A stretch of DNA of 64,000 nt from contig CAJNYD010000096.1 of NCBI GenBank assembly GCA_905331295.1, forward strand, positions 1-64,000, read 5' to 3'. Source of the DNA: Rotaria socialis. Its lineage: Eukaryota. The notes under the pieces were generated by a model. That model worked only from the letters and a program-made list of their open reading frames with translations. It was not told the DNA's origin and searched no databases. Both the position numbers and the translations under genes were made by a program. This document shows positions 1 through 64,000 of the stretch, piece after piece (within the stretch, counting starts at the first letter, position 1; each line of letters begins with the position of its first letter).

Positions 1-284
1 AACATACCAAGGGAGAGATCATTCGATGGAAGTTCGCTCAACCATCGACGATAGTACTTTTCGGCCAAATCGAATTTTCCCATATGGAACATCACATCAC
101 CAAGAGAGAGAAGATTCGTTTCCTCACTGCCGTATTCGTTCTTCGTGTGATCATACAGTTGTTTGAGATCGTTGTCATGATCACTACATAATGTCATTCG
201 AACGATCGACATTGTTGCATCAGCTGATAATGATGATGATTGATCATGAGAAATTTCACTCAACCGAGAAATTGAGCCTAGCAT
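1..284 (-). CDS. TPR-repeat protein fragment (ART-domain-tail + TPR type), runs off the window start
   Basis: Open frame from ATG at 284: MLGSISRLSEISHDQSSSLSADATMSIVRMTLCSDHDNDLKQLYDHTKNEYGSEETNLLSLGDVMFHMGKFDLAEKYYRRWLSELPSNDL. It is a near-identical inverted copy of 2101-2330. No full catalytic domain is visible upstream. Confidence 0.65.
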   Translation of the reverse strand, partial: MLGSISRLSEISHDQSSSLSADATMSIVRMTLCSDHDNDLKQLYDHTKNEYGSEETNLLSLGDVMFHMGKFDLAEKYYRRWLSELPSNDLSLGM

Positions 285-1310
285 GAAGAATAGTTGGAAC
301 TTGTTAAGAACATCGGATATCTTTACAAATAGGCTGTTTTTTAATTTGAAACTGAATGATATTTTTGGTTAAATGCATTGACGAGTTTCGTTTTTCAAGA
401 AGACTTCCTAAATAAATTCTATACATTGAATGACTGACGCTAAGAAAAAAATAACCGACGCAGATTGTTCGGAAAACTTGTGTTTTTAATATTTGTTTAT
501 GCATCGCTCTAAGAAATATGCACTTCTGAATTTCATATTGGTTGGGTGAACGCGAATCTGATCCAATCCAATAGAGCATCCTAAAAGAGAACTACGATAT
601 TAGTCATATGTACATCGCCTAATTGAAAGAAATGTTGAATACTGGTGTAGCACACATTACTTACTGAATTACGCATTCAAAAGTGCTGTCAAAAAAAAAG
701 ATTTGCGTTATCCTCGTAGAAATACTACTAGTTGTAGTACTCTAACTATTCTTATCATGTTACATTTAGATGATGAACATACATGTCGCATCGTAGGATT
801 ACATGATTTTATTCGCCACTATCGCTTAACATTTTGCTGTTCTGTGTATGGTTCTCTATCCGATTATTTGTAAAATGTTGTTTTCATTTTAGCTGACTCT
901 TTTGGTTCACATGAAAAATCACGGTGCATCTCTAAAGAAGATATGAAAAAATCGAATAACACAAGTGGATATAAAATAAACTAAGAAAACAAAAAAAAAT
1001 TGTTTCACCCTCTGTTTTAAACACGAAATGTTCATAGATGTTAATTAGAATGATTTCGCTTTTATCACAGGAAGGAACTTACTTATAGCCTCTTTCGTGG
1101 CTACTGATAAATTTTCAGTATTATCAATATGCGTTTCATTAACAAAATTTATAAATTTTAGTTACTGAAAATAGCTGTAAAAACCCAACCATTCTAACAA
1201 AAACAAATCACACAAATTGCTAATTAAAACAATAGTCACATTGATATTATCATTTAGCAAATAAAGAACGAATCGGAAAAAGAGCGCTTTCTTGAAAATT
1301 TAGAAATAAT

Positions 1311-1603
1311 TTAAGGTGGACCCTTTCTCCGGTGATTGAGTATTCTCTGAAACCAAGTATAATATAATGGATATCTTACACTTTACATTAATATAATGAA
1401 GATGAAACCTCGAAAAGGTTGCAATGTCAAGATAGTCGAAAGCAAGTTTACGAAACTTGAATGGTCACATAATTCTATCAGCTATTTCTCTCATTGTCGA
1501 AACGATTATTTAGGCAAAAACTTTAAAAACTATACCGAGCATAGATTTTTATGGGGAAAACCTATGGATTTTGACCAAAAGTTAAAACGATAGCGTCCAC
1601 CAT
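1311..1603. mobile_element. Possible small MITE with short TIRs
   Basis: TTAAGGTGGACC at 1311 and GCGTCCACC at 1593-1601 form imperfect inverted ends; TTAA on the left only. Confidence 0.35.
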
Positions 1604-2079
1604 TACAAAATGAAGAATACACTGGCGTAACGTCGTGCTTATGTTTTCCATACTGTAAAGGAATATTGCTTTTCCTTTTGTTCGACTACAAACCGGGAAA
1701 GGTTCATATATTTTCGGCATATAATAGTAACAATAGGGAAATTTCCAAAGGCAACCATGCAGTAGACATTGTATTCATTTGTTTCTATTCACTATTTACA
1801 GGTTCCAGTTGAATAAAGCTAATCTCTAAGGGTTACTTCCTTTGTTCTATAAATATTTATGTAATAGCTTAGAAATAAAGAAAAAACTCTCTTCGATGCC
1901 TCAACACTTCCATCTCGAAGCAACATTAGAATGTTTATTGTCACGGACAAAGACTCATGATTTGAGCGACAAGAACAATATAGGAATCAATTATGCTGCC
2001 ACTGATGTCTCTTTTATCACTACCATAGAAAGAGTGATCATGTTGATAAGCAATATCAATGATATTTATGGTGAATTCA

Positions 2080-2910
2080 ATGTTTTCGGTTGAATGAGAT
2101 CTATCATCAGCTGATGCAACAATCTCGATCATTTGAATGGCATTATGTAGTGATCATGACAACGATCTCAAACAACTGTATGATCACATGAAGAACGAAT
2201 ACGACAGAGAGGAAACGAATCTTCTCTCTCTTGGTGATGTGTTAAGAAACATGGGAAAATTCGATTTGGCCGAAAAGTACTATCGTCGATGGTTGAGCGA
2301 ACTTCCATCGAATGATCTCTCTCTTTGTGCGTTGTATGAACGTCTTGGTAGGGTTGCTGATGAGAAAGGTGAGTATGATACGAGTCTCGAATGGTACCAG
2401 AAATCACTCGAGATCGATATGCGAACTCGTCCATCCGATCATGTCAGTATTGGTATCACACACAACAGCATCGGTAACGTTCATGGAAAGAAAGGTGATC
2501 GTGTTCGAGCACTCAAATCGTACAATCGAGCCGTGTCACTCTTCAAACAAGCACACGATGAGAATCACCCACATTTGGCCTCCTTTTACAACAACATTGG
2601 CACCATCTATCAAGAAGAGAAGAAGTATTTTGAAGCGCTCGACTTCTATGAGAAGTCACTTGCTATTCACGGGAAGCATCTACCACCGGATCATCCTGAT
2701 TTGGGTGGATCGTACAACAATATTGGCGTGGTTCATCGATATCTTGGTCATTATGATCTTGCATTGGATCATTACAATCAATCACTTAAAATCAGCTTGA
2801 AGTCACTTCCTGCTCAACATCCCGATATTGCAAGTACCTACGTAAACATGGGTCTTGTGTATGAAGACAAGGATGAATTAGAGTAGGTATTGGCATTGTT
2901 AAATAAATTT
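2080..2910 (+). pseudogene. TPR-repeat gene fragment (kinesin-light-chain/nephrocystin-3-like 42-aa TPRs), probably a pseudogene
   Basis: ORF 2137-2886 has five or more repeats of the HPDLA.SYNNIG.VY type. An in-frame TGA at 2134-2136 corresponds to CGA in the paralog at 1-284, and there is a frameshifting deletion near 2100. TAG at 2884 falls mid-repeat (DELE*VLALLNK). Confidence 0.75.
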
Positions 2911-3626
2911 TACATCCTGTAGTGTCATTTCCAACTTGTTAGTGCCGGAACTGTTCAATTCCCAGAAGTATGTAGATATTGAGTGAAAATATAGCTATCA
3001 TTGACATAAAATAGTTCTTTCCTATGTGAATATAGTTAGAGAGGTTGAAGCAAGAATTTTATTAGCAATATCTGCATTGCTGTTGTTTCATTTTTTCTTT
3101 AAAGGCAGTGAGTTGAAATTTTTTCTTTCTTCGTCGATTCATACGTGTTGATGGTGAATCGCTGAAATTGAATGAATTCTATGAATATAATCTTTTGTCT
3201 GTTAATCCTATCAGTACGGGATACAATTGATAAAACATGGATGAAGGGTATGCATCTAAATGGAGTGCATCTCTTGAATGCGTACCGGTTTCTTGATTTC
3301 CAGTGGTTTCTAGTCAGTTTGTACCCCTTGAATAAAATTTACACCCACACTTACACCCATCACCAGTGGTGGATTGACTTGATTTCTACAATCCAAATCC
3401 GTGCGGATGTAGATTTTCGGTTCACGCACACCCATACCACACCCTCAAGATAGAGAGGATACGTAGGATATCTTAAGTCACATTTTCATCTTTTTGCAAA
3501 TGGACTCACTAAAAATGACTGATCTAGTAGAACACGACCGACTATCCTACGTATTTTGAATTCTATGCGCGTTTTTTGTTCTATTTATATTTTATGTCTA
3601 GGATACATTTTCTTGCTGATAGTACA

Positions 3627-4410
3627 ATGGTAATTTTAATTTCATTAAAGCCTTTTCTGATGTATATTTAATATTGATGTAGAGCAATGCTCTCGAAGAT
3701 ATAAATTCAACTAGAATTTTCCCTCGAGATTCTCTTTCGCATCCACGTCAAGATTGGCGATATCTTATACACCGTATTCTGAACAATAAATTTGATGATG
3801 AATTTAAAATCGAAGAACACGAACGTATCTACAAAATTCATGCTCACCCTTATCTTCAGCTACCAAGTCAAACAGCGATGAAATCAATCATTACTTATGT
3901 TGGATCTATTGTTCTATATCCAAATATCCATGCTCACATGTGTCACACACTGATCTATCCCGCTATAGCTCAATTAGGAATCGAAATGATATTATCTGAA
4001 ATAGTAAATCTAACTGACCGAAAACATTGTCTGTTATTTCTTCTTTCAAGATAGAGTTCTTATCAGATAGCCCATCAATCAAACAAAATTCATTTCTCGA
4101 GAATAATTCTTTAATTTTATCTTCACCACACTGGCGTCCTAATATCGATGAGCAAGATCTTTCTTCTCTTAATTCACATATGCCACGGTTATCGCAACGT
4201 TCAGTTTCCTATGGATTTGATCTTGGAATAAAAACATGGCAATCAATACATGATGAAAAAACTAGAATTTCATCATCGAGCTACTATTTACCACCTAACA
4301 AAATCGAACTTGATAAAAATCAACAAGAAATGATTCGTCGTACTCTATCATTTAAAAGAAAATCGGACACAATTTCTTAGATTTTGATGGCGATCTAACC
4401 ATCTGTATTT
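3627..4410 (+). CDS. Uncharacterised spliced gene
   Basis: ATG 3627-3629, intron 3630-3682, exon 3683-4003 (107 open codons, SNALEDINSTRIFPRD...EMILSEI), intron 4004-4050, exon from 4051 (IEFLSDSPS...). The 3' end is uncertain and no domain was recognised. Confidence 0.45.
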
Positions 4411-5346
4411 GAATACTTTGTTCACACGATTGACATAGATTGTTATCAAAAGAATATTCGAACCGGTAAGAGAAAAATTCAAACTTTATCTATCCTCAAT
4501 TTTCGTTCATATCTATTTCGGGTCAAGGTTTTTGTGCTTCGTTGTATCATAAAAGACATTCGTGTTAAAACAAGTAAAAGTATGTTTAGTTTGCTTAATT
4601 TGAACAAATGCGTTTGTCATCTTCGATTAGACTCAATTTTATGAGCTTCGTGACACATCATTCAACATTGTTTAGTAACATAAAACAAAAAAAGAAAGAA
4701 AGAAAGAAAGAAACAAGAGTTTCTATCTTTCTCCTTTTTTTTATTACAATTCATTGATAGATAATTTTATTTAATTAGATAAATGTCATGCATGATGGAA
4801 GTAGAGAAGAAATAAACAGGGCGTGTCCAATTTCAATCTAACAGCTGTTAGTCTATCATCAGTGAACTAAACAAAGAAGAATAGAATTCATTTATGTTCA
4901 TGCATATACACACTAATGATAATAAGTTCATTCAAGAGATTGACAGGCCTCTCGTGTATAAACTTTCTTAATTACAACATGAATCAATGAAAGTCACAAA
5001 AAAAGAAAATAGATATTTTCCGATGGATCGACCCTATTTAATATATGCGTAGAAAGGCATCAGTGACATAGACTTTCTTTTCTTGTTTTGCCGCAAGCTA
5101 AACAAATAAATCTTGTAGTTGCAAATGTGATTGATGATATTTTGAATCTTTGATATGTTCATCAAGTAGTTTTTTATGAGAATTCAATACAGAAATGTTA
5201 ATTTTATGTAAATATATTAAAAGAAAAGAAATCACATCGAACCAGCTGTTTTTCCTCTTATTTTTTACAATTGAGTACTTCGCCAGCTGTTTTCATTCAC
5301 TTTCAAGTCGAAAAAGAAGTTAAAAATCAATATGTTACCAATCGAG

Positions 5347-6072
5347 CTAATAATGATATTTTTTCTTTGCTGTTGCCGATGGTTTATATGATTCTATTTG
5401 ATGTTTTTTATAGCCTGATTCACGATGAATCTTTTTAACACATGACTCACAAAATAGTTCATCACATTCGAGACAACGCTTCGTTGCATTATCATTACAC
5501 ACAGTGCACCATGGGAATTCTTCATCATCATCACCATCGTCCTTGTTTTCATCAGGTTTAATTGATGATGGTAATTTAACGGTATCGGGCGTTGCTGCAG
5601 GCATTGTGTCATGTAAAATACGTAAACGTTCTTTAAGTGCATGATCTTCTCGTTGTTGAATAGACAATTCTTCATGCATTTGTTGCATAAGATCATCGGG
5701 AGACTCGAATTGATTCGACGCATGAGACATTGATTTCGCTGGAAAATCAACACGTAATTTTGCCAGACGTTCTTCCAGTGCTTTAGTTTCTGGATCAAGT
5801 GGTTCAACAGGCGGTCGTTGTAATTTTTGTTGTTGCGGTGGTTGCTGTTCTAATCTTTGTAGAAAACCTTTCGGCGGTTTCTGTAGCATTAATTCTGTGC
5901 TTATAGAATGGAAACATTGGCTGCAAACTTCATGCATTTGATAATTTGACTTTGGTACCGCTACACGTTGATAACAGCAATTGGAACAAAATAATTGTTG
6001 GCATGACCCACAAGCTTTTTTTAGAGGATTATTCAAAAGTGTTTGTCTGCACGATGAACATATGGAATTCAT
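5347..6072 (-). CDS. ZFYVE19: Abscission/NoCut checkpoint regulator (FYVE zinc finger + C-terminal B-box)
   Basis: N-terminal CxxC..CxxCxxxFCxxC..VCxxCF followed by PPKGFLQRL, an LEERLAKLR helix, and C-terminal EEFPWCTVCNDNATKRCLECDELFCESC..H..H, as in ANCHR. Intronless. Confidence 0.85.
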   Translation of the reverse strand: MNSICSSCRQTLLNNPLKKACGSCQQLFCSNCCYQRVAVPKSNYQMHEVCSQCFHSISTELMLQKPPKGFLQRLEQQPPQQQKLQRPPVEPLDPETKALEERLAKLRVDFPAKSMSHASNQFESPDDLMQQMHEELSIQQREDHALKERLRILHDTMPAATPDTVKLPSSIKPDENKDDGDDDEEFPWCTVCNDNATKRCLECDELFCESCVKKIHRESGYKKHQIESYKPSATAKKKYHY

Positions 6073-8235
6073 GCTTATCTACAAATACAATCGAATCATT
6101 CAATTCTAGCGGGAACATATTGTTTATTTTACTTAAAATCTTTTTAACGATGTGAAAATACATCAAACTAATAGATTTCAATTTGAAGTAATTTTTCTTT
6201 TTGTTCTTAAATGTGAACGCTTGAAGCGTTGTGATTAATTGAAGTATATATTAAATTGAGAATAGAAAAAAAAAAGAAAACTACATACGAGCTCTATATT
6301 AAACATTATTTTTGTCTTCGTGTTATTGTTCAATGATTAGCTCGAGGCAAATAATGTCTCATCGATCACTAAGTTTTTTTTCTTCTTCAATATGTCCATT
6401 AGCCATCATGCTATACACTCTAGTTTTCAATAGATGAACTGCTATCTTCAGCAATCTCAATTATGTCAAAACTCAAAATTCTTATCATTTGTTGATGATT
6501 CGTTCGATTTTATATTAAACGAAAACACTAAACCATTTAAAGATTATTGTTTAAGTTTCCTTCCGGCAACAGAATTCACACAATCTAATGATCACAATGT
6601 CGTTGAAAAATAAATTTTTGTTTTGTTTTCTTTCGTTTGCATTCGATCTGTGATTATTTAAACAAACTATATTCTATAAACAAACATGAATGTATGATGA
6701 ACAAACTCGAATTTAAACAATTTCGCTTTTTAATTCACATCTGGTGGAGATAAAGTTTTACACTCGAAGAAAATGTCGTGACTGTGTAAGAAGAACGTTA
6801 ATATTCTCATGAGAAATGCGAGTGTTTGAAAAGATTGAAGTTCACCATCGTTCGTCTATCGGTGATTTAAGATAAAACAGGAAATGAATACGATAATAGT
6901 ACAAACATTCGATTGCAATCATAATAAAGATGCGCCTTTTATTCTTTTCTTGTTTTTTTATATCTTAAGAAAACTAAATCAAGATAATTATGTTTTTCGA
7001 TGTTAAATTTAAATGTAAATAACTTCAAAAGAATGCACTCAATGTGAAATCTCGATACATATCCGACAATATAATTAGAAATGATCATCATCATCAAACA
7101 CAAAGATCTTGATATGGATTAGAAAACATACACTCGCGCTGTGACTGTGAACGAATGAATGTCATAGACAAGTGTTTTTTCTTTCTAATGCCAGATGAGT
7201 AGAAACAATCTATCAACAGATGTTGATTATTGATGAACATATCATTACATCATATCAAAATAATGATGCAATAGGGACTTTTTTTTCTTTTCTATTCCTC
7301 TATAGTTTAGTTTAAGTCTACGGTTTAAATTTAAAATCGATTATCAGCATGTAATCATCAATAGAAAATTATCAGCGGTGGTGGTGATGATGAAGCAGCT
7401 GAAGAAAAGGCGAGAGTCGAAGAAGAAGAAGAAAAAAATGAGAAGAAAAAAAAAGAGAAACGATTAAATTGACTTTGACCGTTCGGTGAACTCGCGCAAA
7501 TATACCCTTACGGTACCGTACGTTGACTAGATCAAACAACATACGGACACGCACGGACATTAACCTTTATTGTAAAAACATAGACATTCAAGGGTCTTTT
7601 CTTGCTCTCTCGCCCTCTTCTATTCGCATAATGACACATCTTTTCTTTCATATCATCAATCAACGAATAAAATTAAAAAAACATTCATTAAATAGATAGG
7701 CAGACATCATATAATATATGTCGCTGCACGTTTTTATTCGAACAAGAGAAAAAAATATAAAAAAAGAAGAAAAAAAACCTACATGCACGTATACATAGGT
7801 TAGTTTTGTACCTGAGACGAGGTTCTTATTATATATTGTAATGTTTTATTTTCTCTTGGACGATGCGAAGCATACAAAAAAAATAGTAATAGTAGCAACT
7901 AATAAATGATATATATGTGTGTACGGATTTCACATCTTTTTGTTTTTTTTCTACACACACAAAACAAACAGGTATTTTATACTAATCACACACCCGAATA
8001 GAAAAAGAGGAAAAAAATCTACGCGCCTAGACTTGTGTTGACAAACAAACAAAAGAGAAAAAAATAAGTTAGGCTCAAAGCTCACAATACATATATAGAT
8101 AGATAGATAGATACCTACAACTAAAAAAAACAAAACAAACAAACAAGCAAACAAAAAAAAACGAGAGAAGAAAATCTTTGAGCAGTTTGACTTCCTGAAT
8201 AGGGAACACATACAAATGACTTAGAACTAGTGGGT

Positions 8236-8270
<35 letters not shown>
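8236..8270. repeat. (CA)n microsatellite
   Basis: cacacaca... run downstream of MEX3. Confidence 0.9.
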
Positions 8271-8519
8271 ATTAAACATATGCTCATTCAAAATGAGATA
8301 GATCTTATAATTATAATAATAATAAAGTAGAAGAATAATAAACTTTATTTAAATTTTTTTTATTTTGTTTTCCGGGTTAATACATATAATGTCCCTGATC
8401 AAGATAGCTGTACACGATGACAAAACAAATAAAGGTAAAAAAATACACAGAATAAATTAAATAGCACACACTCGCACACACACACGCTAAGAATTATTCA
8501 TACCTGAGAGTGTGTATCT

Positions 8520-8594
8520 TTATGATGTTTTCAATGATAAAAGACTAAAATTTGACCAAACTGAATCAAATATTGTATTATTATTATTATTATG

Positions 8595-8642
<48 letters not shown>

Positions 8643-9676
8643 GTTAATATTCATATTATTATTGTGATTATCATCCGATGTTTGTTCATTAATTAGATCA
8701 AATGATGAACCAAAATCAAATGACTGATTCATTAATGAATTATCTTCTAATGGAAAATAAGATGATTGAGATACCGTGCGTAATGGAATATGTTTATTAT
8801 TATTATTATCATCAATTGTATTATTATTAAATGGAAGTGATAAATGATGAGTAAATTTTGATTTCATCCATTTCATATCATCATTATCTTCAACAGGTGA
8901 TTGATGACCTGATGATGATGATGCTTGTCCTGTGCGTGCAGCAATATGACTTTCAATTTCTAAACGTGCGGCTTCAACATTTTCTGGTAGGCCAGCTATT
9001 TCAAAAACAGGCTCTTTATCACGACCTGGAGTTATGATATAAGTATTTGTTGTTTGTTGTATACGTTTTATAGTTGCGCCTTTAGGTCCAACAACTAAAC
9101 CAACAACACGATAAGGTACGCGGACTTGTATCGTAGTTTGTTGACTTGGTAATATTAAATTATTAATATGTAAATTTGTATTACTTCCACTGCTTGTACT
9201 ACTATTCGATGAGCTACTCGTGCTTGATTGTTGTTTACGAGCTAAAGAAGAAGAACAAAAGAAAAAAACTAAACATGAGAGAACGAAGGATGCTTTTTTT
9301 CGTATTTACCAGCTCGTATTTGTGAAAAGTGTTCTGCGGCTGATACAATTTCTTTTTTGGCAATTTGAACATCTTCTTTGCGACCGGTTATAATAAAAAC
9401 AGGTTCGTCGCCTCGAACGGGTGTTTTAATATAAGTATTTGTTTTAGCACGTAATGCTTTTATTTTACAGCCTTGTCGACCAACAATTTCAGCAACGTGC
9501 TCCGAACTGGGCACCGGTACACATTCGGTCATATTTTGACTTTTTTTACCAAGTGCATCAAGCGTTTGTTGTTGTTGTTGATATTGTAATGAAAAATCAT
9601 TATTAAACGATGGAATAAGTAACGATGAACGTTGATAATCAGTTACAAATGAATCGATTATTGCTGCACTTGGCAT
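8520..9676 (-). CDS. MEX3: MEX3 RNA-binding protein (two KH domains)
   Basis: Exons 9676-9310 and 9241-8520 with a GT-AG intron at 9309-9242. KH1 is [42 protein letters not shown]2 is [44 protein letters not shown]. Confidence 0.95.
8575..8662 (-). repeat. (AAT)n trinucleotide repeat encoding poly-Asn in the MEX3 tail
   Basis: (TTA)n on the + strand, translated as a long N run. Confidence 0.9.
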
Positions 9677-11886
9677 TTTTATGTTGCAATTTGGATTAAT
9701 TTTTAATTATAAAAAAATAATTTTTCTATGTTAATATATATATAATATATATATATCTATCTCTATACTAAAAATGAAGAAGAAAAAACAAGAATATGAT
9801 AAGTTCATGTTAAAAGAAAATGAATAAATGATGAACGGAGAAGAAAAACGAGCCAACGTAGACTTACCGCGTAGCAATGTCCAGTCGACGACGAAAGCGA
9901 GAAATGTGAATGTGATGATTAACGCCTACATGCTCGACCCTTCTATACTATACTAGAGAAAAGAGGGAGAGGAAAAAAAGAAACGAGAAGAGAACGGAAA
10001 ATTACGAGAGTGGCGTGTGTATGTGTACAATCTCTGTGTGTGTCTTTCTTTCTCTCTCTCTCTCTCTCCCTCAGTTTCTTCCACCTGAATGGTGGGTAGT
10101 TGATCTCTTTTCTCTCTCTCTCTGTCTTTGTCGATTTTTTTTCTCAAACCATCATAAAAAAACATCCATGCACAATTTTTTTTCTTCTTCTCCACGTCTG
10201 ATGAACTCTGAACTACTTACTCTTTCTCTCATGCAAACGCTGCTTTGATTATATTAATAACTCATCCGACCAATGGGAGGAATAAAAAAACGGTCGATCG
10301 CTGGAAATGGGTCTGGCCAGTTCACCGCTATATAATATGAAGAGACGAACCGGCAGTGAAAAGAGAAAGAAGGGCATTAGGCAAGAAGAGAAAAAAATCT
10401 CCCCATCAGAAGCATGCACAGAACCCTCGAGCTGATGCCTCCATGACGTTGTTCTTTATTCTTTTGCTCTCTCTCTCTCTTTCTTTCTGTCTTGCGCTCT
10501 TAAACTCGACCCTACTCTGACGATGACGACGACAAGCAACCGTAGTGGTGTAAAAGAAAAACCTAGCGAATGCAGTACATATATACATATGCGACTAGAC
10601 AGAAATGGTTTCAGGATGATGATGTCGATGATGATGATGATGATGATGGTAGGGTTACTACTACTGCTTGTGTTCTCGTCAAGTATACATATGATGCCAT
10701 ATATACAATCCAGAAAAAAAAGAAGACGAAAAAGGCAAGAAAGAAAGAAAAAGAAAAAAGAAAAAAAGACGTGATGCTATGTTATCGAGAGACTTAATTA
10801 GATTGACGAATTGCGCGATTTTTTTTCAAGGAAACATAATAATATATTCATACTGTTAGCTTTTATTAGATGATGACAAATCACAGGTGATATTATATGA
10901 AGAAAAAATCATTATCTATGAGTTTTTTGTCGTTTGCTCTCATTTGGACGAATGACAAAAAGAAAAGTTTTATCTCACGGAAAAATTTCGTTAGAAATCC
11001 TTGGAATGAAATATATTTTGTATATACGTAATTGTTAAATCAAGTGTAAGATCCGATTACCAAATATTTGATCTAGTTCATGGTCATTCTACGACACATT
11101 TCTTTATTACGATTAGTAAAATGAATATAATGACAAACTTCAAAACTAATCAAAGACAAATTTGTTTAAGAACTCAATAAATATACAAATTAAAAATAGC
11201 GCTTCATTGTTAAAAATAGGGCTGACTGTGACTAGTCACTTGAACTTCATTCTTTTCCGGTTGCTAAGCTATATGGATGACATTGTTTGATTTTTATTCT
11301 CGTACTGAAAAATTAAAATAACTATTCATTATTTATAAAACTGACAGCTAACTTCGGCAGATGGCAATTTCGAGGTCAAGAGCCGACAAGTTTATTAGTT
11401 GAAGATGACATCAATATTTCGTAAATGAATATTATTGAGACATGATTAATACAGTTAAATAGACGATAGTTTTGTATTCCGTATGAATCATATCTCGGGA
11501 TTTTTTTCTGGTAATAAAATATTTACGATCACTCATAAATTCATCAGCTAATCTCTACTTAAAGAATTTTAACAATAAGATTGTATTCGATCGAACATTT
11601 TATAATTTATTTTAAAAATATGTTATATTATATCTAAAACAAAGGCAAAAAAAGAATAGAATTTGATTGATATTTTTAATGAACCATAAAATGAATGTTT
11701 GCCATTAAGATGATAAATCTTTGTCCGATCTATGATCTTTACAGTCTTACGATCGTCCTTCAACTTCTCGGAATTATCGTATTGACGAAAAAGAAAAAGA
11801 AAAAGAGAAGATTTTGTTTGAAATTTTCTTTTATTATACATGTCGCTTAAAGAACGAAACAAAAAAAAAGACGCCATAGCGTATGT

Positions 11887-13109
11887 TTATGATGTTTGTG
11901 GTTGATTTAAATCTTCTTTAGTTGAATTATTCATATCGATAATTGTAGATGCAGTTTCTAATTGATGAGTGGGAGGTAATAATGGGTTTTCAACTTCATC
12001 GAGTTCAGGCCAGGCTTCTGATGATAAATCTTTTACTTTCATTCGATCGTTTAATGCTTTCAATGCTTTTTGTCTAAAATAAAACAATCATTTTTTTTCT
12101 CCTCATTTTCTACGAAGGGTAATGCAAACCTTCTTCTATCAGTATCAGCTACATCAGCCCCTGGAATATTTATTGTAATACTTGATGATGAAGCAACATT
12201 GTATTTTTTAATAAATGGTTTGCATAATTTCATTTTAACAAATATTTCAAAAATTGTATTTGCTAATACACTGACGATTGGTGATAAAGGTGGTGGAAAA
12301 AAACTAAAAACAGAGTTCAATACAAATAATAATGGAACTAAAAAGTATTGCGTTTACTTGGCCAATGAAAACGATGATGACATATCGCCTTTTGTTCCGT
12401 TTTGATGTATTTGAAAAAATCTCAAATATGTCCAACTAATAATAATTCCAAAGCTAAGCATGATTAAAAAATGTATAGGAACAGCATGTACAAGCCAGAG
12501 TATGGTTGATAAAATAACCATTAATAATGGTACATGATCCTGTTTGAGTTTAAATAAGGGTGTTGTTGCTATTATTGTATCAGGCATAATTTGTTTGATA
12601 ACCACGGAATAAGCACCAATGAATGGTGCTAAACCATAGATAGGACGTTCAAATAAATACTCTTCATTAAATGTAAAACCATAAAATAAAATATAAGTAA
12701 ATGTTGCAAATAATGCATTAGGAATAGTAACAATAAAATAAAATTTTAAAAGTTCTTTTGTACCCCATAATGGTTCAATCATTTTTGAATAAAGAAAAAC
12801 AACAATAACATCAATTATCGTATGCCATATATGCAATTCAATAAAACTATGTGTAACAAATGTCCTAGGAAAATAAAATCACATGAAAGTCTTTAAAAAA
12901 AAAAACGAACAACTTATAACTAACCAAATCCAAAAGTTTGGAGGCATTATACGACCTGGAATGACTGCAAGTAATTGAACGCATTGCGAACTAAATGAAA
13001 GACCATATCCAATAATACAAAATAAGCATATTAATTTTGTTGTAAGGCCTGATGAGAATACGGCCGATTGTAATTGATGACTAATATCATGGACAAACGT
13101 TTGCTTCAT
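11887..13109 (-). CDS. TMEM115: Transmembrane protein 115 (rhomboid-like, DUF1751)
   Basis: Exons 13109-12925, 12864-12358, 12303-12130, 12073-11887, all GT-AG and phase-consistent. Motifs PPNFWIWTFVTHSFIE, IEPLWG..ELLKF, SWTYLRFFQ.H.NGTKGDMS, DRRRQKALKALNDR. The exact start codon is uncertain. Confidence 0.92.
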
Positions 13110-13570
13110 AATCTAAAGTACGCAAACAAAATACATTCTATCGAAATAATTCCTGGGAAAACTAACTTTGTTAATCTAACGAAACATGCTCTAAAAACAC
13201 GAATATAATTTAATGAAATGAATTACTCATCGTAACCGTCAATAGACAAATAAAATATCTCCTTGTAATTCAATTGTACTGTTGATCAAGTATGGGTATT
13301 CATTGGATTATGAATCCTAGTTTTACCAATCTATAGATGGCAGTATTTTCTTTTACACTGAAAACATTAGGGTGCGAATATAGTAATTGTAAGTACGTAG
13401 CATTTCGCTTTCGATACTTGATTTCATCGATGAGTTTAAGGACTCATCCAATATTATCTACTCTGAAAAAATGTGAAGATAAGTCTTGTGGTTGATATTT
13501 ACAAAGAAAAGCAAAATGACAATATTATGAATTAAATTCAAATTTCAAGTTATGCCAATTATTGGATTGT

Positions 13571-14386
13571 CTACGTCCAACATTTCAAGTGTAATATTCC
13601 ATTTTTGAGTAATTTGAGAAGTGTTGCACGAAATACTTTGCAGGTGACTGTGTTTAAGTAAAATGAAATACAAGTTGGAACATTGAGCAGTTGAAGAACA
13701 AAGGCGAAAACGAAACTTTCTAATGCTCTTTGATTCGACGATTTTGGTTGATAGAATGTATAGTCAAATAAAACTTTTGTCCAGCTATTGGGAGGGTAAA
13801 GATTGTAAGAAGAATTGTTTATGCAATTAACGTCACAGTTAGATTATGTTCCTCCTGTCTAGTTGTTACTGTTGTTTGATTCGTTGCGGTATGTGTTAAC
13901 GTGCAGAATTCGTAGAGTGTCGGACATTTCTAATTATCAGCAAGTCAACCATGAACATGATTGTCGACGGATAGAGTGGTTATGATCATTAGCCAACGAT
14001 AGGCATTTTTCAAATTGCTCATTTGTCATCGATGGGGAAGGCGCGATGAGACTAGGTAATGATCGACATTAGCCAAAGCAATCAGCCAAGATGATATTGT
14101 ACGAACCGAAAAGAGAACAACGAGACGCATTTTGCAATAGACTGATACAATTTCGGTTTGATCCGAAATCATAAAAAATGTTTGCACCGAGCGTGGTATT
14201 ACTGCACAAATCAGATTAATCAGATTTGCTATACTGGGCACAAGAAAAAAAAACAACACATGGCTTTGAACGAAGTGCTTTCAGTGAAAATACCAAACAA
14301 TTAAGCATACCGCCGATAAAACCAAAGACAAACGGAATGTTTGACATGTAAGTAATGAAATTAAGATTGGAATTTGTATTAGACAT
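13571..14386 (-). pseudogene. Rhodopsin-like GPCR pseudogene
   Basis: TM1 FVFGFIGGMLNCLVFS..ALRSKPC; frameshift in an A-run at ~14245; TM3 YCKMR...SSWLIALANVDHY; in-frame TGA at 14026; TM7-like PTCISFYLNTVTCKVFRATL. Further frameshifts lie in between. Confidence 0.75.
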
Positions 14387-15567
14387 TTTGTGAGGAATTG
14401 CTGTTATCGAGCGTGACAAGAAAACAATACTGTCAACAGATTTAAAGAAATCTATCGAAATCTTTCATATATATATATAACGTCTAACTCAGGTGTCGGA
14501 TTTTCTTCGTGTAGATGAATAATATAATCATTAAATTCTTGGATTGTGGGTAGCCTTATACAAGAGCACTGGTAAAATTGAAGCAAACATAATTTCATGT
14601 AAACATCGCATCATGATCGATGCTTGTATGCGCTTGTTAGACTGTATTGATCAAAATGAGTACAACGGAAAACAACCAAGTAACCTGTTTTTTTACATCA
14701 TTGAAAAAGTAAAAAATTAAGTAATAAAATTAAGTTTTTCATAGATAGTCATGCTCAAATCAGTCATAATAAATGAATCCTTAATGAAGAACACTGATTG
14801 TATTAATAAGACGTGAACGAATGACGTTGATATGCTGTTGAAAATCGATATCTGTCTTACAAAACATATTGCTTTGATCAAAATCAGGTTGTTCGCACTT
14901 CGCCTAGTTTATCGTCCACTCTATCGATGCTTGTAATAAAATGTCTAAGCAGATGCGGTGTTAAAAATGGCACGAAGTGAAAAGAAAATGTTTAATGAAG
15001 CCAAAGTAATTTTTGAGAGCATATAGCACAGACAACAGAGCTCGTAGATTTGGGTTTGACTGCAAGTGTGGTTGTGAGGATATGTGGGTAAGTGTGTATG
15101 GTCGATGGGGTGGGTGTAGGCAGAAAGCAAGCTGCCATCCATACCCACACTCCACATCCTACTATAGTATGTAAATAAATATCTAAAACTAATGTTTTTA
15201 TATCCGTTTATCATAAATTCTTGTAATTGTATAGGATCTCTTCTTTAACAAGCTTCTCTAAGAATTACCTATTATAAAGCTTGAGGGTGTGGGTGTGGAT
15301 GGGTGGATGTTGGTTTGGATTACAACATTGGACACCCACCCCCACACACCCTGCGAATTGAACCTCGTTGTGACAACACGAGAACGTTGGTAATTTAATT
15401 TTGCAATTGTTTTTCATATAACGATAATCAATCGCTTTCTTTTTCAAGATAATTTTTATTTAATGTAATCATTATTTATACATAAAAATATCTACATACG
15501 AATTACAAATGTGACAACATTAAATGAGTAGAGCAAGTCAAGGATTAAACAATGACATAAAACATAT

Positions 15568-16461
15568 TTACAAAAGATGTGTGCTATTTCCTCGATTAAA
15601 TGAAGGGAAAGATTTCCAGTGAAATAAAAATATATAATTCAAAACAGCTAATACACATAAGAAAAATGATGCCACATGAATAAAAATATTAAAAAAAATA
15701 CTTTTTTTCTTTTGCTCTGGTCGAGGAAACACTGGATTATCTACAAGTTGATACATTAACACATTCTTTGCTGTTTGTTCATCTGCTTGTCGAATAATTT
15801 CTTTGGCATCATTATTGTTGTCACAATGTCTAATTTTATCAATGACTTTGTTCCAACATTGCTCGTTTGCTGTTTCGAATGCCTCCAATCGTTCGTCATT
15901 CACGCTATCAATATCTATATATCGCTGAGTTGCTTTGGAATCTTCAAAAGGTTTTTTTTTCAAGATAAAGAACCATCAATAATGCACCCAATAAAATCGG
16001 TGCATCACGATAAAATAGACTGTTTTGTTGATGAGCTCGATTGCCATTAAACATCAAACCTAGAAGAACGTATGGGTACGTGATGGTATGCCATGCGGAT
16101 ATCCAATATCCACTCAAAATATGAAAAAAAAAACAATCCAAATGTATACAGTGTATAGGTATTTAGTCGGAACCAAAAACGGGTTTGCCATGTACAATCC
16201 TGCGGCGTATTGATATACGGTGAAAGAAACATATATTCGCGTCTCAATCTTTTAGCACACTCGTTGTTGGATTCCATGTTTTCAATACTATAATACGAAG
16301 AAACTGAAACCAGTATAGCTTGGCAAAGTAGGATTGAGCATAATTGTTTTCTTTCAGAAGAATTTATAAATCGATAGAAAGCCGGCATGATTTTATCTAA
16401 AACTAAATCAAGAGAAAAATGTTAGGCATGAAAGTTTTCTACTATTCAAAATATCTGACAT
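15568..16461 (-). pseudogene. Uncharacterised membrane protein gene broken by two homopolymer frameshifts (pseudogene or sequencing error)
   Basis: Short first exon MSDILN plus a small intron. The ORF pieces 16388-16047, 16141-15944 and 15963-15568 join into one protein if single-base indels are allowed at the A-run (~16123-16132) and T-run (~15952-15960). Confidence 0.5.
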
Positions 16462-16686
16462 GAATACGTAGTACGGAGTCATAGCTGCCCAACAAAAATA
16501 AAGAAATCTGAAAACAAAAGTATGAAAAAACAAAAAACAAAAAGCGGAGATAATAATCCTGAGTTCATGATCAGACAATGAACTCTATCTCATCACAGAC
16601 AAAAATTACTCTAAATTATAATGACGATACTTGTTCATCTAAAACAATGTAGTCGAAAGAAAATACTGCGATATCTAAAAGGTCCC

Positions 16687-17516
16687 AGTAGCCCAAAAAT
16701 GGAACGAAATCATTTCAAATTTTTTTTATTCAAGATTAGTAAAATACTCGTAGAATTCTACCAGAGACTGTATATTAAAAAATTCCAAATTTGCTTGCTG
16801 TAATAAAGTATCGAAAAAACGAATTTTTCATCTTGATAAACATTCGTGTTAATTTAAAAAAGAATGACTTGTCGAATCATCTCTGTTGCTCAACACGCTA
16901 GAAATTGATTGTTCAATTACCTACGTAAAACTTTATCGAAGAACCTAAACTTGAGATATAATATACTCAAAACATTGCTGAATCTGGAGATTTTTGAATC
17001 GAGTGAAGCGTATGATAAAATCATCAAGTATTACTATCTGTCTCACGCAACTAATAACTATGAATAATATTACTCACAGTTAAAGTGAAATACTTTCAAC
17101 TTTAACTCTAACTTCAACTACTTAATTTTTTTTGAATTTTCAAGTCAAAGTGCCATTCCTAAGCGAACCTTGATAATTTTGTCGTATGCTTCACTCGATT
17201 ACGTTCAAATAGTCTCCAGGACCGATAATGTTCTGAGTATATTATATCTCAAGTTTAGGTTTCTCGATAAAGTTTTGCATGTGTGGCTGAACAAACAATT
17301 TCTAGCTTGTTGAACAACAGGGATGATTCAAAAAGTCATTTTTTAAAAGTTATCACGTATATTTAGTAATATGAAAAATTCGTTTTTTTCAATACTGTAT
17401 CGCAACAACTAAGTTTGGAACTTTTTAACATATATTTTCTGGTAGAATTCTACAAGTTTCTAGCTAACCTTGAATAGAAATTTGCAAAAATAATTTCGTT
17501 CTATTTTCGAGCTACT
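16687..17516. mobile_element. Foldback/MITE with ~340-bp diverged inverted arms
   Basis: 16687-17028 is the reverse complement of 17169-17516 (e.g. GTAGAATTCTACCAGA / TCTGGTAGAATTCTAC; AACCTAAACTTGAGATATAATATACTCA / TGAGTATATTATATCTCAAGTTTAGGTT). Confidence 0.85.
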
Positions 17517-17761
17517 AGATATTGCAACACTTACCTGTTCACTGGCGGCATAAATCAAGAAAAGAGGAGCTGACGCACATGTTATCATGAAAAGAATAAA
17601 AACAGGAAAGTCTGGTAGAGCAATTGATAGTAGACTCAGGAATGCTTGAATAAATAAACAAATCAATAAGAATGCTGGACATGGAAAATTGAGCTGACCA
17701 TAAATTAAGGATATAAAATTAAAAAGTAAACCTAGAAAGATGCATTTCATTTCTGGTGTAT

Positions 17762-18049
17762 CCCAGGTCGAACATTCCGGCCACCGGATCCCGTAGGATA
17801 CTCCAGGAAATATGCGGTAAAGTCACCATATCCTGCAGGAAAACACGCGAAATCGCTGCAACATGGAAGCAGTATTCAGGTCAAATATACGGCCTGACTT
17901 TTCCGGTGGATTCCTGCTAAGTTCTGGTGCTTTCCGGCAGGAATTGATCGGAAATCACCGGAAAAAAACTCCAACCGGAATACTGCTTCCACAAACTCAA
18001 CGGAACTACCGGGAATCGGCCGTTTTCAGGCCGGACTGTTCGACCTGGG
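17762..18049. mobile_element. GC-rich MITE
   Basis: TIRs CCCAGGTCGAACATTCCGGCC ... GGCCGGACTGTTCGACCTGGG; internal CCGG/CCGGAA repeats. Confidence 0.85.
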
Positions 18050-18399
18050 AGAAAGAGAAAAATAATTCATTAGTTCATTGTTTTGGATCAATAAGATGGA
18101 AGGAACGAAAGATGGAACCAATAATTTTCTTTTCTATTCCTCGATGATATATACAATTTCTTGATGAAAATAAAATATTAAGATGTCGTTGATTTACTAT
18201 CATCTCAACTATTTCAAATTAAAAAAGATACAAGAATTAGAAGAAAATCTAAAGCATAAAAAAGAAGCCTTAGAAAAATATTTCCCTCTTAAATATGAAG
18301 GAATCAAAAATGATTAATGTTCGCTTTTGTATGTTGGATACAAAAAAAATGAAAACCAATGCTAAATCTAATGAATGTTGAACTGTGATCTGGATTCGC

Positions 18400-18975
18400 C
18401 CTTTCGGAGGGATCCTAGGATGGCATAGAGCTCGTCGAGTTCTATCTAAGGGTGTGATTTTCATGTGTTGGTCCGGTGTTTTAATGAATTCATACACATT
18501 TTTCGGAAAAAATTAGGTTTTCGGGCTTGGCTACCATTCTTGAAGGGGATTCCAGAATGTGTGTCTCCTAGAAAGGTGTCCATTGGATAGAGCACATCGA
18601 GTTCTATCTTGATATACTATTTTTATCTGTTGGTATAATCTACAGGTGAGTCCCGGTGCGATTTACAGAGAAAATCCGATTCCGGATCTTGTACAGTTGA
18701 TTTTTCAGAGATCTGATAATGGAATCGGGTCGGAATGGTGTTCATTGGATAGAGCTTGTCAAGTTCTATCTCCTGGTAAGGTTTCGTCATTTAGTCTGAC
18801 CTATGAGCGAATCGTGACAAGCTTTACGAAAGACGCTGGATTTTTTGGTAGTATTTTAGGTTTTTCTCCATGAAGGAAGGGTCCTGAGAAAAAATTAATT
18901 AGTGGAACCGATAGAACTCGTCGAGATCTATCTTGGTATAGCCTTTTTATCCTTTGGTATAACCTGCACGCTACT
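18400..18975. repeat. Array of four 23-bp palindromes at exact 162-bp spacing
   Basis: Consensus GATAGAGCTCGTCGAGTTCTATC; the ATAG of each core starts at 18425, 18587, 18749 and 18911. Confidence 0.85.
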
Positions 18976-19234
18976 CCAGTTGCGGAATACTCGAATCCAG
19001 CTCCAATATATCCTACGCCTACTTTAGTTGAAATAATGCTCTTTGAAAATAATTTTTCGCGTTCAAATTCATTATTTTAGCAAAGACCTTCTTTCTTTGG
19101 ATGACGCGATTTTGCAGTCACTTATATTTGTGCATAGCTTAAAAGAAAATTATTAACAACAATATTTGTATTAAAATGTATACAATAAGATTCATCGTAA
19201 TTTAAGAAAGTTTTTATCGAGTTTATCCACTCAA

Positions 19235-22187
19235 TCAAAACCATGTTTTCAGTCCAAAGCCATCATTTTCAATTGAATAATAAGGTTGTTTGTCACGACA
19301 CAATAAAATAATAGAGTCACACAACGTTTTTACAAATTTCGGATGATATTTAAATACGGCTTCGAATTCTTTTGAAGAAGTACCACCTTTGGATCGAAAG
19401 CAAAGAGCAAAATTGATAACGTTAAGTGCTGCCTTTGCGATGAATTGACAGTTGTCAATGTCGACAGTTGTTGGCAAATCATACATAAATATATTTAGCG
19501 AACTCAACTGTCGCAAAGTTGAGAGTGAATACATTAGCGCTGACCAGTCTGGCATCTTATAGTTATGAGATTTGAACAAAATGTGAATACGAATAGAACG
19601 AATTGTGGTTGGAAATGAATAACAGTAGGTAAGACAATCGATACTATTGACGAGAGTTATATTGCGAAGACTAGATAGATATTTGGGAATAGATGTAGTA
19701 TAATAGGCCAAGTGGTACGTTTCAATACGATCGTATGATACCACGTGAGGTAGAGAGTATAAAGAAGGTGATACATTTTCACGAAATACATCTAATGAAC
19801 GAAGAAATGACGTATAAGATGTCGTTACTTTTTGTGGTATTTCAAACACTCGTATTTGAGTAATCCAGTTTTCTGGCATATCTTCATGAAAGAATTCATC
19901 GAATGCCCATGGAAGAGTATACCACATATGATGACAATATTGGCGTCCATAACTCTACAAATATAAAGAATATATTAGCATATTATTAGATCAAAGTTAG
20001 ATAATCAACTAAAGAGCAAAGATTTCTTTTTTTCTTTGTATAACTTAATTTGAAATAAAATGGAAGAAAATACAGTAATGACTTACAAAATGATCCGGAT
20101 TCATGATTGGTTTGGACATCATATACGTGTCATTAACAACCAATGTTGCACCAACAATTTCTCGCCGATGAAAACGATTTCCACGAGGTATATATTGAGT
20201 CATCTCGATGTATTGGGGACAATTAATGAGACTGAAAACGAAATGAACATCAACATGACGATGCTCTGTAAAAAATGTTGACGAACTAATACGATTTATT
20301 TCGTTCATATTAATAAAAATAGATAAACTGGCACGTCGAAGCGCAGGCATTACATTCGAAGACATCAGCATTTCGAAATATGTCCATTCAATTCGTAATC
20401 GCGAATAAAATTTTTGGAAAAAAGTGAATGTATGCAAATTAACCATTGGAAGCAAAGAATTAAATGTTGGCATAGCACAATGCTTACGATCACGATGATT
20501 AGCTATTGAGACGTGTAACTGGCGTAATGTACTGGAAAGTTGTTGTGTTGCCATAATACGAATTAAATCATCCATGGAAACCAATGGCAAAAGCAGATAG
20601 GTAAGAGGGGCATGCACAGCAATGGGCCACCTCATCAAGTTATAGTGAAAGCCGAAGTCGAGTGATCGAAGTGAAAGTAAATGAATAAGAAGAACATCAC
20701 GCATAAGCTTATTTAAGTCACCCAAGGGGTATACAACATGGATCGTGACACCATCCTGGAAACAAAAGAAACCATATTAAAATATCATAAAAACCAATAA
20801 TCAAATAAAAAAGCAGTGCTTTGATTAATAAATCTATTCTGTGAGAGAAAATTTTAATTAAGAATCGCTACAAGAGTAATCAATAACATCTCTTTTGTAA
20901 ACATACAGATTCATAAAGAAAATTGTCTCCAAACACTCTGTTATAACCTGTAGAAATCATAAGAGCAAAACAAATTCGCATTATAATTATTCTAGATTTT
21001 CTGTTGAAAAAACTATCTTATTCATTATAACATTTACCAAGAATTGTAAATAAGTCTCGCTTCCAGAGTAAATATTCACGGCAGTTATTGAGATAAAAAA
21101 ATCTTGCGATATGTTTACAACAATCAAAGCTAGTTCTGGAATATTGAAGAAAATTGTTCAGGACTCTTCGTGAATAGTGATGAAATCGACACATTTAGAC
21201 GAGAAAACTCCATGATACGACTAGAAGCTATGCCATTACGATTCAATTAATTTTAAAATTATTAGAATAAATTCTAGGATGGGATACGTGTTTTAATTGA
21301 TTGGTTAGTTATACTTTCTTTTCTCTATTGATAATTAGAATAATTTTATAGTTGTTTTACTAAAATCTCGTCGTGGCAAATAAATGACTTTATGCTAAAT
21401 TTGAACGTGTCAACTGAATAATTCAATTCCACAACAATCTTGAGTGGCATACATGGCAGCTTTATATATGTGTAGATTGCAAAACGGCTAAAAGTATTAA
21501 ACTAAACACTTTATTTATTTATTTTTAAAACAACAATGAATTTATATTTCCTTGTCCTCTCTATCATATTTTATTTACCTTTCGATCGCATTGAAATTCG
21601 AAGGTAACAAAAAGAGTTCATCTCTTACACACAATTCGTAGAAACAATTTCTTTCTTTTTTTTTTATAGATATCGTGAGTAAATTTCAAAGCAGAGCAGT
21701 AGTGCCTCTATCATTTCAATTCTTAGTTCAACTATCCAATTTGTTGCTGAAATTCAGTGTGCTAAAAAAATACGTTAATACTTACTGGTACTAGTCGTTC
21801 ATTTGAGTTGACAATGATATGAGTAAGTGTAGCTGCATGAAGTATAGCAAAAGGTAAAAGATCATCATAATCGTATACGCTGATTATACGCAAAGTTCTC
21901 AAACGAGGCATATAAGGCCAACAAGTTAGTTGAAGTGGAGATGCATCATTATCAATTGAAATTGATAGAATATCATTCAATGGAAGAAAACGAAGTATTG
22001 TATTAAATTGACGATAACGTGCAAATGATAAATTAATATGATAAAAGAAACCTCGTTCAGTTATTAACGTTGTCAGACGATAATTAAGGTGAGTAAATCC
22101 CCAAAGAATATCGATCGATGATAGATACGAGAACAACTCGATCAATACTAGATCGGATAGATCGCCGAAACGTGTAATCAGCGCCAT
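19235..22187 (-). CDS. F-box domain protein with LRR-like body (596 aa)
   Basis: Exons 22187-21786, 20755-20087, 19954-19235, all phase 0 with GT-AG introns. N-terminal F-box-like FGDLSDLVLIELFSYLS..DILWGF..LN.RL, LxxLxL repeats and a WYTLPW motif. Confidence 0.8.
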
Positions 22188-22922
22188 ATATTGATGTAAG
22201 AGATTATGCCTGCATTTTTATCATTCTATTCTCCTTCTCATAGTCATCGATGGACGAGTGTGCTTTTTTTTCAGTTTTTTTCTTAATTTTCCGAGTAAAG
22301 AACGACAGTTCTATGTTGAATATGACCGTGACCATAGAGATAATGACGATATATTCTAACAGAGACTGAACATAAGTCAGAAAATTTTAAAAAAATTATA
22401 AAGCATCACTTTTTTGTTTAGCAACTGTAAATGATAAATGATCTAAGTACTTCATAGTATTTATAATTAGCATATACTTCGTACAATCATAAGAAATAAA
22501 GTTTCATGCTCATTCTACCAAGTAGAATTTGAGAAATCTTGAGACTGATGAACGTTTGTTGCAAATGTTTATGAATGAAAATGCATATGATGGGGAATTC
22601 GAATTTGCGCCAAGTTCAAACTCCCCACGAATAGAGGTGTGAGCCGAGGGGGTGAACAGCACCGACTTCAAAAATTCTTTTTAATGCTCAGCGACGGCTG
22701 ACTCAAATATTTAGGCTGCACGGCGACGGCGGCTGGAAGATTAAAAAAGCACTATAGTTTCATAAACAAGAAAATTCTGTCCATTTCAGTATCTTATCAT
22801 ACATATTTTCGAACAAATATGTGAAACAACTTTATTGTGCATTGTGACATAATAAATAAAGTTAAAGTACATAACTAATATTGAGACAGACAATAGATAA
22901 AAAAAAGAAATTCATCAAAAAT

Positions 22923-23393
22923 TAGGGGTGTCACATTTAAATTTAAAATAAATTAAATTTTTTTTTAAACGAAAAGTTAAATTTAAATTTAATTAAATTT
23001 AAATTTAAATTAAATTGTTTGAAATTCAAATTAGTTAAATTTTGAAAACTAGTAGATAAACATAGTTTTTGATTTGATTGCTACGGTTTAAAGTCAAATT
23101 TGAGTATGTTTCCTGTTTTCTAAAGTTAAACCTAATCATTCTTCTGCGAATTGTGCTATTAAATATATTTTTATGAGTATCCAACTATTTTGAAGAAACA
23201 AGATGACGGATCTTGCATAATCTGTAGAGAAATTTTGACTATTATGAACAAATATTAACCTAAAATACTATGTTTTCCTCTCATTTAGTATTTACTACTG
23301 TTAAAGTTACGTATTTTCCACGTAGCAATGATGTGTATCCATCCAAACAATTTATTAAATTTAAATTAAATAAACTGTAAATTGACACCCCTA
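22923..23393. mobile_element. hAT-superfamily MITE
   Basis: TIRs TAGGGGTGTCA / TGACACCCCTA; perfect 8-bp TSD TCAAAAAT at 22915-22922 and 23394-23401; subterminal TTTAAA repeats. Confidence 0.92.
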
Positions 23394-23410
23394 TCAAAAA
23401 TGTAAATTAC

Positions 23411-24160
23411 CAGTGTTTTATCCAGGATTTTTGGTATGCTAAATCTCAGCTCTAGGCAGAGCTGGGGAAATACGGAATTTTTCGAGTACGAGTACCAATA
23501 CATGTCTGAGTCATGAATCAAAATTTTTTAAGTCGCTTTTTCATCATCAAGTTTCAAAAAATCAAACCACAATAAAACTTTATTACATTTAAGAAACATA
23601 AGCAAACATACATTTTTTCAAGTTAACGATGCGGAATGTGGACGCGTTACAAATCCACTTTGAGAGAATGTTCTTTCAGTAGGGGCCAATGTAGCTGGCG
23701 CTGAAAAGTATTTCAGACCAAGTTCATATAAAGAAGGATAAAGAATTTTCTTGAGAAAAAGAAAATTACTTTCATTACTTTTTCCGCTAGAATAGCATAA
23801 AGTTCTACGAAAAGTGTTGGTTCCTCATCAGCAGAAATGTTTTTCATATCATTCAATTAAGGAACAAGGCACTTTCTCTTTGTTATTGGATCTACATGTT
23901 GTGTCAGCTTATCGCTGTCATCGTATTCAACTACGTTTCGCGCATCAGCTTCCTCTTCCTGTAACAAAGAAAAAGTCAATTTTGAGAAAAAATGAACCAA
24001 AGCAGTATGCATTTTTTCAATAACACGCAACTTCACCAAAGCTTGAAGATTATCGAGCCATAAAAGCTTAAAACGCCCATCTAGAACTGATGTAACAACA
24101 AAACTAGGATCAGAAAAACGCCCAGACATAGAACAAGAAACAAATGGTACATCAATTTTG
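23411..24160 (-). mobile_element. hAT transposon 3' relic (decayed transposase)
   Basis: Minus strand encodes SVLDGRFKLLW (ASxLDPRFK-like) and the hAT dimerisation motif YPSLYELGLKYFSAPATLAPTERTFSQSG..RPH..SLT*KNVCLLMFLKCN with an internal stop. A CAGTGTT hAT-like terminus lies near 23411. Confidence 0.8.
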
Positions 24161-25351
24161 AAATGGCGAAGAATTCTTGAGGGTGTGGGTGTGGAATTAT
24201 TCGAAGTACACCCACACCCACACCCACAATACGAGCAAAAACAGAACTTGTGCTATTTTTAATTTCACTTCTGCAATGTCCTTTTGAACGTTTGTATTTT
24301 CCAAATCTAAAAACAAGTTTTGAACAATTTATTATCTCTAACTGTGACAACTACAGTTAAACTCTAGAGGATCGATCATAAACTTGATACATCGTAGTGA
24401 TCGACTCAACTATGAAAAAATAATAAAATTACCTGTTCTAAAAATATTTCTAAAAATTGAGTGTACTATTTTAATGTTAAGAGAGCAATGTACGAATAAT
24501 AACCGAAGTTTTTTCTTGCGTTTTAAGCATCATCTTGGATCAGAATCTGATCGGCTCTGCTGATATAGCTATCAAGTTGATTCACTAGTTTTAACATCGA
24601 TTGGTTTTGTCAATTCAGCATTCTAGATATACTACGTAAACAAATGAAAGCGGTATCGATAAATAAGTATTGGCAACCAAATGGAACATTTACATGAATT
24701 AAATCGATCATTGTTCTAATAAGAGGACGCTTTTGAAATAGAATGAGTCTTCTCCTCTCGTGCCGTCAAACTCAATCAATACTTATAACTCATCGATTTT
24801 GTTGAAAAGTATCCTAGCCGAAACTTGACTCCAATGCGACGATGTAGTACGAAATCAAATGAAACAGTATGCTACTTGTCGCTTTGATACACATCATCAT
24901 ACAAATATGAGCTTAACAGAAATAAAACATTCATTTTTCATTTAGTTTTATTGGAAAGAAACAATTAAACATGCACTCCTCTACTTCTACTATTTAGTTG
25001 AAATCTTTTTTTCTCCTGCGGATAGGCGAACGTGACTAAAATTAGTTTGTAAAATCATCATCTGAAGATAATAAGATATATTTAGCTGACCAATATTGTA
25101 CTCAGATATTTTAATCTAAATTTTCGACTGTTTGACGCTAAACGAAATCCTATATTCATTCGGATTTTTCGACAGTCATCTATCTCAAATCGTCATTATA
25201 TGGAAAAATCTATTGTAATAATAAATAAAACAATAGAATCATGTAAAAAAGAATTGTTTTCTTTTTGTGAAATCATAAATAAATAACAAGGAGAGAATCT
25301 TTTTTTTAAAAATCACAACTATCATCGAACCAAATTGAAACATAATTTTAG

Positions 25352-28300
25352 TTAATTTTGTTTGTATTTTTTTGCACAATGAACATGAACTTGAATTCCA
25401 TCTTGATAAACAACACATGATGTTTCATAAAATTGTTGTAAACAATGTTTACATTGACGTTGTTCATTAATCATTGTGTTTGAACGTTTCAATTGACTTA
25501 ATTTTATATTTAACTGTTCATTTTGTACACGTATTAAAGAGGATTCTAGTTTTGCTGCTCGTTGAGTATAAGAATAAGTACGTAAAGCTCGTAGAAGAAT
25601 TTGAGATAACGATGCTAAAGACCAATGAGATGGTAGACGTTGTAGAACTTCAATAAAATCAAATTCAATTTCATTATTGCAAAGAAGACGAAGTAGTGCT
25701 GCTTTTATTTCATTTGGATATCTAAATATTTCATTGTTATAGACATGAAAAATCATGGATATATCCAAGTTTACTTTTCTAACGAATTGAGAAAGACTTT
25801 AAATAGAACATGAGCAACAATTTTCCGATCAGCACTCGATTTTCCATGTGATAAAGCTATACAATAATTTTCTGCATATTCCAAATCTTGCAGTTCATCG
25901 ACGAGTATTCGAAAAGCTTGTTCGAAATTATTCATCTAGAAAATTTTCAAATTAGAAGAACAAAAATCGATAGTTAGAAAATTATACTTTGCCATAGAGA
26001 AGAGCAACTTCACGTTTCAATCGATTTGTTTGATTAACTCGATGTAGAACAGTTTGAACACGATAGGAATTTGATGTGATTATGAATGCTTGAAGTTTAG
26101 AACTAAAATTTCACGGAACAAGTCAAGAAAAATTTCAGAAAAAAAATCATAATCAAACCGTGTTTCTTCATTATCTGATTTTGATAAAATTTGATCGAGA
26201 TAGATATTAACTAACATTGTATGAATTTCATCGGTCTAAAAATTCAGTAGTATGGTTCTAACCTATCCATACGGCCGTTTTCGAAACTTACTTGAAGTTG
26301 AAGTTTAAAAACAGCATATTCCAGGTAAGTTACTAATGCTGTTTGATGCGTTTTTATCAGATTAATAACTCGTTGAGAAGAGAATGGATCATTGTTCGAT
26401 TCCGTTCGATGTTTATTAGTGAAAATCTAGCAAAATAATCGAAGTTTTATGTTTCTTTCTAAATTCGATAAAGAAGATATTCTATTACTTTTAATGCTAA
26501 TTCTTCTTCGTTTCGTTCTAGGAACCAGGCAGCAGTAGAGAATTCTAATGATCGATCAATATTTCGTTCAAGTATATATTTCGCAAGAATCCGCACACCA
26601 GGAAATGTATCATCATTCGAATATTCATTTGATACAAGTCTACGCTAAATAGAAAGATCATTAGATAGATAGATATAAATACAAAGAAAAAACATTTCTA
26701 TCTTTATTAAGCATTACTTTTTCCATATATCAATAGCTTGTTGATGTTTTTCATGTGAAGAATAGAGTATGGCTGCAGCATTATAATGTTGTGCATCTAT
26801 AAGAATTTTACAATAATCCATTGGAACATAAGAAGCATTGGTTTGAATGAATTCAATGATCATTTCAGGAGTTTTCACGAGTAAATAGGCTTTTAATAGT
26901 ACTGGATAATAGTCCTATAAACATGCAAATGATGGCAATCTTCTTCTTCTTCTTTCCGATTAGTAAATAATCTGTATCATTTTCTTACCGGCTGATGAGA
27001 AAACTCAGCTGATTTTCTTGTCATATAATCACCGAGTGCATTCAACCATTGAACATATTGACTTTTATTATTTTCATCTATATTCGACCATGAAGAATTT
27101 ATTGGTAAAAAATTTGGTATTTGTGTCAGAATCTAAATCATATGAAAATAGGCATTTTTACAAAATAAATAAATTTTTTCTTTCTCACTTCATGAAAATC
27201 TATATGAATATCATCGAATAAACATAATGCACGAACAACATTCATTGCACTAAATTCAATAAATGCAATACGCTTTTTAGTTGATAGAACCAATCGATTT
27301 GTGCTACGTTGTTTAATCGATGAACAAGTACTTTCGGCTAATGTTAATGCTTCTTGTAAACGGTAACTATTCAATAATTGTTCAATTTGTTCTTCAATAC
27401 TAAGTGGAACAAGTAAATAAATATTATCTTTATTCGTAACTATGATATTTTTAATATTTTCTTGTTGCATAGTTAATAATGTTCGGCAAAATTTCAAAGG
27501 TATCTCCTGTTTAAGTTGATCGTCTAAATAACTAAAATAAAATTCATAGAATTTATAAATTCATCTAACCATATTAAATACCTGTATATATGAATATAAT
27601 CCCTGACGAGAACAATTAAATATGGATGTGAATAAATAAAATCTATCGGCGAACTGACAAACATAATTGGAGGACGTTGACTCATGCCTTGCAAAGATGT
27701 AGTAACGCCAACATTGGGACCATTAAGTAAATATTGGCCCTAAAAATTTCATATAACAATTAATTGAATACACACGACAAATATATCTACCGGAGAAATA
27801 TTAGTAAAACAAACTGCTGTATTCGGATCATCTAATTTAAATATACTATTAAAAGATCCTGTTGATCGACGATCATTACTATTGGATGGATCATAAGAAA
27901 AATATTCTGTTTCAGAACATCCTATAATACCACAACTATCCATTGCCTTGACGAAAAAGAAAATAGAACTGAAGAAAATCGAAAGACTCAAGCATACTAT
28001 TGATGTAAACGAATCTTGAACTGATAGTTCGTAACCAAAATTCATATTTAATTTGTCTAGTCGATAGATTTGTATTTTATTTCGTTTTGTTGATACACAT
28101 ATCTAAATTCATAAAAGAAACAACCTTTTATTTTCAAGAGAGAGTGATTCTATAAGTTTTCCTTACATCAACATATCCTCCTTGACATTGATCAGTCGCA
28201 TTAGATACACCAAATGTTAGAACATTTTTTATTTTTAAATTAGGAATTGGCTAAATCAAAAGATAAAAAGTTCCATGGAAATCTATGAATTGCTATTTCT

Positions 28301-31300
28301 CACTTGTAAATTATCACTATCAAGTATTTGAATTAAATTATCACTCAATGTAAATACACGATGAAGAGGTATTCTCACAACTTTTATTTTTACTATTGAT
28401 TTACGCTACAAAGAAAAAGTAGAAAATTAATTTTTTCTTAGCATTCATTTACTGTTCCAAGATTTTGACTTCCGATGCAAAGACATTCATATCCTTTTGT
28501 CTCAGTAGACGCTGATTCATCAGATGCTTTATCCCGTATGCGAAATTTGTGAACAATGCTAAAATAAAAAAAAATAAAAAAAAAAATAGAAGTTACATAA
28601 AATTCTTTCTTTCTATTATTTGATTAACTGTAGCAGGTGTCTCGAATATATATATATATAACTTTGACATAAGTGCCCACTTATCACATTATTCTTCGAC
28701 AGTATCATATTTGATCAGCAAAATCCTCCTCGAGGCTAAATGTACAATAACATTCACTTCAAAACGAGACGATTACAACTGTATATTTTGTCTGCGAAAA
28801 GAGTTTTATTTCTTTATGCAAATAACAACGAGACATCATCAACATTGAGTAAAAGAAAGAAAAAATAATAATCAATTTATAGAACTAAATATAAAACTTC
28901 CTGTGTTAATACAAGAACTGGTTTGTTTTAGTATTGGCTAATATCTTTTTATGTTCATAGATTCAATAAGAGAATAACGACGTAAGTTTCAAGAGAGAGA
29001 GAGAAAAACAAAATGCATTCGACCATGAAATCACCGGATGATGTAGATAGGAATTTTTCCAAATAAATGATCAAGAACTAGCTACGATGAATAGAATGAA
29101 TGTTGTCAGACAGGTTGTTTGCAATTTGGTTGATGAGGAAGTATACCTTGATGAACGAACAGATTCATACGATGAAGCAACGCCACACGCTTGATATTCA
29201 TTTTGTTTCGCTTTTGTATACTGATCTTTAAGTTGTGCGGATAGACATTGAGAATCATCGAGTAATGAACGAAAACAATCGCGTAAACGCGAATATATGT
29301 TACAATCGGTATCTAATTGATCAGCATAGGAGGAATCTTGAATACAATTTTCGAATTTAAATTGGCACAACTGAGAATGAAATTGTTTTAGTCCGGTGAC
29401 AATTTGATATAATTGATTTGACGATTGATGTTGAGATCGAATGCATGTCGACATCGTCAATATGACAATGAATTCAATTAAATTTAAAGTTCGATTGATA
29501 ATCATGTAATATTCAATCAATACCACAACGACGATTGTATTTATATACAGGAAGAAAACCGTAATTTACATTACTATCACTCTGTAGTGCACAGCATGCC
29601 AAGAGAAAACGAGACGAGACAATGATGATGGAGAAGAAGAAATATGATAGAACCTGTTTTCTCTCTCTCTGTTGCCTGTTCTCTCTTTTTTTTCTCTTTT
29701 TCTTTCTTTGTCCTCTGTTCAAGCAATAGAAAAGGGAAACAAAGAGCAAACAAAAAAAAGAAATGTCCACCCCTCCGCTCACTACTGTTAACGAGAGAGA
29801 GAGAGAGAATTTTGCTTGATGTTAACTACTGATTATGATAAATGTATGACCAAAGGCGACCATTACTTTATCAATTCTTCGAATGTATACTGTTTAACAA
29901 GAGAAGAAAAAGGCGGACGCATTATATTACATCACAGCACGGCAGCAGATCCGTTTGGAAAACATCATTTTTACCCCAAATAGAGACTCATGCCAGGCCA
30001 ATTAATCGATCACTATCGTTCTTTTCCTATTCATTCATTGTAATTAACTCTCAGTGACACACATTCATAAAAAAAAAGTTGAGTGTCTTTTGATCTCACT
30101 CTAAATTGTCAGATTATTTCCTGCTCTTATGAACAAGATGTTGACTATTGCATCTTTCATAAAAAATAAGACATATATCTGTGTTCTTTTTCTCTGTGAT
30201 AACCAATAGACATTTCGCATCCAACAAGCAGAATTATGATTTGCATGACAATGTCATTAATATCTTGTATGGATTCTAATTTGATCGTGAATAGCACGAA
30301 AAAGAAGAAAATGAAAGATGGAGAAAAGAAAAACAGTTCTAATCACGGACATCAGGCAATCGTGTGACAGTTCAATTTGTTTCGCTCTCTTTCTTTCCGC
30401 TATTTTTCCAAGGATGCTCCGACATCTTCTATTTGCATTATTTCTTTTCTATTCAAATAATCAAACTGAAGCGTTAAAGCATCTTTTTTCTTCCTTTTTT
30501 TTTGACGAGTATGTCATTGTTTTCAAAGGTGCATTTTTATAAGGCACTCTTGTTGTTCAACATAGAAATTACCGAACTGCACGCCCATTATATTGTATGC
30601 ATGCATAAGTAAAAGAATATAATGATCACAATTAAAACCAGTTAGCCATAATTCTTTTTATTGAATAGTGTACATTCCGATATACTTATATAATCTGTAC
30701 CGATATTCAGCACATGGTGATAGTGCTAAAGTATTCCATACAGACATTGGATCTATTGATCTATTACTGACATGTCTCATCGCCTATCTATCGTATTCCA
30801 TGATCGAAAGGGAATACACGAAGAATCCTATAAGATACCATTCGATGACATCGTCGCAGCATATCCATAATTTATCTTCATAAAAAAAACGAAGAAGAAG
30901 AAGAAGAGCTGACAAGCCGTGCACAAGTGTTAGACTGCCTATTGGATATTTCTCTTTGGAGAAAAAAAGAGGCTTTTCCCCGTAATACACATACACACGA
31001 CGAGTGATTAATACGGGCAAGTATTACAGACGAAGAAAAAACTCATATATGGTACCGTAATTCTTCAGGGACAAACGATTCATTTTCTTTTTTGTTCAAT
31101 GTAAATGCACGCACGTCGATTAACAAAGTCCAAATCGAATGAGAGTATCAAATCCCTTGCGTTATTAAGAATAGGTTTTTCCATAAAAATAAATGAAAAC
31201 CAAGGATAAATAAAAGTTACGTCAATGACAACACAAGCTATTTATCTACAGCCAATAAGTCAATTAACCATGATCTAGTGTTTATACTTATTGAGATATT

Positions 31301-32422
31301 GTATTTGAGCATGATCAACATAGAAAAAATGTGATCTATGTGACCTCGAAATACAATTGAATGCCACTCATTGCTGCTGGGCAAGAAAAGCAAATGAACG
31401 ATAGTGGCATTTAATCGAGTCGACATTTTCTTTCTCTCTCACTTATATGTTCAATAAGGCAATAATAAAAACTTACCCATCAATTGTGCCAATATATAAA
31501 TCATTGGTGCGCATGGCAAATGGGTTCGCTGCTGATGGTGTTGATTCATTATTTGTATCGATACATTCAATCTAATAGTAGAAAATGACTTTAGGCTAAA
31601 TAGAATAATTTCTAGCTCTCAAATTTCATTTTCTATGAGAATAAAAAAACGTTCAATGATTATCTCTGAGCAATTCAAATAGTTAGCTGTGAGAATGCTC
31701 AGCATTTTAAAATAGTGATCACGTACCTCGCCGATTTTACCATACGGTTGCTTATTTCGAGACCAAATATTATTAATGGAAAATATATTAAGTGCCATAT
31801 AGATAAAAAAAAAATGTATCTAGAAAATAGACTGTTTTTAATAGAATGAAAAAACAGGATTTTCATTTTCGTATATAAAACCAATTATTTTATTTCCGTC
31901 GCTTGAGATATCGGATGTCAAACGTAATTCAATTCAATGGCTTGCCTTGTAACATATAAACATGCCGTTGGATACTCGATATTTCAAGCAGAAAACATTC
32001 ATCGTATGTGCTGAACTTTTCAAGATACTCTTGCGACCATGAGACGTTTCTCGGGGCTGAAAATTTGAAAAAAAGAACACATGGATAAAACCTTCTATTT
32101 AGTGACTTTTCTGGGCGGAACTGGCTGTACATGAATTATCGTGAAACGATAACATTATTCATTCCTATTTTCTTTGATTTAGTTTAGCCTGAGTTTTACT
32201 CGATGTTATTTTAGTTAAAAATAGTTCTGCTGTTTACTTAGCGAATAAAATCATTGATTATTTCTTAAAATCTAAATAAATATTTATCTTTTTTTTTGAA
32301 TCTAAAATAGTAAAAAAAAAGAAAATTTTTAAGCGTAACACATGGTTCATATTTTTTCTCATCTTTCATTGGTAATTCAGCGTCCAATCGAAAGATTTCA
32401 CTTGCCTCTTTTTTTTCTTCAT
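25352..32422 (-). CDS. TGFBRAP1: TGF-beta receptor-associated protein 1 / VPS39-Vps3 family (CNH + clathrin repeat + Vps39_2)
   Basis: Many small GT-AG exons. Exon 31571-31477 (IECIDT...DLYIGTIDG) splices in phase to 28558-28453 (IVHKF). Other motifs: LVPLSIEEQIEQLL..RLQEAL.LA, VLQRLPSHWSL, C-terminal CKHCLQQF..VVYQDGIQVHVHC. An upstream exon at ~32422-32340 is tentative and the start codon is unresolved. Confidence 0.8.
29071..29505 (-). CDS. Small Cys-rich secreted, possibly GPI-anchored protein nested in a TGFBRAP1 intron
   Basis: 144-aa intronless ORF: signal-like N-terminus (LNLIEFIVILTMSTC), six-Cys core, Ser/Thr-rich spacer, hydrophobic C-terminus (LTTFILFIVASS). Confidence 0.65.
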   Translation of the reverse strand: MIINRTLNLIEFIVILTMSTCIRSQHQSSNQLYQIVTGLKQFHSQLCQFKFENCIQDSSYADQLDTDCNIYSRLRDCFRSLLDDSQCLSAQLKDQYTKAKQNEYQACGVASSYESVRSSRYTSSSTKLQTTCLTTFILFIVASS

Positions 32423-33569
32423 CTGCATAAATAATTTAACTAGTATACCATTATGACACAAATAGTTACGAATTTAATAATAAAGAAAGTTTTAAAACGA
32501 ATACAAACATTAAAAAATGAATAAATCTAAATTTCATATTCCGCTGATATCTATTTATCATTTTCCGTTCTTAACGTCTGTGACGTCATTCGCTAGAAAT
32601 TCTAGTACGTGTATTATGCGCACTCTGCTTTTCGCCTAAAGATTCCTTATCGTCGATATATCTGTGTTTGAATATGCTACAGTAAATAAAATAATTATAT
32701 TAATACGGACAAAAATTAATTTTTATTAATATATACAGTTGCATGTTCTGGACACTTATCTTAATTGGAAAATTGACAGTCAATATGTGTGATAGTACAG
32801 TGACGAAATGCCCTTTTCTTTTCATCATCACGAGACATGATTGCTCAAGTTTTTCTCTGAAGATGAAATCCAAATAAAAATAGGATATAAATGAAGTATT
32901 TTTAGTTATTTAAAGGTCTTTTACGTAAAAAAGAGATTTTGTTTACCTTAGATCATAGAAAAAACTTTTCGCGATTCTTACACTTTTTTACGAATACCAC
33001 TCAAACTTCGTAAGTTTTATCCATTAAATTTAGTCTTAAAATCACTTAGTCTCATTTGCCGAATGAAATCCACATTAGAACGTATTTCATCAAACATTTG
33101 ACTTTGACACGTTGTCATATTGTTTAGTATTTTTCTTTCGTTTTAAAAATAATTTCCTCCGATCTTGCCGAAATTTTAAACTTTTTTAACTAAACAGACA
33201 GACGATTCACATTTTCTCCACCGAAATTAGTTCGCAAGGACGAAAATAGAAAAAGTTTCTTTTTAATTTCTTTTTGCATATTGTGAACAGATGTTATTCG
33301 GTACTTATTATTTCTTTGTTTTTTCGATCGCTCTCGGTTTCTCGTTTTTTTATTTATTACCATTATGTCGTCCTTTCACAGTCGTTTTATTGAATAAAGA
33401 GAAAAACAATCTTTTTTTAACTGAATGAACATAAACATTTTTGTGGGTTTTTTTTAATAGAGTATTTTATTTTTCTTCGCTTTTTCGGAATATTTTATTA
33501 AAAGAACATCGAGGTTGCATTTGTTTTCTTGTATTATTTATTCAATTTGTTGTAGGTACTTATTTGACC

Positions 33570-36500
33570 ATGGATGTACTAACCGATGATAACTTTTTAC
33601 GCGAAAATGGTTTAACTAAGACAGTTGGTATGAATTCGGGCGCAACATCAAATGTAAATGATATCGATGATGCACCTGATTATAATGAAGAATTCCCACA
33701 TTTGAAATCTGCGAATTCATTGGACTTGACTCGTTCGAATACATTTTTTTCGTCGTCATCATTTGCATCATCACTAAATGGATCTTTAGGTAATACAACA
33801 GCAGCATTATATACTTCGTCGAGAATCGATGAGGATCGACGACGGCAAATAGCCATTCATGAAAAATCAGCTACAACTAAAATCGTAAGCTATTTCAGTT
33901 TTGAACAAGACAAGAAAAAACAACGATGAGATGTGTTTCTTCTATAGATTGAAATTCCTCCGGAAGAGCGTATTACGGATAATCCTCGACGTGGTGGTGG
34001 TAATCAGTCAACACGTAATGGCATTGGTAGTAATCTATCGGTTAATAATGGACCACCATTACAAAAACTGTGTATCAGAATTCAAAAAGAAACATGTAAA
34101 ATCTCATTCTTTTTATTGTTTTCATATGAACGAATTCAATTTTTTATTTAGCTACCAACATAACATTTTTTCATAAAGATGAAACATTAATAGTCACTAT
34201 AACCGGTCGACCCGAACAAGTTCGCTCAGCACAAGTACAAATTCTTCGCGAACTGCAAAAACCAGTTAAAATTGCAGTTAATATTCCATTAGATTTTCAT
34301 CGTTTTATTATTGGTCCACGAGGTGCAACATTAAAACATTTAGAACAAGAAACATTAACGCGTATTGCTGTACCACGACAAGAAAGTCAATCGGATGGAA
34401 TAGTTATTTCAGGTGCTAAAGATAATGTTAAATTATGTGAACAAAAAATTCTCGAATTATATCATATACAAGAAAATAAAGGTTATGAACGTCTATCAAT
34501 ACCATATTTATATCATCCATGGATTCGTCATCAGCTTGTCGAAGAATTACGTCGTCAATTGAATGTTACTATTGATTTACCACCGCTAATTAAACAAACT
34601 GATGAAATATCTATACGTGGTGAACGTGAACCCGTGGAAAAGGCGAAAACAACAATTATGCAATTTTTTCAAAGTTTGGTAAGGAAATTTCATTGAGAGT
34701 TTTTAACCTAAAACCAAAATCATCTGCTGTCGCGAGAGATTTGATTTGAATTATAGCACGAATTGCTTGTGGGACAGTATTGAGACTGCATGTAAAAACT
34801 GTTGCAAAAATACTTCTTTCTATTAGTTTGAAAATACAGCGAAGACTGTAGAATGCATAAATATGTTTAAGAAATTAATTAAAATCTCGCAGGAAACTTG
34901 AAAAATGTGAAGCACCATGCGTACAATTAAAGTAAATATTCGATCTGTAGGAGAACATGTTATGAGTATGTCTAAGGAATTTTTTAAAATGAATTCGTAG
35001 GTTTGACGTAGTCAAAACTTTGTTTATCGACACGGCTTTGAAAATATTGAGTTTATACTTTTTTTTTATTGCAGGAAGGAAAAATCATGACATTTCCACT
35101 TGAAATACCATGTGAACAACATCGTTTTATATTAGGAAAAAAAGGTGCCGGTTTAAAAGAAATCTTCGATAAAACCAATGTTGTTGTTCGCATTCCAAAT
35201 CAAGAAGAAAATTTGCCAATTATTCAAGTTATTGGTGAAACATCAAGAATCGGTGAAGCAATTACCATGATTTATAAAATGGTAAATTGACTTTTACCTT
35301 AGGAAGCCCTAGATAAATTTGATTTATTTTAAAAGGCCAATGCTTTAACTGCGGTTCGAATCAATGCGCCACATTGGATGCATAGTGTCGTCAAAGGTGA
35401 ACGTAGTGGCAATCTTGACATAATTAAAAAATCTCATCCAGATGTTCGCATCTTTTTTCGTGATGATCATATTGCTGTCGAAGGTCCGCCAGAAGAAGTT
35501 GAACTAGTTCGTGGTCAAATTCAAACGGTTATTGATGATTTACGAAACAATAATACGACATACTTAGAAATGGACATCGACCCAAATTATTATAAACAAT
35601 TAATAGGAAAAAATCAAATACGTCTAACGGAAATGCAAGAACAAACAGGATGCGATATTAAATTTCCTTTTGATGAAAGTCGTGTTGTTAAATTAATGGG
35701 TACGAAAGAAAGTGTTGATAAAGCGCGACAAGTCCTACTGGAACGAGTACAAAAATTGGTAAGAATTTTCTTTTCACCATTTGATTTTACAGTTTTTGTT
35801 TTCCATCTAGTCCAATGAACGTACAACTGGTGTGAGCATTGATCCTCAATATTATCCGCAAATCATAGGTGCCAAAGGTAAAAAATTAGAAGAAGTTCGT
35901 TCAAAATTTCACAATATACAAATAACATTTCCCGAAGCCAATGGCAAAAGCGATAAAGTTATTTTACATGGTGACAAAGATGATGTTGAAAAATGCTCAA
36001 AATTTTTACAACAAAAAATCAAAGATCTCTATTCAACGGAAATCGAACTATCGAAACGTTTCTATCCATTGTTAATAGGAAAAAGTGGTGCAAATATTCA
36101 ACGTTTACGTGAACAAATGCCTGATGTTCGTATTGATGTTCCGGCTGTAGATGATAGCGAAGAATTTCTTCACATTCGTTTGAGTGGTAAACGCATTGAT
36201 GTTGATAAAGGACGAAAAATCCTCGATGAACATTTAAATCAATTAAGAGTCTCATTAGAAAATTCCATTGAACAACACATAACCATAGATCCAAAATGGC
36301 ATAATCGATTTTTTATGAATAAACGTAAATTATTAAATAATTTACAAAAAAAATCTGGCGATGCGTTAATTAAGTTTCCTGAACGTAATATCAATAGCGA
36401 TCAAATCTTATTACGTGGTACAAAACAAGCCGTCGAACAAGTAAGAAAATGTTTAGAAGAATTAATTGACACTTGGGAAAATACGACAACTAAAGAAATA

Positions 36501-37971
36501 TCAATTCCACATCGTCATCATGGCTATTTACTTGCGCAAGGTGGCTTCTATATTCAACCAATACAAAAACAATTTAACGTTCAAATTAAATTTCCACCAC
36601 GTAATAACGAACAAGATTCACCGAACGATGATATTGTTCGTATTATTGGTCGTACGGATGACATTGAACAAGCTGTAGTTGCCCTAGAAAAAATGATACC
36701 AATTGAAACAACAGTTGATATTACATTTGAAGCTCATGGTCATTTACGTGGTACAGGTGGTAGTCAAATACAAACATTAGTAGAAAAATATCCGGATGTA
36801 AAAATAACATTTCCATCATCGAATTCATCATCGAATAATATACATTTGAAAGGTCAAGCCGAACAAGTTGAAGGGTTTAAAAAAGAATTACTCGAACGCT
36901 ATGAAAAATATCTTGCTGACAAACAAGCACGATCATTTGAAACACGATTTACAATTAAATCGGAATTTCGCTCGATAATTATTGGCAATCGTCGACGTAG
37001 AATTAATGATTTAAAACAAAAATACGATGTTAATATACAAATCTTAAATAATCAAGTACCACCATCAGCTGTTGTACCAGTACCAGTACCACCGCCAATG
37101 ACGAATGGTGAACAACAACATGATGATCAACAAGCAATACCAGTTGATAATCCGTCGTTAACAACCGAATCAACATCTAGTGAAGTTGAAGTTTTAATAA
37201 GGGGCTATGAAGATAAAGCATTAAAATGTCGAGATGAAATACTGAAATTAATAGGAGATTTTCAATCAACGATAACAATGGAAATGGATATTGACCATCG
37301 TGTGCATGCACGTATTATTGGTACAGGTGGACAAAAATTACAGCAGATTGTAAAAGAATATAATGTTGATATAAAATTTCCAAGTGATAATAGGAGTAAT
37401 AAAGTACATGTTATTGGTACAAATCAGGAGAATATCGATGCTTGTATTGATCATTTATCGATCTTAGAAGAAGATTTTCTTGAAGATTTACCATACAAAA
37501 ATAAAACACAAAATGATACACGACCAGGACGGCAGTCATCAAATGTTCAACAACGACAGCAAGAAGTGCCATCGGCGAACAATTCAAATACGAATAAGTC
37601 AACAAAAAATAATGATAAACAAACTGCCTTTAAAGTTAAAAATGCACCATGGGCAGCATCAGAACACAATGGATATGAAGATCAACAGGAAACTGTTGTC
37701 AAGGAACGTAGAAATTCATCGAGAAAAGGACATCGTACGCCAAATAAAGATGATTTAGGTAAGCAATTCTTTTATATCAGTTATTGTTACGATTGATTTA
37801 TAATTCGAGATTTTCATAATGGTCATTTATATTGAAATTTTCTATTTAGGTGAATTTCCGTCGTTTGCCAACGGTGTAACATTATCGACTGATGAAAATT
37901 CATCAAAAATACACGAAACAACAGTGAATTCAATACCAATCATTTGGGGTCCTCAAAAACGAAATAAATAA
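33570..37971 (+). CDS. HDLBP: Vigilin (multi-KH RNA-binding protein), ~1229 aa
   Basis: Exons 33570-33884, 33948-34095, 34152-34678, 35075-35281, 35336-35758, 35811-37758, 37850-37971, all phase-consistent. N-terminal DYNEEFPHL and IPPEER, many KH GxxG motifs, IDHRVHARIIG, C-terminal APW...EFPSF..WGP. Confidence 0.93.
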
Positions 37972-38958
37972 GAAGAAAATATTGAAAAGTGTCTTGTCTT
38001 ACATGTCACGTGGAATAACTGTGATTTCCCTTCTTCCTTTTTCTCTTTTTTTTTGCATTATTTATGTAACCGTCTGTTTTTGTTTGCTCAACTTGCCTGC
38101 CTTTAACACATTGTTTATCTGCTAAATATTTCATCTTCTTAATTATTATTGGGGTTTGTTGTGAGTTACATATTTATTAGAACGTATGATGAAATTATGA
38201 GTGAAACGCACAGTATAAGGATGAGCTTTCGGTAATCATTATGCAATATTCTTAATTTTCTTCTCTTCTGATTATGTGTATATACCATATGTTGGTTAAA
38301 CGATATTGTCTTGTCTTCTTCTTCTTCTTTTCTGCATTGATCACGAACTATTAGTTTAAAACTTGTCGATGTCCTATACCGTGTCTTGTTAAACATTTCT
38401 TGTATGCGCATGAACTTGGTTATTTTGTTTTGTTTGATGGGGGAGTTTTTGTTTTATTTTTAAACAAACCATTTATCATATTTAATGGCGTGTTTAGTGG
38501 AAAAAAACGTGAGAATGATCATATGGGCATGTCAAGGTGTTCAATTGATTATTATATTTCTTTTATTATCTTCGTTTCATTTTTTTTTCTTTTAAAACAG
38601 GATCATTATTATATAGGTCTATTAAACCATGATATTGTTCTGAAATTATTGTTTTTTTTTCGTTTTGCAGCTTTCTGCGCTTGCTCTTTTATTTCGTTGA
38701 TTGTTTTCTTCATTAAAAAAGACATATAAATGGTTATTGAGAAAATATCAGAATTATTCAAACAAAAAAAGCTTTGATCATCAAGGTTGGGATTAGTTTA
38801 AATTAGAATTAATGCTGTTTATTGATCTGATTTGTTAAGTCTTACAGTTTAACACTTTCTCGATGCAAATCTGTATTCCGCTATAGACAAACAAATGAAA
38901 GAATAGATTTTCCTAGTCTCAGTTTTATTCGCTGTTCACGAGTACGACAAAATTTCAA

Positions 38959-39705
38959 TCATGACCAAATGTCTAAATAAGGATAATTGTTGATCGAATT
39001 CTCTCCCATGACTTTATTTCTGGTATTTGCTTGTAACTTTAAATGAATATCGGTATCTTCTTCCATTTCAATGTTCTGCATTTTGTTTTGTCGTGAAATT
39101 TCTTCTATGTTAGAAATGATACTTTTAGTTTCTTTCGATCCTTTCTCCTGTTCTTCACGAAGAATTCTAGATTTTGCAGTTTCAACTTCTCGATTGAGAA
39201 GCTCAAGCTTTTCTTGAAACACATAGTTCATGTCTCTTTCGTACTTTTGTAATTTCTCATGAAGCCTACTCAATTCGATTGATTTCCATTGATCGAGTTC
39301 GATGATATATTTCTGTAACCATTCACGATATTGTCGTTCGTATCCGGATTGTATTTCTTGTGTATAATCTAATAGTCGATCTTGTTCATCTTCTAAATCC
39401 TCGATAATCAGTCCAAGTACACGTTCGGCTTCTTTGGATACTTGTTCGAGTCGCTGTTGAATACTTTCATTGAACAGCACGTGAGCCACATTCAACTTAT
39501 CCGGTAATCTAACTGTTTCGACCCCGGTAGAGATACCAGTCTGTAGATTCATTTTAGCTTTCATTGTCATTTGAACACGTACTAGATCGGAAATATTAGA
39601 TCCAATTTTCTCCGGGTTAGATTCGAAATTCTTTCTTTTCTGTCGATTAGGTAATTTCATTGAGGTTACTCTTGTTGATCGTAGATCTTTTGGTACATGC
39701 TGCAA
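38959..39705 (-). CDS. Uncharacterised helical/coiled-coil protein
   Basis: 248-codon E/Q/K-rich frame (QYREWLQKYIIELDQWKSIELSRLHEKL). A splice acceptor lies at ~39700 and an upstream exon may lie at 40102-40006, but its phase is unresolved. Confidence 0.6.
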   Translation of the reverse strand: MQHVPKDLRSTRVTSMKLPNRQKRKNFESNPEKIGSNISDLVRVQMTMKAKMNLQTGISTGVETVRLPDKLNVAHVLFNESIQQRLEQVSKEAERVLGLIIEDLEDEQDRLLDYTQEIQSGYERQYREWLQKYIIELDQWKSIELSRLHEKLQKYERDMNYVFQEKLELLNREVETAKSRILREEQEKGSKETKSIISNIEEISRQNKMQNIEMEEDTDIHLKLQANTRNKVMGENSINNYPYLDIWS

Positions 39706-41700
39706 ATAGAATTAAGAGATGTTTCCAGTGTTAAAAACATTCGATTGATTTGCCACACAAATGCTGAAAAATGAGAATAATTATCAAGAAAATTCTATTT
39801 TGCATCCGTGCTGTCAAGTGATTAGAAAATAAAGACTAACTTCATGAAATCCTAGTATCGAGTTTTTCTATAGTCAAGATTTTCGAATATTCTTATTCGT
39901 TTGTCTGTTATAGATCCATTTTTATTATGACTGAAATTAGATAGTTAGTCAACTGTGAATAATTATATAGGGAAAACGAGTAAGCAAAGTAAAATATCAA
40001 CTTACTTTTTGATACTGACTTAGAGCGAGCGAGTATCGTTGTTTGTCTATATATTGGTTTGTTACGAAAGGATTTTGCTGTTCTTTCTCTGGTAGAGGCC
40101 ATATTAGTAGTTGTTCTGGTGATTTCTGTTTATCTCTGTCTGGTGTGACTGATCCTCGCGACTAACAGCAGCCCATGATTGAATATTAGATGAACTAAAA
40201 TTCAGACAAGAATTTTCCAACATGGAGTCACGTTCATATTAAAATATGTATATCAGCAATAATGAAGACTTCTCTAACGTAATTGAACTTCGTCGACTTT
40301 ATTGCAATACAAGGTACATAAAGTATCTACGGAGAATTTTTCTTTGTCCATACTCACCATACATTTGAATAAAAATTCTCCTACTTGTCAGAAGAAAACG
40401 GATCCATGGCTTTTTTTTCTTCATAAATAACATAACATCACCAAAGTTGAAATAAGAAAACAAATGAATAATTATAGAATCACAAATGATGAATCTTTAG
40501 AAACGAGCAAAACAAATAAAAGCTCATTATTGAATGCAAAATACTGCAATTACCGAAAAACAAAAACAAAGTTATCAATACAAGAAACAACATAACAACA
40601 GAGTGATAAGGTGAAATAGAAAACAAAAATCTACGATAATACAACCAACAACAATGAAAAATTTATTTATTTATACACCTATGGAATGAACACATCTAAA
40701 ACATCGCAATTCTTTGTTTGTTTTTAATGATTCATCTTGAGACTGTGGGTGAATATGGATTCCATTCACCCACACATCGTCATTACTTTTAGTTATTTAC
40801 AAATCAATTTGATATTTCGCTATTAATCAAAAAAAAATATTAATTCCATCAGTTCGATGGCTTATGTTCAGCTAACATTATTCATCTTCTCAATCGAATC
40901 CTTTCGCGCGAAATTTATTTTATATTATGTGCAATACTTCTAGGCCGGATCGTTTTTTTTTGACAAAACTATTCTTCTCAATAATCTATATACGATTGGC
41001 AGGAAATTTCCCATTATTCATGATAAATAATTTCTATTATATTAACATTGATGTTCCAAAAATGGTCACTTTGAAAAAAAATCACTTTGAAAAAAAATCA
41101 CTGAGAAAATATAAAATACGTCGCATCTGTAAAAGTTTCACTTATTAAATGTATTTGACTATTACTGCTGCTGTTCGTAAAGACAAAATGACCGAATTCC
41201 GTGAATTCTGAAGCATCTATGGATTCAGAACTCAAAAGTTAATAAAGAAGGATTAAAGGAATCCCGGACTACGTGATCCAATCAACTCATGGAACCTTCC
41301 GAATGTCAGTAGCTCAGCGAATTCCGTTGACTTGAGAAACTTACCGTGCGTTGTGGCTGATGATAAAGAAATGACAACTTTCTTGGGTACGTCTGCATTT
41401 GCACTTTTATGCTCAAATAAACAATCATAGTCATCAATATATCGCTCTACATATCCATTGAGTACACCACAACACATCAAGATCCTATTACAACGTGAAA
41501 TCGACACTAGTATATAAATTTACACCTCACGACATGAAACACACAGCTTCATTCCACGCCAATCAGCACCAACATGAAGAACAGGATACTATACATATAA
41601 CCATCCGAATGAGCAGTAGAAACAATTGAAGATAATATTGAATATATAACTACCACAAAATACATGAGAATTTTAACAAAATCCAAACGTTATTTTATTT

Positions 41701-41744
41701 TATTTCGAGCTTTCGGCAAGAACTCTCACCATCATCAGGAATAT
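41701..41744 (-). ncRNA. Minimal type-I hammerhead ribozyme motif (Penelope-like-element type)
   Basis: Minus strand AUAUUC-CUGAUGA-U-GGUGAG-AGUU-CUUGCC-GAAA-GC-UC-GAAAUA: intact core, 6-bp stem II, palindromic minimal stem III (AGCU), short stem I. Confidence 0.7.
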
Positions 41745-42930
41745 TACAAAGAGAAAGAATAAGAAACATTTTTTGTAAAAGATGTAAAGACATAATAGAT
41801 GACAAATAATGATTAATATATGTAGGTGTATTTTTTTCACGTTTATATATTAGATAGCTGTTGAGTGAAGGAGTATGATATTTATTACACCTAGAGGTTA
41901 AACATAGGTGATATTAAATTCTTAAATATAAATAAACACATTGATATGATAATATATAGTTATATAATAATTATAATTTCTGTTATTTCTATGCCAAAAT
42001 TTTTAATTTATGTTTAACTTCATTTAAAGACTTACCGTAGCTATAGCGTGTGAAAAAACTGCCTTGTAGGATTCTAACTTTCCAATTTATTTCTGGGTGC
42101 GGGTGTGCTATTTATAATTCAGCCCACACCCACACACTAACAGAAATCGAAAGGATGCTGATAACGTTTTTAGTAATTTTACTCATGAATCTTGTTGCAA
42201 TATTTCTATCTTGTTTTTCTTCCTACTGCTATGCAATTTCGTTGGCTAGTCGAAACCGTTCTTATCTCGCCATGTGCGATGCTTACTAAAAAGTAATAAT
42301 CAAAAATAACGTCAAAAAACAGTTAAATTTTAGAAGAAACGTCATTTGAATAAAACGCAGAAGTGTCACCCAAAATTCGTATGAAATCTACTGAAGTATT
42401 GATCAAACCAAAAACATCATCGAACGCTGAAATTATATTTTGAGCGTGAGTAGCCTATTTTCATCATTTGAGTTGATTTCATTTTTGAAGTAAACATATT
42501 CGGTACTAATATCTAATGAGAGTAATATTACTATATGTATAAAAGCGACTTGTCAAATATAAATTTCTTGTATTTTACAGCAGCGAAAGTTAATATCTAA
42601 CTACACAATAATATAAAGAGACACTATCATTTTGACGGAATTTACTTCTGCAGAAAAACTGCAAAAGTACATTGCGTATAGGATAACTTTATATTGAATT
42701 TTACATGACATTGTGCAATTACATTAACTCACTAATATATAATGACGATAACACAACCTACAAACGTTTTATCCATTCTTCGTATAATATATACGTATCG
42801 GCTGTATAGGGTGTGGGTGCTCGGGGTATGAGTATTGGTGTTGGATTGAACTATTTGTCTTCAGCCACGCCCAGCCACAAGCACACCCACAACGACACCC
42901 ACACCCTCAAGAATATTTTTATGGTAGGTA

Positions 42931-43682
42931 CCCACGGAAAAAAAATTAAACAAAACCGCGGTGTACTCGATCATAACCGCTGTTCAGAATAAAGCGGTTA
43001 TTAACGGTTTTCCAAACCGCGGTTCTGAATATAGCGGTTATTAACGGCTTTCCCAACCGCGGTGTACTCGGTAACAACCGTGGTTCTGAATATAGCGGTT
43101 GTTAACGGTTTTTTAAGCCGCGGTGCACTCGATAATAACCGCGGTTCTGAAAACAGCGGTTTGCATGTGAGGAATCGCGGTGAATACCAAAGTGTCAAGG
43201 AATGTTTAAGGACGCTCGAGATGTCGCGCCCCACAAATTCTGGCGAATTTTAATTATATCCCATACATAATATAAGAACTCTAAAAGACACTTTGTGGAA
43301 ATGGAGCTCGGGAGAGTTCACTACGCTGCCCCTCGAAGGGCGCTACACCTGAAACTTTCAAGGTACAGGTTATGTTCGGTACACCTGCTCCTATTGAGTC
43401 TAGTGTATCGAAAAAAACCGCGGTTTTTGGATATAACGGTAGCCAGACCATTTATGCATATAAAAAAAAACACCTAAACGGCGTTGTTCGAAACCACGGT
43501 TTTTATCGGTTTTCAAAACCGCGAAAGTCTGACCATCTATGCGTATCTCTAAACCGCGGTTCTGGGCGGTGTTAGAGATACGCATAGATGGTCTGATTTT
43601 CGCTATTCGAAAATACCGTCCGAAACCGCGGTTTTTGTGACCGGTGATTACTGCGGTGTTTTGAAAAAATTTTCTGCGTGGG
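42931..43682. mobile_element. MITE with internal AACCGCGGT repeats
   Basis: Ends CCCACGGAAAAAAAATT / AAAATTTTCTGCGTGGG; ~60-bp tandem units at 42956-43160; internal inverted repeat ACCATCTATGCGTATCTCTAA / TTAGAGATACGCATAGATGGT. Confidence 0.8.
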
Positions 43683-43733
43683 ATAATAGAGAATTTTATG
43701 CTGATTTTTTCTAAATACAAATCATCACATAAA

Positions 43734-44486
43734 TTAAAGGAGTTTCAGGAATTTTGGGTTGAGCTTGGGCATATTTTCCTTTAGGAAACAGCTCATTTTT
43801 TTAGATTTTTCAATAGGTCTCCTGCAGCCATTCTTGCAGATCCCATGCTAATTTTTTTCTAGGGTTGTAGTCCGCAGAGAGTATTTCTAGATTTTACATA
43901 TCAGCTAACCTAGAAATTCTATTTCTTGGGAGATAGCCTAACCTGAAAGTCGCCATTTTTATCAAAAATCTGCTTTTGAGACGACTGTTCTGTCAAAAAG
44001 GACTCAATTAGCGAGCTGAAATTTCTAGAGATGATAGATCTTTTAGGTCTCTATTCATGCTAAAAATTTCAAACCTTTAGCTAACTCCGATGAAAAATTA
44101 TGAGGCATCAAACTTACCAAAAAAGGGATTTTTTCGCATATATTTGGTGGTTCATAAAATTTCAATGGTTCAATATTTTCAGGCAAAAATTTTATGATGA
44201 ATAGAACTCACTGAGTTGTATATCTAAAATAAATTCCAGCTTAACCGATCGAGTAGTTCATGAGATATGATCACCTTAGGACCCACCTTGATGAGGATTA
44301 TCATTTTAGGGCTTTTCGTAAAATGTTCATGAAAGATAGAGCGATGAATATTTTTAAATCGGCTTTCGGCAAAATTCTAAGAATTATTTCCTCTACAACA
44401 TATCCAAAATCGAGCAAAATCTGACGATCTCGATTGAGCAAGGTCCCTGTTGGGCAGGTCGTGGCTTATATGGACTGGCTCATATA
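43734..44486. mobile_element. Probable non-autonomous DNA element relic
   Basis: Loosely periodic (~165-175 bp) TAG..CTA/AAAATTT motifs and a GC-richer end GGACTGGCTCATATA; no matching second terminus found. Confidence 0.4.
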
Positions 44487-44637
44487 CACGTTATTGTATA
44501 GGGACAAGGAATCATTCAATGTAAATAGTTCAATGCTAATAAAAATCTAACACTGGAATCAAACGAAAAAAAAGTTTCCTGTTTTTGTACAAATAAAAGC
44601 TGCTGATATCTTACTGATGATGATGCGCTCATAGCTC

Positions 44638-44931
44638 CCTAGGTCGAGAAATCATATTGTAAGATCTCATGAAATCTTGCATCTGATCTTATATGATCTT
44701 CCACGATCATACGAAAATCCGACAAAAAATCGTAGTTCCTGAGATCTTAGATCAGGTCGAACAATCAGATTCTTCAAAGATTGTATTAATGTGTAAGATC
44801 TTTCAAGAATATGATTGCTTGACCTGATCTAAGATCTCAGGAACTACGATTTTTTTGTCGGGTTCTTGTAAGATTTCGCCCGTATCTTGTATGTGTTTCA
44901 TGTGATCTTGTGTCAGATTTTTCGACCTTGG
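44638..44931. mobile_element. Palindromic MITE
   Basis: TIRs CCTAGGTCGAGAAATC / GATTTTTCGACCTTGG; internal near-perfect IR CGACAAAAAATCGTAGTTCCTGAGATCTTAGATCAGGTC / GACCTGATCTAAGATCTCAGGAACTACGATTTTTTTGTCG. Confidence 0.85.
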
Positions 44932-44995
44932 TCGTTGTTGCTGCACGTGTTCGTACTTGTTTCACTAGTCCGTGTCAGTCACACCCTTATTATCC

Positions 44996-45592
44996 TAGCA
45001 AGGGACTATTTCCAAGTGTTTCGCACCGTTTGCTCTAATATTTTGCTCATAGGAAGGATCCGATGAGATTATGAATAGTCTAAAAGATTTCGTGCCATTA
45101 GATTTTTCCTTCGAAGTTATGAGCGTTTTACTGAATTTTCGACCTTGGACAAGGAATTTCGAACTGAAATTTTTCCTAACAATAGATCTCATCGATGTTA
45201 GAACGTTCCAAAAGTTTCAGTTAAAGCTGATACTTTTTTTTACAGATATTGCAGATTGAAGAAAAGTCAATTTTACGATAATTTTTGGAGCATGGCCGTT
45301 TTCTTGAATCTGCAATATCTCTAAAAGAAAGTATCAGTTCTAACTGAAATTTTTGGAATGTTCTAACATCGATGAGACCTATTGTTAGGAAAAATTTCAG
45401 TTCGAAATTCCTTCATACAGTTTTTCTATAAATTCCTTGCCCAAGGTCGAAAATTCAGTAAAACGGTCATAACTTCGAAGGAAAGATCTAATGACACGAA
45501 ATCTTTTAGGATTTTCCTAACCTCATTGGATCCTTTCAATGAGCAAAATATTAGACCAAACGGTGTGAATCACTTGGTAATGTTCCCTCGTA
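44996..45592. mobile_element. Foldback MITE with Tc1/mariner-like TA-CGAGGG terminus
   Basis: Arms 44996-45265 and 45296-45592 are reverse complements along their length; flanked by TA; ends ~70 bp before the ATG at 45665. Confidence 0.85.
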
Positions 45593-45664
45593 AGTAAATA
45601 CTTGTTTTTTCTAGATTTATGATTTTAGCATAAACCTTATTTTTACTCAAGTAAATATTTAGCT

Positions 45665-48600
45665 ATGGCAAAAAGTTCATGGGATCAATTGCCACCAGAA
45701 CTGTTTCAACCGATGAAGAATATGTATGACAATGATCAACATTTCGAGACAGAATCGAAGAAGCTTAATGAGAAGAAAGATAAAATAGTAACTAAAGTAG
45801 AAGATAATCAGAAAGCGTTCGATAATATATTTGCGAAAAGCGATGATATACTACGGAAATCGGAAGAACAAATTGGAGAAATACGAAAGCTAGAGGTCAA
45901 CAAATTAAAGTTGTACGAAGAACAATTAGAAAAATTCAATGCCGCTGATCTTGAAAAATCAAAATTAGATGAATATGAAGGAAATATTGATAATTTACAG
46001 CGTGAACTTAAATTACATGAACAACAAAAAGTTGAACTCGACAAGGAACAAGAAGTAATTACGAAAGAAATGTCTCAAATACAGTCGACTCAAGCTGAAT
46101 TGCGGCGCCAATTAGAGAAAGTCAAAGAAGAACTTCTCAAAAACGAAAATCTTCTCTCGGAAGCGATAGACGAACGTCAAAGATGTGAAAAAAAAGTCGA
46201 AGAACTTCGAAAATTAATCGAAAGCATCGAAGAAAATATCAATAGAAATAAAAAACAACTCGAAGAATTAATGGCAAAACAACGTGAGTTAGAAAATCAG
46301 CGAAAAGATTTAGAAAAGCAAATCGATCAACTAAATGCCCATATCATTAACTTGGAAGCACTTCTGCGAGACAAGGAAGCTAAAGTTGCTCGTCTTGAAC
46401 AAGAAGTTCGCGATTTGCAAGAGAAAATAAAAGATTTAGAAAAAGAAGTTGAGCAAATACGAGAAAAAATCGAAACTGTTAGGGAAAAAATCGAGAAACT
46501 CAATCAAGAAATGGTCACAAGTGAGCGGAAATTTGAAGAACTAGAAAGAGAGCGGAAAGCGTTGGAGATGGAACAACGTCAACTTGAAAAAACGCTTCAA
46601 ACTCTGGAAAACGAAAAAACTGATCGAACAAATAAACTCAACAGACTTCAGCAAAAGTTATCAGCGATAGAGGATTTATTTAATCGTGCTGAAACTAAAC
46701 TGGCACAGCTACAAGTGCAAAAGGAACAGCAAACAGCAGCGCTCGAATCACTTGAAACTGAACGTAATCGATTGGAAGATCAAAAAATTAAACAAACTGA
46801 TGAAACGAATGTCTTACGTGAACAAAAAGAAGCTGCAATCCAAGAGCGACAAACGGCCGAAAGTGAACATAAAGAAGTTGAGAAAGCGTTGCAAAATGCA
46901 CAACAAAAAGAACGTGATTTAGATCGTCAACGTGAAAAGGCAATAAGTGATGAAAGACGTATTCAATCACAACTTGATCGAGCTATTAATGAAGAGAGAG
47001 AAGCAGAAAGAGAGATGAACGCTGCTAAATCTCGACTGCCTGGTATGGAGTCAAAAGAAACGTTGTGGAATTTGGTTGGCGCGATCTTTCCGCCGTTATC
47101 AGGTTTCGCCCAAAGCGAAGTACAAAAAGTAAACAGAGCTCGCAATGAACTGGATGCAGCTAGTAGGCGATACGATGACAAAAAGAAAGAAGTAAATGAC
47201 CTTCGCAATAAACACTCAGAAGCACAAACTAATCGTAAGGATGCTGTTAAACAATTTGAAAATGCAAGAAAAGATGTTGCAAGTCAGCAAAGAACTGCCG
47301 TAATGAAATTTCAACAATTTAACGTGTGTAAAGCAAAGACCGATCGCTTGAGTGAAGAACATCGAAACTCACTTCGAAGACAACAGCAAACAGAAGCAAG
47401 CTTTCGTATGGCTTCTATTCATCTTCAAAAAGCTCAGACACAACTTGCCAGTACTACTAATGAAGTACAACGATATGAACAAGAAAAGGCAACACATGGA
47501 AATCAAGTTAATGACTTGAAAAATAATGCAGAGCAGATGAGAGATGACATCAATCGGCATCAGAGAACTATTGATGAACATCGCACTCTCATGGAAGAGA
47601 GACGAGGAATTTTAATGGAAAATAAACTCCAATGTCAACTAGAACAAACTAAGATACAACTTCTGAAAGGTATGTGCATATATACGTATGTGATTTCTTA
47701 CTATACGAATTCGAATTAATATCTTTCGCATGATAGTCGAGACTTCTAATCTAATATTTATCTATAAGATACTTTTCATATAATAACACGGAGGCATTTC
47801 GTTTAAGGTGAAAACGAAAATCTGAAACGTCAACATGGTGATTTAACCAACACGGAAAAGGCCAGAGTCCGAGAAATGACATACCAAAACGAAGTACTTC
47901 AATCAGAATTGAAAACAGCTGATGAATTGAAGAACGACATTAGTACGAAGAAAGAAAACTTGAAAACTCTTACAGAACAATTGGTTGTGACCAAAACAGA
48001 CTTGGAAAACGTTGCTATAGAAAGTAAACGACTGAAAGACGAAAAAGTCGCGCTTAGTCAAGAACTTCAACAATCTAAAGCCGACTTGGTTCAAGCCGAA
48101 CAGAAATATCGTGAAGCTAATCGAAACTATCTCGCACAAAAGAATAAGGCCGAAACCCTCCGCCAAAATGCTGAAATGTTAGAGAAACGAGATGTACAAA
48201 TATCAAGTAATTTACAATTCGTTCAAGAAAAATTGAAAAAACACAATCTACAAATTGATGAAAAGAAAGTTGCAGTCAGTGAAACTACTGGCAATATTAA
48301 TGCTGAGCGATTAAGGTTACAGAATGCACAGCAAACAGTTGAAAAAGCGCAGCAAGATCTCGAAACAATGAAGGAAAGTATAAAATCCATCAACGAACAA
48401 ATCGACAATAAAAATAAGAGTTACAGTGAATTAAATAAGGAGCTCGACGAATGCCACAAGAGCGCAGACATAACCGAAGCAGCAAGAAAGAACAATTTGG
48501 AACGCCTTGAAAAAGCTAATATCGCATTGTTACAACTTCAGGCAGACTATGACGAACGGACGAATCAATATGCTGAGAAAATAGAAAATATTGAGAAAAT

Positions 48601-48688
48601 CAAAAATGCTAATAAATTAAACCAACCTGTTCCGCAAACAGTATCTAACAACAACGTTGTGAAAAAACAAGAAAATAAACTAACATGA
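45665..48688 (+). CDS. 961-aa long coiled-coil protein with a central hydrophobic segment
   Basis: Exons 45665-47669 and 47808-48688 (phase-1 GT-AG intron). Continuous heptad-like E/K/Q/L sequence; the only apolar stretch is LWNLVGAIFPPLSGF (aa 467-481). Confidence 0.85.
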
Positions 48689-48905
48689 TCTATGCATCTA
48701 TATGCTTGACTAGAATAATCCATTTTCCATTGCTTTCTATTCTTTATTCTTGAGCGATTTTTGCTTTGTTTTATTTTATAGTATTTATTTTGGAAGTTGA
48801 ACTTTCGGATAACAACTACTCAACATAAATAGTTTTTTTTTGTTTACATTAATTATCATGGTTTTGCTTTTTTTTTATAGATAATTGCACATTTAGCTTT
48901 AAAAA

Positions 48906-51900
48906 ATGTCAGACAATAGTTCTGATGATGACTTTACCCCGGAAGCATTTCAAGAAAGATCAACAGACACGACAATCAATTTTGTTGTACAAAAATTACT
49001 TCCACCATTGGAACCGGTTACTTTAAATTCGATTGTTCTGAATATTTATATTAAATTTGACAAAGGCAAACAAGTAGAGGCATTCATAGAAGAATTAAAG
49101 CAACCAAATGAAAATCTTCACAAAGGCGCTGATGGACAATATGTTTCAACCCTTCATCAATATGCACTCGAATCAACACGGGGTCCAATTGATATGAGCA
49201 ATCAAAGCGTGCGTTTGATCTATCAACCGAATTTGTTTACACGAAGAAATGACGCATTTGGACCGTGGAATTTCAATTATTTACTAACACTCCTTGCACT
49301 CGACTATCAATGTGACCACGATAGTAAATTTCAATTTCCTCCTGTCTGGAAAACAAATTCAAAAACACAAGTTCATGTGGTTGTTAAAAATATTCAAAAC
49401 GAAATAACTACATCGCCGGAAACTGCAAGCTCGACTACAGTGTCTACAAAAAAGGAAGATGTTACACTCGAAAGTTTTCTAAAAACTATCTGTCGACAAA
49501 ATCAACGCGACGAAAACAGTGTCACAAGTTGGTTAACAGCACTTCAAGGTACGACTATTTACATTTGAGATCGACTTGAATTTTATGAATGCTCAATCTT
49601 GGCTTCTATAAAGCTACACAAATCATTAACTCTGCCAAACGAATGAATATTTTTCTATTTTTTCTAGAGGAAAGTATTACTACTGTTCAGCATCTTCGCA
49701 GTGCAGTAGCTAATGAAAGATGTTGGGAGAGTCTGCAATCACCCAAACTGTTAATTAAACAAATGATACGAGATTATATTCAATTGAATGATTCTTCAAG
49801 CAAATCTCAAGAAACTCAAAGCCTCTATAAAGATTCCGATGCAACTCTAATCGGTGACATTCATCGAATTCGACGTTATTTTCATTACGTTACTAAAACA
49901 GAACAATATATACCCTATCTTGATCCTGATGCAGTGGATAAGACCATTAATGAAATTCGAAAAACATATGATGATGATGGAAATGTTCTACACAATATTC
50001 ATCAATATTTAAAAACATTTTGTATTAAAAATAAAAACATCGATTTAGAAGCACACAAAAAGCGAAAGCAAGAATGGACTGACGAACAAAAAAGATTGGA
50101 AGAAGAAGTTAAAACATTTCGTAAGGAAATTTTAATCTCTGAAGAAGAAGCTAAAGGAGCACAAACAAAAGTTAGAGTTTGCCAACAGCACTTTATCAAT
50201 GCTGAAAAAGAAAAAGAAATTGCCTTGAAGGAAGCTGAAAAGCTCAATGCCGAAGCAGCTACCTTAAATTGGAGTCAGGATCTAACAGCATGGACTAGAA
50301 AACGAGACCAAGCAAAAGAAAAAGTAGGCAAAGCTACGCAGGACGTTGAAAAAGTGCAACGTCAATTGGAAATTGCACAAGCCAAACTTGCTGTACACAC
50401 TGAACCCATACGTCGAAAGAAAAATACAATTGCTGAAAATGAAGAAAAAATTCGAGGCTTAACGACTTTTCTCAAGATCGATCCAATTGAAGCACAAAAA
50501 AAATTAAATGTTAAATACGGACGAGGATTACTTCTCTATGGACCTCCAGGAACAGGTAAATCTGAACTATTAAAACGAGCAGCTACATTTGCTGGTATTA
50601 CGATGACTACAACAGCTCTAGCTGCTGGCGAATTAAATCGCCCATATGTTGGTGAAACTGAACGATTGCTTGTTGATATAATGTCTCGAGCGAATACGAT
50701 TCCATATTTGATTTGCGCTATGACAATTGATGAGATCGATGGACTTGTTCCAAAAAGAACAAATAATGCTCAACAATCAAAAGTCGATGGAATTAGTGTT
50801 TTACTTTCTCATATTGAAGGTGTTAAAAATATTCAAAATTTAATTGTACTTGGTGCAACTAATCGAAAAAATATGATGGATGAAGCATTTTTACGTCGGA
50901 TGCAATCAAAATGTTTTGTTGGTCGACCATCACCACAAATTCGAAGAAAAATGCTTGAACCATTGCTATATCTTGATGCGAATATGTTTAATGAGAAATG
51001 TATGGATTTTCTTGTTAAAATAACAACAAATTTTAGTGGTGCTGCTGTTGGTGCATTAAAATCTAGTATTGTTGTTGCCATGGATAGTTATAAAAGTACA
51101 AATTTAACAAACAAAGTGTTTCTTGATCTAGCTGATAATACAGCACGAGAATTTAGTTGTTGGTTTGGCATTGGAACATTACCAGAGATTTGTCGTCTCT
51201 ATCCAAACATATTTTCATCAAATGATCAGCAAGAAAAATATTCACTTAAATTACCAGATAGTCTTCCGACAGGTCGTATTCTTATCGATTTAGACAGTCG
51301 AAAACGTTATATCGAATTCAAAACTGAGCCAACAATTGAAGATGATCTAGATCAAGAAGAAACGTCTACAATGACTTTAGTTTCACGATTTATTAGTGGT
51401 TGTTTCAGTCGAAATATTGATGCGATTCAAATAATTGATTTAAATTTTTTAACAAAAAATAATGCATTTGAAGATAGTGGAAAATTTGAACTTTTAACAA
51501 CAATATTCGATGGTAATCAATTATTAAAATGCTTCTATTATTTTCTTTTTGTTTAATTTTGAATATTTTCTATTTAGAATGTGAAGAATACAATCGATCC
51601 ATGCTAGTGTTTGATATTGATTCGTTGATTATGCTTAATGTGACTGATTCAGCAATGTCACCATCAACTTCGATATCGAATATACAATTATATCAATGCA
51701 TTCGAGAAAAATGTAAGAGAGCTGTTGTTGAACGAAATTCAACGGATGAAAGGGTAAAAATTATTTTTCAAATAAGATTTGAAAAACATTTGATTCTTTC
51801 TGTTTAAAGACACAAACGGATATGACGTTTTGGAAAGAAAAATGGATAGTGATGATTGTTAAAAATCCATATCTTCGTAAACACTTAGTTGATGAGATCG

Positions 51901-52481
51901 AATTTAAAAAGACACTTCAGGAAACTCAACAAAAACATGAAGATGAACAAAAACGAATCGATAATGAAACCGTTACATTATGTCCTAAATGTTTACAAAG
52001 TTATATTCCATCCAAAGTCGACCATGGAAGTTGTCGGTATCACAATGGATACATTATCGATCTTGACAATCCAACTAAGATTTTGACTCAAGATGACGCT
52101 CAACAAATAATACAACGCGTCGCATTAGACGCAGCTATGACTACTAATAATGAAAATCCGAATCAAAAGGCAGCAATGCCGTTCTTGTATTGGGCCTGCT
52201 GTTCAAGTACTTTTATGAGTGGCCAACCGTGTAAAATCGGTACTTGTGGACTACCTGAAACAATGAAAGGACAAACAATCGGTCCAAATGAAGATTTGAT
52301 ACTTTTAGTTCAAAAACATTTTCAGGAAGATCAACAAATTAAGGAAAATGCTGCTAGACTTGTAAAACATTACCAAGAGAAAAAACGATCTATACGATCA
52401 ACTGCACAAACAACAACCAATATTCGAGCTCCATCATCATCATCGTCATCGACAGTTTCTTCACTCACCCAACGAAAATAA
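48906..52481 (+). CDS. 1111-aa NSF/classic-clade AAA+ ATPase with coiled coil, degenerate second AAA-like region and C-terminal Cys/His zinc module
   Basis: Exons 48906-49548, 49668-51512, 51578-51753, 51810-52481, phase-consistent. RGLLLYGPPGTGKS (Walker A), YVGETE pore loop, IDEIDG (Walker B), GATNR..MDEAFLRR (SRH), MLVFDIDSL, CPKC..Y..CRYH.G...YWACC..PC. Confidence 0.88.
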
Positions 52482-52731
52482 TTACTTGCATAATCATATT
52501 GAATAAATGTATCAAACTTATTTCATAACTTTCATGCTCTTTCAATTCATTCGTGTCTTTTTAATTTCCTATCTTGTAAGATTTGAGTTCTAGACAATGA
52601 AGTCATTTAAATATAATAGATCTTTGATTCTAATGGTAAATCAATCTTCGTAAATTCGTTTTGTTTTTATTTTCTAGAAAGAAATTTTTTGTTACTTCTA
52701 GTTAATAATGGAATAGTTTATCCATATAATA

Positions 52732-55700
52732 ATGACTCAAGAAAATGTTATTACAAAATGTGACGAATTAACGATAGTTTTAAATCATATATTGGATCGT
52801 GATGCTGATCCGTATAAAGCGCAAAATCTCATCGATGAACTAGTCAATATGAGTTCTTCATTGACCAAGGCTGAGACTAAAAAAGTGCTTCGTAGCATTT
52901 TTTATCCATATGGCACCCTCGTACTTACAAATCGGCATAGGGTACGAACGACGAAAGAAGATATTCGAACTAGAAATATACATAAAATCATTGTTTCACT
53001 ATTTTTTTTTGTTTTCTTCAAATTCATTAGACGCTCGCTATGAAAATGGCAAAACTTATGGAATGGTGGTTAAAATCAAAATCAAATGATGGATCACAAA
53101 GACCTCTGATGGATTTAATATGTGAACAACGAATCATTTTAGTAAGAAAAAACTCCGATGGTTCAACTACTCTCGAGTGAGTATGAAAACAATTATTTTC
53201 GAAACAGAGATTATAAATCTATATGTATTAAATTGTCTTTAGACAGCAAGAAAATCCAAATAAAACTATGGATCTCTCACATTTGATGTTGTTATTTAAT
53301 GTTTATGATTGTACAGGAAGTGAAATGAATGCATTAATCAAACTTCTCATCGAATGTTTACTATATACAGAAAGTAAACTGGGTGATATGCGACAATATT
53401 TAATTGAACCGGACTGCTTTAAATGTTTATGGCTACTTTATTTCGATCCATTACGGATTAAACGCGTTCTTGAAGGTGATGAGCTAGTACAAAGAGAAGC
53501 AGTTAACAAAGAAGAATACCAATCTTCATCAAAACATCAAATCTATATTCAATGGACAGATGATCTTAAAGATAAATATATTGATGGCAACATTACAAAA
53601 CGTCAACGTGTCAATATGATTGTTCACGAAGCATTGAATGCTTGCAAAAGAAAACAACAGCTACTATCACTATTGCAAAAGATACAATTCAATCGAAGCC
53701 ATACGATTTATGTATTGCAAACTTGGATAAACTTATTTCGTCATTTGATTAGTATAAAATATGTAGATATTGAGATAATTGAACTTGTATTCGAACGTCT
53801 ACCAGATCTGAATATAACAAATGCTTCTGCTGAATTAAATCAATTAATTCTTGATCTTCTTGAAATGTTACCACAATTTAATGATGCAGAACAACTAGTT
53901 TATGTTGGAAATCAAATAGTTCGAATGATTCAAAACTTAATGGTTAGCGAAAAACTAAAGAATAAAATCGAGCTTGTCGAAGAATTAATGAAAAGAATTT
54001 GTGCAAGTACGCCTGTGAATAATATACAAGGTCATTATTGCTTCTTCTTTTTACTCAAGGATCTTATTCCATTTTATGATAAGCATAATGAGATTCGATT
54101 AATTAAAAGAATTGATCACGAAACAATATTATGGTATGCTGATGACATTCTACAGAAAAAAACTGTCAGTCAACCAATGGCTGAACATTGCCAGACTCTT
54201 TTAACTCTATTGCAATATGTAACAATGTATACTGACGATAATTATCTGGAAGATTGGTTTCAACGTATTCAAATTCCAAGTCATCAAAATGCTGAATTTA
54301 TTTTTCAAATGATAACATATTCAATTTATTCAAGTAGTACATTAGCAACTTACGTACGACAAATTACAGATGAAAAAATCAATGCGTTTTTGAAATGTAT
54401 TCAAATACCGATAGCTTTCAAATTTATTTCTATTTTATTAACTATCATTGAAGCGTTAGTTAATAGCGCACAAGCACATATTATTCTTTTTCGATCGGAT
54501 GATTTCCATCGAATATTAGAAGATTGGCTACTATCAGAAACATCACCATCAATAATCATGCGGCTTTTAGTATTATTATTTAATGTTGCTGATTCCGGAC
54601 ATAATCAATATTCTGTCAAAATTGCCGATTTTTTTCTTGGTAATTATGCATCCAAATTTTTTTCAATTCACTTCGAAGATCAAAGTCCATTTGCTAGTAT
54701 TATTCGTTTTCTTTTATCGATTTCGAATAACAATCAAATCAATGGTTCTTCTTTACATGATAAAGTTGGACATTTAATCAAAGATCTGTTTCTACAGATT
54801 GAAGAAATCATCGATGAAGATGATGATAATCTTTACAAAACATTCTCATTGCATCTGCTTAGTCTCAGTAATGAGATTACTGACGAACAAGTACGAACAA
54901 AGCTTGTTATATTACTTTCACCATTCATACCCGATATGATGGCTTTACTAGGTCAATCTGATCAATTAAAATATGCAAGTATCAAGCTTCTTGGTAAGAT
55001 ACTTGAATTATCTGAAGACGAGCATTCTTTATTTGCTGAAAATTTTCAATATGGTTCTATACATGATGATACACTTAATCATACAAATGATACTCTACAA
55101 CAGCAACAACAACAGCAACCCAATAATCTCTTCTTCAGCTCAGAAGTGGCAAATCGATTAGAGATTCCTCTTGTACGGCATAGTGATTTTATTCATGGAA
55201 ATCAATTCTTGAAGAAATTAGAACAAGTTGAACAGCGAATAGGTGATAAATTGCTTCGTGAACGTTTAACACAACAACGTTCGGAAAATTTAAATCTATC
55301 AATCAAAGACGACCAATTCAACCATCTTGTTCTCACTCCGACAACTTGTGAAAATATATTTAAAGTACTTGAAGTACTTGATGATCCAATTCCAATACTA
55401 CTCGAAGGTAACACTGGCGTAGGTAAAAGTGCTACTGTCATGGAAGCATTTCGACAAGCATGCATGTGCAAACCTCAACTACAATCTCGTACATTTTTTC
55501 GATTTAATATGTCATCGCATGTTACCGTTGATGATCTTCTGGGCAAAGTGATGCTTGCGTTCGATAAAGAAACATGCATGACAAATTTTCGATTTGTTCA
55601 TGGCCTATTTACTAGAGCTTTTGTGAATGGTCATTGGATCCTATTTGATGAACTTAATCTTGCTCAAGACACTGTTCTTCAAGCCATTGAATCAGCACTA

Positions 55701-58700
55701 GATACACGTCGTCTAACCATTAATAATAATAGTTCGACTCAAGATTCGATAATTGTTTACCAAATGCATGATGATTTTCGATTGTTCGCTACACAAAATC
55801 CTAGTACTGGCTTCTTTAAAGACAAACGTGAAAAATTATCAAGTTCATTTCTCAGTCGTTTTCGACCATTGGTCTTTACTGAATTACCTGATTTTGAATG
55901 GCGTGACATTGTTCAACAACGACTAAAACCTTATCTCGGCAATGAAGCTGATCAATATGCAGATTTACTCGTGACTAATTTCAATAACAAAATAAAAGAA
56001 GCTTTATACGATTCAAGAAAAGGGTTCGCTGAATCTGGACCTTATGCTGAAATATCTATTCGTGAACTATTAAAATGGGTTAACCAGCTGATTTGGCAAA
56101 AACAACATGGATGTTGGCCAACTAATGCACAGGATCGTGGAAATATGCTCAGTTTTAGTGCGTGGTGTATCTATGGTGCACGATATCGTACTAATGGACG
56201 TACTATTGTTGAAAATATTCTTACTGACAATGGAAAGGGTGGCTGGGGCCGTCCAGCTCTCCAAAATATATCTATTCGTGTTGATCAAAAAGAAGAGAAA
56301 ATCTTTCTCGATAATATTCAATGTTCAGCGCGCATTAAAATTCAACCAATTGCTAATCCTGAACTTGAATGGTTCAATGTTTTTAAGATGGCTGGTCTCG
56401 AAACCATAAAATTCAATGCAGACATTTGGGCCATTGCATTCAAAGTTCACAATGCTGTTCATAAAATGTTGATAAATATTGACTTTATCTATTTACATGG
56501 TATCTATCGTATTGATTATTCTTGGTTATGGCATTGGCTTACTTCAGCTGCTCATCATCTTAATCAACGAAATGAGTTTGCAATACACGGCTGTAAATCG
56601 TACATAAGTCGTTTTCGCCATATCAAAGCACAAAATAAAGTGCGCTCATGCTTCATTGAACATTTCGAAGATGCCAATCTATCGGAAATAACATCAAAAG
56701 ATATAATGATACAACCAGATATGCCATATATCCTTACAGATCGTACCTTACAAACAATGAAACAAGTCTCTTTCGATATGAATATTAAACAACCCATATT
56801 AGTTACGGGTCCAGAAGGCTGTGGTAAATCTGATCTTTTACTAGCTCTTACTTGGCTTAATGGTCAACAAGTGAATCAATTGAATATTACACCAGAAACG
56901 GAACCATCAGCACTGATCGGTCAAATTCTTCCAAATGAAGCAAAAGATAAAAATGGTGCCAACAATGGTAAAATGTTAGATTGGAACCACGGTTGCGTTA
57001 CACGTGCTTATATCAATGGGCAATGGGCATTACTGGATAATTTCAATACAGCAGAAGCATCCGTGTTAGAACGACTTAATCCTATCCTTGAAGAGAAACC
57101 AATGCTTATACTGACTGAAAATGGTGAAATTGACGAACAAAACATGCATGACGATTATCGTCTTTTCGCAACAATGACACCACCTGATTCACGTTATTCA
57201 TCATTGAACGTAGGCGAACTTTCACCATCACTTTATAATCGTTTTGCTACTGTTCATATGAATGACATTGATAACAACTCTGATGAATTACTTCAATTAG
57301 CCAAAGGTCTTCTTTCCGATGATGTTGATTCACAATTAGCTGTTGATCTTTGCCGAGAAATCCTCGATTTTTTATCAAAAAATGCGGCGAATATTTCTAA
57401 AGTAACTCTACGTAATTTAGTACGCTTTTTTGATAGCACATATCGTCTTTATCAACGTTTTCAAGATAAATTTAATTTTGTTTCTATTCTTTGGACAGCT
57501 TATCATGTTACTATTGTCAATCAAATTAAAGGAGAACAAATAAAAATTCAAATGACTGAATCAATTAAAAGATTTCTTCGCCGAATGCAACCAAACTGCC
57601 AACTACGTCAACTACCATTCACTGATTGGATTCAACAAACAGATGAACATATTTTAACTTCAACTCGATTGAATTATGCTAATGCTGTATTGGGTGCTGT
57701 AGCTTGTAATATTCCTCTTCTTTTAGAAGGTCCTGCAGCTGTTGGTAAAACGACATTAATTGCGCATCTATGTAAAACTCTTGATAGTAAAAAAATGAAT
57801 CACATATCAAGTCAACAAAAACCAAAACTTGAACGAGTCAATAACACAGATACAACAACAATACAAGATTATTTAGGAACATATTTGCCTGTTAATGATG
57901 GATTTATTTTTCAAAAAGGTGCACTTTATCGTGCAATGGAAAATGGTTGGTGGTTTCTTGCTGATGAATTTAATTTAGCTGATCCGTCAGTAATGAATAT
58001 ACTTTTCCCATTACTTGAAGGTAAAAATTCGATTATGATACCAACAAGTGGAAAGATTATAACAGCTAAACAAGGTTTTCATTTTTTTGCTACACAAAAT
58101 GATTCATCTTATGCAAATAGACATCAACTACCGATATCATTACGTAATCGTTTTCTTGAAATACAATTTGATGAATTTCCTGAATCCGAACTATCAGAAA
58201 TTCTTCTTCGACGCAATCAATCCGATAAACAGAAACAAAAAAACTTGATAAATCAAATAGCGAATTCATTAGCTTCATTCTATCATCAATTGATTCAGAC
58301 GCCATCACGTATTACATTTCGTGAACTTATCAAATGGATTCGTCGGTATGAATTATTTTCATCTGGAAAGGATGTTTGGCCTATGGTTGGCGCTTCGCTT
58401 CTAACAAGTAAATATCCATTGGAGTCACCCATACGACAAGGCCTAATCAACGATTTAAAAACGAAATGGCCCAATATTAGCATACCGACAGGTTCACAAA
58501 TCGAAATAAAGGATGTTGGCGGTGGACTAGTTCGGTTTCGAGAAAATGATCTTCATGTTGATGTTAAGACAAGCGTTCTCTCTCAAAGTATCATATCAAC
58601 ATGGCCTCTAACATTTCAACGTACGTTAACTCGTATTGCTCAAGCTGTTCATGCCAATGAACCTGTACTTCTTATTGGCCCAACCTCATGTAAAACATTA

Positions 58701-61700
58701 ATTGTTGAAACATGGACTCGAGTATTGAATCGATATGATGAACTTGTCATAATACATTTAACACCTGAAAGTGAATCTGCGAATCTTGTTGGTGAAATTC
58801 AACCATATACATTTCTTGATCTACTTAAACGATTGCCAGCAATGGCTGAACGAGTTGTTCATCGTTTTCGAATTCTTTGCCAAAATCAGAATAGTGTTGG
58901 CAAATTATATCCCAATGATGAAGATTTTATCAATTCTCTTACGGATTTAATTACAAAAGATTTTAACGATGAAATCGATCAATTTGAAAAAGATTATTCA
59001 CATGAAAAAGAATTAAATCAACAAAAGGATGCACTTCATAATAATTTTGCTACGCTCAGAGAATACACTGAATCCTTCATGATGCCTTCATTTGATGAAA
59101 ATTCTATTGGTAAACTCGAAAATATGATTGAAACAATAACTAATTCAACAGAACCTCAACGCAAGTATACAGATTATGAATATTCTCCTCGTCTTTATCG
59201 GTATGATGATGATGATGATGATGATAATGTTGATAATCCTTTATCTAAAAGAAATCAGTCTACTATGAAATCCTATGAAAAATTGCAGTTAGAAGACGAT
59301 GGTTATGATGATTATGGATCAATCGATATAATATCAAATACTACGATCAATATCAAAGATAACTCGGCTACTGAACCTAATATATCTGTATGTCCAAAAA
59401 CAACTTGTGAGTTGTACGATGATTATGATTTAGCTTCTGATGTTGAAGAATCTGAATCAGCAGCAACGAATCAACGAGATTCTAATGAAATTACAACATC
59501 AAGTCAAAATACTTATCCAAATCTTATCAATAGTGCGGTGGGGGCGGCGTCATCAAATGTATTCGAGTCTCATTTTGAATCCCTTCCTATTCGGACTGTT
59601 AATCAAACTGATTTTCTTCCTAAAATTTACCAAACCGTTCGAAATATTCAACGTGGCTTTGAAAAAATGATTATAGATGTCAATTATTCTTCATTTTGTT
59701 CTACAGATGCAACACTTGTTGATTATCAAGCGAAATTTTCTAATGCATGGGAACGACTCAGTGATGAAAAGGTCGATCGAACTAGACCAATATTTATCTT
59801 TAATGATGGACCAGTAATAACAGCAGCAAAACGTGGCGGGATTCTTTTTCTTGAAGATCTCGATTTACCTAGTCAAGCAGTTGTTGAACGGCTTAATTCA
59901 ATGCTTGAACCGGATCCAACGTTAACACTTAGTGAAGATGTTACAACAGTAGCCGATAAAGGTCAACTTGATATATCTCTTTCAAAAACATTTCAAATAT
60001 TTGCTAGTGTTCATCAAGACGAAGCCCATCAACTACTAAAATTAAGTCCATCGACACGATCACGTTTCACTGAAATTCATGTACCAGCTTACAGTAAAAA
60101 TGAATTAGAAGATCTCGTTAGATTTGCATTGAATCAGCCAAATTCAGATACAAATGAGATTGCTATATTAGTTGAACAAATGTTTTCCTTACGTGAAAAA
60201 CTACGTACGGATCCTGAATGGAAATTACATAATGATATTCAATTATTATTTCGTTGGATAGATTTTATTAAAAACCATCACACGTCACTTTCATTAACAC
60301 ATCGAATGTTACTCGGTGCTCGTTTTTTCTGTTTTGATTTATTATCTACAGCACGACATACTATTCTGTTTGACGAATGGCTAAGTTCGTCGGAAAATTT
60401 TCATAACCTTAAAGAATTTAGTTTCATTTTTAAACAGCCTGATGCATTAGATGGCGCAATAACACTCGAATCAATTCAATCAAATGAAAGAATATTTCCG
60501 TTTGACGTCCACAGTGAGTATATTGGATTACGTTATACCGGTGTTCGATATTCATGTAGAAATGACAAAGATCTACAAATTATTCTTAATAAACTTCGTC
60601 AAGATTTCTTCTGTGTACCAACGCCAACATTAATCAATCAAATTGCACGTGTTTTTGCTGCAACATCATCAAAAGCTCCTCTTCTACTCGTAGGACCACC
60701 AGGAACTGGTAAAACTCAAGTAATAACACAAGTTTGTTCATTGTTAGGCAAAGAATGTGAAAGAATAAATCTTTCAGCAAATACGTCACTTGATCAACTT
60801 ATTGGTTGTATCATTCCACGTTGTGTAAATGGTATTCGTATTTTTCAATGGCAAGAAGGTCGAGTCTTATCAGCAATTCGAGCACAACATTGGATTCTAT
60901 TTGATGAATTAAATTTAGCCACTCCAGAAGTCCTCGAAGGTTTAGCTCCATTGTTCTATCGTGGTATAACTCATTATACAATTCGTAGTACTGGTGAACG
61001 AGTACCCGTCAATGATGTTCTTATTTTTGCTACAATGAATCCATCAACAGCTGGTGGTGGTAGAAGTAAATTGCCTCGCTCAATTAATAACTTATTTACT
61101 ATTGTTCAAATTGATGATTATTCCGAAGAGGAACTTCGGATTATTCTCAATCAATTATTTTCATTTGATCTTGAACATAACAATATCAATATGGCACAAC
61201 TTGATCAAATATTTAATATGCATGTTGCATTTAAATTACGTATCAGTGAAGGTGCTCTTGGCCGAACAGATGAGCCATATAAAATAAATTTACGTGACCT
61301 ATCAAAACTTCGTGATGTTTTTCGTCATTCAATAGACAATCAATTATCTCATTATGAATTTCTTAATACTATTGTTGATGAAAATATTAGTAATGAAGAT
61401 AATAATAATAATGAGACAAGAAAAATAACAAACGAGTTAAGTTCAACTTTAGATTCATCTACTGCACGTCTATTATCAATAAGAAAATTTGCACAAGTTG
61501 TTTATGCATGTCAATTTCAAGGCGAACAAGATTATATTAAAGCTTGTGAAATAATCAATCGTAAATTTCCCATCAGTGATAAAATTGAAGAGAAAAATTG
61601 TTCGATTGATATGTCATCACCAGCTGTTGTTCGGATCGGATCGATTTATATCAAAACAGGTTCCGAAGAGCCATCGACAACTGCTAATATTAATTTAATT

Positions 61701-64000
61701 CATACAAAGAAAACAATTAGTCAATTAGAATCACTAGCTGCCGCATGCCAATCGAAACGAACGATTTTACTTGAAGGAGATATTTGCACACGAAAAACAA
61801 CGCTCGTAATAGAATTAGCGCGTATAACACGTCATCGTTTAATCATAATTCCACTTCATGAAAATTATGAAACGACAGATTTAATTGGTTCTTGGTTACC
61901 GAATGTTGATCAAAAACGAGAACATCCATTATTCAGTAAAATTGAAATATTATTTAAACAAATTATTAAACAAATTCTTCTTCGTATTATACCATTATTA
62001 TCAGCAGATCGTAAAGAAAATGAATTTGATGAATGTAAAAAAATTCTACGTTCACGAACGTTGAATGAAAATTTAACTCGTGATGAACTACTTACTAATG
62101 AAATTAATGCATTAAAAAACATGATTAATTTATTGAACAGGTTTAGTAATGTACCTGGTGATGAAGCAAAAATATACGTTTCATGTTATATTCAACAAGC
62201 CATGGATTACATGAATAAACTTCGAGAATTTCAATCAAATACAGCACAAGAAATTGGTTTTACATTTGTTGAATCTGAGTTTGTTCAAGCTATTCGTGAG
62301 GGTTGCTGGGTTTTATTTGATAATGTTAATAGTGCGCCATCTGAAGGTCTCGAGAGATTAAACTCATTGACAGAAGATAATCCGGTATTATCATTATATG
62401 AATTTGCTGATGGACAAATTTTAACTAAAAAAGATAATCCAATAATATCATCGTATAAAAATTCCAACGGACAAATTTTAACAGAGAAAATCGGAATCAT
62501 TCATGAAAATTTTCGTTTATTTGCAACAGCTAATCTTAATCGAATTTATTCGAATAAACTTTCATCGGCATTTCTTAATCGAGTTATTCGTATTTGGTTA
62601 CCACCAATTGATGAATGTGATGAAAAAGATCCAACAAAAAGTGATCTATATGAATTAGTTTCTACTCAACTAATGAGTATTCCAGCTGGCAAACAACTTG
62701 CTCATTTATTACTTCTTATACATATTCATGTAAAGCAATACGTTAAAGATGGACAATTGGTTTATCCAACTGATTATCGCATTAGTTATCGTTTATTAGA
62801 ACAATGTGTTCGAACATTAATTTCTCTCGTTAATAAAGGTATTCATCCTGTTGACGCTTGTTATTCGGCAGTTATTCGTTCATATGGTTCATCTTTATAC
62901 AAGGAGCAACAATACCGATTTTTTCTTAAAGAATTACAAAAAACGATCGATAAATTAAATCTTCACTCTCCATCAATGATTTTTTCAACTCCATCTAACG
63001 AATCTGATGAAAAACGAGAACGTCATATTCAAGAAGAAACAATAATTCGTTTAGAATTTGTTGAATTCGAACGAATTTTCATAGAATATATTTTTAATTT
63101 ATTCAAAATTCTTATTCAAGATGAAAAAATGATTCATAAAACACGTAATCTTTTTATTTTATTTATCAATGAAATTCTCCTTCCAATGACAACAAACGAT
63201 TCTCAATTAATTCAATTAAAACAAACACTTCTAACAAAAAATGATGTTGACGTAAATCTTTCATTGATTTTAAATGAACTTGTTCAACAGAGAAAAATTC
63301 AACTTGAAAATTATAATGTCAATCTATCGAAAGCTGTAGAATTATTATGTGAAAAAAAGTCAATATCGATACGTGCAGCATCCGAACAATTATGTTTATT
63401 ATTAGATCGTTATATTCGTAATACATCATTCAATGATGCTAATCGACGATTAGAATTTCTTCAACGATCAATTCGAATTATTGAAACGTTTCATGATTTT
63501 TTTAGTTCAACTATATTCGATGATTTCAATCTAACAACTAGTATTAATCAACTAAGTACAGTAACCATTCGATTATTACGACCATTATTAACATTTAAAG
63601 ATCGGTTCATTTCGTATAATATGTTAACCGATACAGATTTTCTTCATATTAAACAACAATATTTTCAAGATACAAATAATGATTATAATATAAATGCAAG
63701 TCTATTAAAATCATTCGATCGTGTTCAATCATTTCCAATACGATCAGCACGAAATCACATGAGAAAACTTGTTGAACGTTTCATTAATGATGTTGATAAA
63801 CAATCGAAAATAAGAAAAACTATTCAACATTACGGAACAATATTAGAATGGATTCGAATACGTTGGACATTTGATGATTATTTAACAAACTCTATTCATA
63901 ATGTTTTACAGAAAAATGTTTCAATTACGCGACATTTTATTATCGAATGTGAATTAAAATTTTCGTGCACAGAATTAATTAGCGAAATATCAAGAATTAT
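52732..64000 (+). CDS. Giant midasin/Rea1-like protein with six tandem AAA (AAA_5/MoxR-type) modules; continues beyond the window
   Basis: Exons 52732-52941, 53031-53176, then 53243 to >64000, with all checked motifs in one frame. Walker A motifs: GNTGVGKS (~55407), GPEGCGKS (56808), GPAAVGKT (57729), GPTSCKT (58677), GPPGTGKT (60693), GDICTRKT (61776). Midasin-type GHWILFDELNLA, FRLFATQNP, ERLNSMLE, GGGRSKLP. Confidence 0.88.
62376..62489 (+). repeat. In-frame 57-bp tandem duplication within AAA6
   Basis: DNPVLSLYEFADGQILTKK / DNPIISSYKNSNGQILTEK. Confidence 0.85.

What the first reader, a model, noticed from the sequence alone, without database searches (positions are those of the whole stretch)
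45665..64000. Operon-like trio: coiled-coil rod + NSF-like AAA ATPase + giant midasin-like six-AAA protein
Seen: three large genes on the same strand separated by only 217 bp and 250 bp. They have 1, 3 and 2 introns respectively, whereas neighbouring housekeeping genes are chopped by many small introns. They follow directly after a TE-dense block, and none looks like a standard single-copy ortholog. Established: classic-clade AAA ATPases (NSF, Vps4) dismantle helical bundles; six-AAA ring motors (Rea1, dynein, RNF213) pull on or coat large substrates; bdelloids acquire and cluster foreign genes. Inference: this may be a co-inherited mechanochemical module in which the rod is a filament or membrane spike remodelled by the two ATPases, possibly a cell-autonomous defence or membrane-attack system.
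Basis: partly seen in the sequence, partly recalled or inferred. Interest (0 to 1): 0.85.

Follow-up and report, generated by a model that had tools for sequence, protein, structure and literature searches.

The report
Rotifer rod-and-two-motor gene cluster
In bdelloid rotifers, a gene for a long rod protein predicted to fold as a hairpin keeps turning up beside a gene for an NSF-like ATPase, and at this locus the pair is followed by a giant, uncharacterised cousin of the ribosome-assembly motor midasin; the three likely form one ATP-driven remodelling machine, possibly for defence, but binding and co-expression are untested.

Summary
In detail: three same-strand Rotaria socialis genes, 217 and 250 bp apart, with 1, 3 and 2 introns.

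Gene 1 is a 961-aa coiled coil, predicted to be an antiparallel hairpin with a hydrophobic tip. Gene 2 is a two-ring ATPase closest in fold to NSF/Sec18 and Cdc48, with intact D1 and degenerate D2, expanded in bdelloids (39 clusters). Gene 3 is not MDN1. It belongs to a separate midasin-paralog clade (bdelloids and scattered protists and algae) whose catalytic Walker B survives only in rings 1, 3 and 5. Longer relatives reach about 8,300 aa with three or four vWA domains.

Rod-ATPase linkage is well supported: all 8 of 39 ATPase models with a long extension carry a rod, in three genera and both ATPase clades. ATPase-giant adjacency is inferred from accession order in three species, but these are orthologues of one locus. 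A non-rotifer contig holds three giants and no such ATPase.

No expression or binding evidence was obtained. Defence is inference. Verdict: a real, apparently undescribed module with a two-gene core and a probable third partner.

The parts
45001..45588 (.). MITE-like high-copy inverted-repeat element ending 76 nt before gene 1; probably not part of the system
   Evidence: arms of 159 nt (89%) and 115 nt (93%); very high contig depth
45665..48688 (+). Gene 1, rod: 961-aa coiled coil, exons 45665-47669 and 47808-48688; predicted antiparallel hairpin of about 70 nm (465 residues x 0.148 nm); arm before the tip net -20, arm after it net +8
   Evidence: AlphaFold2 of exon 1, pLDDT 83, helix break at 475; fold matches are hairpin coiled coils
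47060..47116 (+). Hydrophobic tip of the rod (residues 466-484), at 0.49 of the chain length
   Evidence: hydropathy maximum; helix break
48689..48905 (+). 217-nt gap with a pyrimidine-rich AG acceptor ending at 48880 and no consensus donor; candidate trans-splice site (weak)
   Evidence: 94 of 1000 shuffles give such an acceptor, 51 of 1000 without a donor
48906..52481 (+). Gene 2, NSF-like two-ring ATPase, 1111 aa; exons 48906-49548, 49668-51512, 51578-51753, 51810-52481
50036..50512 (+). Antiparallel coiled-coil stalk just before D1 (residues 338-496)
   Evidence: model; VIA-align
50528..50923 (+). D1, classic-clade AAA with Walker A, Walker B, sensor 1 and arginine fingers invariant in 32 of 32 family rows
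51266..51900 (+). D2, degenerate second AAA ring without a Walker A lysine (approximate bounds)
   Evidence: structural alignments of about 485 columns to Sec18/NSF D1-D2; motifs
51981..52247 (+). C-terminal Cys/His cluster, likely zinc-binding (the label CHORD-like is recalled, from no call)
   Evidence: CxxC, CxxH and CC conserved in 31-32 of 32 rows
52482..52731 (+). 250-nt gap with AATAAA at 52502, acceptors ending at 52677 and 52701, and three possible donors
52732..64000 (+). Gene 3, 5' part of a giant midasin paralogue; exons 52732-52941, 53031-53176, 53243 to beyond the window
55390..62650 (+). Six concatenated MoxR-clade AAA modules. Walker A near 55398, 56799, 57720, 58677, 60684, 61776. 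Walker B reads DE, DN, DE, ED, DE, DN. About 390 residues lie between Walker A and B in ring 4

Best explanation
This is a conserved bdelloid gene cluster whose core is a rod gene paired with an NSF-like ATPase gene, here followed by a giant midasin paralogue, and the three products likely act as one ATP-driven machine that would assemble and take apart the rod, most plausibly on a membrane in cell-autonomous defence. Shown: the gene structures, the domain content, the separate giant clade with its alternating catalytic pattern, and the recurring rod-ATPase adjacency. Predicted: the rod folds back on itself into a hairpin of about 70 nm with a variable hydrophobic tip. Inferred: the tip touches a membrane or a target; the ATPase forms a hexamer and threads the rod through its active D1 ring, with D2 as scaffold, as NSF does to SNARE bundles; the giant grips partners with three or four vWA/MIDAS domains and pulls with a ring of three active and three passive sites. 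The defence role is the weakest step.
For: 8 of 39 bdelloid ATPase clusters have an extension of 300 aa or more, and all 8 are rods. They come from Didymodactylos, Adineta vaga, A. steineri and two Rotaria species and fall in both ATPase clades, which are about 30% identical. Three clade-I rods are clear homologues of gene 1 (BLAST E 2e-58 to 2e-24; local scores 658-846 against 357-384 reversed). ATPase and giant accessions are one or two steps apart in R. socialis, A. steineri (two assemblies) and A. ricciae, with matching contig lengths in the first two species; 4 such pairs among 4,895, 0.09 expected. In the rod model, pLDDT reaches 89 or more from about residue 281, where the partner arm begins in a hairpin centred at 475. 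Top folds for the ATPase are Sec18/NSF and Cdc48. Both ATPase families are multi-copy in bdelloids. Bacterial conflict systems combine MoxR, vWA and a half-inactive tandem classic AAA (PMC7159879, section 21).
Against: The three species with ATPase-giant adjacency hold orthologues of one locus, so plain microsynteny could explain it. A 6.9-Mb eukaryote-like contig has three giants but no family ATPase (best 37 bits, against about 160 for true distant members), and neither rod nor ATPase matched in their flanks. None of 48 Rotaria sp. Silwood giant accessions neighbours one of 24 clade-I ATPase accessions on the same contig; clade-II accessions were not looked up. R. sordida has ATPase-ATPase tandem pairs with no gene model between them, and one A. 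steineri model has the rod after the ATPase. Clade-II rods resemble gene 1 in layout but barely in sequence (475-535 against 400-463 reversed). The merged models may be annotation artefacts, which show adjacency but not fusion. No toxin or effector domain was found in the scanned parts of the relatives.
Confidence: 0.4

Rival explanations
1. Rod plus NSF-like ATPase is a real two-gene module, and the giant is an unrelated neighbour kept by ordinary microsynteny.
For: Giant adjacency is seen at one orthologous locus only. Giants occur without the ATPase on a non-rotifer contig. Other bdelloid giants have no known ATPase neighbour.
Against: The giant starts 250 nt after the ATPase stop, and the order appears kept between Rotaria and two Adineta species. 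Both neighbours are unusual, expanded AAA families. Neighbours of most paralogues could not be seen.
Confidence: 0.3
2. The trio works together but in a structural or housekeeping job, such as ciliary assembly, vesicle tethering and fusion, or membrane repair after desiccation, with the rod as a long tether recycled by the ATPases.
For: A relative of the giant carries HYDIN/CFAP65-like Ig domains. The ATPase is NSF-like. No effector domain was found. The named non-rotifer holders are protists and algae, which by recall have flagellated stages.
Against: Many divergent paralogues per genome and variable rod tips fit conflict genes better. No relative from another animal was among the named hits, though only 6 of about 45 non-bdelloid representatives were looked up.
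Confidence: 0.2
3. The genes are cargo of a large mobile or foreign DNA block and travel together without working together.
For: Few introns, a MITE-like element directly upstream, patchy distribution.
Against: The locus appears orthologous across genera. GC3 of genes 2 and 3 (0.18) equals that of the vigilin-like neighbour. No long ORF lies in the 5 kb upstream. Catalytic motifs are strictly conserved.
Confidence: 0.07
4. The giant is the ordinary ribosome-biogenesis midasin (MDN1/Rea1).
For: Six AAA_5 modules; best solved relatives are midasins, E 1e-113; UniRef labels it Midasin. A canonical MDN1 in R. socialis was not looked up directly.
Against: Separate clade, SH-aLRT 100. Walker B of rings 2 and 4, essential in Mdn1 (PMC5116814 passages), is DN in 57 of 65 and ED in 43 of 48 family rows, against DE in 60 of 61 and 66 of 66 canonical rows. 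No ring-2 insert. Relatives have no D/E tail and several vWA domains. Several paralogues per genome.
Confidence: 0.02

Closest known systems
Midasin / MDN1 / Rea1
   Same: Six concatenated MoxR-clade AAA modules, long helical linker, C-terminal vWA/MIDAS; about 26-30% identity in the ring.
   Different: Separate clade; catalytic glutamate in rings 1, 3 and 5 instead of 2-5; no ring-2 insert but 276-464 residues between Walker A and B of ring 4; no D/E tail; HYDIN-like Ig domains; three or four vWA domains; about 8,300 aa; multi-copy.
NSF / Sec18 (and Cdc48/p97)
   Same: Tandem classic-clade D1-D2 fold with intact D1.
   Different: Only 16-21% identity in the top structural alignments; D2 has no Walker A lysine; own N-terminal region, coiled-coil stalk and C-terminal Cys/His cluster; multi-copy family linked to a rod gene.
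Bacterial MoxR-vWA-FtsH ternary conflict systems (Kaur et al. 2020, PMC7159879)
   Same: MoxR-clade motor, vWA, a tandem classic AAA with one dead ring, and helical partners encoded together.
   Different: Animal genes with introns; MoxR and vWA fused in one giant chain; the dead ring is second, not first; no Ubl system or effector seen; homology of the parts not shown.
7,479-residue midasin-like gene of Rotaria magnacalcarata (Nowell et al. 2021, PMC7943196)
   Same: Bdelloid giant of unknown function with about 25% identity to midasins over about 1,000 residues (passages); likely this family (not tested).
   Different: In the passages read it appears only as an LTR insertion site, with no family, architecture or neighbours described.
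ESCRT-III/Vps4 and PspA/Vipp1 (recalled)
   Same: Helical hairpin with an acidic/basic split paired with a classic-clade AAA disassembler.
   Different: The rod is four to five times longer, has no family match above cut-off, and polymerisation is untested.

Membership tests
MDN1/Rea1 | Six tandem MoxR-clade AAA modules | tested here: met
   six AAA_5 stretches
MDN1/Rea1 | Walker B glutamate in AAA2-AAA5 (PMC5116814) | tested here: not met
   window DE/DN/DE/ED/DE/DN; family counts
MDN1/Rea1 | Helix-2 insert in AAA2 | tested here: not met
   Walker A-B spacing 64-79 in 13 of 13 family rows, against 156-189 in the 8 canonical proteins listed
MDN1/Rea1 | D/E-rich linker and a single MIDAS at the C-terminus (PMC6920918) | tested here: not met
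   tested on relatives because the window ends first: D+E maximum 0.17-0.23 (4 proteins) against 0.46-0.55 (6 proteins); 3-4 vWA motifs
MDN1/Rea1 | Falls inside the canonical midasin clade | tested here: not met
   (14 canonical rows on one side, support 100); animal MDN1 rows were not identified among them
NSF/Sec18 | Tandem classic AAA rings with catalytic D1 | tested here: met
NSF/Sec18 | D2 with an intact Walker A (recalled) | tested here: not met
   no GKT/S at the D2 P-loop position
NSF/Sec18 | SNAP-binding N domain | tested here: inconclusive
   the N-terminal region was not folded alone; whole-model searches were dominated by other parts
NSF/Sec18 | Orthology to NSF in a tree | not tested
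   the tree held no NSF row
MoxR-vWA-FtsH ternary system | MoxR-clade AAA coupled with vWA | tested here: met
   fused in relatives of gene 3
MoxR-vWA-FtsH ternary system | Tandem FtsH-type AAA, first copy inactive and second active | tested here: not met
   the order is reversed here
MoxR-vWA-FtsH ternary system | Linked effector, peptide-modifying or Ubl genes | tested here: inconclusive
   none in scanned parts; DNA downstream of the giant was not available
RNF213 / dynein | E3 ligase module or microtubule-binding stalk, and sequence kinship | tested here: inconclusive
   the PDB sequence search listed only midasin, NorQ and CbbQ; no RING in scanned parts
SL-resolved eukaryotic operon | Same-strand genes about 250 nt or less apart | tested here: met
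   217 and 250 nt; PMC12460157 used under 250 bp
SL-resolved eukaryotic operon | Spliced leader on downstream genes or a polycistronic precursor | not testable with these tools
   no raw RNA reads were offered; bdelloids do trans-splice (PMC1925144 passages)

The most novel reading that the evidence does not exclude
Bdelloid rotifers carry a trans-spliced operon for a three-part mechanochemical defence machine: a 70-nm membrane-tipped hairpin, its own NSF-like disassembler, and an 8,000-residue three-stroke midasin paralogue with four MIDAS grips. It would be a eukaryotic counterpart of bacterial MoxR-vWA-FtsH conflict systems, built from two AAA families that are spread through protists and algae.
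Probability: 0.25. Interest if true: 0.9.

Novelty: new variant of a known kind. Interest (0 to 1): 0.72.

Why it matters
Concatenated six-AAA motors in eukaryotes are usually counted as dynein, midasin and RNF213 (recalled). This locus points to a further lineage with a different catalytic pattern and several substrate grips, now labelled 'Midasin' in databases. It also gives a dedicated NSF-like ATPase whose probable substrate is encoded next door, which makes the biochemistry directly testable. If the defence reading holds, it would be a new kind of innate immunity in an animal group whose pathogen resistance without sex is a standing question.

Tried and rejected
No whole genome is held for the window, so neighbours in other rotifers were inferred from merged gene models and accession order, not from DNA.

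Rod searches: the homologue search returned nothing, and Atlas hits were all under 0.9. The Atlas gave no usable hit for the ATPase N-terminal part.

DNA scans: the ATPase alignment returned only generic AAA genes in metagenome and viral contigs; the metagenome scan stopped after 1 of 64 parts, so it says nothing about absence. The giant alignment in viral contigs gave one single-domain hit.

Expression: no RNA holder was listed. Two guessed-RNA runs gave only short low-depth pieces; this is no evidence either way. In PMC11258130, Supplementary Data 1 (expression) was too large to read; 13 of 16 held files were searched for midasin terms without hits. That unseen table may bear on the defence claim.

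Complex prediction of the rod base with the ATPase N-terminal half gave no verdict (score 0.00, alignments not used).

Dropped rows: one accession pair (Silwood, 22 apart) because the two contigs differ in length; a joint 51576-55097 in run X2, taken as a low-complexity match; P0285, a long intermediate branch, left out. A charge-register scan of the rod gave no clear optimum.

The 'bacterial' giants were rejected as prokaryotic evidence: the G001 flanks hold fragmented eukaryote-type genes and a retrotransposon-like frame (read by eye). Horizontal transfer was considered but is not shown: the sister of the bdelloid clade is unresolved. Earlier-findings look-ups found nothing relevant.
Full report
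Source and observation. Gene 2 is 100% identical to a Rotaria socialis protein, so the window is bdelloid rotifer DNA. One public contig spans 45548-59191, though that run may be the window's source. Upstream lie a MITE-like element and small palindromes; the frames of 90 aa or more between 40000 and 45600 are only 91-114 aa long.

Gene 1, the rod. It is a 961-aa coiled coil with no Pfam family above cut-off. AlphaFold2 on exon 1 (668 aa, 8-row alignment) gives near-continuous helix with breaks at 234-247 and 475. Confidence reaches 89 or more from about residue 281, the point where a hairpin centred at 475 gains its partner arm in the truncated model. Foldseek matches are generic antiparallel hairpins (Rad50, MukB, chemoreceptors, dynein stalk; TM-score at most 0.27), which supports the shape and not kinship. 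The hydropathy maximum is at 466-484, mid-chain; the arm before it is acidic and the stretch after it basic. All 7 related rods examined share the charge pattern, and 3 of 7 have their hydropathy maximum mid-chain. The other clade-I rods have an aromatic motif at the equivalent place (read by eye).

Gene 2, the ATPase. The model (pLDDT 74.6, 32 rows) has an N-terminal mixed domain, a small helical bundle (SAM-like by eye, untested), a coiled-coil stalk, two AAA rings and a Cys/His tail. Top folds are Sec18/NSF and Cdc48 over about 485 columns, and Sec18 is the only two-ring AAA among the 50 VIA rows. D1 motifs are invariant in 32 of 32 rows; D2 lacks Walker A. Among proteins of 1072-3060 aa there are 39 bdelloid clusters in two clades. 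Two unnamed proteins outside those clades share D1 (about 160 bits) and, by eye, the D2 and Cys/His motifs. It works like NSF by fold but fails the D2 test for membership.

Gene 3, the giant. Six AAA_5 modules lie in the window. Relatives extend to 7,386-7,954 aa, and frames of 8,329 and 8,353 aa occur on contig G001. Their C-terminal halves hold HYDIN-like Ig domains and three or four vWA domains with DxSxS-type motifs, and no D/E tail. In a D2-D3 tree of 69 rows (7 bdelloid, 48 other family, 14 canonical; thinned from the 94 rows, P0285 left out), canonical midasins lie on one side with support 100. Walker B in the family is DE 57 of 59, DN 57 of 65, DE 62 of 63, ED 43 of 48, DE 40 of 41, DN 30 of 36. 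In canonical proteins it is ED 35 of 40, DE 60 of 61, DE 63 of 66, DE 66 of 66, DE 66 of 66, DN 54 of 63 (68 proteins in each set). Mdn1 needs Walker B 2-5 (PMC5116814, passages). The family lacks the ring-2 insert, has a long ring-4 insert, and its rings 1 and 2 best match canonical rings 3 and 4. Named non-rotifer members are Hondaea, Chlorarachnion, Epipyxis and Bryopsis; only 6 of about 45 non-bdelloid representatives were looked up. The window gene's own C-terminus was not seen.

Linkage. Of 39 ATPase clusters, 8 carry an extension of 300 aa or more, and all 8 are rods: 7 in front, 1 behind (two of the 8 are probably one locus). They come from three genera and both clades. Whether true fusions or merged annotations, they show same-strand adjacency. 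Clade-I rods are homologous to gene 1; clade-II rods are alike in layout, with marginal sequence scores. ATPase and giant accessions lie 17, 37, 26 and 17 apart in R. socialis, A. steineri (twice) and A. ricciae. One step is mostly 14-21, judged from pieces of one split gene. Four of 4,895 pairs remain after dropping one on differing contigs, against 0.09 expected. This is a proxy, not DNA, and the R. socialis pair is the window's own locus. Both trees show these genes to be orthologues, so this is one ancestral arrangement.

Against a fixed trio: contig G001 (filed as a bacterial MAG, eukaryote-like by its genes) has three giants, no family ATPase, and no rod or ATPase match in their flanks. 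R. sordida has ATPase-ATPase pairs. The Silwood giants have no clade-I neighbour among the accessions held.

Operon. The spacing fits the range used for chaetognath operons (PMC12460157, passages), and bdelloids trans-splice over half their transcripts (PMC1925144, passages citing earlier work). Both gaps hold a strong acceptor near the next start, the first without a donor. Shuffles give such an acceptor in 94 and 39 of 1000 cases, and mononucleotide shuffles understate T-runs. This is a weak hint only.

Mechanism. Most likely the ATPase is the dedicated disassembler of the rod encoded beside it. Classic-clade two-ring ATPases thread helical bundles through D1 (established knowledge of NSF and Cdc48), and co-duplication implies partnership (inference; about 0.75). 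The giant would add a MIDAS-gripping motor, as MoxR-vWA pairs do. Whether it belongs to the same machine I put at about 0.6. A defence role rests on gene-family expansion, variable tips, patchy spread and the analogy with bacterial MoxR-vWA-FtsH systems (PMC7159879, passages and section 21). No effector domain was found.

Literature. Searches found no description of either family or of the cluster. The one related mention is a 7,479-aa midasin-like gene of unknown function (PMC7943196, passages). PMC6431247, PMC6920918, PMC11573180 and PMC3495828 were read as passages. For PMC11258130 I saw the listing, the supplement descriptions and term searches only. The library lacks most subscription journals.

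Verdict. A real and apparently undescribed module: a firm two-gene core, a probable third partner that is itself a distinct midasin lineage, and an untested role. Interest 0.72.

Noticed in passing
L163-L165, L171-L176 (G001, contig C1, about 232-400 kb); L162 (G002): Records filed as bacterial MAGs hold giants of this family. The G001 flanks look eukaryotic (fragmented eIF3m-, phosphatase- and USP-like genes and a retrotransposon-like frame, read by eye), so the DNA looks misfiled; G001 has three giants within about 170 kb.
   Followed up: partly
P0010 (A. vaga) and P0012/P0199 (Rotaria sp. Silwood1): Both join a rod directly to the ATPase stalk at nearly the same profile position (426-430), dropping the N-terminal domains. 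These may be real fusions; they are not sisters in the tree.
   Followed up: partly
   Followed up: no
window 55390-57300: Rings 1 and 2 of the giant match canonical rings 3 and 4 better than canonical rings 1 and 2, which hints at a three-fold repeated pair or an internal duplication.
   Followed up: partly
window 38959-39711 (-): 250-aa helical ORF with no Pfam hit; it recalls tardigrade CAHS-like desiccation proteins (recalled, untested).
   Followed up: no
window 1-2900: Two similar TPR gene copies on opposite strands.
   Followed up: no
window 45665-48688: GC3 of the rod (0.29) is higher than that of its neighbours (0.18); cause unknown.
   Followed up: no
runs X5 and X8, record of 26,795 nt in X5: A second, collinear giant copy at about 80% DNA identity in conserved stretches exists in the same species.
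   Followed up: no
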